In this document: piece by piece, positions 1 to 64,000 of the stretch | Layout of the letters: every line of letters begins with the position of its first letter | Position numbering within the stretch: position 1 is the stretch's first letter | Source of the DNA: Eubacteriales bacterium | GTDB lineage: Bacteria; Bacillota; Clostridia; Oscillospirales; CAG-382 | Reading direction: 5' to 3' | Length of the DNA: 64,000 nt | Assembly (NCBI GenBank): GCA_045657425.1 | Contig: JAZOTA010000081.1 | Coordinates: 3,504 to 67,503, forward strand | The notes under the pieces: generated by a model | The model's input: the letters and a program-made list of their open reading frames with translations, nothing else | Databases searched by the model: none | What the model was told of the DNA's origin: nothing | Program-made: the position numbers and the translations under genes

Positions 1-69
1 TCCGAATTGACCGCACGGGGATATTCCTTCGGAACTCTTGATGAGCTTTACGAAAAGACGACGAAATAA
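1..69 (+). CDS. 3' end of a probable polysaccharide deacetylase (PdaA/NodB-like), partial
   Basis: Frame 1 reads SELTARGYSFGTLDELYEKTTK*; GY.F.TLDEL is a typical NodB-family C-terminus. Only 22 codons are visible. Confidence 0.5.
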   Translation, partial: SELTARGYSFGTLDELYEKTTK

Positions 70-141
70 AAATCGTTATTCATTGTATTATACCCCAAAA
101 ACGACAATAAATCAATAGAAAGCACACATTATTTTGAAAGA

Positions 142-176
142 AAAGACTGTCAAAACGATTGTAATGACAGTCTTTC
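142..176. terminator. Bidirectional intrinsic terminator
   Basis: AAAGACTGTCA...TGACAGTCTTT inverted repeat between convergent genes. Confidence 0.7.
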
Positions 177-180
177 TTCT

Positions 181-870
181 CTATTGTCTTTTTGCGTAAT
201 CCTTTATCTTTTCAATGGCGCTTTTTTCGATGCGTGAAACGTAGGAGCGCGAGATATTCAACAGCTCGGCAACGTCGCGTTGGGCATAATGCTTGCCGCT
301 TTTGTTAAGCCCGTAGCGAAGCATCATTATCTTCCTTTCGCGGTCGGTAAGCACTGTTTTTATCGCCTTTGCTATCTTTTCGAGCTTGATTTTTCGGTCG
401 ATTGAATCGACGATATCGTCGGGCGCGGCGATAATTTCCAGATAGGTCAGAGGATTGCCGTCCTTATCGACGTCAACGGGGTCGTTTATCGAGGTAACGG
501 TAGAGTGCTTTTTCTGTGCGCGGAAGTACATAAGTATCTCGTTTTGCAGGCATTTTCCCGCATAGGTCGCAAAGCGCGCGCCGTTTTTGACGTTGAAGCT
601 GTCGATCGCCTTTATAAGCCCTATCGTGCCGACCGAGATAAGGTCGTCCTGATCGGGATAGGTCATATAATATTTTTTCACGATATGCGCCACGAGCCGA
701 AGATTGTGCTCGATCAATTTGTTTCGCGCCGCGGCATCTCCGCTGTGCGCACGGACAAAAAGCGAATACTCCTCCTCCTTTGAAAGTGGCGGCGGAAAGG
801 AATGGGTGTCACTGGTACGAAGTAAAAGGCAAAAGCATTTCGAAACCATATTCAACAAAAACGTTAGCAT
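181..870 (-). CDS. sigK: Sporulation sigma factor pro-SigK, uninterrupted
   Basis: Hydrophobic pro-sequence, SFPPPLSKEEE, LIEHNLRLVAHIVKKY, DDLISVGTIGLIKAI, NEILM, ISRSYVSRIEK; GGAGG RBS. Confidence 0.93.
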   Translation of the reverse strand: MLTFLLNMVSKCFCLLLRTSDTHSFPPPLSKEEEYSLFVRAHSGDAAARNKLIEHNLRLVAHIVKKYYMTYPDQDDLISVGTIGLIKAIDSFNVKNGARFATYAGKCLQNEILMYFRAQKKHSTVTSINDPVDVDKDGNPLTYLEIIAAPDDIVDSIDRKIKLEKIAKAIKTVLTDRERKIMMLRYGLNKSGKHYAQRDVAELLNISRSYVSRIEKSAIEKIKDYAKRQ

Positions 871-991
871 TATTAATCACCTCCGAAAACAATATGCAGT
901 CAGACAGAAAAATATTTCCGAAAAAGGGTGGAAAAGTTTGATTGAATCTGCTAAAATAAGGCATACTCTATTATTTCGGAGGATAATTTTT

Positions 992-2590
992 ATGGAACGT
1001 TGGCATAAGGAAGCGATAGTTTACCAAATATATCCCAAAAGCTTTATGGACACAAACGGCGACGGCATCGGCGATATACGCGGTATTATCAATAAGCTTG
1101 ACTATATAAAGGATTTGGGCGTTAACGCGGTGTGGCTTTCGCCCTGCTACCCCTCACCCGGCGACGATAACGGATATGATATTTCGGATTACCGCGGCAT
1201 CGCGCCCGAATACGGCACGCTTGACGATTTCAAGGAAATGCTTAACGGTATGCACTCGCGCGGAATCAAGCTTTTGATGGACCTTGTCGTTAACCATACC
1301 TCCGATGAGCACGAATGGTTTGTTGAAAGCCGCAAGAGCCGCGATAACCCTTACCGCGATTATTATATCTGGCGCGATCCCGTTGACGGTCACGAGCCCA
1401 ACGAATGGGTTGCCGCTTTCGGCGGAAGCGCTTGGGAATTTGACGAGGCGACGGGACAGTATTATCTCCACCTTTTCTCGAAAAAGCAACCCGACCTTAA
1501 CTGGGAAAACCCCAAGGTGCGCCAAGAGATTGCCGATATGATAAATTATTGGCTCGATATGGGTGTCGACGGCTTCCGTTGCGACGTTATAAACAATATT
1601 TCAAAGGATTTCACACGTCCCTATGCAGGCGGAAACGGACCGAGATTGCACGAATTTCTGCACGAGCTTCATTTCCGCGCGCTTGAACCGCACAAGGCAC
1701 TTACAGTTGGCGAAACTTGGGGGCTTACTCCTGCGCAGGCGCTTGAGCTTACAGGCGAAAAGCGTGGCGAATTAACAATGACCTTCCAGTTCGAGCATCT
1801 TTTGCTCGGCAGAGTAAACGGCGACAAGTTCGACCCCGAGCCACTGGACAAAAAGGCGTTTGTCGATATTCTTGCGAAATGGGAAATCGGTCTTAAGGAC
1901 GACAGCTATCCCGTTCTCGTTATGGAAAACCACGACCAGCCGCGCGCACTTTCGCGCTTCGGCGACCTTAAATTCCCTTATGAAAGCACAACGATGCTTG
2001 CCGCAATGCTTTACGGTATGCGCGGTGTCGGATTTATATATCAAGGTCAGGAATTGGGACTTCACGACCCGACCTTTAATTCGATGGACGAATACCGCGA
2101 TATTGAAACGCTTAATGCATATAAGGAGCTTAAGGAAAGCGGAAAATTCACCGAAAGCGAGCTTTTGGCGAAGATGCAATACGGCTCACGCGATTGCGGA
2201 AGAACCCCCATTCCCTGGACGGTCGGAGAAAATGGCGGATTTACAAGCGGCACTCCTTGGATAAAAACGCAGGTTGATAAGGGCTTTACGGTTGAGGAGC
2301 AGGATAACGACGAAAATTCGGTGCTGAATTTCTACCGCAAAATGTTAAAGCTTCGCGCAAGCGACGACTGTCTTAAGGACGGCGAATTCAATCTTTTGCT
2401 TAACGAAAACGATACAAGCGTTTACACTCGCACGCTTAACGGCGAAACGGTTTACGTCGTTTGCAGATATGCAGATACCGAAAGTGAAATGCCCGAATGC
2501 ATTCCCAACGACTGCAAGGTTATACTGAACAACTATAAAGAGGTTTATGAAGCCTTAAAGCCGTATCAGGCGATTTGGTTTAAAAAATAA
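992..2590 (+). CDS. GH13 alpha-glucosidase / oligo-1,6-glucosidase
   Basis: YQIYPKSFMD.NGDGIGD, DNGYDISDY, DLVVNHTSDEH, QPDLNW, DGFRCDVI, ENHDQPR. Start reset to ATG 992 after GGAGG; the ORF-track 5' extension overlaps sigK. Confidence 0.92.
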   Translation: MERWHKEAIVYQIYPKSFMDTNGDGIGDIRGIINKLDYIKDLGVNAVWLSPCYPSPGDDNGYDISDYRGIAPEYGTLDDFKEMLNGMHSRGIKLLMDLVVNHTSDEHEWFVESRKSRDNPYRDYYIWRDPVDGHEPNEWVAAFGGSAWEFDEATGQYYLHLFSKKQPDLNWENPKVRQEIADMINYWLDMGVDGFRCDVINNISKDFTRPYAGGNGPRLHEFLHELHFRALEPHKALTVGETWGLTPAQALELTGEKRGELTMTFQFEHLLLGRVNGDKFDPEPLDKKAFVDILAKWEIGLKDDSYPVLVMENHDQPRALSRFGDLKFPYESTTMLAAMLYGMRGVGFIYQGQELGLHDPTFNSMDEYRDIETLNAYKELKESGKFTESELLAKMQYGSRDCGRTPIPWTVGENGGFTSGTPWIKTQVDKGFTVEEQDNDENSVLNFYRKMLKLRASDDCLKDGEFNLLLNENDTSVYTRTLNGETVYVVCRYADTESEMPECIPNDCKVILNNYKEVYEALKPYQAIWFKK

Positions 2591-2593
2591 CAC

Positions 2594-2622
2594 AAAAGGA
2601 AGGGATCCTTTCCCTTCCTTTT
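2594..2622. terminator. Bidirectional intrinsic terminator
   Basis: AAAAGGAAGGGA-N5-TCCCTTCCTTTT between convergent genes. Confidence 0.8.
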
Positions 2623-2635
2623 ACTATTTTCAAAT

Positions 2636-3409
2636 TTATTCGGCTGCCTTATTTTTAGATTTTTTGATTCTTAAAAGGAGTATTACAACAAGCACCGCCG
2701 CGAAAACAAGACTGATAAACTGGCTTGTCGATATACCGAGCAGAGCGCCGCGTTCTTTATCGCCGCGCAAAAATTCAAGAGAAAAGCGAAGCAGACAGTA
2801 AACGAAGCCGTAAGTAAGCACTTGAATGCCCAAGTCACGCTTTTTCATATAAAGGAAAAGCAAAACGAAAAACAGACAGAGCAAAAGCGAAGCCTCAGCA
2901 AGCTGAACGGGGAACAAGGGTACTCCGAGCGGTGTGTTGCCGATGTTAACGTCATAGGTGCAGGAAAGAGGGCCGTCGTATTCGATACCGTAACAGCAGC
3001 CTCCCAAAAAGCAACCGACTCTGCCGATAGAATGTCCCAAAGGAACCACAGTCGCATAGATTTCAAAAAACTTAAAGGCGTTAAGCTTATAAATCTTGAC
3101 GTACAAAAACAAGCCGATAATACCGCCGATAAGCCCTCCGTAGAAAACGAAGCCACCTTGGAACGCCTGCAAAAACGGAAGCTCACCGGAAATTATTTTA
3201 TCGATGTTTACTATTAAAAACAAAAGCTTTGCGCCGACAACAGCACCAATGCCCGCATAAACAGCGGAGCAAACCACGTCGACTTGGGGAATTTCCTTAT
3301 ACCTGCGCGCAAGTAACCAAACGGTCAAAACCGCAAGTCCCATACCCACAACAAAGCACACGCCGTACATCGGCACCATTTTGCCGAAAAGTTCAATATA
3401 AGGTAACAT
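2636..3409 (-). CDS. lgt: Prolipoprotein diacylglyceryl transferase family protein (Cys-containing variant)
   Basis: GGFVFYGGLIGG, GHSIGRVGCFLGGCCYG, PVQLAEA, RFSLEFLRGD; multiple TM helices; start ATG 3409 after GGAGG. Confidence 0.8.
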   Translation of the reverse strand: MLPYIELFGKMVPMYGVCFVVGMGLAVLTVWLLARRYKEIPQVDVVCSAVYAGIGAVVGAKLLFLIVNIDKIISGELPFLQAFQGGFVFYGGLIGGIIGLFLYVKIYKLNAFKFFEIYATVVPLGHSIGRVGCFLGGCCYGIEYDGPLSCTYDVNIGNTPLGVPLFPVQLAEASLLLCLFFVLLFLYMKKRDLGIQVLTYGFVYCLLRFSLEFLRGDKERGALLGISTSQFISLVFAAVLVVILLLRIKKSKNKAAE

Positions 3410-3501
3410 AGCGCCTCCAAAAGAACGAAAATCCGAGAATGAATAAACGGTTCGGCATAGCTTGTATGTCGAACCGTTTAACATGCTTAATTAATCAGCG
3501 A

Positions 3502-3855
3502 TTATTTGCCGAAGAAAACTCTCAAACCGTTGAGAGCGTCATTCAAAGCATCTTCGAGATCGTCAAGATCGCCGCCGAGAGCGTCTTCAACAGCATCTTC
3601 AACACAGAGAACGCAAACGCCGCAAGTGAAGAAGAAGATGGAAGCGAAAACAACTGCGATGATGCCGATAACGAGACCTGCGGTACCGATACCTGCGGGC
3701 TGACCTGCAGCTGCGAGTGCCTTTTTGCCGCTAACGGAAAGAACGAGACCTACGATTGCCATAGGAAGTGCGAGGATGGAGAACCAACCGCCGATGAAGC
3801 TGAATACGAGACCTACGATACCAAGTACGAGGCCGGCTGTAGCCTTACCTTTCAT
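3502..3855 (-). CDS. Small membrane protein (DUF4190-like) with acidic tail
   Basis: Duplicated A.AGLV.GI.G hydrophobic segments; AGGAG RBS. Confidence 0.7.
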   Translation of the reverse strand: MKGKATAGLVLGIVGLVFSFIGGWFSILALPMAIVGLVLSVSGKKALAAAGQPAGIGTAGLVIGIIAVVFASIFFFTCGVCVLCVEDAVEDALGGDLDDLEDALNDALNGLRVFFGK

Positions 3856-4033
3856 GATAAAAACTCCTTAAAATTTTTTCAAAATGGTAACATTTTGTTG
3901 CAGATATTTTAACACACAATTGCGCTAAAGTCAAGTATTTTTTCTTGATTTATTCACAATTTGTTCTTTTTTGTTGTGTTTTTAAGACAACATACCGAAG
4001 CAAAAGCAATGCGGTTTTTGTAATATCGGATTA

Positions 4034-5404
4034 TTAAAGCACGAAATAAGCGCCTTTTTCGATCATTATGCCGCGAACCTCTTTGCCGTCAACGTCGCGG
4101 GGGAGAATATTTCTGTCAAGCGCAATTGCCGATGCGATACCTGCGGCTTCGCCCGATGCACGGCAGGAATGCTGAACGCGAAGCGAGCTTTGAGCCAAGA
4201 ATTCCGCGCCCAAGCAACGGCCCGTAATAAAGAGGTTGTCAAAGCCCTTTACTACCAAGGAGCGGTAGGGAATTTCATACCAAGGCTTACCGTCGTCAAC
4301 GGGTTCCTTAATCGATTCGCAATGAAGAACCTTGCCGTGGATATCTACGGGGTAGTTGGATTGGCAGAACATATCGTCGAACTTCACGCGGCGGAGAAGG
4401 TCGGATGCGGAAAGAACGTATTCGGTTTCGATGTTACGGCTTTCGCGGATGCCAACCATTGCGGCAATATCCGAAATGTAAGCGTTTTCAAAGCCCTTAA
4501 GATACTTTTTATAGAACTGAAGCTGACGGAGAATGCGTTGCTTACCTGCGATCTGAGTCTTGGTAAGATGGGTCGGGTCGGTACCGTCGGTTTCATCAAA
4601 GAATTCGGGGTTGTTGAACGCAAGAGTATGCTTGCGGCCGGTAACCATAAAGCCCTGCCAATATGCCTTATCCTCTTCGGTAAGGTCGCCGTTTGCAATC
4701 GCTTCGTCAAACAATTCCGAGAAGGTCCATTTGTCGCCTGCACAGCAAGCAATGTAAATACTGCCGTTGTCATAGCTTGCGCCGGAATCCTTGCCGCTCT
4801 TTTCGATAAGCTCTTTTACAAACATACCGAGCGCCTCGATATCGACGTTGGAAACCATATAACGCAAGGAAATGGGTTGGTTTTTGCCGGTTTCGGGATT
4901 ACCCTTGGTGTAGCCTGCGCCTGCGCGTACACAAATATCGCCGTCGCCGGTCGCATCGATAAACATCTTACCCTTGATAATGCCAAGGCCGTTTTTGTTT
5001 GCAACCACAATTGCTTCAAGCTTGCCGTCGTTAACAACGGTTTCGGCGATAAAGGTGTGAAGAAGAATCTTAACGCCTGCTTCGTCGCACATACCCTCAA
5101 GAACCGCCTTAAGAACGATAGGGTCGAAGTTTGCGCCGTTTGCACTTGCCGCGCCGAGTTCGATCATTTTGTCACGAACGATGTTGGAAATGTACGAGCA
5201 TTGGGGGTTTTGGGGAATATGGGTATGCATTATCGGAAGTACCAAGCCGTTTGTTGCAGTGCCTCCGAGCGAGCCGAATTGCTCGACTATCAAAACGTCG
5301 CGTCCCATATCAGCCGCCGCTTTTGCGGCAAACGCGCCTGCTGTACCGCCGCCGCATACGACAACCTCTGCTTCGGCAAATACCGGTAACTTAGTGTAAT
5401 CCAT
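4034..5404 (-). CDS. FAD-dependent oxidoreductase (FAD_oxidored family)
   Basis: VVVCGGGTAG, LGGTAT, FIDATGDGD, GIRESR, YEIPYRSL, GRC, SLRV, GEAAG. Confidence 0.88.
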   Translation of the reverse strand: MDYTKLPVFAEAEVVVCGGGTAGAFAAKAAADMGRDVLIVEQFGSLGGTATNGLVLPIMHTHIPQNPQCSYISNIVRDKMIELGAASANGANFDPIVLKAVLEGMCDEAGVKILLHTFIAETVVNDGKLEAIVVANKNGLGIIKGKMFIDATGDGDICVRAGAGYTKGNPETGKNQPISLRYMVSNVDIEALGMFVKELIEKSGKDSGASYDNGSIYIACCAGDKWTFSELFDEAIANGDLTEEDKAYWQGFMVTGRKHTLAFNNPEFFDETDGTDPTHLTKTQIAGKQRILRQLQFYKKYLKGFENAYISDIAAMVGIRESRNIETEYVLSASDLLRRVKFDDMFCQSNYPVDIHGKVLHCESIKEPVDDGKPWYEIPYRSLVVKGFDNLFITGRCLGAEFLAQSSLRVQHSCRASGEAAGIASAIALDRNILPRDVDGKEVRGIMIEKGAYFVL

Positions 5405-5430
5405 AATTTTTTCTCCTTTTTACGGAAAAT

Positions 5431-8375
<2,945 letters not shown>

Positions 8376-8385
8376 AATTCCTTTT

Positions 8386-9096
8386 TCATCCGTCAGAAGC
8401 GGATGCATCTCCCCATATTGGTATAGCCTCGCCCAAGAATTTGGGTTCGGGCTTAATAATCGCATCAAAAGCGTATTTTACCCGCGCAAATATCTCGCGT
8501 GTTTCATTTTTTATTCCGCCCGAAGCTCCTGCATCGCTGGCGACGCCCCAAGCTTCAAGTCCCAACTCACGTGCAATAAACACAGCGCGCGAAAGGTGAA
8601 AATTCTGTGTAACTATAACAACACGTTTCGCCTTGAAAACCTCTTTTGCTCGGTAAAAGGTGTCGTATGTGTCGAATCCGGCGTGGTCGGTGAAAATAAC
8701 GTTGGGCTCTATTCCCCTCTCCGACATATACGACTTCATCGAGCCGACCTCGTTATATTCGATTCGTGAATGGTCGCCGCTTACAAGTATTCTGTCCGAC
8801 ACGCCCGAACCGTAAAGCGATATTCCGCAATCCAAGCGTTGTCGAAGCACAAACGACGGTGTGCCGTCGCGCTTGAGCCCTGCACCGAGCACGATTATAC
8901 AGTCGATATCCTCAAGCTCGCTCGCTTTTTCGGCATTCATAATATAATCGTCCGCGGAGTACAACACCGTAAGATTACACACCAAAACCGTAACGAACGA
9001 CACAAGCATGAGCGAAACAAATAGATTTCGTATCAGCTTTATTATATTTCTTTTGTTTGTTTTCTTATTTGTTTTGTCTGATTTTTTCACTTTCAT
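8386..9096 (-). CDS. SanA/ElyC (DUF218) family membrane protein
   Basis: IVLGAG, RLD.G, LVSGD, YNEV, DHAGFDTYDT, VTQNFHLSRA. Confidence 0.88.
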   Translation of the reverse strand: MKVKKSDKTNKKTNKRNIIKLIRNLFVSLMLVSFVTVLVCNLTVLYSADDYIMNAEKASELEDIDCIIVLGAGLKRDGTPSFVLRQRLDCGISLYGSGVSDRILVSGDHSRIEYNEVGSMKSYMSERGIEPNVIFTDHAGFDTYDTFYRAKEVFKAKRVVIVTQNFHLSRAVFIARELGLEAWGVASDAGASGGIKNETREIFARVKYAFDAIIKPEPKFLGEAIPIWGDASASDG

Positions 9097-9934
9097 AAGT
9101 CATTTTCATAAATACTGCGTCGTGGGATTGAGTGCCCGCCGATTCGCAGATTATTGTAGGCGCAACACCGAGCGAAACGATTGCCTCGGCAAGCGGCTCG
9201 AAATTCGGACCGTAAACATTGTCCTCAAAGGTAAGATGCTTCTTTTCGCCCATTTCAGTGAACATTATTTTTGAAAAATGGCAATGCAGATCCTCGGCAT
9301 AATTGCTTCCCAATTCCGAAGCGATGCGGTCGAAAACCCGTTTGTAATCGTCGGCGGTATAGAAAACGCCTCTGTCACGCGCATTGAGGTGACCGAAATC
9401 CACAACGGGTGCAAAGCAGGACGAGATTTTACAAAGCTCAATTACCTCGTCAAGCGTGCCCAATTGATTTACCTTGCCCATCGTTTCGATTCCGACAATC
9501 GTTTTAAAGCCATTTTCCTGCATCATCAACGCAACGCCCTCGAGCGTTTCGCGTGCGTAATCCATTGCGGTTTCGCGGCTTATTTTTGCACAGGAGCCGC
9601 AATGCACGACCATCGTTTTTGCGCCGAGCAGAGCGCTTACCTCGGCACTTCTGCGTATGTATTCAATGCTGTTGTCACGCTTTTCCTTTTCGGTTGAGGA
9701 AAGCGATATGAAATACGGCGTGTGAAACGACATTGCAATGCCATGCTCGGTTGCTTTTCTGCCGATTGCGGCAAAAAGGTCGAAGCTTCCGCTTATGCCG
9801 TTGCCTGCTTCGTATTCATAGGCATCAAGCCCCATCGATTTTACAAAGCCCGGTGCTTGGAGAGTCGATTTTCCCCCTGCGGCACGAAAGGCATCGCAAT
9901 TGCCGCCGGGGCCGAATTTTGCGGTCTTGCTCAT
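9065..9934 (-). CDS. Endonuclease IV / AP-endonuclease-2 TIM-barrel protein
   Basis: HTPYFISL, VVHCG, ETMGK, DFGH, HCHFS, KKH, ICES metal ligands. Confidence 0.85.
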   Translation of the reverse strand: MSKTAKFGPGGNCDAFRAAGGKSTLQAPGFVKSMGLDAYEYEAGNGISGSFDLFAAIGRKATEHGIAMSFHTPYFISLSSTEKEKRDNSIEYIRRSAEVSALLGAKTMVVHCGSCAKISRETAMDYARETLEGVALMMQENGFKTIVGIETMGKVNQLGTLDEVIELCKISSCFAPVVDFGHLNARDRGVFYTADDYKRVFDRIASELGSNYAEDLHCHFSKIMFTEMGEKKHLTFEDNVYGPNFEPLAEAIVSLGVAPTIICESAGTQSHDAVFMKMTYESEKIRQNK

Positions 9935-10488
9935 TCTTTATCCTTCGCTTTCTTTTTACGGTTGCGTATTTTTTGCATTGCGTTTTTGGGGTTGAGCCAA
10001 TCGAGCTTCCGCACAAACGGACGCTCGAAAAAGCGCTTTATGCGGAAAAATTTGCTTTCAACGGGCTGTATCGGCTTAACCAGCGCAAACCGAATGCCTG
10101 CGCGGTGCGCGGCGATACAGTCGGTGAATATCTGATCTCCCACCGCCATAACCTCGCCCTTGTCCAAGCCGAAATGCGCAACGCATTTACGCACGCCCTT
10201 GGGCGAGGGCTTGCCTGCCTTACAAACGTAAAACAAGCCGAGTCCTTCGTTAAAGGTCGTAACACGTGCGCCTTGGTTGTTGGAAACAAACGCCATTTTT
10301 ATTCCCGCTTCTCTTAAAGACGCGAAATATTCATTCATCTTCTCGGTAGGGCGCTCGATTTCATAAGGCGCTATTGTATTGTCGATATCAAACACAACGC
10401 CCTTTACCCCAAGCTCGTTCAATGCCTCGGGGGTTATTGTATAAACGTCGCAAAACGCCATATCGGGGCGAAAAAAACGAAATGCCAT
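9931..10488 (-). CDS. yqeG: YqeG-family HAD IIIA phosphatase
   Basis: FDIDNT, VSNN, AGKP, VGDQIFTD motifs. Confidence 0.88.
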   Translation of the reverse strand: MAFRFFRPDMAFCDVYTITPEALNELGVKGVVFDIDNTIAPYEIERPTEKMNEYFASLREAGIKMAFVSNNQGARVTTFNEGLGLFYVCKAGKPSPKGVRKCVAHFGLDKGEVMAVGDQIFTDCIAAHRAGIRFALVKPIQPVESKFFRIKRFFERPFVRKLDWLNPKNAMQKIRNRKKKAKDKE

Positions 10489-10504
10489 AAAAATCTCCGA
10501 TTGA

Positions 10505-12559
10505 TTATTCTGCTCTTGCGTAAACTATCGAAAACGGAGGTAAGGTTGCTTTGCCGCTTCCGTTTTTGATTTCGAGCGTACCGCAAGCATCGCCCGAAAG
10601 TATATATTTGCCGTCCTCAAGACCGCTTGTGTAATTAACGACCGCTTCGTTTTCACACGCGTTGACGATAAGCAAAAGCTTTTCGCCGTCGTTTCTTTGC
10701 CAATACTCGGAAAATACCGCGGAATGCTCAACGATACCGCCGTATGCTTCCTTGCAACGGGTTGTGCGGATAATGGGCTGATCGTCATAAAATTCGGGAG
10801 ATTTAAGCAATCTGCCGTTGTAGAAGAACGAACCGATCTTTGCCCTTTCGTGTACGCACTTTTTATAAAAATGCTTGCTCTTCATTTGCATATAAAGGTC
10901 GGGTGCGTTCCAACCGAGCTGTTCGCCGAAGGTGAACGATTGAGCAATATTTATGCGCTGTCCCTCATCATCGTCATAGGGCATATAGCGGTAATTACGT
11001 CCGAACATCGAAACATATCCCGCGTATACCGCAACGAAAGCGGGTACTTGGCGGTTGTGGACCCAAAGCCAGGTAAGATAACCCTGCATACGCTTCATAA
11101 AGGGGTCTGCGGTGCATTCGGTCGTAAGTGCGCTTCCCTCGGGACGGATGCGGTTAACGTGGTCGAGAAGGTTGTTATATCCCTCTACCCACCAGGTTCC
11201 GCCGCCTGCACGGTGCGAGTGCGTTCTGTCCTCGCACATTTTCGGTGCCGCCGCGGCAATTTGGTCGATATAAACGGCGTTAACACCAACCTCGTTAAGA
11301 AGCTTGCTTACGATTTCGGTAACCTTTTCCTGCCAGCAAGCGGTGGAGGGGCACATTATCGAATGGCGAACGTGGGTGCCGTCGGCTTCCTTTGAATTGT
11401 AGGTTTCGATAAAGGGAACGCCGTTGCGGTCCTTGGTGCAATTCGGCTTTGCCTTTTCCGACCACTCGAAATCCTCCATTCCCCTATCCTTGGTATCCCA
11501 AAGACGTCCGTTGATATAGGGCATAACGCGCACGCCGTTTTCCTGCAAGCGCTTAACGCCCGTGTGGAAGGCTTCCTTTGCAGGGAAATAATGGGGATAA
11601 TCGTTATCATAGGGAATCTTGAACCAGTCGTAAAGGTGAATCGGGCTGTCATATTCCAAATCGGCATTGGCTTTTAAAACGTCATCGACATATTGCTCGT
11701 CGTCCTTCATTCTGACTATCCACCAATGGTTTTCATGCTTCATCCAATCGGGGCTGTCTTTTCTGCCCTCGTTATCGGTTTCGGGCTTCCAAACCGCGTT
11801 TTTAAGGAAAAATTCGCGGTATATTTGCGCCGCATCGTACCAGTTGCCGTCGAAAATTTCCCAAACACAGCATCCGCAAAGCTTTTGCGAGTTTGCAGGC
11901 AGATCGATATCGGTCAAGGGAAGCTTACCGCAGGCGCTGAAGAATTTTTCGTGCTTTTTCTTTTCAAACCAAATCTTTTTATATGCAGGCGCAGGGTCGT
12001 GAAGTCCGTAATAAATACCGCGGTTCCACGCCTTGTTCCAAAACGCCATAAACTGCATCGATGCGCCGTAGGACGGATAATCCTGACAGGATTTGCATTC
12101 GTCAAGACCATTCCAAAGCTCGCCCGGTCCGTTGGGCGACATAAACCAAACGTCCTTTTTCGCATCAAAGCTTATTGTCGGGTAATCGCAAGAATAAAGG
12201 CTGTATTCCTTGTTTTCGCTTATAAGGTCGGTAGTCCATTCGATTCGGTTTCCTACCGTGTGAGCGCAAAGCAAAACGGTGACCGAGGGAAGAACGTCAT
12301 TACCCGAAAGCACAACGAAGGTGTTGCCGTCGACCGTTTGAGAAAGACAGCTTTTCCAGCCCTCGCAGGAAGAAACGATTATTTGCTCGTCCGAATCCAT
12401 CGCTCTTGCCGTTAAGGTAAACAATGGACGCTTTTGAGTAAGAAAATTCTTTTTTATCTTTCTGTCGCGGATAGAATAAAGCGAAACACCGCCCTTTTCG
12501 ATAGAAAGGGTGCAAAGCAATTCGCCTGCTTGGATTCTGATGAGTTCGCCGTTTGTCAT
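10505..12559 (-). CDS. DUF6259-like putative glycoside hydrolase
   Basis: Aromatic-rich TIM-barrel-like region: YDNDYPHYFP, VMPYINGRLW, MCP...W, VYIDQIAA, TEC; no signal peptide. Confidence 0.6.
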   Translation of the reverse strand: MTNGELIRIQAGELLCTLSIEKGGVSLYSIRDRKIKKNFLTQKRPLFTLTARAMDSDEQIIVSSCEGWKSCLSQTVDGNTFVVLSGNDVLPSVTVLLCAHTVGNRIEWTTDLISENKEYSLYSCDYPTISFDAKKDVWFMSPNGPGELWNGLDECKSCQDYPSYGASMQFMAFWNKAWNRGIYYGLHDPAPAYKKIWFEKKKHEKFFSACGKLPLTDIDLPANSQKLCGCCVWEIFDGNWYDAAQIYREFFLKNAVWKPETDNEGRKDSPDWMKHENHWWIVRMKDDEQYVDDVLKANADLEYDSPIHLYDWFKIPYDNDYPHYFPAKEAFHTGVKRLQENGVRVMPYINGRLWDTKDRGMEDFEWSEKAKPNCTKDRNGVPFIETYNSKEADGTHVRHSIMCPSTACWQEKVTEIVSKLLNEVGVNAVYIDQIAAAAPKMCEDRTHSHRAGGGTWWVEGYNNLLDHVNRIRPEGSALTTECTADPFMKRMQGYLTWLWVHNRQVPAFVAVYAGYVSMFGRNYRYMPYDDDEGQRINIAQSFTFGEQLGWNAPDLYMQMKSKHFYKKCVHERAKIGSFFYNGRLLKSPEFYDDQPIIRTTRCKEAYGGIVEHSAVFSEYWQRNDGEKLLLIVNACENEAVVNYTSGLEDGKYILSGDACGTLEIKNGSGKATLPPFSIVYARAE

Positions 12560-12582
12560 TTCTTTTCTCCCCCGTGCTTTTG

Positions 12583-13263
12583 TTATTTTTTAAGATAGTT
12601 TGTTTTCGCAAAGGTAAAGGGTATAACCGCATCGGCAACGTTGTCGAGCAAGATTCGCTTGCACGCCTTTATCGTTGCGCCGGTCGTATAAATATCGTCA
12701 ACAAGAAGTATCCTTTTATATCTTTTTGTCATATCGCGGTCCAAACGAAGCTGATATCTGCCGATAATGTTTTTTCTTCTCTCGCTCGCGCTCAACAGCT
12801 TCTGCTCGCGTCCGCCGACGCGCCTTAATGCGTGAACAACGGGAATGCCGTAAAGACGGGAAATCGCTTTTGCAAATTCCTTTGCCTGGTCATAACCGTA
12901 ACGCTTTTCACGTCTGCGTAAACGCGGTACGTAGGCAACTCCGTCATAGGAGGACATTTTAAGCCCCGTCGCATCGACCGCCAGCTCGGAAATAAAACGT
13001 ATCGCTTCGTCATCGGCATTGTATTTAATAAAATACATAAGCCGTCTTGAGCGAAAGCTGTTGTAAAAGAACATAAAGCGGTGACTGTCCTCGCCCGTGC
13101 ATTCGCATTCGTTAGCGCCTCTTCCGCAGGTACGGCACGGCTCGGTAAGTATTGATTGTAGGTCGGCAAGGCAATGCTTGCAAACCGGAAGCTCCTGATA
13201 GCACGCGTAATATCTGCACATCATACAGAGTGCGGGCGAACGATGTCTTAATTTCATGATCAC
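12583..13263 (-). CDS. ComF-family phosphoribosyltransferase-like competence protein
   Basis: N-terminal Cys pairs, YGYDQA, LLVDDIYTTGAT PRT motif. Confidence 0.85.
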   Translation of the reverse strand: MIMKLRHRSPALCMMCRYYACYQELPVCKHCLADLQSILTEPCRTCGRGANECECTGEDSHRFMFFYNSFRSRRLMYFIKYNADDEAIRFISELAVDATGLKMSSYDGVAYVPRLRRREKRYGYDQAKEFAKAISRLYGIPVVHALRRVGGREQKLLSASERRKNIIGRYQLRLDRDMTKRYKRILLVDDIYTTGATIKACKRILLDNVADAVIPFTFAKTNYLKK

Positions 13264-15452
13264 ACCAAGGGCAAAAGATGCTTCAGCGCAGTATGGCGGA
13301 TCGGTATTCGGTTGTTCGATACCATAACGCCGAGCGAACGGCTCGCACCGACGATGACCACCATTTCCCTTGCGCGGGTGACCGCAGTGTAAAGCAAATT
13401 TCTCGTCATAAGCGGAAAGGGTGCGTCAAACGAGGGGATGACGACGATGCGGTATTCACTGCCCTGACTTTTATGCGCGGTAACGGCATAAGCGTGCTCC
13501 AATTCCTCAAGCTGAGAAAAATCGTATTCGGTGATCCTTCCGTCGAAATCGACCGTCATGCTTTCGTTTCGGGTGTCGATCTCGCATATCCTTCCTACGT
13601 CACCGTTGAATATACCGCTTCCCGTTTCGTGTCCGCGCTTCCATTCGAGATCGTAATCGTTCTTTACCTGCATTACCTTATCGCCCTCGCGGAAGATGAC
13701 CGAGCCGTATTTCTTTTCGGCTTTCTTGGACGATTTCGGGTTAAGCGCATTCTGGAACATCGCGTTCAGCTCATAGGTGCCCAATGCGCCCTTGCGCGTG
13801 CAGGATATGACCTGAATTTCATCAAGCGGGTCGGCATTATACCTTTCGGGCAGACGCTTTGCCACGAAGGAAAGCAAAAGCGAAGCAATATTTTCGGCTC
13901 CGTTACGCTCGACAAAGAAGAAATCGTTATCACGCGAATTGAGCACCGGCATTTCGCCGCGATTTATCGCGTGGGCATTCATTATTATCAGGCTTTGCTC
14001 TGCCTGACGGAATATTTTGTCGAGCTTAACAACGTTAAAGCGCTCGGAATTGATGATATCGTTAAGACAATTGCCCGGTCCGACGGGCGGAAGCTGATCG
14101 GGGTCGCCGATAAGTATAAGATAACTGCCGACCTTGACCGCCTTCAACAAGGCGCACATAAGATTTGTGTCGACCATCGACATTTCGTCAATAATAATGA
14201 CCTTTTGGTTTATGGGGTTGTCCTCGTCGCGTTGGAAATGATGGTGTCCGTTGTCCGAAACGCTCGCCTCGAGCAAGCGGTGGATTGTTTTTGCCTCTCT
14301 TCCCGACGATTCAAACATTCTTTGTGCCGCTCTGCCCGTCGGCGCGGCAAGCACGCAGGAAAATTTAAGTATATCGCAAATATCAAGTATCGCCTTGATA
14401 ACAGTCGTTTTACCCGTACCCGGACCGCCGGTGATGACAGTTACACCGCCCGTCAGCGCATAGGATATCGCTGTTCGCTGTTCATCGGCATAGGTGATGT
14501 TATATTTCTGCTCAAGCACCTTGGTCTGCTCGTCGATACCCTCCAGAACAAAGGGGAATTTGAAATCGGCAAGCGCGCGGAGCTTTGCGGCGATATAGAC
14601 CTCGGCGGAATAAAGCTCGTGCAGGGCATAGGCGACGTCCTCGCCGATATCGAACTTTTTTATTTTTTCCTTCATAACGAGCCGACCGACCGCTTCACGT
14701 GCGACGTTTTCCGAAACGCCGAGCACCTTCGATGAAGCATTCAAAAGCTCATCTTCGGGAAGATAGCAATGACCGCCGTTGACAGATGCGACGGTAAGCG
14801 TGTGCACAACGCCTGCCTCGGCACGGTCGGGACTGTCGTGAGGAATGCCCAGCGACATCGCAACACGGTCTGCCTTTTCAAACCCGATACCGCTTATATC
14901 GTTGCAAAGGCGATAGGGTGTCATTTTAATGATATCGATAGCCGCCGAACCGTATGCCTTGAAGATCTTTACCGAAAGCGCAGGTCCGAAAAATTCGTTG
15001 CAGAACATCATAACGTTTCGCATTCCGAATTGCTCGGTATAGCTTTCGTGGATGTTGTCGGCGCGTTTGGGAGAAATGCCGCGAATATCACAAAGCCAAC
15101 GCGGATTGTTTTCGATAACCTCAAGCGAATCCTCGCCGAAACGGGCAACTATCCTTTCGGCGGTGACGGGGCCGATGCCCTTAATTGCGCCCGACGCAAG
15201 ATATTTAAGTATTGCCGCCTGAGTAGTAGGCAGCTTTTTTTCGAAATAGTCAACACGGAATTGACGTCCGAAGGTCGAATGGACCTGCCATTCGCCCTGA
15301 ACGCGAATGGTTTCGCCCTCACCGACGTAAGGCATTATGCCGACGAGCGTTATCGGATCGCCTCCGCAATTGATGGTGCAGACGGTGTATCCGTTTTCGC
15401 CGTTTGAGTATATTATGTCTTCAACAACGCCGTCAAGATACAGCTCGCCCAA
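13260..15452 (-). CDS. recD2: ATP-dependent RecD2-like helicase
   Basis: GIGP.TA HhH, TGGPGTGKTT, APTGRAA, IIDEMSM, GD.DQLPPVG, YA.TAHKSQGSE, LYTAVTRA; TTG start 15452 after AGGTGG. Confidence 0.93.
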   Translation of the reverse strand: MGELYLDGVVEDIIYSNGENGYTVCTINCGGDPITLVGIMPYVGEGETIRVQGEWQVHSTFGRQFRVDYFEKKLPTTQAAILKYLASGAIKGIGPVTAERIVARFGEDSLEVIENNPRWLCDIRGISPKRADNIHESYTEQFGMRNVMMFCNEFFGPALSVKIFKAYGSAAIDIIKMTPYRLCNDISGIGFEKADRVAMSLGIPHDSPDRAEAGVVHTLTVASVNGGHCYLPEDELLNASSKVLGVSENVAREAVGRLVMKEKIKKFDIGEDVAYALHELYSAEVYIAAKLRALADFKFPFVLEGIDEQTKVLEQKYNITYADEQRTAISYALTGGVTVITGGPGTGKTTVIKAILDICDILKFSCVLAAPTGRAAQRMFESSGREAKTIHRLLEASVSDNGHHHFQRDEDNPINQKVIIIDEMSMVDTNLMCALLKAVKVGSYLILIGDPDQLPPVGPGNCLNDIINSERFNVVKLDKIFRQAEQSLIIMNAHAINRGEMPVLNSRDNDFFFVERNGAENIASLLLSFVAKRLPERYNADPLDEIQVISCTRKGALGTYELNAMFQNALNPKSSKKAEKKYGSVIFREGDKVMQVKNDYDLEWKRGHETGSGIFNGDVGRICEIDTRNESMTVDFDGRITEYDFSQLEELEHAYAVTAHKSQGSEYRIVVIPSFDAPFPLMTRNLLYTAVTRAREMVVIVGASRSLGVMVSNNRIPIRHTALKHLLPLV

Positions 15453-15456
15453 AATA

Positions 15457-15705
15457 CTACCACCTTTTGATGTAAACTTTACGCACCTCGTCCGCACAAA
15501 CGCGGCGGATGACCTCCTCCTGCTCGGCATCGGTGCGGCATATAATCAACATATCGGGCTTTGCGCCGTCAAGAAGCTTCTCATCGAAGCAAAGACAGAT
15601 AAAGCTCACCCTTTTTGCACGCGACGCGCGAACAAATTCAAGCACGGCAAGTATTACGCCGAGCGATGCCAGCGCCGCAAGTAAAACGTCACGAAAAATT
15701 GCCAT
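15457..15705 (-). CDS. Small hypothetical protein with N-terminal TM helix
   Basis: GAGGTG RBS, N-terminal hydrophobic helix, abuts recD2. Confidence 0.65.
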   Translation of the reverse strand: MAIFRDVLLAALASLGVILAVLEFVRASRAKRVSFICLCFDEKLLDGAKPDMLIICRTDAEQEEVIRRVCADEVRKVYIKRW

Positions 15706-15797
15706 ACCTAATCACCTCTTATTATATTATACGCAAGAATAAATTGCAAGTGAAAAAGAAAATTTAACCGCCTTCAACACACCAAAAAACAACAAAA

Positions 15798-15823
15798 ACC
15801 CGACGCATTTTACTGCGTCGGGT
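15798..15823 (-). terminator. Intrinsic terminator
   Basis: ACCCGACGCA/TGCGTCGGGT stem with a U-tract on the minus strand. Confidence 0.75.
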
Positions 15824-15846
15824 CAAAAGCTCGTGAAAGTTCGGTT

Positions 15847-16560
15847 TTATTTCATTTTATATCCGCACTGATTGCAGAAATTCGCTTGCGGTCTGACAAT
15901 GTTTCCGCAGGACGGACAGCGCTTTACATACTGCTCGCCGTTATTGGGAGAAGCGAACACCTCTTCGCCGACAAAGTCGGAAAAAAGATCAACGTCGTTA
16001 CTCGCTTCGTCAAAGGGACCTGCGTTAAGCCGGGCTTCCGCAATTTCTTCAACTGCTTCGCCGTTCGCAATTTCTTCGGCAATTTCTTCTGCAGATTCTT
16101 CAACCGTTTCTTCGGCAAATTCTTCCGCTACTTCTTCAACGATGCTACGGGAAGCGGCTTCGTAAAGCTTTACGTCATCAGCTTCTTCGGCAACCGTTTC
16201 CTCAACCTTTTCAGGTTCTTCCCGAATAGCTTGAGGCGCTTGAACGGGTTGTGCGGATTGTGTGGGTTTAACAGAATTAAAGTAACCGTTTCGGAGGATA
16301 GCAAGTATTTCGGCATTGATTCGGGCATTTTCCTCGCAGGATTTAATAAGCGTGCCGTAGCCGTAAATCATATAGGTCGCAACGAGCGAGATAACAAACC
16401 CCACTGCCGCACCGATAACACCGCCGATAACAGGCCACGCCCAGCCGAGCATTACGCCGTTGATAATTCCTGCGGCAAGCACCAAAAGCGATGCGATACA
16501 CAAAAGTATAAAGAAAACTATCGCCACGCCGCGAATCTTTCTGCCAACGTTTTTAAACAT
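15847..16560 (-). CDS. Membrane protein with acidic linker and C-terminal zinc ribbon
   Basis: Two N-terminal TMs, E/A-rich linker, CPSCG..FCNQCG. Confidence 0.8.
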   Translation of the reverse strand: MFKNVGRKIRGVAIVFFILLCIASLLVLAAGIINGVMLGWAWPVIGGVIGAAVGFVISLVATYMIYGYGTLIKSCEENARINAEILAILRNGYFNSVKPTQSAQPVQAPQAIREEPEKVEETVAEEADDVKLYEAASRSIVEEVAEEFAEETVEESAEEIAEEIANGEAVEEIAEARLNAGPFDEASNDVDLFSDFVGEEVFASPNNGEQYVKRCPSCGNIVRPQANFCNQCGYKMK

Positions 16561-16578
16561 AGTGTTTCACCTCGTAAA

Positions 16579-17004
16579 TTACTTGTTGATAATATCGAAA
16601 TATCCCATACTTGAGGGGGTGAAATAGACGTCGACGTTTCGCAAATGAGTGTTGAGCACTATCATTTTGAAGCCGTTATAGGAATATTCACAGCTTCCGT
16701 CGGGGTAAACAAAGCACGTGAGGTCTCCGTTTTCGTAATCGGCTTTTGCAGAAGCGATAATTTCTTCAATGGTAATATCGCCCGAATCGAGCGCCATTTC
16801 AAGCATTTTCGCCTCACCGTTTATATTGACCATCATAAGTCCGCCGACAACGTAAACCACACGATCCTCGGTGTAGAAGATGTAATCGAGCTTGTCGCTT
16901 CCGTCGGGGGTGTAGCTTAAATTATATTCGTTTCCGCCCGAGCAGGCAGAAAACGAAAGTGCAGTTACCAAAACAAGTAAAAATGCAATGATTCTTTTAT
17001 TCAT
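16579..17004 (-). CDS. Hypothetical lipoprotein
   Basis: MNKRIIAFLLVLVTALSFSA-C lipobox; start 17004 overlaps the ftsK stop. Confidence 0.75.
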   Translation of the reverse strand: MNKRIIAFLLVLVTALSFSACSGGNEYNLSYTPDGSDKLDYIFYTEDRVVYVVGGLMMVNINGEAKMLEMALDSGDITIEEIIASAKADYENGDLTCFVYPDGSCEYSYNGFKMIVLNTHLRNVDVYFTPSSMGYFDIINK

Positions 17005-19429
17005 TTTCGGACTCCTTTTTCGGTTCGCCGTTGAGCTTAAGCTCGGCAAACTGCTCACGCGTGATAAGGATGTTGCGCTTTTTGGTTGCCGCATCGAACT
17101 CGCCGATATATCCGCGGCGCTCCATTTTGTCAATAATTCTTGCCGCACGCGCATAGCCCAGAGAAAGGCGGCGCTGAAGCAACGAGGTCGAAACCGTACC
17201 GCTTTCGATAGCAACCTCGATAGCGTCCATAAACATCGGATCGGTTTTGTCGTCGCCGTCGTCGGCTTCCGCCGCTGCAGCGGCTTTTTTGCCCTTCATA
17301 CCGCAGAGCTTTGCTTCCTGCTCGATCTGTTTCATAATAGCATCGTCGTATTGTGCTTGAGCCGCTTCCTTTATGAACTGCGTAACGGCGGCAACCTCGC
17401 CCTTGCCGTCGACGAACGCACCCTGAACACGGATAGGCTTCATTGCGCCTACGGGATAGTAAAGCATATCGCCCTTACCGAGCAGCTTTTCTGCGCCCGT
17501 CATATCCAGAATTGTACGCGAGTCGACCGCCGAGGTGGTGGTCAATGCGATTCTCGAAGGAATATTTGCCTTGATAAGACCGGTGATAACGTCAACCGAG
17601 GGTCTTTGAGTACCGATAACAAGGTGGATGCCTGCCGCACGCGCCTTTTGAGCAAGACGGCAAACCGAGGTTTCAACGTCATCGGGCGCGGTCATCATCA
17701 AATCGGCAAACTCGTCGATAAAGATAACGATTTGAGGCATAAGCTCACGCTCGGGGTCGTTTGCGACCGCATTGTTATAGCCCATAAGGTCACGCGCACC
17801 GACCTCCTGAATAAGACGGTAGCGCTTTTCCATTTCGCTACAAGCCCAATTAAGTGTACCTGCCGCATTCTTCGGGTCGTTGATAACCGGCACGAGAAGG
17901 TGCGGAATATCCTTATAGTCCGAAAATTCAACGGTTTTCGGGTCGATGAGTATTAATTTTACATCGTTGGGGTGGTTGCGGTAAAGCAGAGAGATAATTA
18001 ACGAGTTGATACAAACCGATTTACCCTGACCTGTTGCACCTGCAACCAAAAGGTGAGGCATTTTTGCGATATCGAGGTAAACGGGACTGCCTGCGACGTC
18101 CTCGCCGAGCGAACAGAAAAGTCGGCTCTTGTTGTCGCGGAAGATTTGGTTATCGATAAGACCGCGGAGCCGCACGGTAGAGGTCGCCTTGTTGGGAATT
18201 TCAACGCCGACCGCCGCTTTTCCGGGGATGTTTTCTATTCTTACCGCAGTTGCGGCAAGGTGAAGCGCAATATCGTCGGAAAGGTTGGATATCGCCTTTA
18301 CTCTTACGCCCGTTTCGGGCTGAAGCTCATAGCGTGTGACTGTCGGACCGTAGGTGGAATTGATGACCTTTGCCTTTACGTTGAAGCTTGCAAGGACCTC
18401 TTCCAGCTTACGGCTTGTCCTTTCGACCTCTGCACCCGAGGGTCCGCCCGTTCCGTTACCCGAATCGGCGGTAAGCAGGGATATCGGAGGAAATACGTAA
18501 GGCGTATCCTCGATCGGCTCAAGACAAAGCTCCTCGTCGTCGCTGTCATCCGACTCTTCCGCGCTCTCGATCGTTTCGGGAATCGTTTCGAGCTCGGTCT
18601 TTTCCTCAATGGGTTCGGGCTTGACCTGATCTGCCACCGGTTCCGACGGATCGGGAGATAACTCGGTATCGGTCGCCGCATTATATTCGGAAATTGTTTC
18701 GTATTCGCTCTTTTCTTCCACAGCAGGGTCTTCGGGAAGCGCAACGGGAAGCTCGGTTTTTGCTTCCTCAAGCTTCTTCTTACGGCGAGGAGCCGGAATT
18801 TCCAATTCCTCATCTTCCTCGTCATCCTCACGCGATTCCTTTGCGCGCGCCGCCGCATCACGGAAGTAATTGAATATCGCCATAACGGTATCCTTGGGGG
18901 TTGCACCGCAAAGAAGCACGGTACAGATAAAGATACCCAAAATCGCAAGGACCATCGAAGCGGCAGTGCCGATCGTCACGATGAAAAGCATTGCGATAGA
19001 ACCGCTTATAAGACCTGCGCTCTGAAGCTCGATGCCCTGCGCGTAAAGCTGATTTATCGCCGGCTCCTCGCTTCCTGCAACAAGTATCTGCACGAATATC
19101 GAAATAAAGATAAATTCAAGTGCATATATAACATATTTCGTCTTTGCAACGTTGTTCGCGTGGTCGCGTCCCCAAAGAATATCGATAATGAGAATAAGAA
19201 ACGGAACGACGTAATACATCGGTCCGAACAAGCCCTTCAAAAAGGTAGCGATAATATTGCCGAACCAACCGTTGTTAATGGCAGGGATGAAGGTGAGTAT
19301 GATGAAAAAAGCAACAAAGCCGACCGCCCAGCGTATTATCTCGGTGCGCTCGATTTTAATTTGCTTTTGCTTGGAATTGCCGGAATTATTTGATTTTTTA
19401 ACGTTCTTTGTTTTTTTCTTATCCGCCAC
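16997..19429 (-). CDS. ftsK: DNA translocase FtsK/SpoIIIE
   Basis: N-terminal TMs, GPTVTRYE, PHLLVAGATGQGKS, IDEFADLM, QRPSVDVITG, gamma domain LQRRLSLGYARAARIID. Confidence 0.95.
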   Translation of the reverse strand: MADKKKTKNVKKSNNSGNSKQKQIKIERTEIIRWAVGFVAFFIILTFIPAINNGWFGNIIATFLKGLFGPMYYVVPFLILIIDILWGRDHANNVAKTKYVIYALEFIFISIFVQILVAGSEEPAINQLYAQGIELQSAGLISGSIAMLFIVTIGTAASMVLAILGIFICTVLLCGATPKDTVMAIFNYFRDAAARAKESREDDEEDEELEIPAPRRKKKLEEAKTELPVALPEDPAVEEKSEYETISEYNAATDTELSPDPSEPVADQVKPEPIEEKTELETIPETIESAEESDDSDDEELCLEPIEDTPYVFPPISLLTADSGNGTGGPSGAEVERTSRKLEEVLASFNVKAKVINSTYGPTVTRYELQPETGVRVKAISNLSDDIALHLAATAVRIENIPGKAAVGVEIPNKATSTVRLRGLIDNQIFRDNKSRLFCSLGEDVAGSPVYLDIAKMPHLLVAGATGQGKSVCINSLIISLLYRNHPNDVKLILIDPKTVEFSDYKDIPHLLVPVINDPKNAAGTLNWACSEMEKRYRLIQEVGARDLMGYNNAVANDPERELMPQIVIFIDEFADLMMTAPDDVETSVCRLAQKARAAGIHLVIGTQRPSVDVITGLIKANIPSRIALTTTSAVDSRTILDMTGAEKLLGKGDMLYYPVGAMKPIRVQGAFVDGKGEVAAVTQFIKEAAQAQYDDAIMKQIEQEAKLCGMKGKKAAAAAEADDGDDKTDPMFMDAIEVAIESGTVSTSLLQRRLSLGYARAARIIDKMERRGYIGEFDAATKKRNILITREQFAELKLNGEPKKESENE

Positions 19430-19441
19430 TGCAAGCTCCTT

Positions 19442-20281
19442 TTAATTCAACGCGATATCCGCAACGATTGCGACAACGCCGATTATTACGCTATATACCG
19501 AAAATACGGCAAAGCCCTTGTTTTTGGAAATGTACTGAAGCAATTTGATTGCAAAAAATCCGACCACAGCCGCAACGACTGCGCCGACAATGACGGGCAC
19601 AAGCATATTTTCCGCCATGCCCTCGGAAAAAAGGTCGGGCAATTCGGTAACGCAGGCGCCGAGAATTGCAGGTATTGACATCAAAAATGAAAACCTGACC
19701 GCTTCCTCACGCGAGAATCCGAAAATTCTGCCGCCCGTAATGGTCGAGCCCGAACGGGAAATGCCGGGCATTATGCCGATAAGCGCCTGAACGATGCCGA
19801 CGCCCAACGGTCTTAAATATCCGCCGTTTTCCGCCTTTAATTCGGTCTGCTTTAAGCGGTCGCTGACAAAAAGCATCGTTCCGTTGATGATAAGCAAAAT
19901 GCCGATTATCCATGAAACCGTGCTGATCGCCTCGACCGTTTCGTCAAGCCCCAAAAGCTTAACCGGAACAAGCGGAAGCGTTGCGACGCAAAGCATTAAA
20001 AACAGCTTTTCGCCCGAATCAAGTCCCTGCTTGAGCTTTCCGGTAAAAAGCTTTTTAACAAGCGAGAAAAAGCCCGTAATAAGCGCAAGCACGTCCTTGC
20101 GGAAGACGACGCATACCGAAAGAAGCGTTGCGAGATGAAGCGCAATGTTGAAGGCAAAGCTGTTTTCGGCTTGGGTGCCGAAAAAGTTTTGCGCCAGGGC
20201 AAGATGTCCCGAGCTTGATATAGGCAAAAATTCGGCAATGCCCTGTATTATTCCGTATATTACCGCTTCAATTACGCTCAC
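19442..20281 (-). CDS. uppP: Undecaprenyl-diphosphate phosphatase
   Basis: QGIAEFLPISSSGHL, PGISRSGST, RFSFLMSIP; probable GTG start 20281. Confidence 0.93.
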   Translation of the reverse strand: MSVIEAVIYGIIQGIAEFLPISSSGHLALAQNFFGTQAENSFAFNIALHLATLLSVCVVFRKDVLALITGFFSLVKKLFTGKLKQGLDSGEKLFLMLCVATLPLVPVKLLGLDETVEAISTVSWIIGILLIINGTMLFVSDRLKQTELKAENGGYLRPLGVGIVQALIGIMPGISRSGSTITGGRIFGFSREEAVRFSFLMSIPAILGACVTELPDLFSEGMAENMLVPVIVGAVVAAVVGFFAIKLLQYISKNKGFAVFSVYSVIIGVVAIVADIALN

Positions 20282-20326
20282 GTCAATGCATTCCCTTCGA
20301 TACAATATAATTTATGCATATTCTTC

Positions 20327-20355
20327 ATTATAACGATATATTCTTTGATTGTCAA
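20327..20355 (-). promoter_or_regulatory. Sigma-A promoter for uppP-ftsK
   Basis: Minus strand TTGACA-N17-TATAAT, perfect consensus. Confidence 0.8.
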
Positions 20356-20400
20356 GATACCGCTGTGTTCGGGGCGTATACGCAAGGTTAAAACATTCGA

Positions 20401-20434
20401 TTGACAAACCGATTCTTTTAGTGTATAATCGGTT
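20401..20434 (+). promoter_or_regulatory. Sigma-A promoter overlapped by a palindromic candidate operator
   Basis: TTGACA(20401)-N17-TATAAT(20424) with TG extension; AACCGATT-N12-AATCGGTT at 20407-20434. Confidence 0.75.
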
Positions 20435-20469
20435 GTAACTGATTTGAATTTATTTAAGGAGATGAGCTT

Positions 20470-21444
20470 TTGTCCTCTGCTTTTAAAAACTTTTTCATCA
20501 CCTTCGCAATATGCCTTTTGGTGTTTGCATTCGTCGGCTTTACGTTTGTTTACGATTGGCTTTTGGACGTGCTTAATTTCAACGATCTCGGTGACACCTC
20601 CGAAACCGTATCTACCGACGTTTCGGGCGAAACCTCCGAGGAACAGTCCGAAACGATAACCCCCGACACGGGTGTTGATGAAAACGGCGACGTTTTCACG
20701 GCGTTTATTATGTGTGTCGATTCCAATGGTAAAATGCTTAACGGCGTGTTTGTGGATGCAAACGGCAAGAGCAAGCAGTATATCTATTGCCCTATTTCCG
20801 CAAACACCAAAACTGTTAATGAAATAGGCGTTTCGATTCCTCTTAACGATCTTTTCACCGCAATGTCGCCCGAAGAGGTCGCACAATGCGTTACGTCGCT
20901 TACCGGAATTAAAACCGACTACTGCCTGCGCTTCGACCGCGAGGGTCTTAAGACGATAGTTCGTTCTATCCCCGGCGCATACGTTGAATTGGGTTCTACC
21001 GAAACGATTACCGTTCTTAACCCGATTTACAGCAGCTATATTCCCGACGAAAGCACGCCCGTGCCCGAGGATTTGTATATCACCGTTCAGAACAATGCCG
21101 ACGGCAAGGTGCTTCTGAACGACCTTATCGGCAACCGTACCGCACTTGAATGGCTTTTGGAGTACAATCCCACCCACGACGGCTCGGAATATAACGCGCT
21201 TTACACCAAGATTGCAAAATCGGTGATCCGCCAATTCCTCATTCAGGAAAACGCGATGAAGAGCACCGAAATTATGTCGATGCTTATCGCCAACTGCGAA
21301 ACGAATATGACGCTCGACGATGCATCCGCACATATCGACACAATTTTTTCCTACAACACCTTTAAACGTCACGAGCTTAACTATCCCACCAACTGGGAGC
21401 AGGCGGTTATCAGGCTCCGCGAGCTTGACGGCACATTGAACTAA
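20470..21444 (+). CDS. Divergent LytR-CpsA-Psr (LCP)-like membrane-anchored protein
   Basis: N-terminal TM, acidic linker, then LCP-like segments (FIMCVD, CPIS.NT, LTGIKTDY, ETNMT); TTG start. Confidence 0.55.
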   Translation: MSSAFKNFFITFAICLLVFAFVGFTFVYDWLLDVLNFNDLGDTSETVSTDVSGETSEEQSETITPDTGVDENGDVFTAFIMCVDSNGKMLNGVFVDANGKSKQYIYCPISANTKTVNEIGVSIPLNDLFTAMSPEEVAQCVTSLTGIKTDYCLRFDREGLKTIVRSIPGAYVELGSTETITVLNPIYSSYIPDESTPVPEDLYITVQNNADGKVLLNDLIGNRTALEWLLEYNPTHDGSEYNALYTKIAKSVIRQFLIQENAMKSTEIMSMLIANCETNMTLDDASAHIDTIFSYNTFKRHELNYPTNWEQAVIRLRELDGTLN

Positions 21445-21462
21445 AGCAAAAGGAGCTTTGTT

Positions 21463-22752
21463 ATGAGCAAAGAATATTCTCCCGCTACAAAATGCATACA
21501 TTCGGGTTATCATCCCGCAAACGGCGAGCCGTTGGCTTTGCCGATATATCAAAGCACAACCTATTCCTATTCCTCCCCCACCGATATCGGTAAGCTTTTC
21601 GACCTTACCGCAGACGGTCACATGTATTCGCGCATATCCAACCCCACGGTTGCGTGCGTTGAAGAAAAGATTGCAGACCTCGAAGGCGGCATCGCCGCAC
21701 TTTGCACCAGCTCGGGACAAGCGGCAAGCTTCCTTGCCATTGCAAACATTGCATCGGCAGGCGATCATATTCTCGTTTCCTCGAAGATCTACGGCGGTAC
21801 GACAAACCTTTTCAACGTAACGCTTAAGCGCTTCGGTATCGACTGCACCTTTTTCGATCAGGATATTTCAAACGACGAAATAGAAGCGCTTATCCAACCC
21901 AACACAAAGCTTATTTTCGGCGAAACTATTGCAAACCCTGCGCTTTCGGTCTTTGATATCGAAAGAATTGCAAAGGTAGCGCACAAGGCGGGTATTCCTC
22001 TTGTCGTTGACAATACCTTTGCTACCGGCGTGCTTTGCAGACCTATCGATTTCGGCGCGGATATCGTTGTGCTTTCCACCACGAAATATATGGACGGTCA
22101 CGCAGTACAGCTTGGCGGCTGTGTTGTCGACAGCGGTAATTTCGATTGGACTCAAAACGATAAATTCCAAGGTCTTTGCACTCCCGACGAATCCTATCAC
22201 GGAATCGTTTATACCGAATCCTTCGGCAAGCTTGCCTACATAACCAAAATGCGTGTTCAGCTTATGCGCGATTTCGGTGTTTACCCAACCGCACAGGCGG
22301 CATTTCTTCTCGACCTCGGTATGCAAACGCTCGACGTTCGCCTTGAGCGTCACTGCCAAAACGCTTATGCCGTTGCAAAATTCCTTGAGGAAAGCGGTTA
22401 TGCCGAATACGTTAACTATGCAGGACTTGAAAGCAACAAATACAACGGTCTTGCGAAGAAATATCTTCCCAAGGGCTGCTGCGGTGTAGTTTCGTTCTGC
22501 ATCAAGGGCGGACGCGAAAAGGCGGAAAAGTTTATGAACTCTCTTTCGCTTTTCGTAAACGCAGTTCACGTTGCGACCGTTCATTCCTGTGTGCTTCATC
22601 CCGCAAGCTCGACTCACCGTCAGTTAAGCGACGAAATGCTTGTTAAGGCAGGCATCGATGCAGGTCTTATCCGTATTTCGGTCGGTATAGAAAATATCGA
22701 GGATATTCTTGATGACCTTAAACAGGCGCTTGATTGCGCTTTCAACGGTTAA
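21463..22752 (+). CDS. metY: O-acetylhomoserine aminocarboxypropyltransferase / sulfhydrylase
   Basis: PIYQSTTY, YSRISNPT, SSGQAA, ETIANP, VDNTFAT, STTKY.DGH PLP site, HPASSTHRQL. Confidence 0.9.
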   Translation: MSKEYSPATKCIHSGYHPANGEPLALPIYQSTTYSYSSPTDIGKLFDLTADGHMYSRISNPTVACVEEKIADLEGGIAALCTSSGQAASFLAIANIASAGDHILVSSKIYGGTTNLFNVTLKRFGIDCTFFDQDISNDEIEALIQPNTKLIFGETIANPALSVFDIERIAKVAHKAGIPLVVDNTFATGVLCRPIDFGADIVVLSTTKYMDGHAVQLGGCVVDSGNFDWTQNDKFQGLCTPDESYHGIVYTESFGKLAYITKMRVQLMRDFGVYPTAQAAFLLDLGMQTLDVRLERHCQNAYAVAKFLEESGYAEYVNYAGLESNKYNGLAKKYLPKGCCGVVSFCIKGGREKAEKFMNSLSLFVNAVHVATVHSCVLHPASSTHRQLSDEMLVKAGIDAGLIRISVGIENIEDILDDLKQALDCAFNG

Positions 22753-22859
22753 TTAAGGTAAAAATACCAAAAACTTTTTGTTCAAAAGTGTCGAATAGAT
22801 ATTGAAATTCGTAATTAATTGTGATATAAAGTAAGTAATAAATACGGAGGTGTTACATT

Positions 22860-23033
22860 ATGGCATATTCTATCATTAACGACGTTTGCATCGGATGCGG
22901 TACCTGCGAAGCAGAATGCCCCGTAAGCGCTATCTCTGTTGGCGATGACGGCAAGTACGTAATCGACGCTGATCTCTGCCTCGACTGCGGCGCATGCGCA
23001 GGCGTATGTCCCGTTGATGCTCCTCAAGCGTAA
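22860..23033 (+). CDS. 2[4Fe-4S] ferredoxin, 57 aa (absent from the ORF track)
   Basis: MAYSIINDVCIGCGTCEAECPVSAISVGDDGKYVIDADLCLDCGACAGVCPVDAPQA*; two CxxCxxCxxxCP motifs; GGAGG RBS. Confidence 0.95.
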   Translation: MAYSIINDVCIGCGTCEAECPVSAISVGDDGKYVIDADLCLDCGACAGVCPVDAPQA

Positions 23034-23059
23034 GAGCAAAAATTAAGGGCTGAAACCCG

Positions 23060-23103
23060 ATAATGCGTTCATAGGTCACCCCTATGGGCGCATTATTGTT
23101 TTT
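23060..23103 (+). terminator. Terminator after the ferredoxin gene
   Basis: ATAATGCG..CATAGG/CCTATG..CGCATTAT stem followed by a T-rich tract. Confidence 0.65.
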
Positions 23104-23172
23104 CGGTGAAAAAATTTAAAAAATCATTTACCGTTTCGACAACCTTTGAAGCGGTATTTGTGATAGTATAAT

Positions 23173-23904
23173 ATGAGTGAGATACATACAAACAAAATCA
23201 ACGCATCCATCATATTGAACGAGCCCGACGGCGGTATCCGTTTTGGTACCGACGCGCTTTTACTTGCCGATTTTGCATCGGGAATGAAAAAAGGGCTTTG
23301 CGTCGATCTGGGCACCGGCTCGGGTGTTATTCCTCTGCTTTTGCTTGCAACGGGCTGCAAATCAAATTTTGTCGGTCTTGAGCTTCAGGAAAAATACGCA
23401 AGCGTTGCGGCTGAAAACGCATGCGTTAACGGTTTTTCCGACCGTTTTAAGGTGATGTGCGGAAACGCATCGGACCACCGCGTGCTTTTTGAAAGCGGAG
23501 GATTTGAAAGCGTTATTACCAATCCGCCTTATATGCGGAACGACTGCGGTGCGGAAAACGAAGCCGAAGCGCTTAATATCGCACGGCGCGAGATAATGGG
23601 CGGCGTTGATAATTTTCTTAAGGCGGCTGCCTGGTGCCTTAAAAGCGGCGGAAGCTTTTTTGCGGTGTACCGCCCCGACCGATTGGTAAATCTGCTTTGC
23701 GAGATGCGGAATAACAAAATCGAGCCGAAACGGCTTCGTGCCGTAGTTCCCTCGGTCGGCAAACGTCCGTCGCTGATACTCGTCGAGGGCAGAAAGGACG
23801 GCAAAGAAGGGCTTGTTTACGAAAACGACCTTATAATCTACACCGACGGATCGCATTCGGTACAAACCGAGGAAATGCAAAATATTTACAAAAAATTTGA
23901 ATAA
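23173..23904 (+). CDS. tRNA1(Val) adenine-N6-methyltransferase family (YabB/TrmN6-like)
   Basis: FGTDALLLADF, DLGTGSG, TNPPY, ARRE, EPKRLR. Confidence 0.85.
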   Translation: MSEIHTNKINASIILNEPDGGIRFGTDALLLADFASGMKKGLCVDLGTGSGVIPLLLLATGCKSNFVGLELQEKYASVAAENACVNGFSDRFKVMCGNASDHRVLFESGGFESVITNPPYMRNDCGAENEAEALNIARREIMGGVDNFLKAAAWCLKSGGSFFAVYRPDRLVNLLCEMRNNKIEPKRLRAVVPSVGKRPSLILVEGRKDGKEGLVYENDLIIYTDGSHSVQTEEMQNIYKKFE

Positions 23905-23919
23905 AGAAAGAAAACATAA

Positions 23920-26900
23920 ATGATTAAAAGAGCGCTTGCTACGGTTTTGATAATTCTTACCGTACTGCCTGCCGTGGTTTTGGCAGGCAGCGTTCTTTTT
24001 GCGCCCTATAACGGCTTTGAAGCGTTTGACAATGCCTGGGAAAGCTCGGTCGACGCCGCTTTGGGCAACGCAAGCCTAACAAGCAAACCGCTTTCCCCTC
24101 TCCCCGACGGCGAAAGATATATCGTTAAATTCAAGGACAGCGTTTCGTTACCGTCAATTGAAAATGCGCTTGAAGCAACCCAATACCGTCAGCTTGCCGA
24201 AAGCGAGCAAAGACTGTTTGCGATAAGCGACAAGAACGGAAAATTCATTGAAATGCACAAAGACCTTATCGAATACCACGAGGAAGACCTTGTGCGTGAA
24301 GCGTTTGCGCTTACCGACGACGCGGCAACTCTGCCGGCCTTCGAGGCAACCGGAATTTACGATGCGTGGGATACGGTAAAGGCGAAAAACGATATTATCG
24401 TTGCCGTTCTTGATACGGGTATAGACCGCACGCATGAGGATTTGCTTGATGCAAGCATTCTCCCCGGATACGATGCGGTAACCAAAACCGCAGGTGTTTA
24501 CGACGATGCTGTCGGCCACGGAACGGGCGTTATCGGACTTATCGCCGCAACGGCGGATAACGGAATCGGTATCGCAGGCGCGGCGCACGGCGTAAAGATT
24601 TTGCCGATCAAGGTTTCGGCAAGCAGTACGACGATTTATTCCTCGGATTTGGTTTCGGCAATACGCTTTGCCGCAAATTCGGGCGCAAAGGTAATCAATA
24701 TGTCGGTCGGTGGACTTTCATATTCCTATGCCGAGCAGGAGGCGGTAAATTATGCCGTTTCAAAGGGATGCATTCTCGTTTCCGCATCGGGTAACGGCGG
24801 CTTGCTCCCCTATGCCGACAAAAAAAGTTACCCTGCCTCCTATGAGGGCGTTATTTCGGTCGCATCCTGCGATGCAAACGGCGAAAGAAGTGCTTTTTCG
24901 CAGTATAACGATATGGTCGATATCGCCGCACCGGGCGAATCGGTTATCATACCCATTTTAGAAAACGGTGTTTCGGCATACCGCACCGATTCGGGAACGA
25001 GTTATTCCTGTGCGCTTGTAAGCGCGATTGCGGCACTTTCGGTTTCTGCCTGCGACGAGGGCGTGCGCTTTAACGGCGATGAATTTATGTCGCTCATTAT
25101 GAACACCTGCAACAAAACCCGTACCGACGAGCTGGGATTCGGCATTATCAACGCAAAGCCGATTGTCGAATCGGCAAATCTGCCGATAATCACGGGCGCT
25201 ATCGACGGAAGCATTTACAACGAAAGCATAAGAGTCGGCTTTAACCGAGGAAGCGCGATGCTCGACGGCGAGGATTTTGAAGACGGCGATGCCATCATCG
25301 CAAACGGCGCTCACGAGCTTAAAATAACCGACGGCGATTATGAAAACACCATTCACTTCCGCTTGGAATACGAGCCGTTTTCCTATGAATTCAAGGAATT
25401 TTCGGATTATGCCTATTTTGAGTTCAACCGAGGAAGCGCATTGCTTGACGGCTTCCCCTATTCGTCGGGCGAAAAGATAACAGCATCGGGCAGACACGAA
25501 TTTGTTATCACCGACGGAACCGAAACCTTCAGAAAAATCATCAACGTTCAATATACCCTGCCCGCTGTTTACGGAGTTGAGGACGGCGGAATTTATAATA
25601 ACCCCATCGAAATCTGCGTTGTCGGCGACGGCAAGGCGATGCTTGACGGAAAACGCTTTTACAATAGGATTGCCGTTGCCGAAAGCGGCGTGCATACCCT
25701 TTCGGTCGAAAGCGGAAACGGTGCGGTCAAAAAGGAATATACCTTTGAGATTGATTTCCCGTTTTCTCAGTTCACACAAACCGATTATGCACAATCGACC
25801 GCGGCGGTCGACGAGGAGAACGGCTATGCCTGCATCTACGGTGATTCGCTTGTCGGAGTACGCATTTACGACCTGAACAACCTTTCGCAATATCTGCATT
25901 TTATGCCGATAGGCCGCGTTTACGCCCATAAATTCACCGAAACCGAGCTGATTCTGGCAGGCGACGACGGAATTACGGTAATTTCACGCGCGGATGCGTT
26001 AAATCCCGAAGCGGCGGTTATCGGCAACTACAGTTTTGACGGAATAACACGTTATGCCTTTGCGGACGAAGCGATTTACTGTTTCGGAAACGAAAGCGTT
26101 TACCTGCTTGATATTGCGCTTTCGGAGCTTACGCATATAGCAAGTATCGGTTTTTCCTGTGAAAATGCAATTTATTCCGACGGCTTAATTTGTCTTACCT
26201 CCGACCAAGACGACAGATCGGTATATATCTTCAACACCGAAAACAATGCTCTTTTGGAATTTACCGTTGAAATCACGATCGATTCTCAACCGATCTATTT
26301 CGGATACGGATACCTTGCAATAGGCAACCGTCTGTTTAACGTTTTGCGCCAGACGGCGGTGCTTGAATTTTGCTCATACAACGTTATCCACATTGAAAAC
26401 GGACTTTTGTACAGCGAAAACGCGATAATCGATATTGCCTCGGGCAACGAGGTGGGCAGATTCCCCTTCCTTGTTTCGGATATCGCTTGGGGTACCGACA
26501 GCATTTACCTTTTCGGTCTTGAGCCGATAACGGCGAAGATTTCGGTCGGCGCCGAGGGCGTTTTTGCATACGGTGCGGCAAAGCCGACAGATATTGCCTT
26601 TTCACAGCCCGAAGCTTCGGACGGCTTCAGACAGACTCTGTTTACCGACGGCAATTCCAATGCGATTTCGGCGGTTGCAGGTCAAACCGACGTTTTTGCC
26701 TTGTTTAAGGATAAATACGCAATCTATTCCTTTGCGCTTGACGTGCTTACCGAAAAAGCACCCGTAACCTTGCGCTTTGAGCCCGAAAAGCTTTATCTTT
26801 CGGGCGGTTACCTTGCAGTTTCCTTTAAAAACGCGCCTTACGTTTATATTGCGCCCGAAAGCGATATTTCTTTGGGCACTTATATTTCGCTGCCCGAAAA

Positions 26901-29352
26901 ATGCGATTCCGCCTGTACCGTAAACGGTGTTCTCTATGCCGTTTCGGGCGGACGCCTGCTTTACTGCATCGCCGACGGAAGTGAGGAAGCCGCATTGTCG
27001 GTACGTGCACGCGCCGTTGCGACAGACGGAACACGCATCTACGTTCTTAACGGCACTACACTTACGGTGTATGACGAAAATTTTGTACGTCTGGCAGAGA
27101 GAAAGACCAACGACGGCGAGCTTTTCGTTGCAAACGGCGTTATTGTCGGCGGCACACTTTACGATGCGATGCTTTTCGCCGATTACGCAACGATCACAAA
27201 CCCGATAAGTCACGTTTACAACAACGTTTATTTCTCGGGTAACGGAATTTACGACATTCTTACCTCACGCTTTATCGGTACCATTGGCGTTGAATCGCCC
27301 GATGCGATATGCGTAAGTGCGGACGGATTTGTTATCGCCTTCGGAGGCAGTGCAGTAACTGTTTCAAAATATGCCGATGCGCACGATTCTTTGTTGCCGC
27401 CCGTTATCGAGGGCATTGCGGACGGTGAGATCTACAACGGCAGTGCAACCGTCACCTTCTCCGAGGGTATCGGTCATATCGACGGCAATCCGATCGAATC
27501 GGGAACCGCTGTTACCGAGGCAGGCGCGCATATCTTCGTGCTTACTCTCCCCTTCGGCCAAAGCATTTCTGTCGGATTTACTGTTGAAGCAAATATCGAA
27601 AAAATCGAATTTCTCGTGCCCGACCGCACTATGTCGGTCGGCGAAACCATAACTCTGCGTATGCGCTTCCTTCCCGACGGCGCAAGCTCGGTGCCCGTCA
27701 CATATTCCTGCGATTCCGACGGCTTGAGCTTTGGCGATATGGGTGAGGTCACCGCACTCCGCACGGGCGTTTACAAGGTAACGGCTACCGTCGTGACCGA
27801 TTACGGAACCTTTACGGCAGAGAACACGATAACCGTCCGCGATGACCTTATAACCTTTAAGGACGGCAGCGGAATAAACATCGACCGCGACATGCTGTTG
27901 CTTTACGGAATCACACCCGGAAGCAAGGCAAACGATATTTTAAAGCTCCTTTCGGACAAAAAGGACGCACATTTTCTTGACGAAAGCAAGCGCGAGGTAA
28001 AGGGCGTTATCGCAACCGGACATACTCTTGTGCTTTACGACAAGGACGGCGAGATCACCGACAGTCTTACCGTTGTAATACGCGGCGATACCGACGGCGA
28101 CGGCTTTATTACCGCTTACGATATGTTCGTTCTCGAGCGTATGCTGAAAAATCACAAATACTCGCTCGTTTATTTGCAGGCGGGTGATATTAACGGCAAC
28201 GGTGTGCTTGCCGACAACGATTTCCGTGCATTGCGCAATATCGTTCTCCGCCGCACCAATGACGTTATCGGCACTCCCGACAGTAACCTTTTCGGCTCGG
28301 TCAACGTTCAGGCACCGACGCATATCGAGAACGGTGATATTATCGATATAGCACTTTGCCTTAACGGCTCGAAATATGCGCGCGGCATCGACGGCGTTAT
28401 CAAATACGGAGAAGGACTTGAATTTATCGAGGGCGTAACGACCGGCTGGGACGGCAGATGCCGTGATATCGGGGGCAACAGAATTGGACTTTTCGCCTAC
28501 GACCACAAGGGCAAGGAATGCAACAAAGCCTTTTTCGTGATAATATCGCTTAAATTCCGCGTAACCGCCAAGGCAGGCGAAACGGTTGGAATATCCGCCG
28601 AAACGCTTACCGCCTCGTTTGAAAGCGGTGCAAAGCGCTTGCGCTTTGACGATGCCGAATTTAATGTAAGCGAGAAAAGGGTCGGCGATTTCAGAATTGA
28701 CATTCTCAACGCCAAATCCTTTGAATTTGATCCTGCGGTTTACGAATACGAGGGAATAACCATTCCCTACGACAGCGCTCTTGCCGATATTGCGATAACG
28801 CACGATGAAAACAGCGTTATTTCGGTTTCGGGACAGGTAATACCCAACGACGGCTTTGCAACGATAACCGTAAGCCGTGTTACCGACGGCGGCGAAAATG
28901 AGGTTTATACCCTCAACGTCCGCCGAGAAAGCGAGCCGCGATTTGACTCGAACTGCAAGCTCGATTCGCTTGAAATAGAGGGCTTTAAGCTTCTCCCTGC
29001 GTTTAACCCCGACGTTACCGAATACAGCATTTCGGTGCCGTACGGAACGCAAAAGATTAATATTCACTGCAAGGCGCAAAGCACGACCGCGCAGGTAATT
29101 ATCGGCGACACGACACTTTATTCCGAAAACAACACGGTAACCGTAACAGTCATCTCGCCCGACGGCGAATTGCTTGTTTATACTATCCACGCAACGGTAT
29201 TGCCGAAGGTCGAGGAATCGTCCGAGCCGATAATCGAGCCTCCCGAGGAAGCCGATAACACGCTTCTTCCCATAATCTTCGTTTCAGCGATTGCCGGTGT
29301 TTTGGTAATCATTACACTTTTTGTAATCGTTAAGAAAAAGAAAAGCAACTAA
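23920..29352 (+). CDS. Cell-surface S8 serine peptidase with Ig-like, dockerin, cohesin-like and cadherin-like modules and a C-terminal TM anchor
   Basis: Signal peptide; triad VAVLDTG / HGT / GTS; dockerin repeats GDTDGDGFITAYD and GDINGNGVLADND; FNPDVTEYSISVP cadherin-like motif; TM helix plus KKKKSN. Confidence 0.85.
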   Translation: MIKRALATVLIILTVLPAVVLAGSVLFAPYNGFEAFDNAWESSVDAALGNASLTSKPLSPLPDGERYIVKFKDSVSLPSIENALEATQYRQLAESEQRLFAISDKNGKFIEMHKDLIEYHEEDLVREAFALTDDAATLPAFEATGIYDAWDTVKAKNDIIVAVLDTGIDRTHEDLLDASILPGYDAVTKTAGVYDDAVGHGTGVIGLIAATADNGIGIAGAAHGVKILPIKVSASSTTIYSSDLVSAIRFAANSGAKVINMSVGGLSYSYAEQEAVNYAVSKGCILVSASGNGGLLPYADKKSYPASYEGVISVASCDANGERSAFSQYNDMVDIAAPGESVIIPILENGVSAYRTDSGTSYSCALVSAIAALSVSACDEGVRFNGDEFMSLIMNTCNKTRTDELGFGIINAKPIVESANLPIITGAIDGSIYNESIRVGFNRGSAMLDGEDFEDGDAIIANGAHELKITDGDYENTIHFRLEYEPFSYEFKEFSDYAYFEFNRGSALLDGFPYSSGEKITASGRHEFVITDGTETFRKIINVQYTLPAVYGVEDGGIYNNPIEICVVGDGKAMLDGKRFYNRIAVAESGVHTLSVESGNGAVKKEYTFEIDFPFSQFTQTDYAQSTAAVDEENGYACIYGDSLVGVRIYDLNNLSQYLHFMPIGRVYAHKFTETELILAGDDGITVISRADALNPEAAVIGNYSFDGITRYAFADEAIYCFGNESVYLLDIALSELTHIASIGFSCENAIYSDGLICLTSDQDDRSVYIFNTENNALLEFTVEITIDSQPIYFGYGYLAIGNRLFNVLRQTAVLEFCSYNVIHIENGLLYSENAIIDIASGNEVGRFPFLVSDIAWGTDSIYLFGLEPITAKISVGAEGVFAYGAAKPTDIAFSQPEASDGFRQTLFTDGNSNAISAVAGQTDVFALFKDKYAIYSFALDVLTEKAPVTLRFEPEKLYLSGGYLAVSFKNAPYVYIAPESDISLGTYISLPEKCDSACTVNGVLYAVSGGRLLYCIADGSEEAALSVRARAVATDGTRIYVLNGTTLTVYDENFVRLAERKTNDGELFVANGVIVGGTLYDAMLFADYATITNPISHVYNNVYFSGNGIYDILTSRFIGTIGVESPDAICVSADGFVIAFGGSAVTVSKYADAHDSLLPPVIEGIADGEIYNGSATVTFSEGIGHIDGNPIESGTAVTEAGAHIFVLTLPFGQSISVGFTVEANIEKIEFLVPDRTMSVGETITLRMRFLPDGASSVPVTYSCDSDGLSFGDMGEVTALRTGVYKVTATVVTDYGTFTAENTITVRDDLITFKDGSGINIDRDMLLLYGITPGSKANDILKLLSDKKDAHFLDESKREVKGVIATGHTLVLYDKDGEITDSLTVVIRGDTDGDGFITAYDMFVLERMLKNHKYSLVYLQAGDINGNGVLADNDFRALRNIVLRRTNDVIGTPDSNLFGSVNVQAPTHIENGDIIDIALCLNGSKYARGIDGVIKYGEGLEFIEGVTTGWDGRCRDIGGNRIGLFAYDHKGKECNKAFFVIISLKFRVTAKAGETVGISAETLTASFESGAKRLRFDDAEFNVSEKRVGDFRIDILNAKSFEFDPAVYEYEGITIPYDSALADIAITHDENSVISVSGQVIPNDGFATITVSRVTDGGENEVYTLNVRRESEPRFDSNCKLDSLEIEGFKLLPAFNPDVTEYSISVPYGTQKINIHCKAQSTTAQVIIGDTTLYSENNTVTVTVISPDGELLVYTIHATVLPKVEESSEPIIEPPEEADNTLLPIIFVSAIAGVLVIITLFVIVKKKKSN

Positions 29353-29358
29353 AAAATT

Positions 29359-29388
29359 AAACCCGACGGTTTGAGTCCGTCGGGTTTT
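29359..29388. terminator. Bidirectional terminator
   Basis: AAACCCGACGG-N7-CCGTCGGGTTT. Confidence 0.8.
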
Positions 29389-29396
29389 CCTTTATA

Positions 29397-30716
29397 TTAT
29401 TTGTCTTCCAAACGCTTCAAATCTTCGCTGACGTCATCCTTGACCTTGATCATACCGACCGCCTTTAATTCGCTCTTGCCGAAGACCTTAATCGATTGGT
29501 CGCTGTTCATTTTGACCTTGATCCTGCCCGTAAGGAAGCTGCTTTCAACGATAACGCCTCTGCCCTTGGGGGTTTCAACAATGGTATCTACCTTCGGGAA
29601 GGTAGCATATTCTCTTTCATAGGTATCGTGCTCAAAGCGCAGACAGCACATAAGACGTCCGCACGCGCCGCTTATCTTCGAGGATGAAAGTGAAAGGTTT
29701 TGGTCCTTTGCCATTTTTATCGAAACCTGTGTGAAATCGGGGAGGAAGGTGTTGCAGCAGAAGGGTCTGCCGCAGCTGCCCAAGCCGCCGAAAAGCTTTG
29801 CTTCGTCACGCACGCCGATTTGACGCAATTCGATTCTCGTGCGGAAAACACCTGCAAGGTCTTTGACCAATTCACGGAAGTCAACTCTGCCGTCGGCGGT
29901 GAAATAGAAGCATAGCTTTGCGTTGTCGTGCGTATATTCAACGTCGACAAGCTGCATATCAAGTCCGTTTTTGGCAACCTTTTCGTGCCAGATCGGCTTT
30001 GCGCTTTCTTCAAGCTTGCGGTTTTCCGCATTACGAAGGTCATCCTCCTTCGTTGCCTTACGAAGCACCGGCTTCAAGGGGAAAACGACCTCGGAAGCGC
30101 CGACCTTTTTGTTGCCCAATGCAACCTCGCCGTATTCAACACCGCGCACGGTTTCAACGATTGCGTGCTCGCCCTTTTCAAAGGTAATATCGTTGGGCGA
30201 GAAATAATATATCTTACTGCCGTTGCGGAATTTGATTCCGACAACCTCAATGTTCTTTTCTTCCTCGGGCTCGGCAGGTGTTATCGGTTCTTCATCGTAA
30301 TCGAACAGATATTTACGTTCGGGCTCGGGCTCGGGAACAAAGCCGCTTTCGGTCTTTTCCTCCTGCGGAGAAACCTTTTTCTTATCGTTATGTCTTTGGC
30401 GGTCGTTGCGGTTATGGCGCTGACGTCCCTGCTCGTTTTGTTCCTTTTGCTCTTTGGGCTCCTTTTGCGCCTTTTGTTCCTTTTTGGGCGCTTCGGCAGC
30501 CGCTTTGGGATTTTGAGCTTCGGCAGCCTCGGCAACGACTGCTTCGTTTACCGATTCGGGCTTTACCTTCGGCTTGTTGCCGAAGCTTTTACCGTGTCTG
30601 CCGCGGCGATGATTGTTGCGGCGGTTATGAAAGTTTCCGCCCTCGTGCTTACCGTTGCCCTTTTCACGGTTTTCGTTGTTATTCATATTGTTATTTCCGT
30701 TGTTTTCCATATCCAA
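29397..30716 (-). CDS. ricT: PSP1-domain protein RicT/YaaT with a long low-complexity N-terminus
   Basis: FYFTADGRVDFRELVKDLA, RIELRQIGVRDE, CGRPFCC, GACGRLMCCL; follows holB. Confidence 0.88.
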   Translation of the reverse strand: MDMENNGNNNMNNNENREKGNGKHEGGNFHNRRNNHRRGRHGKSFGNKPKVKPESVNEAVVAEAAEAQNPKAAAEAPKKEQKAQKEPKEQKEQNEQGRQRHNRNDRQRHNDKKKVSPQEEKTESGFVPEPEPERKYLFDYDEEPITPAEPEEEKNIEVVGIKFRNGSKIYYFSPNDITFEKGEHAIVETVRGVEYGEVALGNKKVGASEVVFPLKPVLRKATKEDDLRNAENRKLEESAKPIWHEKVAKNGLDMQLVDVEYTHDNAKLCFYFTADGRVDFRELVKDLAGVFRTRIELRQIGVRDEAKLFGGLGSCGRPFCCNTFLPDFTQVSIKMAKDQNLSLSSSKISGACGRLMCCLRFEHDTYEREYATFPKVDTIVETPKGRGVIVESSFLTGRIKVKMNSDQSIKVFGKSELKAVGMIKVKDDVSEDLKRLEDK

Positions 30717-30734
30717 TACTCCGTTTTTTCTTTT

Positions 30735-31688
30735 TTACCGCGCCGCCCTCATTAAATCGGTCGCAAGCTTCGTTGCGGTTGCGGTCACGTTGCCGTTGCC
30801 GTCAAGCGCAGCCACACAAGCAGTTGCCGTTTCGCCGATTTGCGACAGCACACGCTTCGATGCGTTTTTAACTATCTCGGCAAGCTCCTTCTTCCTCGGC
30901 GCAAGCGCACCCTCAACTCCGTATCTTGCCTTTTCGCATTCGTTTGCGATCGTAATAAGCTCGATTATTATCGGCCGAAGCTGATCGCGTTTGTATTTCG
31001 GAAGCACAAGCGCGGTTAGAAGCTCGTAATTTTTCTTTTCAAGCGTATATAAAAGCAGATTTTCCGCTTTTTCACGAATATTTGTGTTTTCCTTTGAAAG
31101 GTATTTTTCGGCGGCACCATAGTTTCCGCCTGCTCTTTTTACGGCGGCATCGATATCCGCTTTGTTTGCCGAGGGATATTTTTCGACAAGCTTGTCCAAA
31201 AGCTCAAAATCCTTTAAGCCGTCAAGATGAATCCTTTGTCCGCGCGAAAGCACTGTCGGTAAAAGCGACGAGCGGCTTTCGGTAAGCAAAAATATCGCAA
31301 CGGTGGAGGGTGGCTCCTCGAAGAGCTTCAAAAGAGCATTTTGCGCTTCCTCGCGAAGCTTGTTTGCATTGCAGATAATAAATATCTGCTTTTCGGATTC
31401 GTTTGGCTTAAGCGAGGCGCGTGCGATCAGACGGCGCACGTCGTCAATGCTTGCCGTTTTTTCGTTGCCGATAATATAAATATCGGGATGATTGTTTGAA
31501 CGCGCCATTTTACAGCTTTTACAGTAACCGCAGGGCTTATTGCTTTCGGTGCAAAGCATTGCGCGTGCCGCTTCAAGCGCAAAATCGGTCTTGCCCACTC
31601 CGTCGGCGCCGTCGACGATATAAGCGTGCGAGCAAACGCCGTTCCTTGCTTTTTCAAAAAACAGGCGCAATTCGTCGCTGTTATACAT
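30735..31688 (-). CDS. holB: DNA polymerase III delta' subunit
   Basis: HAYI..GADGVGKT, Zn finger, HPDI, AQNALLK.FEEPP, LLPTVLSR; start reset to ATG 31688 after GAGGTG. Confidence 0.88.
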   Translation of the reverse strand: MYNSDELRLFFEKARNGVCSHAYIVDGADGVGKTDFALEAARAMLCTESNKPCGYCKSCKMARSNNHPDIYIIGNEKTASIDDVRRLIARASLKPNESEKQIFIICNANKLREEAQNALLKLFEEPPSTVAIFLLTESRSSLLPTVLSRGQRIHLDGLKDFELLDKLVEKYPSANKADIDAAVKRAGGNYGAAEKYLSKENTNIREKAENLLLYTLEKKNYELLTALVLPKYKRDQLRPIIIELITIANECEKARYGVEGALAPRKKELAEIVKNASKRVLSQIGETATACVAALDGNGNVTATATKLATDLMRAAR

Positions 31689-31781
31689 CAAAGGCACCTC
31701 CCGTTCAAACAAAATTATTTGACCTCATTATTATAATAACACAAAAATTTGTAATTGAAAAGGGATTTAGCAAAAAATAAT

Positions 31782-31810
31782 TTGACAAAACGCAAAAAAA
31801 GATATAAACT
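31782..31810 (+). promoter_or_regulatory. Sigma-A promoter
   Basis: TTGACA-N17-TAAACT. Confidence 0.6.
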
Positions 31811-31850
31811 GAATTGATTAATAATCGTTTTTTGTTCGGGAGGAAGAGAT

Positions 31851-32681
31851 ATGAGCATTATCGTCGGCATTGACGTTGGCGGAAGCACAACGAAGATCGT
31901 CGGATTCGACGGCAACAAGCTTTTAGCGCCGATACTTGTAAAGGCAACCGATCCGATTGCTTCGGTTTACGGAGGATTCGGAAAATTTACAAGCGATAAC
32001 AAAATATCGCTTCATGATATCGAAAAGATTATGGTTACGGGTGTCGGTTCGGCATTTATCGGCGATAACATTTACGGCATCGAAACCATTCATATCAACG
32101 AATTTACCGCAAACGGCAAGGGCGGACTTTATTTAAGCGGCATTGACGAGGCGGTTATCGTAAGCATGGGCACGGGCACCGCATACGTTTATGCAAACGG
32201 CAGCACCAAGGAATTTATCCACCTTGGCGGTACGGGTGTCGGCGGCGGCACTTTGGTCGGACTTGCCGACAAGCTCATCGGCGTTCACTCGGTGCAAAAC
32301 GTTGCAAATCTTGCGCTTGAGGGCAACCTCGAAAATATCGACCTTCGCATTTGCGACATTACCGATGCGGCAATAAGCCCTGCGCTTAAGGACAATACGA
32401 CCGCATCGAATTTCGGCAAGATAAGCGACCTTGCATCGCGCGAGGATATTGCGCTCGGACTTTTGAACATGGTCTACGAAACGATCGCAATGATGGCTAT
32501 CTTTTCGGCACGCACAAAAAACACACGTGACATTATTCTTATCGGTCACCTCGCAGTGCTTCCTCAATCGAAGGAAATCTTCGACAAGCTTAAAAATATG
32601 TTCAACGTAAATATAATCATCCCCGAAAACGCCGCTTACGGCACGGTTATCGGTGCGGCGCTTGAGGGCTTGGGCAACTGA
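31851..32681 (+). CDS. coaW: Type II pantothenate kinase (CoaW/Fumble family)
   Basis: GIDVGGSTTK, TGVG, NEF, SMGTGT, GGTGVGGGT, TASNFGK. Confidence 0.8.
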   Translation: MSIIVGIDVGGSTTKIVGFDGNKLLAPILVKATDPIASVYGGFGKFTSDNKISLHDIEKIMVTGVGSAFIGDNIYGIETIHINEFTANGKGGLYLSGIDEAVIVSMGTGTAYVYANGSTKEFIHLGGTGVGGGTLVGLADKLIGVHSVQNVANLALEGNLENIDLRICDITDAAISPALKDNTTASNFGKISDLASREDIALGLLNMVYETIAMMAIFSARTKNTRDIILIGHLAVLPQSKEIFDKLKNMFNVNIIIPENAAYGTVIGAALEGLGN

Positions 32682-32695
32682 CGAAAGGGCGAAAA

Positions 32696-33085
32696 ATGGC
32701 TGAAAACAACAGATGGAACAAAAAAATATTTGCTATGCTGCTTAATGAGGCAAAGGGTGTCCGCTCGTGGCGACAGTTTGCCGCAGATTGCGATATAAGC
32801 TACGTCCAGATGCGAAAGCTTGCGCTCGGCACACAGGAAAATCCCCCCCGTCCGAAGCTTATTCGCAAGGTCGCTTCGCATGCGTTTGGCGAGATCGACC
32901 TTGCAGACCTTATGTTTGCCGCAGGCATTCACACGGGCGATTCGTTTGCCTTCCGTGAAAATGCTGCCTTAAACGAAACACCGCTTGACAAATACCGTTC
33001 GCTTCCTCCGAAGGCACGCAAGACTATTGATAAATTTATCGAATTTCTTGCGTCGGAGGTGGAAAAGGGCAATTCCTTCGATTAA
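32696..33085 (+). CDS. XRE-like HTH protein
   Basis: SWRQFAADCDISYVQMRKL..P.P...IRK.A...DLMFAAG pattern. Confidence 0.65.
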   Translation: MAENNRWNKKIFAMLLNEAKGVRSWRQFAADCDISYVQMRKLALGTQENPPRPKLIRKVASHAFGEIDLADLMFAAGIHTGDSFAFRENAALNETPLDKYRSLPPKARKTIDKFIEFLASEVEKGNSFD

Positions 33086-33381
33086 AAGAAAATCAAAAAC
33101 GCAAGTATCAAGACGAACATGTCGTTGTCGCCGTCCGAATCGAGAAGCAAAAGTATTCCTATTGCAATAAGTATCAGGTCGTCGAGCTTCAAATCGCGCA
33201 AAAAATCGAGCTTTAAGCCCTTTTTTCTTTCGCGTATCGGCTCTATCTTTTCCTCCGGCGGCTCGCGCTCGTATTCCCTTTCATATTCCCTCTCGGCACG
33301 CTCACGCGATTCGTTGTATTCCCTCTCGTAGTTATAAAGCTGACCCTCGCTTTTTATTCCGCCGAAATCTCGGTTGTACAC
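33082..33381 (-). CDS. Small hypothetical protein with EYER repeats and hydrophobic C-terminus
   Basis: REYEREYERE repeat, DDLILIAI..LLL..D.D tail; GTG start. Confidence 0.65.
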   Translation of the reverse strand: MYNRDFGGIKSEGQLYNYEREYNESRERAEREYEREYEREPPEEKIEPIRERKKGLKLDFLRDLKLDDLILIAIGILLLLDSDGDNDMFVLILAFLIFF

Positions 33382-33391
33382 AAAAAACGCC

Positions 33392-33715
33392 TCACTTTCT
33401 GAAGTTTTTCATTACCGAAGCAAGCGTTAACGCCTGCGCCAAGGCATCCACACGGTCGCGGCGGTCTTCCCTTATCAACGGCTTTAAGGAAACGAGCAGA
33501 GCAAGGCGCGGATCACTGCTTTGAGCGCCCGGAATGGGAAGATTCAGTTTGTCTAAACCGCCGAAAGCGTTTGTGTTTACCGCGGTTTGTGTCGGTTCCT
33601 CTGTCGGCTTTTCCTTTCCCATGCCCGAAGCTATCGCGGTTATTTTCGCCATTGCCTCGGGGTCGGATAAAACAGATTTCAGTTTTTCGGAGAAATCACC
33701 GTCCAACGTCAACAC
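33392..33715 (-). CDS. Small hypothetical protein
   Basis: L..VLSDPEAMAKI...A and DPRLALL..LKP.....R...VD motifs; operon-like overlap with neighbours. Confidence 0.7.
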   Translation of the reverse strand: MLTLDGDFSEKLKSVLSDPEAMAKITAIASGMGKEKPTEEPTQTAVNTNAFGGLDKLNLPIPGAQSSDPRLALLVSLKPLIREDRRDRVDALAQALTLASVMKNFRK

Positions 33716-33959
33716 CTCTATCCTTTAGCATTTTTATGATTTCTTCGCTTTTTTCCTTTCCTGCCGCATCTATCAGCTGCTGTGCCTCTTCACTCGTTAT
33801 AGAGGCGATTCGCCGCTTTAACATATCGGGGTTTGAAAGCATTACCTCGGTTTTAAGCTTGCTTGCACCTGCGGCAGAAGCGATACTGCGCGCAAGGGAT
33901 GAAAAGCTTTCATTGTCCATCGACAGTATTTTTTCAAGCTGTTTGCGATCGATTTCCAT
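33696..33959 (-). CDS. Small hypothetical protein
   Basis: GGAGG RBS; first gene of a three-gene cluster. Confidence 0.7.
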   Translation of the reverse strand: MEIDRKQLEKILSMDNESFSSLARSIASAAGASKLKTEVMLSNPDMLKRRIASITSEEAQQLIDAAGKEKSEEIIKMLKDRGVDVGR

Positions 33960-34014
33960 ATAAAAAATCCTCCGTTATGTAAATAAAAAATGTTCTTGAA
34001 AGGAGCCGTTTGAA

Positions 34015-34530
34015 TTGTATTTGTGCAAGCCCGAAAGAAACGTTGCGCAAACGAGATTGCTGCTTATCACCTGCGTTATCGTTACTCTTTCGATTTTCAT
34101 TGCTTCAACCGTCGTACCTGCATACAATGCCGTGGTGGAATTTTGCGGATATATTTCGCTTATGGCATCTATTTTGCTCGTCTATCGCTTTTCGATGACC
34201 GAATTTGAATATTCGGTGTCCGATTGCGATTTTACGGTTACCAAAATTGTCGGCAACAAGCGCACTCCGATGTGCTGTGTTGCGCTTGAAACGGCAATCG
34301 ACGTTTTGGAAAAAAGCGATTACGACAAGCTTCCGAGAAACGAAAAGGCCATAACCAAGTATTCGATGAACCAAAATATGTTCGCAAAAAGCTATGTTTT
34401 CCTTTGCGAATTCAACGAAAAACGTGCAATGATCGAGTTTGAACCCAATATTCAGTTCGTAATGATATTAAAAAATGCCATAAAAGATGCAAAACACCAA
34501 AGCGAAAATGGCGAAAGCAACGATATTTAA
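34015..34530 (+). CDS. Membrane protein (DUF6106-like)
   Basis: Two TMs followed by EFEYS....F.V.KI...KR and a C-terminal FEPN. Confidence 0.6.
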   Translation: MYLCKPERNVAQTRLLLITCVIVTLSIFIASTVVPAYNAVVEFCGYISLMASILLVYRFSMTEFEYSVSDCDFTVTKIVGNKRTPMCCVALETAIDVLEKSDYDKLPRNEKAITKYSMNQNMFAKSYVFLCEFNEKRAMIEFEPNIQFVMILKNAIKDAKHQSENGESNDI

Positions 34531-34622
34531 TATCATTGTATGCAAAAACGCGCAAAGGATTGCATTTTCCAAAAAAAATGATATAATATGTTTTTGTCAA
34601 ATAAACATCCAGAGGTTTTACT

Positions 34623-36065
34623 ATGTATGACGTAACAATCATCGGCGGCGGCGTTTGCGGTGCTGCCGTAGCGATGTATCTTTCTAAATATGACCTTAAG
34701 TGCTGTCTTCTCGAAAAGGAGAACGATATTGCAATGAGCACCACCCGTGCAAACAGCGGTATCGTGCACGCAGGCTATGACCCCGAGCCCGACACGCTTA
34801 TGGCTCGTCTTAACGTACGCGGCTGTGAGCTTATCGAGGAAATTTGCGAAAAGCTCAACATCCCTTACAAGAAGTGCGGCTCGATGGTAATTTCCTTCGA
34901 CTCCAAGGATGAAGCACATCTTCAAGAGCTTTACGAGCGCGGCATTGCAAACGGTGTCCGCGGTATGGAGCTTATCGGCAAGCAAGAGCTTCTTGAACGC
35001 GAGCCCAACCTTTCAAACGACGTTACCGGCGCGTTATATGCGTCCTCGGCTGCTATCGTCAACCCTTGGCGTCTTTGCCTTGGTATGGCTGAAACCGCGG
35101 CTAAAAACGGCGTTGAATTTTATCTTGACAGCGAAGTTACCGCAATTGAAAAGATTAACGGCGCATTCAAGGTAACCGCAGGCGACAAGGTTTACGAAAC
35201 CCGATTCATCATCAACGCAGCAGGTCTTTTTGCTGACAAGATTGCTGCTTTGGCAGGTGCACAGGATTTTGAGATCTTCGCATCCAAGGGACAGTATTTC
35301 CTTCTTGACAAGACCTCTTACGGACTTGTAAACACAGTTATTTTCCAATGTCCCACCGAAAAGGGCAAGGGCGTACTTATTTCCCCCACCGCAGACGGAA
35401 ATATCATTGTAGGCCCCAACGCCGAATCGAATAACGAGCGCGACGACGTTTCCACCACCCGTGATGGCTTGGATTTCGTTGCACAAGAGGCGGCAAAAAC
35501 AAGCAAGCTTGTTGACTACCGTGAAAATATCCGTTCCTTCTCGGGCTTGCGCGCAAACTCCGACAAAAAGGACTTTATTATCGGCGAATCGGCACTTTGC
35601 CGTCACTTTATAAACGTTGCAGGTATTAAATCCCCCGGTCTTTCGTCTTCGCCTGCTATCGGTGAATACGTTATCGAAATTCTTGAGGATTGCGGACTTA
35701 TTATGACCGAAAAGGCAGAATGGTCCTATCCCGATGCTCATATCTGCTTTGCAGAGCTCAGCAACGAGGAAAAGGCGGAAATCTGCAAGCGCAACCCCAA
35801 ATACGGCAACATCATCTGCCGTTGCAACGTCGTTACCGAGGGCGAAATTCTCGATGCACTCGATTCCTCTTATATCAAGCCCCGTACGCTCGACGGCATC
35901 AAGCGCCGCACCGGCACGGGTATGGGCAGATGCCAAGGCGGATTCTGCGGAGTAAGAGTTCACGAAATACTTTGCAAATATTACGGTATTGATGCCACCG
36001 AGGTCCTTTGGGACAGAAACGGCTCTAATATAGTAGCTGGAAAGGTCGGTGAAAATAATGACTAA
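34623..36065 (+). CDS. FAD-dependent oxidoreductase, GlpA/LhgO-like, with BFD-type [2Fe-2S] domain
   Basis: IIGGGVCG, TTRANSGIVHAG, NAAG, SPGLSS.PAIG, ICRC..VTEGEI, KRRT..GMGRCQGGFC. Confidence 0.9.
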   Translation: MYDVTIIGGGVCGAAVAMYLSKYDLKCCLLEKENDIAMSTTRANSGIVHAGYDPEPDTLMARLNVRGCELIEEICEKLNIPYKKCGSMVISFDSKDEAHLQELYERGIANGVRGMELIGKQELLEREPNLSNDVTGALYASSAAIVNPWRLCLGMAETAAKNGVEFYLDSEVTAIEKINGAFKVTAGDKVYETRFIINAAGLFADKIAALAGAQDFEIFASKGQYFLLDKTSYGLVNTVIFQCPTEKGKGVLISPTADGNIIVGPNAESNNERDDVSTTRDGLDFVAQEAAKTSKLVDYRENIRSFSGLRANSDKKDFIIGESALCRHFINVAGIKSPGLSSSPAIGEYVIEILEDCGLIMTEKAEWSYPDAHICFAELSNEEKAEICKRNPKYGNIICRCNVVTEGEILDALDSSYIKPRTLDGIKRRTGTGMGRCQGGFCGVRVHEILCKYYGIDATEVLWDRNGSNIVAGKVGENND

Positions 36066-37326
36066 GCACGATATAGTTATTATCGGCGCAGGTCCTGCAG
36101 GTCTTGCCGCCGCTGTTGCCGCTTACGAGGCAGGCGTTACCGATATTTTGTTGCTCGAGCGTGACTGTGAAGCAGGCGGTATTCTTAACCAATGTATCCA
36201 CAACGGCTTTGGTCTTCACCGCTTCGGTGAGGAATTAAGCGGTCCCGAATATGCAGGCAAATATATCGATATGCTCAAGAACACAAGCGTCAAGCTTCAG
36301 CTCGGCACGACGGTTCTTAACATTGAAAACAAAATCGTTTCGGCGGTTTCGGAAGCAAACGGCTTTGAACAGTTCGAGGCGAAGGCAATAATCCTTGCAA
36401 TGGGCTGCAGAGAGCGTAACCGCGGTCCTATTTCGGTTCCCGGCGACAGAGGCAAGGGCGTGTTCACCGCAGGCGCGGCACAGCGCTACCTTAACATCGA
36501 GGGTTACCTTGTAGGTAAGAAGATCGTTATTCTCGGCAGTGGCGATATCGGACTTATTATGGCAAGAAGAATGACGCTTGAAGGCGCAAAGGTTCTTGCG
36601 GTATCCGAAATTATGCCCTTCACCAACGGTCTTTCGAGAAACGTCGCTCAATGTCTTGAGGATTTCGACATTCCTCTTTATCTCTCTCATACCGTAACCA
36701 AGGTTATCGGCAAAAACTCGCTTGAGGGCATTGAAATCTCCCAAGTTGATGAAAATATGAAGCCCATTAAGGGCACCGAAAAATATTTCGAGTGCGATAC
36801 TCTTCTCCTGTCTGTTGGTCTTGTTCCCGAAAACGAGCTTACCCGTCAGGCAGGTATCGAGCTTGACGCACGCACAAGAGGTGCTTCGGTCGGCGAGGAT
36901 ATGCAAACCTCCGAGGAAGGCGTTTTCGCTTGCGGCAACGTGCTTCACGTTCACGACCTTGTTGACTACGTTTCGGCAGAAAGCGAGCGTGCAGGCAAGA
37001 GCGCGGCTAAATACGTGCTCGGCACCGCTGTGACCGAAAAGGACGCACTTAACGTAAACGGCGGACTTAACGTCGGCTATACCGTTCCCCAAAGAATCAA
37101 CCGAGTAAACGTTGAAAAGGGCGTTGATATCTTCTTCCGCGTACGCAAGAAGATCCGCGTTGGCGAAATTCGTGTTGAATCCAACGGTGAAAAGATTGCT
37201 TCCTTCAAGCGCGAATTTTTGGCGCCTGCCGAAATGGAAAAGATCACCGTGCCCAAGGTTTTGCTTGACAGAGCAAACGGCAGTATCACGGTATCTGCAA
37301 TCGAAATTGAGGAGGAAGCGAAATAA
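36058..37326 (+). CDS. Pyridine nucleotide-disulfide oxidoreductase
   Basis: IIGAGPAG, GGILNQCIHNGFG, LAMGCRER, ILGSGDIG, CGNVLHVHDLVD. Confidence 0.9.
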   Translation: MTKHDIVIIGAGPAGLAAAVAAYEAGVTDILLLERDCEAGGILNQCIHNGFGLHRFGEELSGPEYAGKYIDMLKNTSVKLQLGTTVLNIENKIVSAVSEANGFEQFEAKAIILAMGCRERNRGPISVPGDRGKGVFTAGAAQRYLNIEGYLVGKKIVILGSGDIGLIMARRMTLEGAKVLAVSEIMPFTNGLSRNVAQCLEDFDIPLYLSHTVTKVIGKNSLEGIEISQVDENMKPIKGTEKYFECDTLLLSVGLVPENELTRQAGIELDARTRGASVGEDMQTSEEGVFACGNVLHVHDLVDYVSAESERAGKSAAKYVLGTAVTEKDALNVNGGLNVGYTVPQRINRVNVEKGVDIFFRVRKKIRVGEIRVESNGEKIASFKREFLAPAEMEKITVPKVLLDRANGSITVSAIEIEEEAK

Positions 37327-37667
37327 TGAAAGAAATGATCTGCATCGTCTGTCCGCGCGGATGCCATTTGAAGATAGACGAAACGACCTTGGAGGCACAG
37401 GGCAACACCTGCCCCAGAGGTGAAGAATACGCAAAGAACGAAATCGTTTCCCCGATGCGCACGATTACCGGCTCGGTCGGTATTTCGGGCGGTATCCACT
37501 CGCGTTTGGCGGTACGCACCAACCGTGCGGTTCCCAAAAGCAAGATGTTTGAAATTATGGCGGCTCTTCACGCTTGTAAGGTTCAAGCTCCTATCAAGCG
37601 CGGCGACGTTATTATCGAAAACGTTTGCGGTACGGGTGCGAACGTTATCGCATCGCGCGATATGTAA
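37326..37667 (+). CDS. DUF1667 Cys-rich protein
   Basis: CIVCPRGC, GNTCPRG; usual third gene of this oxidoreductase trio. Confidence 0.85.
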   Translation: MKEMICIVCPRGCHLKIDETTLEAQGNTCPRGEEYAKNEIVSPMRTITGSVGISGGIHSRLAVRTNRAVPKSKMFEIMAALHACKVQAPIKRGDVIIENVCGTGANVIASRDM

Positions 37668-37672
37668 ATTAT

Positions 37673-37703
37673 AAAAAGCGAGAACTTCGGTTTTCGCTTT
37701 TTT
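37673..37703 (+). terminator. Intrinsic terminator
   Basis: AAAAGCGAGAAC-TTCG-GTTTTCGCTTTTTT. Confidence 0.8.
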
Positions 37704-37719
37704 GTTTTGCGAAATTATG

Positions 37720-37748
37720 TTGATATATAGCGAATTGTGTGATATAAT
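37720..37748 (+). promoter_or_regulatory. Sigma-A promoter of the cotH-like operon
   Basis: TTGATA-N17-TATAAT with TG extension. Confidence 0.65.
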
Positions 37749-37837
37749 TCATTCTGTGTAATAATATATAAGATTTAGGAATAATATTTTGTGACAAAAT
37801 ACGTAATTTTACGTCTTTTGTAACGAGGTGTATAAAT

Positions 37838-40800
37838 ATGTCAAACAAAAGGATTTCGACAAGAACAAAAAAGGAAATAATGATCGCAATATTGCTTACG
37901 GCGTGTCTGCTGCTCGGCTTTGTTGTGATGCTTGTTGTCGAGGATAAGGTAGGTACGCCGATATTCTACGACGGCGAAATGAAAAACATAAACGTTGTTA
38001 TTAACGAAATTTGCTCGAGCAATAAATCGATAATCGCAACCGACGGTGGCGAATATCCCGACTATATCGAGTTTTACAACAAGGGCGAAACCTTTAACCT
38101 TGCCGATTTCGGTTTGGCAAACGATACGAACAATAACGTAGAGTACACATTCGGCGATTATATTTTCGAATCGGGCAGTTATCTTATCGTTTATCTCGAC
38201 GGAGTAAACGTGCCCTTCCGCCTTAATTCAAACGGAGAAGAATATATCTCGCTGATTTCGTGGGACGGCACTGTTATCGACAGCGCAACCACCGTTAAAA
38301 CAAACAGCGATAACGTAATGCTTCGCACCAAGGACGGCTTTGAGGTTTCCGACCTTGCATCGCCCGGATATCCCAACACAGAAGAGGGTGTGCGTTTATT
38401 CCGCGCAGGCGTATTGGACGGTAGCATGGCTTTGGCGATAAACGAAATTTTCGCGGCAAACGATTCGGTATTGCCCGATTTCGAGGGTGATTATTGCGAT
38501 ATTATCGAAATCAAGAACGTTTCCTCGGCAATCGTTTCCACAAAGGGTTATTATATTTCCGACACGCAGACCGACAAATTACGTTGTGCTTTACCCGAAA
38601 AAGAGCTTGCGCCCGGTGAAATGATGCTTGTCTTTGCATCGGGCAAGGAAACAATTACCGAAAACGGCGAATTCCACGCAGATTTCAAGATTTCTGTTGA
38701 TGAAGAAATTTTCATTTCGCATGGCTCGAAATATACAAAGCAGCCTGCAACGAAATGCGAAAGCAACAATTCTCTTTCTCGCGTTAACGGCGAAAACGGC
38801 ATTGAATACGTTGAAATGTTCGCAACACCCGGATATGAAAACAACGAAAGCGGACGTGAAGAGCTTGACAATTCGCGTATCAATTCCGAATACCCGTTGG
38901 TCATCAGCGAGCTTCTGCTATCGCAGGACGGCGTACCTTACGGCGGAAAGGTTCGCGACGTTATCGAGATTTGCAACGTTTCCAAGGAAACGGTTTCGAC
39001 AAGCAGATGGTTTGTAAGCGATTCGCAGGATGACCCTTATAAATACGACCTGCCCGACCGCGACCTTGCTCCGAATGAATGTATGCTGATTTACGCAGAA
39101 AACGGCAGTGGCGAAAACGTTTGCGGCTTTGCGCTTTCCTCGGGCGAGGCGGTTTATTTGACAGGTCCCGACTTCAAGAGAAGCGAAGCGGTTTCCTGCG
39201 TGGAGGCAGGCAGAGGATTTTCGCGCAGTTATATCGTTGAAAACGGCGAAGCTATCTACGTCGATTCCGAAATAAGCATCGGCTTCGCAAACGGAAATGA
39301 CGGTGTTAAAGCATACGAAAAGGCGATCCGCCCGACCGATATTGAAATAAGCGAGGTCGTATCCTCCAACTCAAAATACCTTGCAGGTCCTTATAAGACC
39401 TATCACGATTTTGTCGAGCTTCACAACCTTACCGACAAGGAAATCGACCTTACCGGCTATTACCTTTCCGACGACCCCGAGCAGGTAAGAAAGGGTTCTC
39501 TTGACGGAGTAAAGATTCCCGCAAACGGTTACGTTTGCATCATCCTCTCGACCGACGGAGTCAACACGCCCGAGGGATATCACGTTGTCAGCTTCGGCAT
39601 CAACGCATCGGGCGAAACGCTTGTGCTTGCAAAGGGCGATACGGTGACAGACTTTGCGGTCATCCCGTCGCTCGGCAGAAACACTGCGTTCGGCAGAGCA
39701 AACGGCGAAGACGGATTTACCATCCTTGCATCGCCCACCCCTAACGAAAAAAATTCAGCCCGTGCGACCGAAACCACCGCAACTCCCCAATCCTCACTTC
39801 CACAAGGCGTTTATTCCGAGGGAATTACGGTTGAGCTTCAAGGCGACGGCGCAATATATTACACGCTCGACTGCAGTGAGCCTACTGCCGATTCGCCCTT
39901 ATACACCGAACCGATAAGGATCGACTCGACAACGGTTATCCGCTGTCTTGCGATTGAAGACGGCAAAAAGCCGAGCGGCTATACCAATTTCACCTTTATC
40001 GTTAACGAAAACGATACGCTTGAAGCGGTTTCGATAGTCACAACACCCGAAAACCTTTGGGACTATTACACCGGTATTTACGCAGACGGCCCGAATGCAA
40101 ACCCGGAGTTCCCCCACGCAGGCGCAAACTATTACAAGCGTTGGGAGCGCGAAGCAACCGTTACGTTTTTTGATAAAAACGGCGGCGGATTCGATGAAAA
40201 ATGCGGATTGCGCATTTTCGGCGGTCTTTCACGCGGATTCCCCAAAAAATCCTTTGCCGTTTTCTTCCGTAAGTCATACGGAAACGGCGAGCTTGATTAT
40301 GAGCTTTTCGAGGGCGAGTCGCTTAAGCAATTTGAATCGTTTGTTTTGCGAAACGACGGTCAGGCAATCAGATCCTCAAAAATGAAGGATGCGATGCTCG
40401 AAGACCTCGCGCACAAATATCTCGGCCTTGACACGCAAGGTACCCGCCCTGCGGTCCTGTACCTCAACGGCGAGTATTGGGGACTTTATATAATCCGCGA
40501 AAAGCTTAACGAGCATTACGTTGCAGGACATTATAACGTCGACGCAAGCGAGGTTACCGTTGCAGTCGGTCACGGCAAAACAAGCACCCAATATACCGAT
40601 TTACTTCAGTTTGCGCACACCCACGACCTGAGCATTCAAGAGCATTACGACTATATGAAGTCGCAAATGGATATTGAAAACTATATTGATTATTTTGTTA
40701 CCGAAATGATCCTCGCCAACCCCGACAACGGCAATATCCGATTTTTCACCTATGAGGGCGGAAAATGGCGTTGGATACTGTACGACGTCGACCAAGCGTT

Positions 40801-41185
40801 CACCTCACCGGGATATAATGCTGTTTCGGAGCATTTGAACCTTGCAGGCACGGGCAGCGGCAATATGTTTTCCACAAAGCTTATCAACGCTCTGCTCAAA
40901 AACCCCGAATTCAAGGATAAATTCCTCCGTGAAATAGCATATCAGCTGAACAACGTCTGGACAGTCGAAATCGTCAATTCCTACATTGACACCTACGTCG
41001 ATATGATCGATGAGGATATCGAAAAGGAATGCATCCGTTGGGACGCAAAATACAGCAACTGGGAAAAATCGCTTGAGGAAATGCGCAACTTTATCGCCAA
41101 ACGCGAAGAAAATATGATCCAGCACGTTCAGGCGTATTTTGGCCTTTCCGACGAGCAGATGCGCGACCTCGGCTTTAAAATATAA
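37838..41185 (+). CDS. Membrane-anchored CotH-family kinase with four lamin-tail domains and an FN3-associated domain
   Basis: Four I[NS]E...D.[IV]E.N lamin-tail repeats, YYTLD.SEPT, LRIFGG.SR..PKKSF, LNGEYWGLY..RE, NPD.GN, WRWILYD.D. Confidence 0.85.
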   Translation: MSNKRISTRTKKEIMIAILLTACLLLGFVVMLVVEDKVGTPIFYDGEMKNINVVINEICSSNKSIIATDGGEYPDYIEFYNKGETFNLADFGLANDTNNNVEYTFGDYIFESGSYLIVYLDGVNVPFRLNSNGEEYISLISWDGTVIDSATTVKTNSDNVMLRTKDGFEVSDLASPGYPNTEEGVRLFRAGVLDGSMALAINEIFAANDSVLPDFEGDYCDIIEIKNVSSAIVSTKGYYISDTQTDKLRCALPEKELAPGEMMLVFASGKETITENGEFHADFKISVDEEIFISHGSKYTKQPATKCESNNSLSRVNGENGIEYVEMFATPGYENNESGREELDNSRINSEYPLVISELLLSQDGVPYGGKVRDVIEICNVSKETVSTSRWFVSDSQDDPYKYDLPDRDLAPNECMLIYAENGSGENVCGFALSSGEAVYLTGPDFKRSEAVSCVEAGRGFSRSYIVENGEAIYVDSEISIGFANGNDGVKAYEKAIRPTDIEISEVVSSNSKYLAGPYKTYHDFVELHNLTDKEIDLTGYYLSDDPEQVRKGSLDGVKIPANGYVCIILSTDGVNTPEGYHVVSFGINASGETLVLAKGDTVTDFAVIPSLGRNTAFGRANGEDGFTILASPTPNEKNSARATETTATPQSSLPQGVYSEGITVELQGDGAIYYTLDCSEPTADSPLYTEPIRIDSTTVIRCLAIEDGKKPSGYTNFTFIVNENDTLEAVSIVTTPENLWDYYTGIYADGPNANPEFPHAGANYYKRWEREATVTFFDKNGGGFDEKCGLRIFGGLSRGFPKKSFAVFFRKSYGNGELDYELFEGESLKQFESFVLRNDGQAIRSSKMKDAMLEDLAHKYLGLDTQGTRPAVLYLNGEYWGLYIIREKLNEHYVAGHYNVDASEVTVAVGHGKTSTQYTDLLQFAHTHDLSIQEHYDYMKSQMDIENYIDYFVTEMILANPDNGNIRFFTYEGGKWRWILYDVDQAFTSPGYNAVSEHLNLAGTGSGNMFSTKLINALLKNPEFKDKFLREIAYQLNNVWTVEIVNSYIDTYVDMIDEDIEKECIRWDAKYSNWEKSLEEMRNFIAKREENMIQHVQAYFGLSDEQMRDLGFKI

Positions 41186-41202
41186 CGGGGAGGAAGATAA
41201 GA

Positions 41203-41871
41203 ATGGCTGAACGCAGAGAAGAAAAATATCTTATCAACTACTCGGAATATTCAATCATTTCAAACCGCATAAGGGCGCTTTTACAGCCCGATAAAAACGG
41301 CAAGAACGGCAAATATTCGATATGCTCGATGTATTTCGATGATGCCTTTGACACGGCACTTGCCGAAAAGGAAGACGGCAACGCGGTGCATATTAAATTC
41401 CGTATCCGCACCTATGACGGAAACGGTGATTTTATCCGTCTTGAACGAAAGACCAAGCGCGGAATAGTTACCGAAAAGCATTCGGCGCGTATAACAAAGG
41501 AAGAGCTTGAAAAAATTCTTTCGGGCGCACCGATAGACGAAGGAAGCGATTGCTTCGGACTCGTTGCGGAAATGCGTTCAAAGGCATTTAAGCCCGCAAT
41601 TTCGGTCAGATACGACCGCGAGGCATATTATATGCCGTCACTCGGAGTGCGAGTTACCTTTGATATCAATATCGATTCGTTACCGCCCGATGAGGAAACG
41701 CTTTTCGGCAACGTAAAACGGGCATTGCCTGCGATCGACCGCGGACAGATTATTATGGAAATTAAATATTCCGACCGCTGTCCGTCGTTTATCCGCAAGG
41801 CGTGTGCGACAAACAGCGCGCAGCTTTCGGTTTCAAAATACGCACTTTGCAGAAATGCACCGACGATATAA
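41203..41871 (+). CDS. VTC-domain (polyphosphate polymerase / CYTH-like) protein
   Basis: R.EEKY, S.YFD, KFRIRTY, LERK.K, YDREAY, RVTFD, EIKY, SKY. Confidence 0.88.
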   Translation: MAERREEKYLINYSEYSIISNRIRALLQPDKNGKNGKYSICSMYFDDAFDTALAEKEDGNAVHIKFRIRTYDGNGDFIRLERKTKRGIVTEKHSARITKEELEKILSGAPIDEGSDCFGLVAEMRSKAFKPAISVRYDREAYYMPSLGVRVTFDINIDSLPPDEETLFGNVKRALPAIDRGQIIMEIKYSDRCPSFIRKACATNSAQLSVSKYALCRNAPTI

Positions 41872-41890
41872 CTTTTAAAGGAGAAACAAA

Positions 41891-42556
41891 ATGAGTATTT
41901 TAGATGCAATAAAAAAGAGTGTTCTGGAGGGATTTTCTTCCGAAATAACCCTTGCCGACATTATCATTTCGCTTATCGTAGCGTTTCTTTCGGGACTTTT
42001 TATTCTGATCGTCTACCGCCTTACCCTGCGCGGTGTTTCGAGAAACAGAACCTTTGAGGCAACCCTGCTTCTCGTTACCCCCGTTTCGGCAATGATAGTT
42101 CTTACCATTACCTCGAACCTTGCGCTCTCGCTCGGTATGGTCGGTGCTCTTTCGATAATCCGTTTCCGTACCGCTCTCAAGGATTCAAGCGACACTGCAT
42201 TTATGTTCTGGGCGGTTGCGGCAGGTATCACCGCAGGCGCACACTTTTACAAGATCACGGTAATCGGCTGTCTTTTCATCGGTCTTGCCGCTTTCATCGT
42301 AATCAAGCTCACCTCGACCGGCGCACGCCCCTATCTTCTTGTTGTACGTGCAAACAGCGACAAGGCAATCGATTACACCGCACGTCTTCTTAACGAGAAC
42401 AACATAAAGAACCGCCTTTCGTCGCTCGTCGACAACGGCGATTACAGCGAGGTTATTTACGAAATCGCGCTCCGTGGCAACCACCAAAAGCTTACGGGCG
42501 CGCTCAAAAACCTCCCCGACGTTATAAGCGTTTCGCTCGTTGACTGCAGAAATTAA
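41891..42556 (+). CDS. DUF4956 membrane protein
   Basis: SNLALSLGMVGALSIIRFRTA.KD..D..FMFWA.A.G. Confidence 0.88.
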   Translation: MSILDAIKKSVLEGFSSEITLADIIISLIVAFLSGLFILIVYRLTLRGVSRNRTFEATLLLVTPVSAMIVLTITSNLALSLGMVGALSIIRFRTALKDSSDTAFMFWAVAAGITAGAHFYKITVIGCLFIGLAAFIVIKLTSTGARPYLLVVRANSDKAIDYTARLLNENNIKNRLSSLVDNGDYSEVIYEIALRGNHQKLTGALKNLPDVISVSLVDCRN

Positions 42557-42569
42557 GAAAGAAATTAAA

Positions 42570-42595
42570 AAAGAGGAGCCAAATGGCTCCTCTTT
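42570..42595. terminator. Bidirectional terminator
   Basis: AAAGAGGAGCC-AAAT-GGCTCCTCTTT. Confidence 0.75.
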
Positions 42596-42599
42596 ATCA

Positions 42600-42803
42600 T
42601 TATTTATCGTCTGTCAGCCCGACAAGATAATCGATGCTGGTTTTATAAAGCTTGGCGAGCTTTATCATTACTTCCAAGGGAACGGCTCGCTCTCCTCGCT
42701 CATATTTCGAATACAAAGATTGATCGCACATAAGATATTTTGCAACAAAGCTTTGCGTATAATCATTGTCCTCTCGCATATCGCGTATACGTAATTTCAT
42801 CAT
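42600..42803 (-). CDS. XRE-family HTH regulator
   Basis: RIRDMRED.DYTQ..VA.YL...QS.YSKYERGER..P...LA..Y.TSIDYLVG. Confidence 0.9.
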   Translation of the reverse strand: MMKLRIRDMREDNDYTQSFVAKYLMCDQSLYSKYERGERAVPLEVMIKLAKLYKTSIDYLVGLTDDK

Positions 42804-42842
42804 AATCACCTACTTCAATATACAACAAAACCTTTTTCGCTA

Positions 42843-42871
42843 TTGACAAATAGGACCATTTGTCCTATATT
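42843..42871 (+). promoter_or_regulatory. Sigma-A promoter with an embedded palindromic candidate operator
   Basis: TTGACA-N17-TATATT; ATAGGAC-CATTT-GTCCTAT palindrome at 42850-42868. Confidence 0.7.
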
Positions 42872-42892
42872 AGGTCATGGGAGGTGATTTTA

Positions 42893-43033
42893 ATGCCTGA
42901 TTATAAGAAAATGTATTTTGCGCTTTTTAATGAATTAACAGACGCTATCGAAAAACTTAAAGAGGCGCAAAGGCGTTGCGAGGAGCTTTATATTTTTTAT
43001 GAAGGCGACGATGAGGACGAAAAAGCAGATTAA
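42893..43033 (+). CDS. 46-aa acidic protein (absent from the ORF track)
   Basis: GGAGGTG RBS; MPDYKKMYFALFNELTDAIEKLKEAQRRCEELYIFYEGDDEDEKAD*. Confidence 0.75.
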   Translation: MPDYKKMYFALFNELTDAIEKLKEAQRRCEELYIFYEGDDEDEKAD

Positions 43034-43040
43034 CGGCAAG

Positions 43041-44126
43041 TCAATCTGCTTGCTTCTTTTTCGTTTCCAAAACACGCATTAAAATAATCGCGCCCAACGG
43101 GAAAATAAAAAGCCCCAAAAGTCCCAACAATTTAAGCCCGATATACATCGATGCAAGTGCGGCAATCGGCGGAAGTCCGATAAATTTACCGACGATTTTC
43201 GGCTCGACGACCTGACGGATTATGGTTATCAAAACATAGGTCACCAAAATCCCTGCACCCAAGCCGTAATTGCCCATAATCAAAAGAATTATTCCCCACG
43301 GAATAAGCACGGTACCCGTACCGAGCACGGGCAGAAAATCGACAAGCGCGATAACAAGCGCAAGGACAAAGGAATAATCGACGCCCAAAACGACAAACGC
43401 AAGCAAAAGCTCGCCAAACGTGATGAAGAAAAGCAGACCGTAAGCACGAATATATTTCCCCACCGTGTTCGCCAAAACGTCACGCGTGTTTTTTAGGGCA
43501 GGTCGAAACCTTTCGGGGAAAAGCGAAAGGAAAAAGCTGTTTATTTTAACACGGCCGATTGCGAAATAATAGGTTGCGATTATAACGACCGCCGTTGTGA
43601 AAAGCGCGTTGGGCAAAAAAGCCACCGCCGAGCCCATAATCGAAACGAGTCCGCCCGTTATATTTTCGCCGAAGCCGACAAGCATTCCCCAAAGCTCCTC
43701 GTCGAGATTGCTTCGCATCGCCCAAAGCTTATCGCGAAGGTCAACAAAGGGTATCATATCGCAAATCTTGTCGATTGTTTCGTGGGCATAACCGTCATCG
43801 GTGCGGATAAGCGCAACCGTTTCTTTAATGTTGTCGGCGAGGTCGGTTATTTCCAAAACTATCTGTCTGCCGATTGCGTAAATCAAGCCCACCATCGATG
43901 CCGCCGCCAAAAACACGACGAAAAGAACGCAAAATTTTTTCGGGAACTTTTTGTGCGTTTCGGAATATTTAACTATCGGGCGGAAGCACTCGGCAAATAT
44001 ATAGGCGATGATAAACGGCAAAATCGCCGTCCACAAAAAATTGAAAACAATATATATCGCGGCGATTGCCACCGCAGCGTACATTGTTATGACAGCGAAG
44101 CGCTTGTAGGGCTCGTTCGGAAGCAA
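43041..44126 (-). CDS. ytvI: Sporulation integral membrane protein YtvI (AI-2E family)
   Basis: LPFIIAY, DFLPVLGTGTVLIPW, RQVVEPKIVG..IGL.P; TTG start 44126 after GGAGTG. Confidence 0.85.
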   Translation of the reverse strand: MLPNEPYKRFAVITMYAAVAIAAIYIVFNFLWTAILPFIIAYIFAECFRPIVKYSETHKKFPKKFCVLFVVFLAAASMVGLIYAIGRQIVLEITDLADNIKETVALIRTDDGYAHETIDKICDMIPFVDLRDKLWAMRSNLDEELWGMLVGFGENITGGLVSIMGSAVAFLPNALFTTAVVIIATYYFAIGRVKINSFFLSLFPERFRPALKNTRDVLANTVGKYIRAYGLLFFITFGELLLAFVVLGVDYSFVLALVIALVDFLPVLGTGTVLIPWGIILLIMGNYGLGAGILVTYVLITIIRQVVEPKIVGKFIGLPPIAALASMYIGLKLLGLLGLFIFPLGAIILMRVLETKKKQAD

Positions 44127-44228
44127 AAATACCACTCCAAAAATACAGTTTTCAATATTATATGGAAAATGATAGAAAATAAATCCCAAAAAAGCTAAAT
44201 TATTTCGCAAAACAATTAAATTTTTGTG

Positions 44229-44257
44229 TTGACATTGTCGATTTACTGTGATATAAT
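44229..44257 (+). promoter_or_regulatory. Sigma-A promoter of tRNA-Ser
   Basis: TTGACA-N17-TATAAT with TG extension. Confidence 0.85.
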
Positions 44258-44291
44258 AATCAAGCGCGATTGAGCGTGAAGTTAATAATAC

Positions 44292-44382
44292 GGAGAAGTC
44301 GCTTAGCTGGTCGAGGGCGCACGACTGGAAATCGTGTAACGGATAAAACCGTTCGAGAGTTCGAATCTCTCCTTCTCCGCCA
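44292..44382 (+). tRNA. tRNA-Ser(GGA)
   Basis: GGAGAAG/CTTCTCC acceptor stem, CACGA-CTGGAAA-TCGTG anticodon arm, long variable arm, GTTCGAATC T-loop, encoded CCA. Confidence 0.96.
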
Positions 44383-44419
44383 AACAAAAACCACCCAATC
44401 GGGTGGTTTTTTGTTTGGC
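44379..44419 (+). terminator. Terminator hairpin after tRNA-Ser
   Basis: GCCAAACAAAAACCACCC-AATC-GGGTGGTTTTTTGTTTGGC. Confidence 0.8.
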
Positions 44420-44425
44420 TTTTGA

Positions 44426-44560
44426 AGAGATTCGAAGGGCGTGAGCCTTACAGTCCGGGGGACTGTAAGGGTAGCCCAGCGGAGCAGACCGCAACGGAAG
44501 AGGCGCGGAGCGCCGTTTGGAGTTGCATGGGGCTGCGGAGGAATCTCTCCTTCTCCGCCA
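44426..44560 (+). repeat. tRNA-linked module A, copy 1: antisense T-arm, shared hairpin, duplicated tRNA 3' end
   Basis: AGAGATTCGAA (44426-44436) is the reverse complement of tRNA 44360-44370; hairpin CCTTACAGTCC-GGG-GGACTGTAAGG at 44446-44470; 44541-44560 is identical to tRNA 44363-44382. Confidence 0.85.
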
Positions 44561-44601
44561 AAAAATACTGCAGAATGTATTCTATTCTGCAGTATTTTTT
44601 T
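44560..44601. terminator. Second terminator-like hairpin after the duplicated CCA
   Basis: AAAAAATACTGCAGAAT/ATTCTGCAGTATTTTTT. Confidence 0.75.
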
Positions 44602-44784
44602 ATCCAAGTCGCAGACTTGGCATATCATCCACCGCAAGGTGGTATATCATCAATAACGGCAAGCCGTTATTGTATATCATCACGCTTCAGCGTGCATTTC
44701 TCTGCGACTTGATGATATACAACACTCCGCGTTGATGATATGCAATGCTCCGCATTGATGATATACAAGGCTTTCGCCTTGATT
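44601..44784. ncRNA. tRNA-linked module B, copy 1: structured TATATCATC / TGATGATAT repeat element
   Basis: Three forward and three reverse-complement 9-10 nt repeats, each followed by a hairpin; covaries with the copy at 52430-52613. Whether it acts as RNA or ssDNA is not established. Confidence 0.65.
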
Positions 44785-44806
44785 TATTTGCAAAATATGG
44801 TATAAT
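44779..44806 (+). promoter_or_regulatory. Outward promoter at the end of module B
   Basis: TTGATT-N16-TATAAT with TGn extension, followed by AAGGAGGAG RBS. Confidence 0.65.
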
Positions 44807-44828
44807 ACCCCCAAGGAGGAGTGATATT

Positions 44829-45176
44829 ATGCCTAAAAACTATTTACTTATATATTCGGAGCAGCTTGCTACCGAAATAGAATTGCTTTGTCAAAATATA
44901 AAAGCTCCTTCAAATACTTTATTCCAAATACGCAAAAGCTCAAGCAGTATTTATGCAAATATTCGTGAAGCGAATTATGGACAGAGTAAGTCCGATATGA
45001 TTTCAAAGTTTGAAATAGCTCTCAAGGAATGTAGCGAAACCGAAGGATGGCTTAAACTGCTGGTTAACACAAACGCCATTGACGAAACAACATTTAATAA
45101 GTACCGAAATCTTTGCGGAAGAATCAGACGGATGTTGATTTCAAGTTGCAAAACCTTGAAGGATAACCTAAAATAA
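44829..45176 (+). CDS. Four-helix-bundle protein (23S rRNA IVP / Avd-like family)
   Basis: QIRKSSSSIYANIREA...S..D...KFEIALKECSET..WL signature; 115 aa from ATG 44829; AT-rich. Confidence 0.88.
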   Translation: MPKNYLLIYSEQLATEIELLCQNIKAPSNTLFQIRKSSSSIYANIREANYGQSKSDMISKFEIALKECSETEGWLKLLVNTNAIDETTFNKYRNLCGRIRRMLISSCKTLKDNLK

Positions 45177-45203
45177 AATCATAAATCCAAAAGGAGGTAA
45201 AAA

Positions 45204-45680
45204 ATGACAATTGAACAGGCGATATATTTCAAGGTTTTACTTTCAAACGGATATACGGAAGAAGTGCTTCAATACGTAAATACTTCACTCGATACTCAAA
45301 GCACGTTAAGTGATGTTGTTTTGGAGCTTTCCTATGCAGGAAACGACAGAGAAAAGCTTATCTCGATATTGAGCGAATATCTTATCGAAGTAAAAAATGA
45401 CGAAATCGACTTCGACGGCAAGCTGATCGATATGTTTTTGGCGTTTTTTCGCAGAAAATACAGAGAAGAAAATATGCCGCTCGACGAGCTTGTAACAGTT
45501 ATGCACAGCTGTGCGATGTGCTATTCCAATCTTTATAATGTGTTTGGCAACTCGCTTTGGTATACAATGTATATATTAGATGAATGCTATGAGTTTGGCG
45601 AAAGGACGCATTTCTTACAAATGCTTAACGACTTTTTAGATTATAAAAAACCGATGCGCTTTTCTGATTTTTGTTCTTGA
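45204..45680 (+). CDS. AT-rich hypothetical protein
   Basis: AAGGAGG RBS; acidic, probably helical protein; no family recognised. Confidence 0.7.
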   Translation: MTIEQAIYFKVLLSNGYTEEVLQYVNTSLDTQSTLSDVVLELSYAGNDREKLISILSEYLIEVKNDEIDFDGKLIDMFLAFFRRKYREENMPLDELVTVMHSCAMCYSNLYNVFGNSLWYTMYILDECYEFGERTHFLQMLNDFLDYKKPMRFSDFCS

Positions 45681-45690
45681 GGTGACGACG

Positions 45691-46683
45691 ATGAACACAG
45701 ACCGACTCCAAACGCTTTTACAAAAAGGGCTTGACGAGGGCGCATATTCCTGCTATGCGGCGGCTGTGGGATGTAAAGACGAAATTTTCTTTAAAGCCGT
45801 CGGCGGAAAAAGTGCGATTCTTCCGCAGGAAAAGGAAATGTCCGAGGATACCCTTTTCGATATGGCTTCGCTTTCAAAGCTTATCGGCACGACTATGGCG
45901 GCTTTGAAAATGATCGATCTTGGCAAAATTTCGCTAACCAACAAAATGAGCGACTTTTTCGGTGATTGCCACGGCAAGGAAAACACCACGATTTTTCAGT
46001 TGATGACACACACCTCGGGAATAAAGGCGCATTTCCCTCTTTGGCTTCGCGGAATCGCGCCGAGCGATGCGGCAAAGGAGATTCTGCGCGAGCCGTTTGG
46101 GTACACGCCCGAAAGCAACGCCGTTTACACCTGCATGGGGTATATACTGCTTGGCAGGATTCTTGAAAAAATCGAAGGTCAACCGCTTGACAGTATAGTG
46201 CAAAAATACGTTTTCGACCCGTTGGGAATGAAAAACAGCTTTTACAATCCGCCTATCGACAAGCTTTGTGCCGCGACCGAGAAGAGCGCGGTTACGGGCG
46301 AGATAATTTGCGGCAGCGTACACGACGAGAATGCCTATTTTTTGAACGGAATTTCGGGCAACGCGGGGATTTTTTGCAGTCTTGACGATTGTATTACCTT
46401 TGCCAAAATGATTTCAAACGGCGCGAAAGGTTACCTTTCGGATGAGATTTTCAAAGCGGCTACAACAAATTACACACCGCAGTTTGAGGAAAACCGCGGA
46501 CTCGGATTTAATATTGTCGGCAACCGTTACGGACACACGGGCTTTACGGGTACGGCGATATACGTCGGCAGAGATAGCGGAATTTACGCTATATTGCTCA
46601 CAAACCGAGTTCACCCGACAAGAAACAACGGCAAGCTTTTCCCAATAAGGAACGAATGGCATAAAGAGATTTTCGGTGAATGA
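45691..46683 (+). CDS. Beta-lactamase-fold serine hydrolase (AmiE/YbbE-like)
   Basis: FDMASLSK (SxxK), LMTHTSG, Y.C.GY, VHDENA, GHTGFTG, LTNRVHP. Confidence 0.88.
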   Translation: MNTDRLQTLLQKGLDEGAYSCYAAAVGCKDEIFFKAVGGKSAILPQEKEMSEDTLFDMASLSKLIGTTMAALKMIDLGKISLTNKMSDFFGDCHGKENTTIFQLMTHTSGIKAHFPLWLRGIAPSDAAKEILREPFGYTPESNAVYTCMGYILLGRILEKIEGQPLDSIVQKYVFDPLGMKNSFYNPPIDKLCAATEKSAVTGEIICGSVHDENAYFLNGISGNAGIFCSLDDCITFAKMISNGAKGYLSDEIFKAATTNYTPQFEENRGLGFNIVGNRYGHTGFTGTAIYVGRDSGIYAILLTNRVHPTRNNGKLFPIRNEWHKEIFGE

Positions 46684-47833
46684 TATGAAAAAAGCCATAG
46701 TTTTAAACGGCATCGACCGTATTGACGAGTATTTTGAATTGCTCGACGGGCTTAAAATCGGTCTTATAACCAACCCGACGGGCAGAAACAAGGATTTTAA
46801 GGAAACGGCGGATATTCTTGCCGAAAAAGGACTTCTTTGCTGTCTTTTCTCGCCCGAGCACGGTGTTCGAGGCGGTGCGACGGCAGGCGCGCATATTTCC
46901 GACTGCATCGACGAAAAAACGGGTGTGCCGAGCTACAGTCTTTACGGCGCATCACTTCACATCCGCGACGAGGTTTTAAAGGGGCTTGATGCGGTTGCGT
47001 TTGACATTCAGGACGTCGGCGCAAGGTTTTACACCTATATTTATACCCTTTCCTATGCTATGGAGGATTGCGCCAAGGCAGGAAAGCGATTTATTGTTTT
47101 CGACCGAATCAATCCCGTCGGCGGTGTTTGTCCGCAGGGCAGTGTGCTTGACAGAAAATTTTCGTCGTTTGTGGGCAGATATTCGACCGCAACGCGCCAT
47201 AATCTTACCGTCGGCGAATTTGCGCGTTTTATTAACGAAACCGAAGGAATCGGCTGTGACCTTACGGTAATACCCGTAAAGGGCTGGACACGCGAGATGT
47301 TTTTTGATGAAACCGACCTTGTATTTATTCCGCCGTCGCCGAATATTCCGACGGTTGAATGCTGTTTTGCCTATCTTGCGACCTGCCTTTTCGAGGGCAC
47401 GAATATTTCGGAGGGACGCGGTACGGCAAAGCCGTTCGAGTTTATCGGCGCACCTTGGCTCGATCACGAAATAATTGCAGAAAAGATGAATGCACTTCAT
47501 CTTCAAGGCGTTAAATTCCGCCCCTGCTTTTTTACCCCGACCACTTCAAAGCACGCAAATACCGAATGCAAGGGTATTCAGCTTCATATAACCGACCGCA
47601 AAAGCTTTAACCCCTTTGAATCGGGCTTGCGCTTGCTTAATTTGATACGCAACACCCACAAGGAATTTGAATTTATTGCGCCCTATTCGCAAAATTCGCA
47701 TTATTTTATCGACCTGCTTTTGGGCAGCGACGAATTGCGAAACCAAAATTTTGATGTTGATAAATTCTTAACGGCGCAAAAAGAAAAGCTAAAAGAATAC
47801 CAAGAGATAATAGAAAGATATTATTTGTATTAA
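46676..47833 (+). CDS. DUF1343 / NamZ-like exo-beta-N-acetylmuramidase
   Basis: GLITNPTG, FSPEHG, FDIQDVGARFYTY, DRINP, PSPNIP, EGTNISEGRGT..PFE..GAPW. Confidence 0.9.
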   Translation: MNDMKKAIVLNGIDRIDEYFELLDGLKIGLITNPTGRNKDFKETADILAEKGLLCCLFSPEHGVRGGATAGAHISDCIDEKTGVPSYSLYGASLHIRDEVLKGLDAVAFDIQDVGARFYTYIYTLSYAMEDCAKAGKRFIVFDRINPVGGVCPQGSVLDRKFSSFVGRYSTATRHNLTVGEFARFINETEGIGCDLTVIPVKGWTREMFFDETDLVFIPPSPNIPTVECCFAYLATCLFEGTNISEGRGTAKPFEFIGAPWLDHEIIAEKMNALHLQGVKFRPCFFTPTTSKHANTECKGIQLHITDRKSFNPFESGLRLLNLIRNTHKEFEFIAPYSQNSHYFIDLLLGSDELRNQNFDVDKFLTAQKEKLKEYQEIIERYYLY

Positions 47834-47838
47834 AGAAA

Positions 47839-47863
47839 ATACGGGAGAAATTCTCCCGTATTC
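47839..47863. terminator. Hairpin after the NamZ-like gene
   Basis: AATACGGGAGA-AAT-TCTCCCGTATT. Confidence 0.6.
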
Positions 47864-47868
47864 AGCTT

Positions 47869-48079
47869 GCAGACTGAGAGAAATGAGGCTGTTTTTAATG
47901 AAAAGCGAGCGTAGACGTAGAAATCTACGGTAGTCGAGCTTTTCATTAAAACCCTTGAAAATACAATAAAAATTAAAATTCCTTATAAAAATCAAGAGTT
48001 CTTCCGATGTAAACGAAAGAACTCTTTTTTGTTGTTTTTTCTTTCAAGGGTGTAAACAGACCATTTGTCCGCGGTCTGC
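47869..48079. mobile_element. Putative MITE / highly structured non-coding element (~210 bp)
   Basis: Imperfect terminal inverted repeats GCAGACTG...CTGTTT and AAACAG...CGGTCTGC; three internal perfect stems of 10-14 bp. Confidence 0.5.
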
Positions 48080-48080
48080 T

Positions 48081-49886
48081 TTAATTAAACTGTGAATTAT
48101 AAAGCGTACTGTAAAATCCGCCCTTTTTGAGCAATTCCTCGTGATTGCCGATTTCGGTAATTCTGCCGTCCTGAAGCACGATTATCTTGTCGGCATTTTG
48201 AATCGTCGAAAGTCGGTGCGCAATGATAAAGCAGGTACGGCCCTTCATCAGTTCGCTCATCGCCTCTTGAATCTTTATCTCGGTGCGCGAGTCGACGTTT
48301 GAGGTCGCCTCGTCGAGAATGAGCATTTGCGAATCGGCAATCATCGCACGTGCGATGGTAATAAGCTGACGCTGTCCCTTCGAGATGTTAACGCCGTCAT
48401 CGGTAAGGACGGTGTCATAGCCGTCGGGCAGGCTTTCGATAAAGCTGTCTATCCTTGCGGCGCGTGCGGCGGCTTTTACCTCGTCAAGCGTTGCGCCCTC
48501 ACGTCCGTAGGCGATATTTTCGTAAATAGTACCGCAAAACAGCCAAGTGTCCTGAAGCACCATTGTGTATGCTTTTCTCAACGAATCACGTGTGATTTCT
48601 CGCTCGTCGATGCCGTCGACGGTGATTTTTCCGTCGTTTACGTCGTAAAAACGCATAAGAAGTGAGATTATCGTCGTTTTGCCTGCGCCTGTTGGGCCGA
48701 CTATCGCAACGGTTTTACCCTGAAGCGCATCGAACGATATGCCGTGAAGAATTTCTTTTTCGGGGGTATAGCCGAATTTAACGTCTGTAAATTCAACGTC
48801 ACCCTTTGCTCTTTCAAGCGTGATTGCATTTTCGGAATCCTTCGGCTCGGGCTGTTCGTCGAGAATTGCAAAAACACGGTCGGCGGCAGAAAATGCCGAT
48901 TGGAATTCCGAAATGATGTTTGCAAATTCGTTTATCGGGCCGGCAAACTTGCGCGAATACTGAACAAACTGCGCCACACCGCTTAATGAGATGAAAAACA
49001 GAGATCCAACCGCCGCAACTCCGCTTTGCGAATACATATAAAGTATTCCGCCGAACATCGTAACTAACGATATCGAAATATTGTTGATAAAGTTAACCGA
49101 CGGGCCCATTGCCGCGCCGTAATAGTCCGCCTCGTAATAGGCATCCATCGAATCGGTGTTGCGCTTGTTAAAGCGCGCGCCTATTTCGTTTTCACGCTCG
49201 TAAGCACGGATTGTACCGCAGCCCGAAAGCATTTCCTCGGCATAGCCGTTCAACTCGCCAAGCTTTTTCGAGCGTCTTCTGAAAAGCGGACGCACTCGCT
49301 TTGCACGATAGCGTGTAAAGAGAATCGATGCAGGCACGGTGATAAGAAATACGGCAATCAACGGCTTCGATATATTCCACATAAAGATAAGCGAGCCGAT
49401 GACGGTGTAAAGACTCGTCATAACCTGAACCAAATCGTGCGAGAGAGTTGAGTTTATCGTATCGATATCGTAGGAAATGTGGCTTATAATGTCACCTGTC
49501 GGGTGAGTGTCGAAATAGCCGACGGGCAGTGACGTAAGCTTTTCAAAAAGCTGTTTACGCATTGTGTAAACTATTTTTTGGCTCAGCTTTATCATAATGA
49601 CCGCCAAAAGATAGGATATCACCGCAGAGATGACGTAACAGCCGAGCATATAAAGCACGTTTTCGGCAACAGCTTCCTTATCGACACCGCCCTCGGCAAC
49701 GATTGCATCGATGGCAAGTCCCGAAAATTTAGGTCCCAAAAGCGAAAGCAGATTTGCGCAGAAGGTCATCAATACCGCAGGGATGAAGATGTACCAATAC
49801 TTTAAAACGTATCCGCAAAGACGTAAAAGGATGCCCTTTGTGTTTCTTTCCTGCTTGGTTTCGTTAGGTTTATTCAACGAAAGCAC
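48081..49886 (-). CDS. ABC exporter, fused TMD-NBD subunit B
   Basis: GPTGAGKT, ISKGQRQ, ILDEATS, IAHRLST. Confidence 0.93.
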   Translation of the reverse strand: MLSLNKPNETKQERNTKGILLRLCGYVLKYWYIFIPAVLMTFCANLLSLLGPKFSGLAIDAIVAEGGVDKEAVAENVLYMLGCYVISAVISYLLAVIMIKLSQKIVYTMRKQLFEKLTSLPVGYFDTHPTGDIISHISYDIDTINSTLSHDLVQVMTSLYTVIGSLIFMWNISKPLIAVFLITVPASILFTRYRAKRVRPLFRRRSKKLGELNGYAEEMLSGCGTIRAYERENEIGARFNKRNTDSMDAYYEADYYGAAMGPSVNFINNISISLVTMFGGILYMYSQSGVAAVGSLFFISLSGVAQFVQYSRKFAGPINEFANIISEFQSAFSAADRVFAILDEQPEPKDSENAITLERAKGDVEFTDVKFGYTPEKEILHGISFDALQGKTVAIVGPTGAGKTTIISLLMRFYDVNDGKITVDGIDEREITRDSLRKAYTMVLQDTWLFCGTIYENIAYGREGATLDEVKAAARAARIDSFIESLPDGYDTVLTDDGVNISKGQRQLITIARAMIADSQMLILDEATSNVDSRTEIKIQEAMSELMKGRTCFIIAHRLSTIQNADKIIVLQDGRITEIGNHEELLKKGGFYSTLYNSQFN

Positions 49887-51591
49887 CTCCCATCTGGGAT
49901 TCGCTTATTTCGCGGTATTCCTCGCAGCCCTCAAGCAAGTCGCTGTGGTTGCCCATACCGATAATTTCGCCCTCGTCGAGCACGATGATAATATCGCAGT
50001 CCTTAACCGAGCTTACACGCTGTGCGACGGTAATAACCGTTGTGTCGCCAAGGTTTTCGGCAAGTGCCGCCCTTAATGCGGCATCGGTTTTGTAATCGAG
50101 CGCCGACGACGAATCGTCGAGTATCAAAATTTCGGGCTTTGACGCAAGCGCGCGTGAAATAAGTATTCTTTGCTTCTGACCGCCCGAAATATTGCTTCCG
50201 TGCGGTGTGAGTAGGTGGTTATAACCGTCGGCAAAATCGGTGATAAAGCCATCTGCTTGCGCTGTTTTGGCGGCAAGAATTATCGATTCGTCATCGATTT
50301 CCCTGCCAAAGCGGATGTTTTCGGCAACAGTATCGGCATAAAGAAAGTCCTGCTGCATCGCCGAGCCAAACATTGCGTAAAAACGCGATTTTTCAATGGT
50401 TTTTATGTTTTCGCCGTTGATGAAGATAGCACCCTTATTGCAATCGTAAAATCTGAGCAGTAATTTTATCAAGGTCGTTTTGCCCGAGCCGGTCGCGCCG
50501 ATTATACCGAGCCGACCGCCCTTCGGAAGCGAGAAGGATATGTTGTTCAAATTGTCCTTTACGCCCTTGTAGGAGAAGGAAACGTTATCGAACACAATGT
50601 GATTTTCGTCAGCCTTATCGGGAAATTCGGTCTTTTCGCAGACCTTAATGTCCTCATCGGCATCGAAAACCTCGGTTATGCGTCGTGCAGATGCCGCGCA
50701 CTTTGTGTACATAACGAACATTCGCGTTACCGACATCATCGCCATGGAAATAAGCGTGAAATACTGCATAAACGCAACGATAGTTTCGGGGTCGGACAAG
50801 CCCGAATCGACTCTGCCGCTTGCAAGTGCGATAACGGCAACCGAGCCGACGTTCATCAACACAGTCATTATCGGATTAACGCCGCCCATAACGATTCCCG
50901 CGCGTGTTTCGTCCTTGATAAGCGTGGAATTGACCGCATCGTATCGGCGGTGCTCGTAATCGGTCTTTGAAAGCGCCTTGATAACGCGGATACCTTGGGC
51001 ATCCTCACGCACGACGCGAATCATGCCGTCGACAGATTTTTGCACCTTGGTGTGAAGCGGCACACCCTTTTTCGATATGAAATAAACGGTAATAAAAATA
51101 AAGGGAAGCACGGCAATCATTGCGAGCGCAAGATATGCGTCCATAAAAAGCGTTATACCGATGCCGCCGATGAGCATAATGGGCGCACGAACGCCCAAGC
51201 GTTGCATCATATTCACAAAGTGGTGAACGTTATAGGTATCGGTCGTAATGCGCGATTCAAGCGACGGAATCGTGAAATTATCGGTCTGCGCAGCCGAAAG
51301 GCGAAGCGTTTTGATAAACAGATCCTTTCGCATATTTTCGGCGAAATTACGCGAAACGCGCGCCGCCATTCGGTTTGCGATTATGTTGCACACGCAGGCG
51401 GTAACGGCACAAATAAGCATAACACCGCCCCACAAAAGGATGTCGTGCACCGATTTTGTGATGACGTTTTTAAGGATATGCGTAAGAATATACGGTATCA
51501 AAAGCTCGACGACCGTGCCCGTCATTTTAATCAAAAATCCGACAGTCATTCGCCGATAAAAACCGCTTAGATATTTAAAAACTATTTTCAT
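49870..51591 (-). CDS. ABC exporter, fused TMD-NBD subunit A (degenerate site)
   Basis: GATGSGKT, ISGGQKQR, ILDDSSSALD, VAQR: heterodimer-type degenerate motifs. Confidence 0.93.
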   Translation of the reverse strand: MKIVFKYLSGFYRRMTVGFLIKMTGTVVELLIPYILTHILKNVITKSVHDILLWGGVMLICAVTACVCNIIANRMAARVSRNFAENMRKDLFIKTLRLSAAQTDNFTIPSLESRITTDTYNVHHFVNMMQRLGVRAPIMLIGGIGITLFMDAYLALAMIAVLPFIFITVYFISKKGVPLHTKVQKSVDGMIRVVREDAQGIRVIKALSKTDYEHRRYDAVNSTLIKDETRAGIVMGGVNPIMTVLMNVGSVAVIALASGRVDSGLSDPETIVAFMQYFTLISMAMMSVTRMFVMYTKCAASARRITEVFDADEDIKVCEKTEFPDKADENHIVFDNVSFSYKGVKDNLNNISFSLPKGGRLGIIGATGSGKTTLIKLLLRFYDCNKGAIFINGENIKTIEKSRFYAMFGSAMQQDFLYADTVAENIRFGREIDDESIILAAKTAQADGFITDFADGYNHLLTPHGSNISGGQKQRILISRALASKPEILILDDSSSALDYKTDAALRAALAENLGDTTVITVAQRVSSVKDCDIIIVLDEGEIIGMGNHSDLLEGCEEYREISESQMGGAFVE

Positions 51592-52013
51592 TTTACTTCC
51601 TCGATTTCGATGGCTTTGTTGAGCATTTTGTCAAGTATTTCGTGGAAAAGCTTCAATTCATCCTCATCAATGCCATCGGCAAGCTTTGTATTCCAATCGA
51701 GGGTAATGTCTTTAACCTCGGGAAGGATATCGAACATTTTTTGCGTCGGGAAAACCAAGGTTTCGCGCTTGTCCGCTTCGCTTGCGTGGCGCTCAACATA
51801 GCCCTCGAGCTCTAAATGGGCAAGGTGACGCGTGACGTTTGATTTGTTTATGCAAAGGTATTGCACAAGCTTTTCCTGCGGAAGTCCCGGGTTTTTGCAT
51901 ATAGCAAGAACGTAGCTGTGATAGATTCCCGCAAGTCCGACAGTGGATTTTTCGGTGCGATAATTCGCCTCGCACCGACTGATTATGTTCATTTTCCGCA
52001 TTATCGTTGCCAT
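51588..52013 (-). CDS. MarR-family regulator
   Basis: PG..QE.L...L.INKSNVTR.L..LE..GYV.R....DKR. Confidence 0.9.
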   Translation of the reverse strand: MATIMRKMNIISRCEANYRTEKSTVGLAGIYHSYVLAICKNPGLPQEKLVQYLCINKSNVTRHLAHLELEGYVERHASEADKRETLVFPTQKMFDILPEVKDITLDWNTKLADGIDEDELKLFHEILDKMLNKAIEIEEVK

Positions 52014-52113
52014 TTTTTGCCTCTTTCAAATTAGTTGCATTTAAAACAGTTTCATTTGCAACCATTTTAACAGAAATTTTTTTGTCTGTCAATAAAGTCC
52101 TGCCATAAAAATA

Positions 52114-52142
52114 TTGACAAACAAAAAAAGATGTGATATATT
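52114..52142 (+). promoter_or_regulatory. Sigma-A promoter of tRNA-Glu
   Basis: TTGACA-N17-TATATT with TG extension. Confidence 0.8.
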
Positions 52143-52162
52143 ATTGTAGCAATCGAAAATAC

Positions 52163-52237
52163 GGCCTGTTAGTCAAGTGGTTAAGACGTCGCCCTCTCAC
52201 GGCGAAGACAGGGGTTCGACTCCCCTACGGGTCACCA
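52163..52237 (+). tRNA. tRNA-Glu(CTC)
   Basis: GGCCTGT/ACGGGTC acceptor stem, TCGCC-CTCTCAC-GGCGA anticodon arm, GTTCGACTC T-loop, encoded CCA. Confidence 0.95.
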
Positions 52238-52238
52238 C

Positions 52239-52277
52239 GAAAAAACAAACCTCACTTTATGTGGGGTTTGTTTTTTT
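52239..52277 (+). terminator. Terminator hairpin after tRNA-Glu
   Basis: GAAAAAACAAACCTCAC-TTTAT-GTGGGGTTTGTTTTTTT. Confidence 0.8.
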
Positions 52278-52289
52278 GTCTTGCAACTT

Positions 52290-52387
52290 GGGAGTCGAAG
52301 GGCGCGTGTTGAATGACAGTCCGGGGGACTGTCAGACCGCGCCACCGCTCCGCCCCGAAGGGCGGGCGACTCCCCTACGGGTCACCA
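52290..52387 (+). repeat. tRNA-linked module A, copy 2
   Basis: GGGAGTCGAA (52290-52299) is the reverse complement of tRNA 52215-52224; hairpin TGACAGTCC-GGG-GGACTGTCA at 52314-52334; 52367-52387 is identical to tRNA 52217-52237. Confidence 0.85.
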
Positions 52388-52430
52388 AAAAAGAAGTAAC
52401 TTTTGTCTACCAAAAGTTACTTCTTTTTTT
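52387..52430. terminator. Second terminator-like hairpin after the duplicated CCA
   Basis: AAAAAAGAAGTAACTTTTG-TCTAC-CAAAAGTTACTTCTTTTTT. Confidence 0.75.
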
Positions 52431-52613
52431 ATCCAAGCCGCAGGCTTGGTATATCATCACCGCGCAAAGCGTGGTGTATATCATCAGCCCTTCGGGCTGT
52501 ATCTCATCACGCTCAGCGTGCATTTTTACCTGCGGCTTGATGATATGCAAAACTTTGTTTTGATGATATGCAATTCCTTCGGAATTGATGATATACAAGG
52601 CTTCGCCTTGATT
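52430..52613. ncRNA. tRNA-linked module B, copy 2
   Basis: Same order of repeats and hairpins as 44601-44784, with different but still paired hairpin sequences. Confidence 0.65.
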
Positions 52614-52636
52614 TGTTTTCAGAAAAGTGATATGAT
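52608..52636 (+). promoter_or_regulatory. Outward promoter at the end of module B copy 2 (no downstream gene)
   Basis: TTGATT-N17-TATGAT with TGn extension. Confidence 0.5.
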
Positions 52637-52706
52637 TAGGTCGATAAATAAGAATTTGGTAACGAGGCGTAAATCAAAAACAACCGCTTACAAAAGCATT
52701 AAACAA

Positions 52707-52732
52707 AAAACAGACGGTTGCCCGTCTGTTTT
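52707..52732. terminator. Bidirectional terminator
   Basis: AAAACAGACGG-TTGC-CCGTCTGTTTT. Confidence 0.75.
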
Positions 52733-52744
52733 GTTTATTTGATA

Positions 52745-53464
52745 TTAAAGACCTTTTGCTCTTAACTTTCTGTCCTTGTTATCTTGGATCTTGCCGTAAA
52801 CGCCGTAGCCGATATACATACCGATAAAGCTTACAGGACCTATGGTTGTGAAGTAGTTAAGCGAAAGCATTGTGGAAACGTAGTCCAAAAGAATAAGTAC
52901 GCAGTGGAGAAGGATTGCAAAGAGAATACCCATTGCGATCTTGAATACCTTGTTGGAAACGTTATCGTGATTTTCCCACGAAAGGATCATAAGGTTGCCT
53001 GCGAAGCCGAGAATTACGCCGCAGAGGATCAACGAATAGATGCCGAAGGTCATGGGATACGATTCTTCATAAAACGCCTGAGGAAGCTTGATGATAAATT
53101 CACGGTCCATCATTGTGGGAACCTCACCGGTTTTGGGGTCAGCCGCACCGTTAGGGATAATATCAAGGATGAACATAGGCGCAATGATTAATACAATGAA
53201 AAGCAACGCGAGAAGGAAACGCGCACGTCCGCTGAATTTAGCGGCTCTTTTCTTGGTAACCTTGAAAATAATGGAGGGGATGGCAAGCACCAACGCTCCG
53301 ACGACCGCGCCCAAAGTAAATAAAGAAGAAATTCCAAAAAGCTTTGCGATTTCAATCGCAGATTCGGTATTTAAAATTGCAAATATTACGATAAATGCAA
53401 TAACTACTGCCGAAATTAAGATAAGTTTTGCGTTTTTACGCAATACCGACATTACTTTAGACAT
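52745..53464 (-). CDS. Hypothetical multi-pass membrane protein
   Basis: About six TM helices; AAGGAG RBS. Confidence 0.75.
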   Translation of the reverse strand: MSKVMSVLRKNAKLILISAVVIAFIVIFAILNTESAIEIAKLFGISSLFTLGAVVGALVLAIPSIIFKVTKKRAAKFSGRARFLLALLFIVLIIAPMFILDIIPNGAADPKTGEVPTMMDREFIIKLPQAFYEESYPMTFGIYSLILCGVILGFAGNLMILSWENHDNVSNKVFKIAMGILFAILLHCVLILLDYVSTMLSLNYFTTIGPVSFIGMYIGYGVYGKIQDNKDRKLRAKGL

Positions 53465-53637
53465 GATCTAAAACACTCCTTGCATAATTGTGGAATTAGT
53501 TAATATTACTATATCACAGTCTTTTCGCAATGTCAAGTTTTTTTAACAATAACAACAGAAATGCCCGAAGGTTTACACCAACGGGCTTTTCTGCTGCTTT
53601 TCAACTATCAAAAGGAGAAACCTTGATAATGACTTAA

Positions 53638-56600
53638 TTAGAATTGTTCGCGTTTTTTATTAAGGTGGGTCGCAAACGTTACCACCGCGCCGCCGCTTAC
53701 CAAAAGGAGGAGTATCCAAGGAAGCGTTTCACTTGCGTCGCCGGGCTTTACAACGCTGTAAACGTTAACGAATTCAGCGGTGTAGGCATTTTCGGCAACG
53801 CCGTTTTTGGTAACAGTCGCAATCAAGCCTTTGCCCGTTTCGTCGTAATCAACCGCAATTTCAAAGACGTATTCGGTCTTGTCATAGGTAACACCGACAA
53901 TTCCGCCGTTGACCTCGGTCATAACGTAGGTATAAACCTTATTCACGTCGGCTTCCTTGAAGGTAAGCTTAAATTGCGCCTTGCCGTTTGCGTCGGTAAC
54001 CACTCTGCCCATTTCAACGCCGTCACGGGTGAGCACGAACTCGAATCCGTTTGCGCCGAAGGGCTCGTCGGTTTCGTTGATAACGGTTTTGTTCACGTTA
54101 AGCACAACGTCTGCCGAAAGCTCGCTGTATTTGTTCACGAAAACAACGGTTTCGGTCGCGTTTCCGTCTGCCTTTTGCATTGAAACGTCTGCCAACAGCG
54201 CACCCGAAAGGTTGTCGCTGATTTCAACCTTGATGCGGTATACGGTAGCATCGTAGGTGATGCTTGCCAAGCCGCCGTCGGTTTCGGTTATGACGTAATA
54301 TTTTGTGCCGACCTCGTTATATTCAAGCATCGGGAACATAAAGCTTCCGTCTGCCTTGTTGGTAACGGTAACGGGAGTAAGTCCTTCGGTTGCGAAATCC
54401 GAATCGGTTTCGTAAAGATTGAACTTAAATTCGCCGTCTGCAAGGTCGCGTCCTTCAAGCTGTTTATTTCCGTTGAACTCAACGCTTACAGATTTTGCCG
54501 AATATTTGTTTTCAAAAGCAACGCTTTGTACGCTCTGATCGTTGCGGATATATTCAACCGAGGTGATCTTCAAAGCGCCCGAATTATCGTCCTCAACTGT
54601 TACGTCGATTCTGTAAATTGCGGTATCGTAAGCGATTCCGCCCAGAGCACCGCCGATTTCGGTGATTCTGAAGCTGTAAACACCAACCTTATCAAAGGTG
54701 ACGGGAGCGAATTCAAAGGTGCCGTCAGCACTGTTCTTAACCTTTTCGATGATTGCATCGGTGCCGAGGTTGTAAAGCTCGAATTCAAACTCGCCTGCGT
54801 TAAGAGGTCTGCCAAGCAATGTCTTAAGACCGCCGAAGGTGTAAGCGGTTTCTTTTGCCGAATAGCTGTTTACAAACACGATTTCTTCAACCGCGTCACC
54901 TGCCTTTTCGTAAGTAACGACTGCAACAAGGTTGCCCTTAAGGTCGTCGGTTACGGTGACGGTTATGGTATAAACCGCTTCGTCATAGGTAATGCCGCCG
55001 AGAGTGCCCTTGATTTCGCTTACCTCGTAAACGTAAACGCCTGCCTTGTCAAAGGTGAGTGCGGTGAATCGGAACGCGCCGTCCTTATCGTTGGTAACCG
55101 TTTCGGAAACGCCGTTTCCGTTAAGAACGAACGAGAATTCGTCTGCGTTCATCTCGCGTCCGTTAAGGACCTTGTTACCGCCGAGGGTAACGGTTGCTTC
55201 CTTTGCATTGTATTTATTGGTGAAAATAATTCCGCTTGTCGGTTCACTGCCGAGAGCATATTCGACCGATGCGATATTCAATTCGCCGTTTTTGCCGTCT
55301 TCAACTGTAACTGTTACGGTATAAACGCTTTCATCGTAAGTGATTCCGCCAAGGTCGCCCTTCACCTCTTTAACGGTATAGGTGTAAACACCTGCTTTAT
55401 CGTAGGAGATAGCGGTAAAGTTTATTGCGCCGCCGAGCTTATTGGTTACCGCTTCGAGCAGATTTTGTTCGGAATCGTAAAGCTCGAAGCTGAATTCCTC
55501 GCCAAGCTCTCTGCCGTCAAGCACCTTGGTACCCGAAATTGCATAGTCAACGCCGTTTGCCGAATAGCTGTTTTCAAATGCGACAGAATCAACCTTTTCG
55601 CCGTTGAGTTGATATACAACACTTGATATAAGGTTGCCCTTGAGGTCATCGGTTACGGTGACGGTCACGTTATAGACCTTGCCGTCATAGCTGATACCGC
55701 CAAGGTTGCCCTGAACCTCGTTTACGGTGTAATTGTAAACGCCGACCTTGTTAAATTCGAGTGCGGCGAAGCCAAACGAGCCGTCGAGCGCATTTTTAAC
55801 CGTTTCAACAACCTCGCCGTTTTCATCCTTGAGAACGAATTCGAATTCATTTTCGTTCAGTTCTCTGCCCGAAAGCGTCTTGTTGCCCGTAATGACCGCA
55901 GTTGCGCCCGATGCAACGTAGGAGTTGTTAAATTCAAGCTCGCCCTTGCCGTCGATGCTGACGCTTGCAACAAGGTGTCCCTTGAGATCGTCGGTTACGG
56001 TAACGGTTACGTTGTAAACTGTTTCGTCATAGGTGATACCGCCGAGATCGCCCTTGACCTCGTTTACGGTGTAATTGTAAACGCCTGCTTTGTTAAACTT
56101 AAGCGAGGAGAAGCCAAAGCTTCCGTCACGGGAATTTTGAACGGTTTCGGAAATGCCGTTTCCGTTAAGGGTGAACGAGAATTCTTTTTCGTTCATTTCT
56201 CTGCCGGAAAGCGTCTTTTTGCCCGAAAGCTTAATTTCGGTCGGAGCCGCGTGATAGCTGTTTTTAAAGGTCAAGCCGTCGACAACTGTCTGTCCCTTGT
56301 GGTATTCCACGCTTGCAATGAGCTTGCCGTTGCCGTTATCAACAACCTTTACGATTACCGAATAAACGGTCGAGTCGTAGGTCACGCCGCCAAGACCGTT
56401 GTGCTTTTCGGTGACGGTGTAGTGATAGGTATCTGCCGCACGGTATTCACGCGGTGAGAATTTGAAATTGCCGTTTGCATCGTTGTAAACGGTTTCGAGA
56501 ACACGTCCGTTGCCTGTGTTGGTGAGAACGAATTCAAATTCGTTTGCAACCAAATCTCTGCCCGAAAGCGTGTTTGTTCCTTCAAATTCCACGTATGCCG

Positions 56601-59600
56601 GAGATGCCGTGTAGGTGTTTACAAACACGATGGAGGTTGCAGCCGAGGAGCCCTTTCTGTAAGCGACGGAAGCATGCAGCTTGCCGTGTCCGTCGTCGAT
56701 TACGGTAACGGTTACTCGGAACACGCTCTTGTCATAGCTGATGCCGCCGAGCTTGCCGTCGACTTCAACAACAGTGTAATTGTAAACGCCTGCTTTGGTG
56801 TAATCGAGTTTATCGAAGGTGAAGATATTTTTAATATTTTTAGCGGACGAAATGACATTGCCGTCTGCATCGACGAGATTGAATTCGAACTCGCCGTCCT
56901 TAAGATCTCTGCCCGAAAGCACCTTTTCACCCTTAAGGTTTACCGATACGGAAGCCGCCTTGTATTCGTTTACAAATTCGATTTTGTCAACCGCCTTGCC
57001 GTTTGCGGTGATAACGCTGTTTGCGACAAGAGCTGCGCCGTCTGCTTTTACATCGACGGTTACGTTGTATTGGGTTTTATCATAGCTTACGCCGCCGAGT
57101 GCCAAATCGTTTTCAACGATAACGTAATATTTGACTCCCACCGTGTCATAGCTGAGAAGCGAGAAGGAGAACGAGCCGTCATGTTGAGCCCAAACCGTTT
57201 CAAACGGAGCGATGCCCTCGATGTTAAAGGAAGCATCGGTTTCGTAAATCGAGAACGAAAATTCGTTTTCGTTAAGGATTCTGCCGTTTAAAACCTTGTT
57301 GCCGCTGAGAATAAGCGATGCATCGGTGGGGTCATAGACGTTGGTAAAGGAAAATTCAGCGTTATCGGTCTTTTCGCCGTTGATGAGAGTGCCGACCGTT
57401 CCGTCGAGATTGTCGACGAATTCGATAACGAGCTCATATTCCGAAGTGCTGTAGGTCATACCCGAAATAGGAGTTGCGTGGATATCCTCTTTAAGGATAT
57501 ATGTAACGGTTGTTCCGACCGCATTTACGGGGAACGAAAGGTCTATATATGCCTTACCGTTTACGTCGGTGAGGTTGGACGTAACTACCTTGCTTCCGTT
57601 TTCATCGTAAAGCGAAAAGCTAAAGCCGTTTTTGCCGATGGTAGCGCCCGAGGGTGCGGAAATTTCTTTGTTGATGTTGATTTCAATCTCTGCGCCGACC
57701 GTGGGAGCATAGGAGTTGGCAAAGGTTGCGTTAACATTCCAATCGCCGTTTACCTTGCTTACTGTTACGGGAGCGATAGAATCAACGTCGGATATTTCAA
57801 GCTTGCCGTCCATATCGCTGTCGGTTACGGCGATGCCGAAGTGACGGAGAGTGGTATCGTAGCTCATACCGGGGATGCCGTTGCCGAGCTCTTTATCGTT
57901 GACCTCGCTGATAACGTAGCTGTAATAGCCAGCTTCGGTGATGCGCTCGGTCGAAAGGTCCATAACCGCAACGAGCTTGCCGTTTTGAACGTCACGCATT
58001 GCGGTAACGGTAACGCGGTCGACCTCGTCGTGGTGGTCGCCCTCATGACCGTTGTAGCGTTCAAGAAGGAATTCGAATTTGTCGCCTTCCTTGAAATCTC
58101 TGCCCAAAAGCTCCTTGATGACCGAAACCTCAACGTTGGGGGTTACAGGCTCGGGAACGTAATTGTTTACAAGCGATGCGGTTGCGTTTGCATCGGCAAC
58201 TATCGTTCCGTTAAGGTTTTTACTGTTGTCGGAAATCGAAAATCCGTCAGGAAGCACATTCTCGGTAACGCTGTATTTCGTTCCCTCGGGGATGCCGTGA
58301 ATCGAAATGCTTTCGCCGTGCGCGAGCTTGAAATTGATTCTGCCGTTTTCGTCTGCCGAAACGGTGGTCGCGCCCTTGGAGGTAACCGCTTCGTAGACCT
58401 GATTTGCAACGTTTACGCCGTCAAGCGTAACCGAAATATCAAATTCAAGCTCCGAGGGGACCTTGTAATCGCTTCCGAAGGGGTGGGTTACCGTCTTTTG
58501 AATGATAAGACTGCCCTTTACGATGGGAGTGTTTGTAAATTCAACGCTATCGATAAAATAAGCTGTGACCTTGCCCTCTGCCAAGCCGTTTTCTGCCGCT
58601 TTTCCGTTTACCGAAACCGTTTTCACCTGATATGCACTATGTGCAACCTCGGCAACCGAATATTCGGTATTTTCGGGGATGCCGATGATATAAAGCGTTT
58701 TGCCTGCGGGAACGGTAACCTTCATTTCGCCGTTGACAACGTCAGCGGTGCCCTCGGTTCCCTCGTATTCGCCGATATCCGCAAGGATATAGGAATAGCT
58801 GTCCGCAAGGGTTGCGCCGTTAGTTTTAAGCTTAACGATAAATTCAAAATCTCTGCTCGCGCCCGGCTCGACCGCTTCAAGCGTTTTCGAGATAGCGATA
58901 CCCTGTGCAGGAGTGAAATCGATTCTGCCGTTGTTACCGAGCAGGCTGTGCTCCTCATAGGAGGAAACGGTTTGCTGAACGTAGGGGTTATTTGAATATC
59001 CGAGCGATTCGGTCCTGTTTTCGTCCTTATTTATTACATAGCTGTCAACAAGGTGGCTGACGGTACCCATAGGGATATACCAAGTGCCGTCGTCACGCTG
59101 CTTCTTTTCCTCGAGAACCGCGTTGGTAAGCGCTTCGTATTCGATAACCATTTCTGCGGCATTACCGTCGTTTGCATTTTCGGTAAGTGCGAAAACAACT
59201 CTTCGGCGGTAATATTCGGTTGCGGAATTAAATCCCGATGCGTTTCTGTAGGAAACGACCTCGTATCCGCCGTTGCCGTCGGAAGCATAGATATCACAAT
59301 CCTCGTTGAAGTAATATCTTTCGTTTTCAACCGAGGGTGCAAAGGTAACCTTTGTGCCGATATCGTTAAGAACGTTGCCGTTGTCTTCCCAACGGTTGGT
59401 CCAGAAGCGGTATCCGTTTGCGGTTTTGAACTTACTGTCCGCCGCCGCCATAATGCTGTTGATATTAAGCTCGTTGATATCCGAGCGAAGTCCCGTTTCA
59501 AAAACGAGTCGGATAGGCGATGCTTCGAGAATCTCAAGCTCGATATCGGTTGCGTTTTCAACGCTGTTGCCCTCGAGCGAAACGCTGTAGGTCACCATAG

Positions 59601-61434
59601 GAACAAGCGAAGCAGGGATTTTCCAAACAACCGCTTGGTGTCCGCTCTTTATGTTGGTGTGAACCTGCACCGACATATACATCATATCGCTGTCCTTGAT
59701 GTTGCCCTCTGCTCTGCCCAAGAAGCCATAAGAACGGTTGATATAAACCGCATCCGCAGGGTGGTTTGTCATTCCCTCGTGCCAGAAGGAGTGATAACTG
59801 CCGTCTGCCTTTGCGTACCAGCCGATATAGTTCGAGAAATCGTCGTCGGAATTATAATAAAGCTGTTTGTAGTGTACCGCAAGCGCCGCAAGGTCTTGCG
59901 CGTCCTTTGTGTCGGCTATGCCGATACGGGACTTGATTGCGCCGATAAATTCGTGACCGAGCTCGGTCGGATTATCAAGCGTGCCCAAGCCGTCTGCGGA
60001 GGTGTTGATTTTGGAGGTGAGCATTGCGCCGTCGAAAAGAACGTTGCCGAGAAGGATACCCTTAATATCCTTTACCTCCATATATTCGCCGATATAGTCC
60101 TCGAAGGTGATATATCCCGAAAAGTCGGGTGTGCCGCCCTGAAGGTGGGTGGGATAATAACGCGATTGGAAGATTATTTCATCAACAACCGCTTGGAATT
60201 TTTCGATAAGGCCTTGGCTGTTCGATGCAAAGAATGCGCCGTCGGCATAATCTATCGATTCGGTATCAAGCGTCGAATTGCGCGAAACCGAAACGGTGGT
60301 CGTGGTGACTCGGTAATTCCTGCCGTATGCAGGGACCGATACCGCAAGAGTTCCGCGATTTGTAAGGCGGAAATAGCTGTCCCAAAGATCTTGAGTGTTG
60401 CCTACGGGATCAAGAACGCTCATTGCATCGTCAAGCTCGTCTTCTTCGATGCCTTCGGTAAGACCGAGAGAATAAAACAGCGCTTTTCTGCCGTATTTTT
60501 CCTCAACTACCTCGCGCGAGTATGCCGCGGTAAGCTGAGTGAGAAATGCCATGCCCTCGTTGGTATGTGCGCCTGTGCCGGAACTGTATTCGGTCGGACG
60601 AGCATAATTGCCCGTGCCGTAGGTAGGCGCGCCGTCGGACATAAGCACGAATATCGGAATTCTGGGGGTGCCTGCTTGGAAGCCATCCTGAATGGTAACG
60701 TCGTCAATGCCGTTAAACTGCTGTAACGCACCGTAAATACCGCCCTGAATAAAGGTGCCGCCGATTACCTGTCTTTTGCCGCTAACGCTTTCGCCCTTGC
60801 TGTTTTTTACGTGAGAAACGTTGCGCCTCGAGCCTCGGTCGTAATATTCGGCAATGCCGATATATTCCTCGTCATCACTCGACGAATACGAAAGGAAATT
60901 GCCGTTTTCCTCGGTGGTGACGTATCTGTCAAGAGGCAACAGAGTGGTTGCGCTGTCGGAATAAAGAATAATGCCTATGCGGTTATAGTTGTTAAGCGCC
61001 ATAAGCGATTTTATGGAAGCGTTGGTTGCATCGACCAACGCCTGAGTGCGGCCCTTCATCGAGCCCGAAACGTCAAGTATAAACATTGTATCGCTCGGGA
61101 GATGGGTGTAGCCGACGATGGTTTTGTTCGCAGCTATCGCCGAAAGCGCAACGAGGAAATTGTTTTCGCCGTCAAGCTCGATAGTTCCCTCGGGGAAAGC
61201 ACTCGCATCGGTAAACACCGATTTGTCGGTCCAAACACCGCCTGCGTAGTTGCTGTGAGTTACGTCAGAACCGAACCATTGCTTCCAACCGTCCATTGTG
61301 GGATTATCTGCAATCTTGTTGCTCATCGCTTCGGGGCTTACCGCCGAAACGATTGGCACAAGCATAAATACCATTATTGCGGCAACTATGCCCGATATAA
61401 TGCGTTGGAGCGCACCGTAGTTTTTTTCTTCCAT
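53638..61434 (-). CDS. Large cell-surface adhesin: vWA domain, about 12 Spy0128/FctA-like Ig repeats, sortase-like tail
   Basis: Signal peptide; MIDAS DVSGS..GGT..SDG; repeats G.K.L.GR.L...EF.F...GVY.YTV.E..G..GGI.YD...F.N.Y; KPGD, TM helix and basic tail. Confidence 0.88.
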   Translation of the reverse strand: MEEKNYGALQRIISGIVAAIMVFMLVPIVSAVSPEAMSNKIADNPTMDGWKQWFGSDVTHSNYAGGVWTDKSVFTDASAFPEGTIELDGENNFLVALSAIAANKTIVGYTHLPSDTMFILDVSGSMKGRTQALVDATNASIKSLMALNNYNRIGIILYSDSATTLLPLDRYVTTEENGNFLSYSSSDDEEYIGIAEYYDRGSRRNVSHVKNSKGESVSGKRQVIGGTFIQGGIYGALQQFNGIDDVTIQDGFQAGTPRIPIFVLMSDGAPTYGTGNYARPTEYSSGTGAHTNEGMAFLTQLTAAYSREVVEEKYGRKALFYSLGLTEGIEEDELDDAMSVLDPVGNTQDLWDSYFRLTNRGTLAVSVPAYGRNYRVTTTTVSVSRNSTLDTESIDYADGAFFASNSQGLIEKFQAVVDEIIFQSRYYPTHLQGGTPDFSGYITFEDYIGEYMEVKDIKGILLGNVLFDGAMLTSKINTSADGLGTLDNPTELGHEFIGAIKSRIGIADTKDAQDLAALAVHYKQLYYNSDDDFSNYIGWYAKADGSYHSFWHEGMTNHPADAVYINRSYGFLGRAEGNIKDSDMMYMSVQVHTNIKSGHQAVVWKIPASLVPMVTYSVSLEGNSVENATDIELEILEASPIRLVFETGLRSDINELNINSIMAAADSKFKTANGYRFWTNRWEDNGNVLNDIGTKVTFAPSVENERYYFNEDCDIYASDGNGGYEVVSYRNASGFNSATEYYRRRVVFALTENANDGNAAEMVIEYEALTNAVLEEKKQRDDGTWYIPMGTVSHLVDSYVINKDENRTESLGYSNNPYVQQTVSSYEEHSLLGNNGRIDFTPAQGIAISKTLEAVEPGASRDFEFIVKLKTNGATLADSYSYILADIGEYEGTEGTADVVNGEMKVTVPAGKTLYIIGIPENTEYSVAEVAHSAYQVKTVSVNGKAAENGLAEGKVTAYFIDSVEFTNTPIVKGSLIIQKTVTHPFGSDYKVPSELEFDISVTLDGVNVANQVYEAVTSKGATTVSADENGRINFKLAHGESISIHGIPEGTKYSVTENVLPDGFSISDNSKNLNGTIVADANATASLVNNYVPEPVTPNVEVSVIKELLGRDFKEGDKFEFLLERYNGHEGDHHDEVDRVTVTAMRDVQNGKLVAVMDLSTERITEAGYYSYVISEVNDKELGNGIPGMSYDTTLRHFGIAVTDSDMDGKLEISDVDSIAPVTVSKVNGDWNVNATFANSYAPTVGAEIEININKEISAPSGATIGKNGFSFSLYDENGSKVVTSNLTDVNGKAYIDLSFPVNAVGTTVTYILKEDIHATPISGMTYSTSEYELVIEFVDNLDGTVGTLINGEKTDNAEFSFTNVYDPTDASLILSGNKVLNGRILNENEFSFSIYETDASFNIEGIAPFETVWAQHDGSFSFSLLSYDTVGVKYYVIVENDLALGGVSYDKTQYNVTVDVKADGAALVANSVITANGKAVDKIEFVNEYKAASVSVNLKGEKVLSGRDLKDGEFEFNLVDADGNVISSAKNIKNIFTFDKLDYTKAGVYNYTVVEVDGKLGGISYDKSVFRVTVTVIDDGHGKLHASVAYRKGSSAATSIVFVNTYTASPAYVEFEGTNTLSGRDLVANEFEFVLTNTGNGRVLETVYNDANGNFKFSPREYRAADTYHYTVTEKHNGLGGVTYDSTVYSVIVKVVDNGNGKLIASVEYHKGQTVVDGLTFKNSYHAAPTEIKLSGKKTLSGREMNEKEFSFTLNGNGISETVQNSRDGSFGFSSLKFNKAGVYNYTVNEVKGDLGGITYDETVYNVTVTVTDDLKGHLVASVSIDGKGELEFNNSYVASGATAVITGNKTLSGRELNENEFEFVLKDENGEVVETVKNALDGSFGFAALEFNKVGVYNYTVNEVQGNLGGISYDGKVYNVTVTVTDDLKGNLISSVVYQLNGEKVDSVAFENSYSANGVDYAISGTKVLDGRELGEEFSFELYDSEQNLLEAVTNKLGGAINFTAISYDKAGVYTYTVKEVKGDLGGITYDESVYTVTVTVEDGKNGELNIASVEYALGSEPTSGIIFTNKYNAKEATVTLGGNKVLNGREMNADEFSFVLNGNGVSETVTNDKDGAFRFTALTFDKAGVYVYEVSEIKGTLGGITYDEAVYTITVTVTDDLKGNLVAVVTYEKAGDAVEEIVFVNSYSAKETAYTFGGLKTLLGRPLNAGEFEFELYNLGTDAIIEKVKNSADGTFEFAPVTFDKVGVYSFRITEIGGALGGIAYDTAIYRIDVTVEDDNSGALKITSVEYIRNDQSVQSVAFENKYSAKSVSVEFNGNKQLEGRDLADGEFKFNLYETDSDFATEGLTPVTVTNKADGSFMFPMLEYNEVGTKYYVITETDGGLASITYDATVYRIKVEISDNLSGALLADVSMQKADGNATETVVFVNKYSELSADVVLNVNKTVINETDEPFGANGFEFVLTRDGVEMGRVVTDANGKAQFKLTFKEADVNKVYTYVMTEVNGGIVGVTYDKTEYVFEIAVDYDETGKGLIATVTKNGVAENAYTAEFVNVYSVVKPGDASETLPWILLLLVSGGAVVTFATHLNKKREQF

Positions 61435-61479
61435 TGTTTGTTCCTCCTGTGGTTGAAAAGCAAGTTGAAAAAGCAGTTT

Positions 61480-61803
61480 TTATTTTTTGTCGGATTTTCT
61501 TTTATCGCAAAGGCATAAGCCGATATCTTCTTTTGCGTTTGAATAGTATTCACAATCACCGCACCAGAAATCGCCTTTTTGATTTTTTGGGCGGTAATGC
61601 TCGCAAGAATCCTGTATTCTCGTTGCATACGGGAATCCGCCGCTTGAAAAGCTCGGCTCGGTTATGAAATCGGGCATTATCGGCACGGGCCAGCCCTTTT
61701 CTCTTTCGTGCTCGGAATAATATCCGTATTTTAAAGCGAAGGTTCTGCCGTCGAGCTCGATAATTTTATAAATATCGCCCTCTTTATGCAATTTGCCGTC
61801 CAT
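61480..61803 (-). CDS. Small Cys-rich hypothetical protein
   Basis: GAGGTG RBS; CEHY, CGDC..Y, GLCLC. Confidence 0.7.
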   Translation of the reverse strand: MDGKLHKEGDIYKIIELDGRTFALKYGYYSEHEREKGWPVPIMPDFITEPSFSSGGFPYATRIQDSCEHYRPKNQKGDFWCGDCEYYSNAKEDIGLCLCDKRKSDKK

Positions 61804-61962
61804 AAAATCACCTCTTTTACAGTATTATAAAAAAATCAAGGCGCAATTTCACTACACCAAAATCAAAAATTTGGGATAGTTTTTTAACCTTCGGCTTCGT
61901 TAATGCGAAATTTTATCAATAAAAAACTACACCGTTCCAAATGGTTCGGTGTAGTAAAAAGC

Positions 61963-63201
61963 TTATATGTATTGATATAATTCGTCGCGGCTCTCACAGC
62001 CGGTCTTGTCCATTGCCATACGAAGCGCCTGCTTTACCGCGTTTACGGTAACGCCCATAATGTCGGCAATTTCTTTATTTTGCAAGCCGTAGGCGGCAAG
62101 GCGCGATGCCTGCCATTCGCGCACGCTTAAATTGTTGGAAACACGCTTACCGAGCATTTCGTTATGGATAGCGGTCCAGCCGTCGATAAGTGTTTTCGAT
62201 ACCGTTTTTACGTTAGCTAACGCTTCGGTCGATTTTACCGACAGACGGTCATCCATAAGAAAGCCGAAGCGGCGGCGGGATTCGGCAAGCGGAGTATAAA
62301 GCTTATCGGGAATCGCAAGATCAATTGCGCGGTCGAGGTGCGGTATCGCAACCGCATCGTTGCCCGTAAGGTGATAGGCAAGCGCGCAAACGAGTCGGAG
62401 ATAAATTTCGACAATTACCGAGCCGAACACGCACGCATAGGAAATAAGCGGCTCGATGCTATAGGGCATTGCACGTAAAAGCTCAAAGGTTTTATCCTTA
62501 TCCTTAATTCTGCCGCAGGCATGGTAAAGGTGCTTTACGTAGTTATAGGAAGCTATCGGGTAATGGTTGGGCGGCAGACGGGTGAAATCACCGCGGCAAA
62601 ACCAATCGGGAAAGGTTTCCTCCTCGGATGCCGAAATTATTGCCGTAGCGCACCAGAACTCAAGCGCATGTTTTTCGTAATCGTTATTGCATTCGGTCGC
62701 TTTTAAATAATCAAAGCCCTTGCGCCATACCTTGTAATCGCCGATGAAAAGCGAGGAAAGCGTTAATTGCATACCGACCGCAATCCTAACGTTAATATCG
62801 GTTTCATTATCTTCGATATGCTTTAACGCAAGTGAAAGCGCGGTTTTGTGGTCGCCGCGGTAAAACGCAAGCTGAGATGCGAATATATCGTATTGCGCCT
62901 CATCGTGAGAGAGCGAAATTAAAATATCCGCCGCACTGCCGGGCTTTTTGTAGACATCAAGTATTCCGTTAAATATTTTTTGGCTTGTTTGAACGCTTTT
63001 TTCGGCTTTGACCTGCTTTTCCTCAACCGATGCGTTGCTTTTTTCTTTCTTTTCGATTGCAGATGCAGGAATAAGCCATTCTCTGCCGTGACGGACAACC
63101 CCTGCGATTGCGCCTTGACGGCACATATCCTGAACACGTCGCGGTGTTACTCCGAGCTTTTCGGCAAACTGCTTTGCTGTTAGAAATTCCAAATGTATCA
63201 C
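61963..63201 (-). CDS. Transcriptional regulator with N-terminal excisionase-like HTH and C-terminal LuxR HTH
   Basis: LTAKQFAEKLGVTPRRVQ.MC..G.I.G....GREWLIP; LS.RE.Q...LAA.G..NKEIA..MGV..N.VK. Confidence 0.85.
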   Translation of the reverse strand: MIHLEFLTAKQFAEKLGVTPRRVQDMCRQGAIAGVVRHGREWLIPASAIEKKEKSNASVEEKQVKAEKSVQTSQKIFNGILDVYKKPGSAADILISLSHDEAQYDIFASQLAFYRGDHKTALSLALKHIEDNETDINVRIAVGMQLTLSSLFIGDYKVWRKGFDYLKATECNNDYEKHALEFWCATAIISASEEETFPDWFCRGDFTRLPPNHYPIASYNYVKHLYHACGRIKDKDKTFELLRAMPYSIEPLISYACVFGSVIVEIYLRLVCALAYHLTGNDAVAIPHLDRAIDLAIPDKLYTPLAESRRRFGFLMDDRLSVKSTEALANVKTVSKTLIDGWTAIHNEMLGKRVSNNLSVREWQASRLAAYGLQNKEIADIMGVTVNAVKQALRMAMDKTGCESRDELYQYI

Positions 63202-63256
63202 ACTCTTTTCGGCACGATTATACTCCTCTTTTATACAAAAGTCAATGAATGCAACA

Positions 63257-63292
63257 AAAAACTCCCTTTCCGTTTAAAGAAAAGGAGTTTTG
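63257..63292 (-). terminator. Terminator after argF
   Basis: AAAACTCCCTTTC...GAAAAGGAGTTTT. Confidence 0.65.
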
Positions 63293-63298
63293 TTTTCA

Positions 63299-64000
63299 TT
63301 AAAGCGTAGCCGCCATAACAGCCTTTATGGTGTGCATTCTGTTTTCGGCTTCGTCAAAGACGATCGAGCGTTCGCTTTCGATAACCTCGTCGGTTACCTC
63401 CATGCAGTCGATGCCGAACTTTTCGTGGATATCTCTGCCGACAACGGTGCCGAGGTCGTGGAATGCAGGGAGGCAGTGCATAAATCTGCATTGCTCGCCT
63501 GCGTTGTTCATCAATTCCATCGTCACGCGGTAGGGTGTAAGCTCGCGGATGCGTTCTTCCCAAACGTCAGCCGGCTCGCCCATCGAAACCCAAACGTCGG
63601 TATAGATAACGTCGGCGTCCTTTGTTGCTTTTATCGGGTCCTCGATAAATTCAAGAACAGCGCCCGTTTCCTTTGCTATGCTTTGACATTCGGCAATAAG
63701 AGAATCGCTCGGGAAATATTTTTTCGGTGCGCAGGCAACGAAATGCATACCCATTTTTGCGCAGCCAACCATAAGCGAATTGCCCATATTATATCTCGCA
63801 TCGCCCATATAAACCAATTTTTTGCCCTTAAGCGAGCCGAAATGCTCGATCACCGTCAAAAAGTCGGCAAGGATCTGGGTGGGGTGAAATTCGTTCGTCA
63901 AGCCGTTCCAAACGGGAACGCCTGCGAATTTTGCGAGATCCTCGACGATGCCCTGACCGAAGCCGCGGTATTCGATACCGTCGAACATTCTGCCAAGCAC
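63299..64000 (-). CDS. argF: Ornithine carbamoyltransferase, 5' part outside the window
   Basis: [44 protein letters not shown]. Confidence 0.93.

Follow-up and report, generated by a model that had tools for sequence, protein, structure and literature searches.

The window analysed here is a 64,000-nt stretch of a Eubacteriales bacterium (CAG-382; GCA_045657425.1, contig JAZOTA010000081.1, positions 3,504-67,503). Within it, two tRNA genes are each followed by terminators, two structured modules and an outward promoter; coordinates below are window positions, and the genes, terminators, modules and outward promoters of both loci lie on the + strand. At locus 1, the docking gene is tRNA-Ser(gga) (44292..44382; called by ARAGORN, in agreement with Rfam tRNA), which has a TTGACA-17-TATAAT promoter (44229-44257; promoter scan). 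It is followed by terminator 1 of the CACCCAATCGGGTG type (44386..44419, of which the scanner call covers 44386-44411) and by a module A of the long subtype (44423..44560), which includes a variable 3' domain. This module contains P2 and a hairpin with a CGGGG loop (44437-44478) and, at 44541-44560, 20 nt that repeat the tRNA 3' end exactly and finish 178 nt downstream of the tRNA. Terminator 1, the spacer, module A and the tail copy make up a 178-bp unit (44383..44560). Terminator 2 (44561..44601) is the left end of an array cassette and leads into module B (44602..44781), a quasi-palindromic array with GC hairpins between its three left words (44621-44629, 44643-44651 and 44673-44681) and three right words (44711-44719, 44734-44742 and 44757-44765). 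The outward promoter (TTGATT-16-TATAAT with a TG extension, 44779..44806; promoter scan) has its -35 hexamer overlapping the last hairpin of the array, and precedes a gene for a 115-aa four-helix-bundle protein (44829..45176; PF05635 23S_rRNA_IVP, TIGR02436), which starts 447 nt after tRNA-Ser and whose stop codon is the right end of the cassette.

Locus 2 is docked at tRNA-Glu(ctc) (52163..52237; ARAGORN and Rfam tRNA again agree), with a promoter at 52114-52142 (promoter scan). Terminator 1 (52238..52278), read by eye, belongs to the module A unit, and module A itself (52290..52387) is of the short subtype with a clean three-way junction and a 21-nt tail copy (52367-52387) that finishes 150 nt downstream of the tRNA. 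Terminator 2 (52388..52430), with a conserved TTTTGTCTACC apex, is followed by the second copy of module B (52431..52610), which has the word type of locus 1, and by a TTGATT-17-TATGAT outward promoter (52608-52636; promoter scan). This promoter and a leader-like stretch, TCGATAAATAAGAATTTGG, span 52608..52660 with no gene after them; in relatives the same stretch stands before an ORF. Judged from its sequence, the Glu copy is a cassette with a promoter and a 5'-leader-like stretch but without a gene, so that its earlier description as "empty" applies to the gene only. The scanner output omits the long second terminators of both loci, which were therefore identified by visual inspection. All the parts proposed by the first-pass annotation (both tRNAs, terminators, tail copies, arrays of 3+3 words and outward promoters) were found at their positions by ARAGORN, Rfam, the scans and direct reading, and chance is excluded as the source of the modules because they recur in this genome and in relatives.

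Module A and the copied tRNA tail

Module A, about 100-190 nt long, is built as a three-way junction. Each complete unit combines its own terminator and a short spacer with this scaffold and with 18-22 nt copied from the tRNA 3' end, between the T-loop and CCA. The tRNA tail flanks the unit as a direct repeat; a unit is present or missing only as an exact whole, and tandem copies are found. The closing helix P1 pairs a 7-10-nt 5' segment with the start of the tail copy, and therefore the unit always matches the tRNA it sits behind. By direct reading, the P1 5' strand AGAGATTC (44426-44433) is complementary to GAATCTCT (44541-44548) at locus 1, and the P1 5' strand GGGAGTCG (52290-52297) to CGACTCCC (52367-52374) at locus 2.

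The hairpin ACAGTCCGGGGGACTGT is common to both window copies and absent from the rest of the genome, and the two module A folds were more stable than 200/200 shuffles (z = -3.55 and -3.64). We found 36 distinct module A units behind 15 tRNA kinds. The tail copy is 18-22 nt long in 35 of the 36 units; repeats of this length start in the T-loop, and that of a 42-nt Met variant starts in the anticodon loop. A P1 of 7 bp or more without any mismatch is seen in 33/36 units versus 5.9% of shuffled bodies. Within the core, 97.9% of cells pair and 8 of 15 pairs change on both sides, and the observed score was reached by 0/500 shuffles, in line with the earlier proposal of shared, covarying core hairpins. 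The model built for module A (R1) matches 35/151 genomes and 20/96 genera of the order. Behind other tRNAs, and in other genomes, module A is likewise preceded by a CACCCAATCGGGTG-type terminator. Wherever a tRNA 3' 14-mer recurs in this genome, the additional copy is located just downstream of a tRNA with that 14-mer at its end, a count in which the Ser(gga) and Ser(gct) tails share one 14-mer, as do the Glu(ctc) and Glu(ttc) tails.

Module B arrays and the four-helix-bundle cassette

Module B consists of two Gut-1-like units (RF01706) that are inverted relative to each other and joined to a terminator of their own. Each half has three short words with covarying hairpins between them; on its left side a characteristic terminator starts right after CCA, and on its right side lies the outward promoter. 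The two copies in the window are 78% identical over 214 aligned positions, and each array has three TATATCATC-type and three GATGATATA-type words with GC hairpins between. The module B fold surpassed 200/200 shuffles (z = -5.89), and 15 of the 48 predicted hairpin pairs change on both sides while the words are invariant within a type. Rfam gave no Gut-1 match at E <= 1 in window positions 43800-53200, where the 50-bit gathering threshold is not reached, and sister copies of the window-type array score 28.6 and 28.1 bits. GTGAAAT-type arrays elsewhere in the genome pass the same threshold at 79, 68.3 and 63.5 bits, and the second half of inverted arrays matches Gut-1 on the other strand at 40-51 bits. 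The first-pass annotation knew of no description of this architecture; no Rfam match was found for module A, and module B, a pair of Gut-1-type units, is not wholly undescribed.

A module B half shares with Gut-1 a first hairpin followed by conserved single-stranded words that alternate with GC hairpins, whereas the window arrays use other words, in flipped orientation and as inverted pairs. Neither docking at tRNAs nor a shared terminator, an outward promoter or a PF05635 link is mentioned in the portion of the Gut-1 description available to us (PMC2864571). Table 1 of that description, by the discoverers (Weinberg et al. 2010), rates Gut-1 as "certainly" an RNA, and the Rfam entry RF01706 lists it as an sRNA gene. 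In relatives, the same terminator as in the window, with an array after it, follows the CCA of Glu-ttc, Thr-cgt, Arg-ccg, Leu-tag, Cys-gca and Val-tac. Among the 30 best Gut-1 loci (one per genome), a tRNA ends 31-44 nt upstream in 16, and a tRNA-tail copy with a terminator lies directly upstream in 3 more. One array stands behind the terminator of rpsI, a highly expressed unit. No tail copy was present within 12 kb downstream of tRNAs with array-only loci, so that module B cassettes lack the direct repeat found with module A.

The terminator, the array, the promoter and the PF05635 four-helix-bundle gene form a replaceable cassette of ~0.6 kb, which is exchanged en bloc between relatives. The window protein matches PF05635 (E = 4e-19, 69.3 bits), TIGR02436 (E = 2.5e-21) and PDB 2RLD (E = 6.2e-16), and each of the five PF05635 genes in this genome has such an array in front of it. 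Across the order sample, both Gut-1 and PF05635 occur in 56 genomes, Gut-1 only in 9, PF05635 only in 15 and neither in 71, counts that ignore phylogeny. Speaking against the reading favoured below, a four-helix-bundle gene lies within 700 nt in only 2 of the 30 best Gut-1 loci, and a tRNA or array lies upstream in only 8 to 12 of the 30 best four-helix-bundle loci. The cargo slot suggested earlier fits the observation that the gene after the outward promoter differs between loci. 23S rRNA intervening sequences with an S23p/four-helix-bundle ORF (e.g. Coxiella; PMC4990558) resemble the cassette as short selfish inserts at a stable-RNA gene whose sole gene encodes a PF05635 protein. The window cassette differs in lying after a tRNA and not in an rRNA helix, in having its own promoter and terminator, and in a repeat array that precedes the gene and does not flank it. 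Rfam found no rRNA in 43800-53200, and an insertion in a 23S helix is thereby not what these loci represent.

Turnover, candidate enzymes and competing explanations

At least one module is present at 17 of the 24 assessable tRNA-unit ends in this genome (own grouping), in keeping with the proposed enrichment at tRNA 3' ends. The two modules had been taken for one layered system, but they are independent: module B stands alone after 10 tRNA-unit ends and module A alone after 5, and they are gained or lost separately and occur apart. As predicted, occupancy of orthologous tRNA loci varies between close relatives. One relative (G069) differs from this genome by the precise absence of the 178-bp unit: its flanks are ~93.5% identical to those here, and terminator 2 directly follows the tRNA CCA. 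This difference could equally be a deletion between direct repeats. Against another relative (G064), homology resumes at the stop codon of the four-helix-bundle gene. At one Glu locus, where one flanking gene is kept, four relatives have four different contents, and the same downstream gene is found at filled and empty Glu loci. Neither circular forms nor target-site signatures nor new insertions were seen.

The first-pass annotation was also right that no recombinase accompanies the modules. A search for tyrosine recombinases (PF00589) gave no match on the window's contig, and its three matches in the genome lie elsewhere, none beside a module: a Xer-like gene, an ICE-like integrase on another contig that carries no tRNA-tail copy, and a fragment inside a separate island. 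The genome (79.8% complete) gave no match for RT (PF00078) or TnpB (PF07282), and no IS110 DEDD recombinase scored above cut-off, the only sub-threshold hit being 23.7 bits inside a 1421-aa ORF; one IS200-type TnpA has unrelated flanks. Of the enzymes suggested for a co-occurrence search, neither RT nor Y1 tracks the modules. RT is present in 7/35 module A genomes and does not track the modules (odds ratios in the order sample 0.75, 1.4 and 1.2, i.e., no association), it is missing in 4/5 near-complete carriers, and 53/71 PF05635-bearing genomes of the order sample are without it. A Y1 transposase occurs in 1 of 5 other genomes with many module A matches. Because no enzyme was identified, mobilisation in trans is something that we infer.

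Several known systems were rejected on these grounds: a diversity-generating retroelement (Avd plus RT), with no RT near the Avd-like gene and no PF00078 in the genome; a TnpB/Cas12-type guide RNA, with no RuvC/Zn-ribbon effector in this genome; an IS110/bridge-RNA element, with no DEDD recombinase; and a REP/RAYT (REPIN) system, with the Y1 HUH transposase lacking in 4/5 other carriers. Like REP/BIME, BOX and similar modular intergenic repeats, the modules are short, hairpin-rich, modular and multi-copy, stand after terminators and, for the module A core, are dispersed in other genera; they differ in their strong preference for tRNA 3' ends and in the exact junction at CCA. The integron attC cassette (IntI integrase, R''/L''-L'/R' site structure) served as an analogy only, for a folded site that an inverted repeat closes.

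We favour the reading, in which our confidence is about evenly balanced, that two independent families of non-autonomous, structure-defined cassettes are docked 3' of tRNA genes across the order. The units would be non-autonomous mobile or selfish elements that integrate through recombination at or inside the tRNA 3' segment, P1 complementarity would match element to target, and the four-helix-bundle gene may be cargo that belongs to the cassette, a situation known from 23S rRNA intervening sequences. The RNA-like structure that is strongly conserved across families fits host function just as well, and a possible, clearly less probable explanation is that host-serving ncRNAs arise by read-through of the tRNA terminator, module A, which finishes in the acceptor strand and CCA with a terminator of its own behind it, acting as a tRNA 3' end mimic or decoy for enzymes or toxins that handle tRNA 3' ends, and Gut-1 arrays as protein-binding or insulating RNAs behind strongly transcribed genes. 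Covarying structure kept across many genera, the terminator that always stands directly after module A's CCA as with the tRNA itself, the more stable folding of the tRNA-sense strand in 25 of 29 module A units, the RNA status of Gut-1 and the array at rpsI, another highly expressed unit, are consistent with such a host role. It is harder to reconcile with units that are dispensable between close relatives, tandemly duplicated and swapped for other types at one locus, or with related module A cores that are dispersed repeats away from tRNAs in other genera. Moreover, the promoter scan of the window loci found no promoter-like site within the arrays or in the gap from the tRNA terminator to module A, and arrays of the window type and of the Gut-1 type have their words in opposite orientations with respect to the tRNA, so that no single transcription direction fits all arrays.

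Tyrosine integrases that target tRNAs usually cross over in the T-loop or the anticodon loop, and module A repeats begin in the one or, in the Met variant, in the other; the units could be scars of integrase-borne islands or prophages whose interior was lost and whose attL/attR arms were left. A 5-kb island behind tRNA-Ser(cga), with an integrase fragment and, at its end, a module A-like 3' piece and tail copy, agrees with this origin, and module A shares tRNA 3' end direct repeats, tandem accretion and precise presence/absence with tRNA-integrated islands and cis-mobilisable elements. We consider this origin quite improbable and rejected assignment to that class: the units measure 140-190 bp and occur at no fewer than 15 tRNA kinds, no cognate tyrosine integrase was found and none lies beside module A at inspected loci (~1.5 kb flank each), and they have a covarying three-way-junction fold with an internal segment complementary to the copied tail. 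Neither this fold over 20 genera nor a P1 matched to 15 tRNA kinds is expected of a decaying scar, and phage and plasmid collections yielded no module match. Guide-directed or retro-type homing, with the module A scaffold and its 3' 20-nt tRNA match as guide RNA or tRNA-primed template and an Avd-like four-helix-bundle protein as cofactor, draws on the layout (scaffold, ~20 nt of target identity, then terminator) known from 3'-guide RNAs, on cassette junctions exactly at CCA and on the resemblance of PF05635 to Avd of diversity-generating retroelements. This reading is very improbable given a genome with neither a TnpB-like gene nor RT, the lack of RT association given above, and a supposed guide whose first 7-10 nt are paired in P1.

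Returning to the docked cassettes, a more specific proposal that we think unlikely is that module A is a programmable, structure-defined homing element of a new class, whose 5' P1 strand reads the T-loop/T-stem of the tRNA gene through base pairing, leaving the tRNA intact and its tail duplicated, and that the terminator-array-promoter-four-helix-bundle cassettes are tRNA-docking relatives of 23S intervening sequences, in which the protein would recognise the word arrays for spread or maintenance. To our knowledge, the Gut-1 motif has remained an orphan since 2010, and no role outside retroelements is known for the four-helix-bundle family PF05635/23S-IVS. A single recurrent cassette placed exactly at tRNA 3' ends now links the two and offers a context in which each can be tested, and the programmable homing proposal, if true, would provide a first function for both. 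The modules may also confuse CRISPR-array or island callers. The module A motif, with its closing helix re-tuned to at least 15 tRNAs, would represent either a novel means by which a very small element selects its tRNA target or a new class of tRNA-tail mimic, and since 17 of the 24 assessable tRNA-unit ends carry a module, much of the DNA that flanks tRNAs in this lineage is shaped by them.

Anatomy of the two tRNA loci

The tRNA-Ser(gga) (44292-44382) and tRNA-Glu(ctc) (52163-52237) genes, both called by ARAGORN and both with a strong promoter, are followed by the same order of elements, which reproduces the first-pass annotation: a terminator, module A, a second terminator, an array of 3 + 3 complementary words with GC hairpins between them (module B) and an outward promoter. 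At both loci the first 8-11 nt of module A are antisense to the T-loop and T-stem of the host tRNA, and the module ends in an exact duplicate of the tRNA 3' end, which is 20 nt long and finishes 178 nt downstream at the Ser locus, and is 21 nt long and finishes 150 nt downstream at the Glu locus. The single-strand folds of the modules were better than those of all 200 shuffles (z = -3.55, -3.64 and -5.89). When 43800-53200 was scanned against Rfam by E-value, only the two tRNAs were identified, besides sub-threshold matches, such as Plastid-psbA-2 on terminator 2 and RAGATH-7 (27 bits), which we took as chance.

Behind the Ser array, 44829-45176 encodes a four-helix-bundle protein that matches PF05635 (23S rRNA-intervening sequence protein, E = 4e-19) and TIGR02436 (four helix bundle protein), with 2RLD as the nearest solved relative. 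The R-x4-6-H motif of HEPN RNases was absent from it by eye, and this identity was rejected. Directly after it lies a 158-aa ORF (45204-45680, +) with no Pfam or NCBIfam match. Since the homologous stretch in the relative G064 lies directly behind its own TTGACA...TATAAT promoter, in the window this ORF probably lies on the transcript that the array promoter starts. Further on (45682-47833, +), a beta-lactamase-family gene (PF00144) and a NamZ-type exo-beta-N-acetylmuramidase gene (PF07075, PF20732) look like an ordinary cell-wall recycling context. At the Glu locus, the array promoter is followed by a leader-like stretch, TCGATAAATAAGAATTTGG (52642-52660), without an ORF behind it; at a relative's locus (L024) a TCGATAAATAAGAATTTGG-type leader precedes an ORF starting MVLETTRLILRDY. 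Just past the Glu locus is a 2598-aa open frame (53638-61434, -).

Modules A and B as separate families

The host genome assembly (87 contigs, 1.9 Mb, 79.8% complete) contains 40 tRNA genes, which we grouped by our own reading into 27 transcription-unit ends, 24 of them assessable downstream. A word array lies behind 12 of these 24 ends, in 10 cases without module A; one array, behind tRNA-His, has an atypical AT-rich form. Module A-type units stand alone at five ends (Arg-acg ×2, Ser-gct ×2, Leu-gag, a Pro-cgg variant and a Met variant), and scans of the genome found neither module at the remaining seven. Two further arrays are located away from tRNAs, one of them behind the rpsI terminator. 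The single layered system proposed at first pass was therefore not borne out; modules A and B are separate families.

In the short subtype of module A, the minimum-energy fold is a three-way junction: the antisense strand pairs with the first part of the tail copy (P1, the closing helix), P2 ends in a hairpin cap whose loop is C(C)GGGG, the P3 hairpin is variable, and ~13 nt of the tail (acceptor 3' strand plus NCCA) are left unpaired. The Ser unit of the window belongs to the long subtype, and its lowest-energy fold puts the tail copy in a small acceptor-like helix instead. We collected 36 distinct units at 15 kinds of tRNA from all loci fetched. The tail copy measures 18-22 nt in 35 of them, and a perfect P1 helix of at least 7 bp is present in 33, compared with 5.9% of shuffled bodies, indicating that P1 tracks the identity of the adjoining tRNA. 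G-U pairs were similar for both strands (64 vs 57). The P2-core alignment (14 sequences, 13 distinct rows) had 97.9% of its cells paired and both-side changes in 8 of 15 pairs; none of 500 shuffles and no slid register came near this covariation. In an order sample of 151 genomes from 96 genera, the covariance model of the core found matches in 35 genomes and 20 genera. Units also occur in tandem, in twos or threes. The terminator ahead of module A has a recurrent CACCC-loop-GGGTG form, shared between genomes and between units at different tRNAs, and therefore belongs to the unit. The comparison with Rfam suggested at first pass gave no family for module A, either in the window scan or at the module A loci of other genomes (E <= 0.1).

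Several variants were seen elsewhere. In some other genera (L066-L068, L073, L077, L079, L085), the core hairpin GTGAATGAC-stem-GTCAGAG is part of dispersed repeats that are GC-rich and intergenic, have no tRNA nearby and are closed by CACCTCATC/GATGAGGTG, a helix unrelated to P1; one genus has 6-9 model matches per genome. On contig C45 of the host genome (109381-111060, outside the window), a tRNA-Met is followed by a differently built module A-like unit, whose 42-nt copy begins in the anticodon loop and whose 5' segment runs antisense to the anticodon arm. Its CACCCAATCGGGTG terminator is that of the window Ser unit. Downstream of the unit come an isolated antisense-plus-CGAAGGGCG stub, a promoter, a single gene and an array. 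Furthermore, a ~40-nt hairpin (GGGGTCCC...AAAATGA...GGGGTG) sits within the P3 arm of some units at different tRNAs (the relatives' Glu loci L014, L021, L022 and L023, the second unit on host contig C49, and also L060 and L163); it is present outside module A as well and may be a still smaller nested repeat.

Module B is related to Gut-1 (RF01706), which Table 1 and the text of its original description present as a certain RNA, not cis-regulatory, and from the human gut only (PMC2864571). Arrays with GTGAAAT words matched Gut-1 above threshold in their tRNA-proximal half (79, 68.3 and 63.5 bits in the host genome; 74.2, 66.8 and 58.4 bits in relatives), and their distal half matched on the opposite strand with 40-51 bits. 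Two Gut-1-like units in inverted orientation thus make up an array, which explains why the right-hand words are complementary to the left-hand ones. The window arrays, whose word is TATATCATC/GATGATATA, had no Gut-1 match at E <= 1 in the scan of 43800-53200; sister copies of this type scored ~28 bits, with the match on the strand opposite to that of the tRNA, and compared with the Gut-1 type this type has its words in flipped orientation. The possibility raised at first pass of an already described Rfam family is accordingly realized for the GTGAAAT arrays, which pass the Gut-1 threshold, and not for the window copies. At least eight word types were found, with complementary halves in each. 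Window-type arrays have invariant words and covarying hairpins, with both-side changes in 15 of 48 predicted pairs; in the RNAalifold structure the left trio of words nests on the right trio, forming a ladder.

Gut-1 matches occurred in 65 of the 151 genomes; the host genome had 15, and the maximum for any genome was 28. When the best Gut-1 locus of each of 30 genomes was surveyed, a tRNA ended 31-44 nt upstream in 16; in three more the tRNA lay 198-397 nt upstream, with a tail copy and terminator directly ahead of the motif, and in about five more there was a CCA-ended tRNA-like stretch without an ARAGORN call. At six of the 30 no tRNA was found; two of these six border the end of a contig. 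Across the junction the order is CCA, GAAAA, terminator, first word. Host contig C1 (216-700, outside the window) carries two complete GTGAAAT-type arrays in tandem behind tRNA-Glu(ttc), with near-identical terminators around each (terminator, unit, inverted unit, terminator). After several arrays a conserved stretch, AATAGTTCGAATTCATACGC ... ATATCTTTTTG, which holds a T-loop-like GTTCGAAT, replaces the outward promoter (host contigs C56:11010-11045, C52, C74:27590-27640 and C47:44150-44215; also L081).

The cassette with the four-helix-bundle gene in relatives

All five PF05635 genes of the host genome sit 200-450 nt past a tRNA or tail copy, after a terminator and array. Four close relatives differ at the Ser(gga) locus. 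In G069, the same terminator 2, array and gene lie immediately past the tRNA CCA, lacking exactly the 178-bp module A unit between flanks that are ~93.5% identical. In G004, module A is kept and is followed by an array of another word type and a different four-helix-bundle gene, and in G064 array and gene are absent and homology with the host resumes at ~45169, the stop codon. This comparison delimits a cassette of terminator 2, array, promoter and gene at ~44561-45176. At the Glu(ctc) locus, four relatives have the same convergent membrane-protein gene on the far side, and the contents vary from module A alone, through module A with a gene-less array (the window), to arrays of two distinct types, accompanied in each case by a four-helix-bundle gene of their own; there are also filled and empty module A sites that have the same downstream gene. 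The first-pass proposal of a mobile element with a cargo slot is in line with this presence/absence variation at both loci and with the gene after module B, which differs between relatives or is missing.

The link between Gut-1 and PF05635 is one-sided. Both were present in 56 genomes of the order sample, Gut-1 only in 9, PF05635 only in 15 and neither in 71, giving an odds ratio of 29 that is overstated since related genomes are not independent. A four-helix-bundle gene lies within 700 nt of only two of the 30 best Gut-1 loci. Among the best 30 PF05635 loci, eight have a tRNA and array upstream and four more an array alone; the 14 top-scoring loci include none of the former and one of the latter.

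Mobility, rival readings and novelty

We give about an even chance to the reading that modules A and B form two families, independent of each other, of non-autonomous cassettes defined by structure; these would dock at tRNA 3' ends and be acquired, lost or exchanged as whole units. Its main rival, a host function as read-through RNAs, we consider rather doubtful; it is compatible with docking cassettes rather than exclusive of them.

The first-pass remark that no recombinase accompanies the modules held, as searches for tyrosine recombinases, Y1 transposases and reverse transcriptases (RTs) gave none tracking them. The tyrosine recombinases of the host genome are a Xer-like gene, an ICE-type integrase on another contig, which carries no tRNA-tail copy, and a fragment in a 5-kb island behind tRNA-Ser(cga); integrase scars fit more poorly than cassettes or read-through RNAs and are an improbable explanation. 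Guide or retro-type systems, likewise a poorer fit than those two, appear very improbable. The host genome (79.8% complete) has no RT, TnpB-type gene or IS110 recombinase above cut-off, and RTs are absent from four of five near-complete carriers and unassociated with the modules in the order sample. Its only Y1 transposase belongs to an ordinary IS200 with unrelated ends, and Y1 transposases are absent from four of five genomes rich in module A cores. In distant-mode blastn, phage collections gave no match to the Glu-locus module A plus terminator 2, and plasmid collections none to the whole Ser downstream region. A weak RuvC-like DEDD_Tnp_IS110 match (23.7 bits) on host contig C82 (2437-2667, outside the window) falls in a 1421-aa frame whose size suggests a Cas9-type protein.

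Other identities were rejected: Tn7-/Mu-like transposon ends (no TG end on the terminal word, and covarying hairpin spacers), DnaA boxes (likeness limited to the TTATCCA start of one word type), a CRISPR array (repeats of 9-11 nt with palindromes as "spacers"), a T-box (specifier and antiterminator layout both lacking), ribozymes of the hammerhead or twister kind (no Rfam match) and a type III toxin-antitoxin (no identical tandem repeats, promoter past the array, protein not ToxN-like). In the main text of the literature searched, nothing links Gut-1, PF05635 genes and tRNA 3' ends, and module A, the unit pairing and the flipped word type are not described. Already known are half of module B (Gut-1, an orphan motif) and the PF05635 protein family; new are the unit pairing, the flipped word type, the exact CCA docking, the PF05635 cassette and all of module A.

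If the modules are docking cassettes, module A would move by recombination inside the T-loop-to-CCA segment. This fits its direct repeats, tandem arrays and exact indel, and it would account for a right-hand copy that is always identical to the tail of the local tRNA. The P1 strand, with its match to the tRNA, would then be a target-matching feature or a selected fold. For module B, the travelling unit would be the terminator and array, often with the promoter and four-helix-bundle gene, in parallel with the 23S rRNA intervening sequences that have a PF05635 ORF inside.

Follow-up and report, generated by a model that had tools for sequence, protein, structure and literature searches.

A probable family of tRNA-linked-repeat-type elements in uncultured gut bacteria and the host-matched helix that closes them

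Known tRNA-linked repeats and two clostridial loci

Repeats that end in a copy of the stable-RNA gene lying just upstream, known as tRNA-linked repeats (TLRs), were found in E. coli as early as 1978, and the tRNA-linked members are still without an accepted origin or function (PMC8144298). According to the same source, TLRs end in 18-19 nt of the 3' end of the upstream gene, while RrA, RrB and RrF have a dual-terminator layout in which the element sits between T1 and T2, and are reported to be made by T1 read-through (PMC8144298). The E. coli set that was used for comparison consists of the rtT/RttR units of tyrT-tyrV (Rfam RF00391) and of RrA, RrB and RrF behind rrnA, rrnB and rrnD. Like the clostridial element described below (module A), these TLRs immediately follow a stable-RNA gene and share its orientation, occur as tandem units and copy at their 3' end the last ~19-21 nt of the upstream gene. 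The likeness extends to folding. In the rtT units, GGGGAAGGAT is found ~95 nt before AATCCTTCCCCCACCACCA, and the Rfam RtT consensus structure has the same closing helix, formed by an upstream segment and the start of the copy, and a free CCACCA tail; the RtT helix does not extend past the copy. A literature search turned up PMC8144298 and a preprint in which rttR is merely named, but no paper on the clostridial family or on host tracking by the helix, within a coverage that leaves out most older subscription papers on TLRs.

Other systems are also relevant. Integrases that target tRNA genes classically generate a direct repeat from the T-loop to CCA. Target choice by base pairing or folded single strands is used by group II introns (EBS/IBS), the guides of IS200/IS605 and the bridge RNA of IS110, and folded single-strand sites are exemplified by integron attC and the attP of CTX phage.

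The window analysed here, a stretch of 64,000 nt from an Eubacteriales bacterium (contig JAZOTA010000081.1), contains two loci of interest, behind tRNA-Ser(gga) and tRNA-Glu(ctc), with the following features.

44292..44382, + strand: tRNA-Ser(gga), host gene (ARAGORN; Rfam tRNA, 53.3 bits)
44383..44418, + strand: terminator T1 of the Ser locus, a palindrome of A-run, hairpin and T-run reaching back onto CCA (from the sequence)
44426..44436, + strand: antisense segment of the Ser locus, P1 5' strand AGAGATTC plus the invariant GAA
44437..44540, + strand: scaffold of the Ser locus (RNAalifold, single folds, covariation)
44541..44560, + strand: copy of tRNA-Ser nt 57-76 (20 nt), the first 8 nt being the P1 3' strand
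44561..44601, + strand: terminator T2 of the Ser locus, found directly 3' of the tRNA in the orthologous empty site L040
52163..52237, + strand: tRNA-Glu(ctc), host gene of the second copy (ARAGORN; Rfam)
52238..52289, + strand: terminator T1 of the Glu locus and spacer, the terminator being common to the Glu(ctc) loci of relatives
52290..52299, + strand: antisense segment of the Glu locus, P1 5' strand GGGAGTCG plus AA
52300..52366, + strand: scaffold of the Glu locus, which belongs to the short subfamily and has a short P3 and, on P2, the 17-mer hairpin (52316-52332)
52367..52387, + strand: copy of tRNA-Glu nt 56-76 (21 nt), P1 3' strand CGACTCCC plus a free CCA-ended tail
52388..52430, + strand: terminator T2 of the Glu locus; module B lies beyond it

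At the Ser locus, module A is separated from the tRNA by T1, and the same ACCACCC-type terminator lies immediately 3' of tRNA-Ser(gga) in relatives, with or without module A. The antisense segment AGAGATTCGAA (44426-44436) is the reverse complement of tRNA-Ser(gga) nt 54-64 (44360-44370), and its first 8 nt pair with GAATCTCT at 44541-44548. At the Glu locus, GGGAGTCGAA (52290-52299) is the reverse complement of tRNA-Glu(ctc) 52215-52224, and GGGAGTCG pairs with CGACTCCC at 52367-52374. GGGCG lies 3' of the antisense segment at both loci, and a 17-mer (44450-44466 and 52316-52332) is flanked by a T-A pair in one and a G-C pair in the other. All of this, including the CCA-ended copies, agrees with the original prediction, which had been made for these two loci. 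The 17-mer is indeed identical at both, but it is no hallmark of the family and was ruled out as a marker, having just these two sites in the genome; elsewhere the corresponding hairpin (P2a) keeps its shape with a different sequence, with double changes in 7/9 pairs.

The element family and its predicted fold

Module A is one copy of a repeat family with 7 strong copies in this genome and matches in 37 of 60 genomes of the genus, the carriers being a group of uncultured gut bacteria. The element is non-coding and 100-150 nt long. All copies have a tRNA or tmRNA gene directly 5' in the same orientation and end in a copy of the 3' end of that gene, which runs from T-loop nt 56/57 to CCA; where there is no full tRNA nearby, a tRNA 3' fragment or another copy precedes the element. 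All 66 distinct tRNA+element stretches that were collected are downstream of a tRNA or tmRNA gene on the same strand, a co-orientation that follows from the script, whose search was confined to the sequence 3' of each tRNA on its own strand. In 46 of these 66 the first 16 nt of nt 57-76 are copied exactly, the rest being decayed or cut by a contig end. The layout of the family is terminator T1, element, copy of the tRNA 3' end and second terminator.

These features make module A a probable member of a lineage-specific family of TLR-type elements. It has the downstream position and the 3'-end identity (20 and 21 nt at the window loci) by which TLRs are described in PMC8144298. However, no sequence similarity to the E. 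coli repeats was detected, and RF00391 has no match at E<=1 in window positions 40000-56000, compared to 133-138 bits on four E. coli units, so the likeness to TLRs is one of design and not shown homology. The clostridial scaffold, a three-way junction with a GGG-loop hairpin, differs from E. coli TLRs, and the E. coli tyrT units, unlike the clostridial family, have no terminator between tRNA and unit. The clostridial family is also far larger (up to 12 matches per genome, 18 host T-arm variants) and, with its filled and empty orthologous sites, near-identical scaffolds and different tRNAs, gives much more comparative power than the E. coli TLRs.

The element is closed by a helix, P1, in which the antisense segment serves as the 5' strand and pairs with the initial 7-11 nt of the tRNA-end copy, which starts at T-loop nt 56/57. 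Since the 3' strand of P1 is host tRNA sequence, the 5' strand must be host-specific for the three-way junction to close. The 7 copies in this genome align and are predicted, by RNAalifold and single folds, to fold as P1, P2 and P3 with a free 3' tail, the three helices (P2 with its GGG-loop hairpin) forming a three-way junction with covariation in all of them. In the Ser-locus scaffold, P2 is a GGCG/CGCC-type helix that bears P2a, which is the 17-mer, P3 is a variable arm, and the copy beyond the P1 strand is a free tail with a CCA end. P1 has 7 bp in most copies and 10-11 bp in some hosts. On 42 copies P1 is 99.3% paired, with double changes in 5/7 pairs, and the whole structure is 95.7% paired vs 37-54% when slid, a value attained by 0/500 shuffles. 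Alignments A3 and A4 were fitted to the structural model, which biases them toward its structure.

On the tRNA-sense strand, 99 distinct copies have 53 G.U cells vs 38 A.C cells; 28 of the latter fall in one doubtful pair, without which the numbers are 47 and 10. This excess of G.U over A.C points to RNA, and by analogy with RrA, RrB and RrF the element may act as an RNA produced by T1 read-through. T1 itself resembles a strong terminator, which counts against an RNA reading. Non-CCA tails are present in 25/95 full-length distinct copies, and among these 25 P1 is 7/7 paired in 20 and 6/7 paired in 4. The CCA tail is dispensable, the conserved core of the design is the helix that unites antisense segment and tRNA-end copy, and the feature under selection appears to be P1 rather than the CCA end. 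Two pairing states had been proposed, one with the real tRNA and one with its duplicate, and both exist in predicted folds: the isolated element closes via P1, while in the minimum-energy fold of the read-through transcript the segment pairs with the real T-arm and P1 with the copy is left unclosed.

Host tracking and variation among relatives

Whether the segment follows the host T-arm had been set beforehand as the test of the original prediction, and it does. In the 66 stretches, which come from this genome and its relatives and cover 18 host nt 57-64 segments (tmRNA included), the 8 nt before GAA match the cognate host at 8/8 in 21, 7/8 in 43, 6/8 in 1 and 5/8 in 1, and thus at 7/8 or better in 64/66. 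The mean match is 7.3 for cognate hosts vs 5.2 for non-cognate ones. When compared with the other host types, the cognate host is strictly the best in 27 stretches, tied in 26 and worse in 13, the ties and losses arising because many T-arms differ by a single base. Shuffling at the level of host types never attained the observed sum of 129/144 (0/20000). The complementarity of the segment to the host tRNA is therefore more than chance, and with tracking shown the possibility of a constant segment that matches the T-arm by coincidence falls away.

How far the complementarity reaches differs between elements. In the initiator tRNA-Met element the antisense segment is 20 nt long, matches at 19/20 and extends 13 nt past the duplicated part, which places 13 nt on the 5' side and 7 nt on the 3' side of the insertion junction. 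In the T-loop class of elements complementarity 5' of the junction is merely an invariant 2-3 nt: the GAA after P1 is complementary to T54-T55-C56, bases that the long-subfamily copy lacks. Neither this GAA complementarity nor the 20-nt tRNA-Met segment is predicted by the role of closing helix alone.

Orthologous loci are variably occupied. In L040, the tRNA is followed directly by T2 and module B, without the 178-nt block of the window. A full element is present at 15/28 assessable tRNA-Ser(gga) loci and 9/30 tRNA-Glu(ctc) loci, and 13/28 and 20/30, respectively, lack the element altogether. Different subtypes stand together in some tandem arrays (L042, L212 and L195), and inserted blocks of the short subfamily contain a repeat of the native terminator of the locus as well. 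Cores of the scaffold with 93-97% identity lie behind Arg, Leu(tag) and Gly tRNAs, with P1 differing at 1-4 of 7 positions on both strands and still paired at 7/7; with every change of host, the P1 helix is specified anew. In one pair of copies the 5' strand of P1 has changed at 4/7 positions and the scaffold core at 3/105, a rate ~20 times faster per site, which requires strong selection or a directed process. The family would spread, or have spread, by insertion at the tRNA 3' end, with factors presumably supplied in trans. If it is mobile, the view that the 5' strand of P1 is kept matched by selection after arrival has a chance that comes close to even but falls a little short of it, the alternative being a strand that serves as a guide or takes its sequence from the target.

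Enzymes, carriers and competing explanations

This genome is 80% complete, which bounds all the enzyme negatives obtained in it. It has three matches to tyrosine recombinases, of which two were inspected and neither is at an element, and no integrase or recombinase adjoins the element in any locus whose flanks were read. Two large serine recombinases were found on contigs (C67 and C48) that are both without a strong element copy. Reverse transcriptase (PF00078), the DEDD recombinase of IS110 (PF02371) and Y2 have no match in the 80% that is covered, though the Y2 control was likewise silent, which leaves the Y2 blank uninformative. The original prediction had pointed to Y1 transposases, a link that did not hold up: the only IS200-like tnpA of the genome has no element beside it, and across the genus Y1 occurs in 13/38 genomes with the element vs 8/23 without it. 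An origin as a palindromic element derived from REP/RAYT or IS200/IS605 was rejected on the same grounds. The missing PF02371 match in the 80% covered likewise speaks against an IS110 bridge RNA, which would call for an adjacent DEDD/IS110 recombinase. At E<=1, Rfam has nothing on modules A and B in window positions 40000-56000 beyond tRNAs and weak chance rows, and no intron, ribozyme or retron family matches there. A retroelement (group II intron, retron or SINE-like) was discarded on this lack of an Rfam motif in the region scanned and of a reverse transcriptase match in the 80% of the genome covered. The idea that the scaffold is a decayed inverted tRNA was also dropped, no similarity being visible by eye outside the P1 strand. 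Among 2.9 million viral contigs, two specific patterns found 0 copies, and a loose pattern found at least 120 loci, of which 0/80 screened with a covariance model were confirmed.

The element and its host-matched segment can be explained in several other ways. The original prediction had suggested that the segment might be the trace of a template switch or of a hairpin-mediated insertion, or else a switch or decoy in tRNA maturation. It might also be a guide or a folded attachment site that pairs across the insertion point with nt 54-64 of the intact tRNA gene or transcript, P1 being a remnant of this pairing once insertion is complete and a changed guide giving access to new hosts. This is rather unlikely, although it would account for a good deal: the complementarity spans the junction, both through the GAA opposite T54-T55-C56 and through the 13 and 7 nt of the tRNA-Met element, the start of the copy always coincides with the start of P1, P1 is perfect in nearly all copies with mismatched intermediates absent, and in one pair of copies it is re-specified far faster than the core. 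The 7 bp that P1 has in most copies is the size of the overlap region of tyrosine recombinases, and the folding strand is the tRNA-sense one which, by reasoning, would also be the lagging-strand template for co-oriented genes. As in pairing-guided elements, a short segment that complements target sequence on either side of the junction varies with the target while the rest of the element is constant. However, the proteins that define those elements do not accompany the family: recombinases, reverse transcriptase, IS110 and Y2 had no association with it within the bounds given above, and Y1 is no commoner in genomes with the element. The GAA, being invariant, cannot show tracking, the E. coli RtT helix stops at the copy, and simple guided cut-and-paste does not predict a short-subfamily block that repeats its own terminator. 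Moreover, P1 is kept in old copies with decayed tails, which implies a role in place. A version that dispenses with proteins, in which the segment would be the internal guide of a small mobile RNA or ssDNA element pairing across tRNA nt 54-64 (nt 22-41 would be the target in initiator tRNA), is improbable. Such an element would be joined to the 3' part of the tRNA at the T-loop or anticodon loop and then fixed in DNA. If this were true, the TLR repeats of E. coli, of Clostridia and of other phyla would be traces left by a class of mobile elements that targets tRNAs by means of a guide and reached new hosts via guide changes.

Two further scenarios are less likely still. A switch or decoy in tRNA maturation, with the segment of a read-through transcript and the distal copy competing for the real T-arm and the 5' half of the tRNA, respectively, thereby modulating the yield of functional tRNA or titrating a processing enzyme, is quite improbable. 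Predicted minimum-energy folds of tRNA, T1, module A and copy at both window loci do pair the segment with real nt 54-64, and the 5' strands of the acceptor and T-stem with the distal copy, and they are far more stable than shuffled sequence (z -8.3 and -10.1). However, these are thermodynamic predictions, in a transcript that folds as it is made the tRNA would take shape first, most transcripts would not get past T1, the acceptor/CCA part that the alternative fold needs is the part that has decayed in 25/95 copies while P1 was kept, and nearly half of the tRNA-Ser(gga) loci and two-thirds of the tRNA-Glu(ctc) loci do without any element. It is highly improbable that the element is a gene-less remnant of integrase-borne islands (a CIME-like scar), with the copy as attR, the scaffold as a double-stranded attP arm and the inverted segment as a core-type binding repeat. 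With tRNA/tmRNA-targeting integrative elements, CIMEs and satellites the family shares the direct repeat from the T-loop to CCA, tmRNA among the hosts, tandem accretion and presence/absence at orthologous tRNAs; at tRNA-Ser(cga), a degenerate island of 5.2 kb that contains part of an integrase terminates in the final ~19 nt of a scaffold and the copy, and anticodon-loop islands lie upstream of some copies. Unlike these elements, the family measures only 100-180 bp overall, its inverted target copy lies ~100 nt from the direct one and not beside the crossover, and in some loci the duplicated stretch includes the native terminator. Covariation in the helices and a strand-specific G.U bias are unexpected for protein sites in duplex DNA, and neither a recombinase nor a parent with the same att arm was found in the loci read and the viral contigs. 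The original prediction had fairly remarked that an antisense copy is not what plain att duplication would lead one to expect.

In annotation work, elements of this kind account for 'duplicated tRNA ends' that might otherwise be mistaken for island borders, and whether TLRs are trailer RNAs released by processing, mobile elements whose target is read by base pairing, or both is now a testable question. No RNA run was listed among the sequencing data that contain the stretch, of which only small shares are present, in gut metagenome contigs. Four sequencing runs yielded fragments, and two contigs among them, given no weight because of their low depth and short sides, depart from the order of the window: one runs back 130 (44554 to 44425) and the other skips 129 (44412 to 44542).

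Two tRNA loci and a repeat family behind tRNA genes

Behind both tRNA genes that ARAGORN finds in the window, the same elements follow in the same 3' order: a terminator hairpin (T1), module A (a structured repeat of 100-150 nt behind tRNA or tmRNA genes), a second terminator (T2) and module B, a repeat of ~185 nt.

Features of module A and its host genes in the window
44292-44382: tRNA-Ser(gga) gene (ARAGORN)
44426-44436: antisense segment, Ser locus, AGAGATTCGAA, reverse complement of 44360-44370
44541-44560: tRNA 3'-end copy closing the Ser-locus module A, with final CCA
52163-52237: tRNA-Glu(ctc) gene (ARAGORN)
52290-52299: antisense segment, Glu locus, GGGAGTCGAA, reverse complement of 52215-52224
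52367-52387: tRNA 3'-end copy closing the Glu-locus module A, with final CCA

At both loci, the antisense segment is directly followed by GGGCG and its first 8 nt pair with the beginning of the respective downstream tRNA-end copy; the pairings originally listed for the two segments, with the real tRNA and with the end copy, are correct base for base. Both loci also carry the same 17-mer hairpin, with a flanking pair that is T-A in one and G-C in the other. Downstream of the Glu locus lies an open reading frame of 2598 aa (53638-61434, minus strand).

Module A is one member of a family of repeats. ARAGORN finds 40 tRNA genes in the assembly to which the window belongs (87 contigs, 80% complete); nine of them have their last 16 nt repeated, with at most one mismatch, downstream or on a neighbouring contig, and further hosts of module-A-like elements are tRNA-Arg(acg), with a tandem pair, Gln(ctg), Ser(gct) and Leu(gag). 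A covariance model made from seven copies returned those seven in this assembly at E<=1e-19, together with three weak matches. Elsewhere in the genus it matched 37 of 60 genomes, with up to 12 matches in a single genome, and in other families of the order 6 of 40 genomes had weaker matches. When one genome per species was searched (185,579 species), a specific sequence pattern was found at 64 loci, all titled as uncultured Clostridia, Eubacteriales, Oscillospiraceae or Ruminococcus MAGs; where the title names a source, this is mostly a site in the ruminant gut. Neither this pattern nor a second one had any match in 2.9 million viral contigs.

Host tracking and fold of the antisense segment

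The antisense segment had been predicted to be tailored to the T-arm of each host. Tracking was assessed by comparing the 8 nt before an invariant GAA with nt 57-64 of the upstream ARAGORN tRNA, the downstream copy being left unused, in 66 distinct stretches of tRNA plus element with 18 different host segments (Arg, Gln, Glu, Gly(ccc), Gly(gcc), Leu(cag, gag, tag), Met, Ser(cga, gct, gga), Trp and tmRNA). The segment follows the host in 64 of the 66, matching at all eight positions in 21 stretches and at seven in 43 (six in one, five in one), and the position most often unmatched is the eighth (nt 64). The mean match is 7.3 for cognate vs 5.2 for non-cognate hosts, and at one row per host type none of 20000 shuffles attained the observed sum (129/144), so that the segment is not constant whatever the host. 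Set against the other host types, the cognate host comes out ahead of all in 27 stretches, level in 26 and behind in 13; since T-arms are alike, the signal comes from the differing positions. The helix reaches 10-11 bp, extending into acceptor positions 65-66, in copies behind tmRNA, Leu(tag), Met and Trp.

Copies of module A are predicted to fold as a three-way junction. In this fold, helix P1 pairs the antisense segment with the beginning of the tRNA-end copy, P2 (a helix of GGCG/CGCC type) bears a hairpin (P2a) with a GGG or GGT loop, P3 varies in length between copies, and the last 10-13 nt of the tRNA-end copy would stay unpaired up to the final CCA. Pairing amounts to 95.7% across 42 copies, vs 37-54% with slid partners, which are the fairer comparison because the alignment was fitted to the covariance model and so favours the structure; two-sided changes occur in 22 of 28 pairs, and the observed pairing values were attained in none of 500 column shuffles. 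The 17-mer, with only two occurrences in the assembly, is that genome's own version of P2a, seven of whose nine pairs covary in other copies.

Among 99 distinct aligned copies there are 53 G.U vs 38 A.C cells. The fifth column pair of P2 alone accounts for 28 of the latter; with Watson-Crick bases in just 50 of 92 copies, it probably does not represent true pairing, and its removal leaves 47 G.U and 10 A.C cells. This excess of G.U points to the tRNA-sense strand as the one that folds, which would fit an RNA co-transcribed with the tRNA, or the sense strand as single-stranded DNA. Decay or truncation of the acceptor part has left 25 of 95 full-length distinct copies without the CCA end. Since the seven P1 pairs are intact in 20 of these 25 and six of them in another four, it is P1 that is maintained, not the CCA end.

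Related repeats, probable movement and rival readings

A similar arrangement exists in E. coli K-12, where each 178-bp unit at tyrT/tyrV has GGGGAAGGAT ~95 nt ahead of AATCCTTCCCCCACCACCA, i.e. as in module A an antisense segment opposite the start of the tRNA-Tyr end copy. The Rfam RtT model (RF00391) matches all four E. coli units at 133-138 bits, and its curated consensus structure has the same closing helix and free CCACCA tail. Of these tRNA-linked repeats (TLRs), PMC8144298 counts 22 at ten K-12 loci. [quoted passage not shown] The order of gene, T1, element, end copy and T2 is common to the window loci and the E. coli TLRs RrA/B/F (PMC8144298). Layout and closing helix are thus shared, but RF00391 had no match in the searched region of the window even at E<=1, so that module A is of the same kind by design rather than a member of the RtT family. 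It belongs to a known but unexplained kind of element, and the value of the family lies in its size and diversity, with which the origin of TLRs becomes testable.

Filled and empty sites could be compared among relatives. In a close relative (L040), the Ser(gga) ortholog has an upstream flank 98% identical; T2 directly adjoins the tRNA there, module B and the downstream gene are as in the window, and exactly 178 nt (44383-44560) are absent. L039, another relative (99%), shares the element but has a different module downstream of it, and in a third (L062) T1 is directly joined to that module, with no element. The element is present in 15 of 28 assessable tRNA-Ser(gga) loci; among 30 tRNA-Glu(ctc) loci, nine have it in full, 20 have none and one has the antisense segment and GAAGGGCG only. 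Tandem arrays reach three units and may mix subtypes (L042, L212, L195), whose order is reversed between L212 and L195. The direct repeat differs in extent among 49 loci: in ~30 it is the tRNA end only, in ~10 it stops near the end of the terminator T-tract, and in seven it spans terminator, spacer and antisense segment, which represent tandem or partial next units. Solo remnants, at array ends or alone (C87/L007, C53, L020, L237, L294, L049), run from a terminator through a spacer to an antisense segment and its GAAGGG(C), where unrelated sequence takes over, the break lying within 1-2 nt of one point in at least five independent loci. At a filled Glu locus (L282), compared with an empty one (L290), the insert comprises spacer, antisense segment, scaffold, a copy of nt 56-76 and a duplicate of the locus's own terminator; a simple att site borne by the element does not account for this.

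Elements behind Arg, Leu(tag) and Gly(gcc) tRNAs (three copies only) share 93-97% core identity, and in the closest pair 3 of 105 core columns differ, while both strands of P1 differ at four of seven positions without any loss of pairing. The reading we somewhat favour combines three parts: module A would be a TLR-type trailer element acting as a folded RNA, the antisense segment would be the 5' strand of its closing helix, host-specific because the opposite P1 strand is host tRNA sequence, and the family would have moved between tRNA genes. That the segment is instead a guide or attachment site seems rather unlikely, but this idea is kept alive by features exceeding what a mere closing helix needs: the invariant GAA lies opposite T54-T55-C56, missing from the copy in the long subfamily of module A; in a separate tRNA-Met element, the antisense stretch crosses the junction, with 13 nt on the unduplicated side; and P1 is re-specified much faster than the scaffold drifts. 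A switch or decoy, suggested solely by predicted folds in which the segment favours the real T-arm, seems unlikely. Among the sequencing runs listed for this stretch, none was of RNA. The original observation of a host-matched segment has been confirmed and generalised; its interpretation was partly right.

The assembly has three tyrosine-recombinase matches (a Xer-like gene, a gene in a Tn916-like excisionase context and a fragment in an island at tRNA-Ser(cga)), two large serine recombinases and a single Y1 transposase of IS200-like type, and this 80% complete genome had no match to a reverse transcriptase or an IS110 recombinase, absences that are weak evidence since the genomes are incomplete MAGs, from whose bins mobile elements are often missing. 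Among the genes whose surroundings were inspected, two of the tyrosine recombinases and the Y1 transposase, none adjoins an element, and the remaining recombinase matches are on contigs without a strong copy. Across the genus, Y1 is found in 13 of 38 genomes with the element vs 8 of 23 without. The Ser(cga) island is degenerate and 5.2 kb long (C74:22134-27378); its integrase fragment lies at 24519-24932 on the minus strand, and all that its right end retains of a module-A scaffold is the last ~19 nt, followed by a tRNA-end copy with one mismatch, a terminator and module B.

Module B and neighbouring elements

Module B lies at 44602-44785 and 52431-52614 in the window and on contigs C20, C44, C45, C52, C56, C70 and C74 of the same assembly, where at least nine copies all follow a tRNA 3' end, or a tRNA-end fragment, and a terminator. 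It always starts directly after the T-run (TTTTTTT|ATCCA...) and contains three TATATCATCA boxes, then three inverted TTGATGATATRCAA boxes, spaced by short hairpins with covarying stems; its ends are inverted repeats. It had no Rfam match; a structured RNA, a MITE and a protein-binding array are all conceivable. In relatives, the same site is occupied by other kinds of sequence (ATGAAG, GTGAAAT and GATATCC types). The product of the gene directly after it (44745-45176, plus strand) has 143 aa and belongs to the 23S rRNA-intervening-sequence family (PF05635, 68 bits, a match made for the window's own protein only). Behind tRNA-Ser(gga) and Glu(ctc), many relatives have a B-type module, then a TATAAT that resembles a promoter and an open frame that starts in a similar way.

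The tRNA-Met element is a different one of ~285 nt behind an initiator-like tRNA (C45:109457-109741, locus L005/L252). It ends in a 42-nt tRNA copy, from anticodon loop to CCA, and contains 20 nt antisense (19/20) to tRNA nt 22-41, which form a hairpin with a short sense copy placed after them. Homologues occur in 18 of 60 genus genomes and were seen solely behind that tRNA; some have the copy reduced to ~17 nt with the antisense segment kept. Past its second terminator (C45:109742-109830, and L258) most of the tRNA-Met 3' half is repeated in inverted, decayed form, as pieces of acceptor end, T-stem and anticodon arm, which makes the terminator the centre of a long imperfect palindrome.

A nested hairpin insert of ~40 nt, GGGGTCCCCGAAAATGAG...ATTTTTGGGG, is present in the second Arg copy of C49 and in L028, L012, L051 and L055; it occupies P3, the P2a loop or spacers of different module-A copies and looks like a very small mobile hairpin in its own right. 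Finally, an element behind tRNA-Pro(cgg) (C74:5656-5898, minus strand) has a tRNA copy from the variable loop or T-stem onward and a stretch antisense to nt ~45-56, repeats part of the anticodon arm in sense orientation, and matches the module-A model only weakly (E 0.016).

Follow-up and report, generated by a model that had tools for sequence, protein, structure and literature searches.

Features of the locus

The window analyzed here is a 64,000-nucleotide stretch of contig JAZOTA010000081.1 (positions 3,504 to 67,503 of the forward strand) from the Eubacteriales bacterium assembly GCA_045657425.1, a genome of 1.9 Mb in 87 contigs that is 80% complete. It holds two copies of a noncoding element, module B, each behind a tRNA gene; all of the features described below lie on the + strand. 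The anchor gene of copy 1 is tRNA-Ser(gga) (44292 to 44382; ARAGORN and Rfam RF00005). It is followed by an insert, module A (44383 to 44560), which lies between the tRNA gene and a direct copy of the tRNA 3' end (44541 to 44560), was delimited by that direct repeat, and contains a terminator of its own as well as the tRNA T-arm in inverted copy. Module A belongs to the same array as module B, yet it is not part of B; its copy number is zero in L038 (a 94%-identical relative), one in L037, two in L040, and three in L039.

The left end of the copy 1 B unit (44560 to 44601), as read from the sequence, consists of a long hairpin (hairpin T) between an A-run and a T-run; homology among the paralogues starts at the CCA/A-run junction. 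Judged by eye, hairpin T looks like a two-way terminator, and it is absent from the terminator-scan list. It is followed by the first hairpin, H0 (CCAAGTC-GCA-GACTTGG; 44604 to 44620), whose 5' arm plus loop is the putative switch partner of a more distal segment. The direct block (44621 to 44694) comprises three words, L1 to L3, at 44621, 44643, and 44673 (CATATCAT, TATATCAT, and TATATCAT, respectively), with a hairpin after each word: H1 (44629 to 44642), H2 (44651 to 44672), and H3 (44681 to 44694). The distal segment, TCTGCGACTTG (44701 to 44711), complements the 5' arm plus loop of H0 at 11 of 11 positions and was assigned from this match and from covariation. In the inverted block (44712 to 44781), words of the form ATGATATA/G at 44712, 44735, and 44758 again each precede a hairpin (H4, 44720 to 44734; H5, 44743 to 44757; H6, 44766 to 44781). 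A promoter-like site at 44779 to 44806 (TTGATT-16-TATAAT, extended by TG) takes its -35 box from the end of H6, and the cargo gene downstream (44829 to 45176) encodes a 115-amino-acid four-helix-bundle protein (PF05635, 23S_rRNA_IVP; TIGR02436). BLAST break points and reading of the sequence place the copy 1 unit, which comprises T, B, the promoter, and the four-helix-bundle gene, at 44565 to 45168.

Copy 2 is anchored by tRNA-Glu(ctc) (52163 to 52237; ARAGORN and Rfam). Its A-run, hairpin T, and T-run (52387 to 52430) follow the copy of the tRNA-Glu 3' end that belongs to module A (52367 to 52387), and module B itself (52433 to 52610) has the same plan as copy 1: H0 at 52433 to 52449, forward words at 52450, 52477, and 52500, the distal complement at 52529 to 52539, reverse words at 52540, 52563, and 52588, and H6 at 52596 to 52610. 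The promoter-like site at its end (TTGATT-17-TATGAT; 52608 to 52636) is followed by about 70 nt without an open reading frame (ORF) and then by a two-way terminator (52707 to 52732). Copy 2 carries no PF05635 gene, and comparison with the relative G386 gives the extent of the unit as 52387 to 52704.

Each copy therefore reads, from its left end, as the CCA of a tRNA 3'-end copy, an A-run, hairpin T, a T-run, ATCC, and H0; then three repeats of the word (T/C)ATATCAT plus a C-G-closed hairpin, a short spacer, and the 11-nt distal segment; and finally three repeats in which the reverse word ATGATAT(A/G) is joined to a CAA...TTG hairpin. TTGATT, at the end of the last hairpin, is the -35 box of the promoter-like site in both window copies. 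When the window was reread, every feature of module B described in the original prediction was found in place in both copies.

Distribution of module B

The source genome contains eight copies of module B, one of which is split across two contig ends. An exact two-word pattern gave 18 matches in this genome and none with a backwards control. Of the 101 family genomes, 26 had the exact pattern (8 of 15 genera), as did 28 of the 301 order genomes (12 of 30 families); the backwards control matched in none of the genomes. The copy set used for the analyses below comprised 47 nonidentical B copies from 27 genomes; 46 of the 47 could be parsed (L029 was left out). Some hairpin words are identical between families of the order, an indication of horizontal spread. 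B copies often lie at contig ends.

The original prediction had named a match to a known Rfam family as evidence against a new element. A scan of the whole window at the gathering score returned the two tRNAs only, and B matched no family; in a permissive scan of 44380 to 44840, the best match on B was Gut-1, with 20.9 bits against a gathering score of 50. The element had no match in a phage collection at blastn sensitivity, and it was not described in the literature covered by our searches (PF05635, S23/four-helix proteins with tandem repeats, and repeats downstream of tRNA genes). Module B is a real, repeated, highly structured, noncoding element that lies directly behind tRNA genes in gut Clostridia, and a small four-helix-bundle gene often follows it.

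tRNA context, gain, and loss

Upstream of the B unit there is always a tRNA (or tRNA-like) CCA end, followed by an A-run and the terminator hairpin. In 11 of 30 copies the head begins 33 to 44 nt after the end of a tRNA gene, as called by ARAGORN, and these tRNAs represent 10 different anticodons; in the other copies, a copy of a tRNA 3' end is found at the upstream side of the head. The left boundary is always CCA/A-run. Homology among the eight paralogues starts at the CCA and covers the A-run, T, and B only, plus about 70 nt in four of them. In gut and rumen Clostridia, the cassettes thus immediately follow the CCA end of a tRNA gene or of a copied tRNA end.

Close relatives differ in whether they carry the units. 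The segment corresponding to 44565 to 45168 of the window is present in L038, where T, B, and the gene come directly after tRNA-Ser, and is missing from L037 and L040; the segment corresponding to 52387 to 52704 is missing from G386, which has a plain 43-nt terminator segment instead. No target duplication at the CCA/A-run boundary was seen in the relatives compared (L037, L038, L040, and G386). A downstream repeat of the upstream 15-mer, sought in 0.2 to 4 kb of flank with at most 2 mismatches, was found for 3 of 38 copies: the 257-nt unit of L010 lies between two copies of the tRNA-Glu 3' end, and the units of L009 and L018 lie between 15-nt direct repeats. For comparison with MITEs, which have terminal inverted repeats, a target-site duplication, and a cognate transposase, the two ends of a unit are alike in inverted orientation (ATC-hairpin-GTATATCATC). 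Four of the eight copies in the source genome are gene-less units that consist of T, B, and a short tail. No transposase was identified for the B unit and no recombinase gene lies in or beside the cassettes of the window; the source genome has three PF00589 matches, on other contigs or in a separate 5.3-kb island.

Conservation and covariation of the hairpins

When folded as DNA, the two strands gave z values of -8.0 and -7.6 against 200 shuffles. Three plus three units are present in 30 of the 46 parsed copies and unequal or reduced numbers in the remaining 16, the range being 2 to 4 units in the direct block and 2 to 3 in the inverted block. The copies contain 136 distinct hairpin words, of which 116 are fully Watson-Crick, with 811 of 832 stem positions paired; the left block contributes 80 of these words (67 fully Watson-Crick; 483 of 497 positions paired) and the right block 56 (49 fully Watson-Crick; 328 of 335 positions paired). 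Hairpin words are shuffled among slots.

Covariation was counted in a MAFFT alignment of 25 of the 30 three-plus-three copies, from which one copy of the source genome, one copy with a faulty coordinate, and the copies without a parsed H0 were omitted. For the local hairpins H0 and H3 to H6, 94.4% of the cells were paired, compared to 76.9% in shuffled data, a value that none of 500 shuffles reached, and sliding the partners gave 27 to 35%; both sides change in 15 of 30 pairs. The proposal that the hairpins differ in sequence but stay paired is thus borne out by compensatory changes across the 47 copies.

The original prediction had also claimed, from two copies, that the first hairpin takes part in two mutually exclusive, covarying pairings. 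In the alignment, 97.8% of the cells pairing the 5' arm plus loop of H0 with the distal segment were complementary, compared to 77.2% after shuffling (0 of 500 shuffles reach the observed value), and both sides change in 7 of 11 pairs, although these cells come mostly from two main lineages, so that independent events are fewer than the cell counts suggest. The pair occurs in five sequence versions, each complementary at 11 of 11 positions, with the loops GCA, GAAA, GAA, and GGAG and the window's own T/A version. The preservation of the 11-nt distal complement in five versions indicates that the two-state pairing is real, and for both the local hairpins and the H0/distal pair the covariation first noticed in two copies holds in the larger set.

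Four copies have one mismatch each in this pairing, and L075 is a recombinant in which H0 and the distal segment come from different classes and match at 6 of 11 positions, which implies that the switch is dispensable for persistence. Complements of at least 9 nt between the first-hairpin region and the centre were found in 14 of 29 heads of several word families, compared to 27 of 756 cross-family controls. An attenuator reading of the pair was rejected on reasoning: the terminator comes before the distal partner on the + strand, whereas on the - strand this partner would pair with the far arm, and a standard attenuator has neither arrangement.

Words and strand polarity

The 8-nt words TATATCAT and ATGATATA are constant over the 47 copies, while the intervening hairpins vary. 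Forward words are TATATCATC, CATATCATC, or TATCTCATC in 121 of 130 cases, and reverse words are GATGATATA/G in 119 of 128. The two sets are reverse complements, and the original prediction had taken them for a complementary scaffold of three plus three units. That claim was not supported: the forward and reverse words were 93.8% paired, compared to 93.7% after shuffling, a value reached by 274 of 500 shuffles, the common A-to-C change in the forward word leaves the opposite T unchanged in 17 of 19 cases, and 16 of the 46 copies have unequal or reduced unit counts. Since the words do not covary, the scaffold is a symmetry of sequence and not a demonstrated helix. A rod built from word-word pairs, which energy folding favors, was rejected on the same two grounds, the lack of covariation and the uncompensated commonest variant.

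The hairpins have a polarity that differs between the two blocks. Triloops of the form GNA outnumber TNC by 18 to 2 in the left block, whereas the right block has 0 GNA and 27 TNC; top-strand G.T and A.C mismatches number 9 and 1, respectively, in the left block and 1 and 3 in the right. The original prediction had expected the bias of G-U over A-C pairs to indicate the functional strand. The observed bias runs in opposite directions in the two halves. When each block is read on its own strand, both are thus made of the same unit, TATATCAT plus a hairpin with a C-GNA-G loop, in convergent orientation. DNA triloops of the C-GNA-G type, such as that of GCGAAGC, have unusual stability. The polarity relative to the tRNA is the other way round in other word families of the source genome. 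A single transcript of fixed direction does not account for these polarities.

A promoter starts at the last hairpin of B in 14 of 43 copies, a count that led us to reject the idea that it always does so. In two copies, L016 and L061, a gene starts about 20 nt past B, which leaves no room for a promoter, and B may therefore be transcribed there. In the other word families the head lies downstream of a promoter in 5 of 33 cases; related heads in L097, L100, and L103 are situated between a promoter and a start codon, and that of L100 is a direct array of 17 units.

Cargo genes and the PF05635 protein

The protein encoded by the copy 1 cargo gene matches Pfam PF05635 with an E value of 4e-19 and TIGR02436 with an E value of 2.5e-21. 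Its nearest solved relative is PDB 2rld (E = 6e-16), an entry with 5 chains, and PADLOC gave just a weak partial match for the cargo protein (E = 0.004). Proteins of this family are known from 23S rRNA intervening sequences and include Avd, the accessory factor of diversity-generating retroelements; to our knowledge, no function is known for PF05635/TIGR02436 apart from that of Avd. These proteins are common in bacteria.

Across the copy set, a PF05635 gene is the first downstream ORF in 6 of 47 B copies. Ten cargo ORFs were tested, and eight of them belong to no Pfam family, the other two being a GNAT protein and an RHS fragment. All five PF05635 genes of the source genome are preceded by hairpin T and a word-and-hairpin head, the words being GTGAAATA/TATTTCAC at three loci, ATTCAT/ATGAAT at one, and those of B at one. 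For 53 PF05635 genes of the family, the upstream sequence was long enough to be examined: ladder heads precede 30 of them and direct word arrays 15, and the remaining 8 show little; a tRNA gene lies within 420 nt upstream of 24 of the 53. Protein clade and word go together: the B-type clade (xKNYLLIYSEQLAT) has B words at 12 of 12 loci, and other clades have ATATCAC, AATGATG, ACTTCAC, AGCTAAA, GTGAAAT, and other words.

The exact B pattern was present in 11 of 14 genomes encoding a B-type protein (at least 60% identity) versus 15 of 87 others (Fisher's P of about 1e-5, with the related genomes being nonindependent). PF05635 as a whole, which is carried by 77 of the 101 family genomes, is about equally frequent in B-positive genomes (22 of 26, a count that includes four genomes not found among the no-match genomes listed) and B-negative genomes (55 of 75). 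Among the genomes listed in the profile search, G052 (58% complete) and G089 (89% complete) have B heads and no PF05635 match.

Discussion

In this study, we have examined an element whose hairpins are maintained in shape over sequence and whose words are maintained in sequence, and which always follows the CCA end of a tRNA gene or a copy of one. Our favored reading, which we hold tentatively, is that B is a putative protein-binding head of small mobile cassettes and that it most likely acts on DNA. The invariant words would be the binding sites of an oligomeric protein, most likely the Avd-like four-helix-bundle protein PF05635/TIGR02436, and the hairpins would serve as sequence-free structural spacers that fold once the DNA becomes single stranded or extruded, with folding on the top strand in the left block and on the bottom strand in the right block. 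The exchange between H0 and the distal segment would open or close the direct block. Binding of the protein might then set the activity of the adjacent outward promoter, or it might assemble a complex that moves or keeps the cassette; as the signature cargo, the PF05635 protein could also act on heads elsewhere in the genome. The original prediction of a structured RNA or single-stranded DNA with repeated protein-binding units fits this proposal in part, since the folded single strand is upheld and the words look, from their sequences, like binding units; the pairing of word with word was not upheld.

Several points stand against our favored reading. The match between word and protein clade could reflect coinheritance of neighbors, and a simple operator is difficult to reconcile with the low counts of copies whose last hairpin starts a promoter (14 of 43) or whose first ORF is a PF05635 gene (6 of 47), and with the B heads of G052 and G089. 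The similar frequency of PF05635 in B-positive and B-negative genomes, the genes of L016 and L061 that leave no space for a promoter, the heads of other word families that lie past the promoter (5 of 33), and the mixed copy L075 also speak against it. We know of no demonstration of sequence-specific binding by four-helix-bundle proteins of the PF05635 family. The preference for DNA over RNA comes from the position of B, which lies behind a terminator and, in 14 of 43 copies, ahead of a promoter, together with the opposite loop polarity of its halves.

Among the systems with which B can be compared, the 23S rRNA intervening sequence (IVS) with a PF05635/S23p gene shares the cargo family, insertion at a stable-RNA gene, inverted word arrays, and gain and loss among relatives. 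Unlike an IVS, however, B lies behind a tRNA gene and not within an rRNA helix, and the window contains no rRNA; its word blocks are both upstream of the gene and do not form flanking arms, their pairing is unsupported by covariation, the unit carries its own terminator, and most B copies have other cargo or none. Plasmid iterons and centromere-like arrays resemble B in having identical short words, direct and inverted, near a promoter, with binding of a small oligomeric protein being plausible. In contrast to iterons, the spacers of B are covarying hairpins, and B is chromosomal and multicopy, with no replication or partition gene nearby.

A fuller version of our favored reading can be envisioned, which we regard as doubtful: the ladder would be a recognition platform for PF05635 oligomers, and the units together would form an unrecognized class of miniature elements, with clade-specific words of 7 to 9 nt, inserted at the 3' ends of stable RNAs with their own terminator, with protein-less heads served in trans and the H0/distal exchange as an on/off switch. 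If true, this would give a first function to a family whose only known settings are 23S rRNA intervening sequences and, as Avd, diversity-generating retroelements. The combination of clade-specific words, hairpins conserved in shape, and two-state closure in any case offers a candidate nucleic-acid partner for the PF05635 question. One report calls the family "functionally uncharacterized" (bioRxiv 10.1101/2024.02.27.582315). Published work, that report included, places PF05635 proteins in rRNA genes, cas loci, and restriction operons.

A serious rival, although we consider it unlikely, is that B is a folded single-strand recombination site, like the integron attC or the CTX-phage attP, and that a recombinase encoded elsewhere acts on it in cis, inserting and excising the cassettes at tRNA CCA ends, the four-helix-bundle gene being a frequent cargo or an accessory factor. 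The spread of gene-less units of T, B, and a short tail (4 of the 8 source-genome copies), the L010 unit flanked on both sides by a tRNA-Glu 3' end, the L009 and L018 units between 15-nt direct repeats, and the constant CCA/A-run boundary would all be accounted for. Integron cassettes are likewise small, mostly single gene, ORFan rich, and arranged in tandem arrays; the B cargo is mostly ORFan-like (8 of 10 without a Pfam family). attC, which recombines as a folded bottom strand with extrahelical bases, is also a noncoding site with strand polarity and a fold that is conserved over sequence. However, attC stands at the 3' end of a promoterless cassette, next to an integron integrase and attI, and B at the 5' end; attC is one imperfect palindrome and B a 185-nt ladder with repeated words, anchored at a tRNA 3' end, in cassettes that come with a terminator and in many cases a promoter. 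B has no integron integrase next to it, no recombinase gene is found in or beside the window's cassettes (the three PF00589 matches are elsewhere), and a downstream repeat of the upstream fragment was seen in just 3 of 38 copies. Module A units of the same arrays lack the B words, and the word differences by protein clade are left unexplained. Integrase-less tRNA islets (CIME and tandem accretion) offer a related comparison, in that tRNA 3'-end copies separate the arrayed units. They differ in that the same B head is found behind at least 10 different tRNAs and that repeat-flanked units are few (3 of 38); a single tRNA-specific integrase does not explain one head behind 10 anticodons. Reverse transcription primed by tRNA was also considered as the origin of the CCA/A-run junction and was rejected as unsupported, the source genome (80% complete) having no PF00078 match.

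A second serious rival, improbable to the same degree, is that B acts as a structured RNA, whether as a tRNA read-through trailer, as an antisense small RNA ending at hairpin T, or as a leader, with the H0/distal pair as a riboswitch-like two-state switch or the word-word stem as an RNase III site comparable to those in 23S rRNA intervening-sequence stems. RNA switches typically have mutually exclusive, covarying pairings, the stems of B tolerate G.T wobbles, and the A-run before and T-run after hairpin T, present in all copies, would terminate transcription from both sides. The lack of room for a promoter in L016 and L061 and the position of related heads in L097, L100, and L103 between promoter and start codon also agree with transcription of the element. 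On the + strand, however, a terminator precedes B and, in 14 of 43 copies, a promoter follows it; its two halves show opposite loop and wobble polarity, which is inverted once more in other word families. The loops are C-G-closed GNA triloops of the DNA-stable kind and not UNCG or GNRA tetraloops in a consistent strand, the word-word pairing does not covary, and no Rfam family matches. A likeness of UGAUGA to box C/D was rejected, since there is no D box partner and the weak snoRNA matches are far under threshold.

We think it quite unlikely that B, like pneumococcal BOX or enterobacterial BIME/REP, is a modular intergenic repeat of a selfish or neutral kind, without a function of its own and spread by recombination between copies. 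Multiple copies, a patchy distribution, frequent positions at contig ends, unit numbers other than three plus three in 16 of 46 copies, hairpin words shuffled among slots, and the L075 recombinant are all consistent with such a repeat. BOX and BIME/REP share with B a modular, multicopy, intergenic, hairpin-forming nature and a variable number of middle modules. In B, however, the hairpin sequences are free and the linkers fixed, and REP is the reverse; there are 136 distinct hairpin words in place of a conserved palindrome with a conserved 5' tetranucleotide, position and orientation are fixed behind tRNA ends, and a genome carries about 8 copies, not hundreds. The compensatory upkeep of more than 130 hairpin words and the three-way match of arm, arm, and distal segment call for selection or a dedicated mechanism. 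A REP/RAYT origin (PMC2817692) was rejected as well: the source genome does contain a Y1 transposase, but PF01797 occurs in 10 of the 26 genomes with B and in 31 of the 75 without it, and thus shows no link to B. Finally, an invertible DNA switch in which the direct block flips at the inverted repeats of the H0 5' arm and the distal segment is highly improbable: covarying 11-nt inverted repeats do flank the block, and a flip would give all words one orientation, as in the 17-unit direct array of L100, but the left block is flipped in 0 of 47 copies (all found via the unchanged right half), and an inversion site has no need of the local hairpin that H0 also forms.

Because B departs from attC, REP/BIME, IVS, tRNA islands, and invertons in one or more of their defining features, we have filed it as a new kind of element. 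It is also distinct from a CRISPR array, which has cas genes and identical repeats of 25 to 40 nt with unique nonpalindromic spacers, in that its words are 8 to 9 nt long, its spacers are palindromic, and its orientation reverses mid-array. Our data suggest that gut and rumen Clostridia carry, behind their tRNA genes, a layer of very small accessory cassettes; these cassettes are passed over by current genome annotation, and they break assemblies at contig ends.

Ladder heads with other words

Four further heads are present in the same genome (G000), at C62:5660-5870 (minus strand), C7:8224-8480 (minus strand), C50:340-580 and C35:5441-5640, and their repeated words are GTGAAATA/TATTTCAC and ATTCAT/ATGAAT. 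All four have a gene of the four-helix-bundle family PF05635 on the 3' side and tRNA genes or Module A on the 5' side. At the C35 head, it is the terminator hairpin whose 5' arm pairs with the distal complement, the segment that in Module B matches the 5' arm and loop of the first hairpin (H0). Two relatives carry extreme forms of the ladder: at L099 (G032:C16), a single PF05635 gene is preceded by three tandem heads, and in L100 (G084:C13) the unit AATATCATT plus mini-hairpin occurs 17 times in direct orientation, with a promoter 5' and a start codon 3' of the array.

The terminator-like hairpin T, which lies between an A-run and a T-run at the left end of each B unit, has the apical motif TTTGTC-TACC(R)-GACAAA in many cases (window copy 2, 52387-52430; contigs C7 and C50; L069, L075, L093, L127 and L136), although the words of the heads differ; therefore, T may be more than a terminator.

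In the window, the next gene 3' of the four-helix-bundle gene encodes 158 amino acids (45204-45680) and has no Pfam family. This gene has its own promoter in L037 and L040; in the window genome, that promoter is replaced by the B unit, so that transcription would proceed from the cassette promoter.

Inserts beside tRNA genes

Module A is an insert of 150 to 290 nt with a tRNA on one side and a direct copy of the 3' part of the same tRNA on the other; it occurs at window positions 44383-44560 and 52238-52387, at C45:109457-109745 of G000 and, in reverse complement, on contig C7 around 8300-8600. Its first part is its own terminator, followed by the same tRNA segment in inverted copy (the T-arm at tRNA Ser and Glu, the anticodon arm at the tRNA-Met of C45) and, 3' of that copy, by a conserved core, TCGAAGGGCG ... 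CAGTCCGGGGGACTG. Pairing of the inverted and direct copies could mimic a double-stranded tRNA gene segment. The number of modules varies from none in L038 to two in L040 and three, between genes, in L039.

A 5.3-kb island of G000 (C74:22045-27400) has tRNA-Ser(cga) on one side and a copy of the 3' end of this tRNA on the other; it contains part of a tyrosine-recombinase gene (24570-24932, minus strand). A B unit lies next downstream of this far-side copy; the insertion upstream of the ladder is thus an ordinary tRNA island.

Tails, tandem units and a mini-insertion

Module C, a conserved tail (..AGTTCGAATTCATACG.. then ..AAAATATCTTTTT..), lies 3' of B in gene-less units, at C20:3500-3560, C52, C56 and C74:27585-27640 of G000 and in L014, L021, L066 and L070. 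In L021, a second B unit begins with its A-run and T immediately after this tail, so that the units form a tandem array; in L009, a 25-nt junction, ATCTTTTTCGGCACCTCTWCTCA, recurs between three different cassettes. Downstream of the promoter-like site of copy 2, approximately 70 nt without an open reading frame precede a two-way terminator (together window 52637-52732); this stretch may correspond to a small RNA or to an empty cassette.

An insertion of roughly 45 nt, starting with GGGGTCCCC / GGGGTTCCCC, interrupts hairpin loops at three unrelated sites where the rest of the hairpin is conserved: the H0 loop of L016, a Module A hairpin in L138 (G386:C34, about 48010-48055) and the upstream region of L092. 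This insertion resembles a very small element with hairpin loops as its target.
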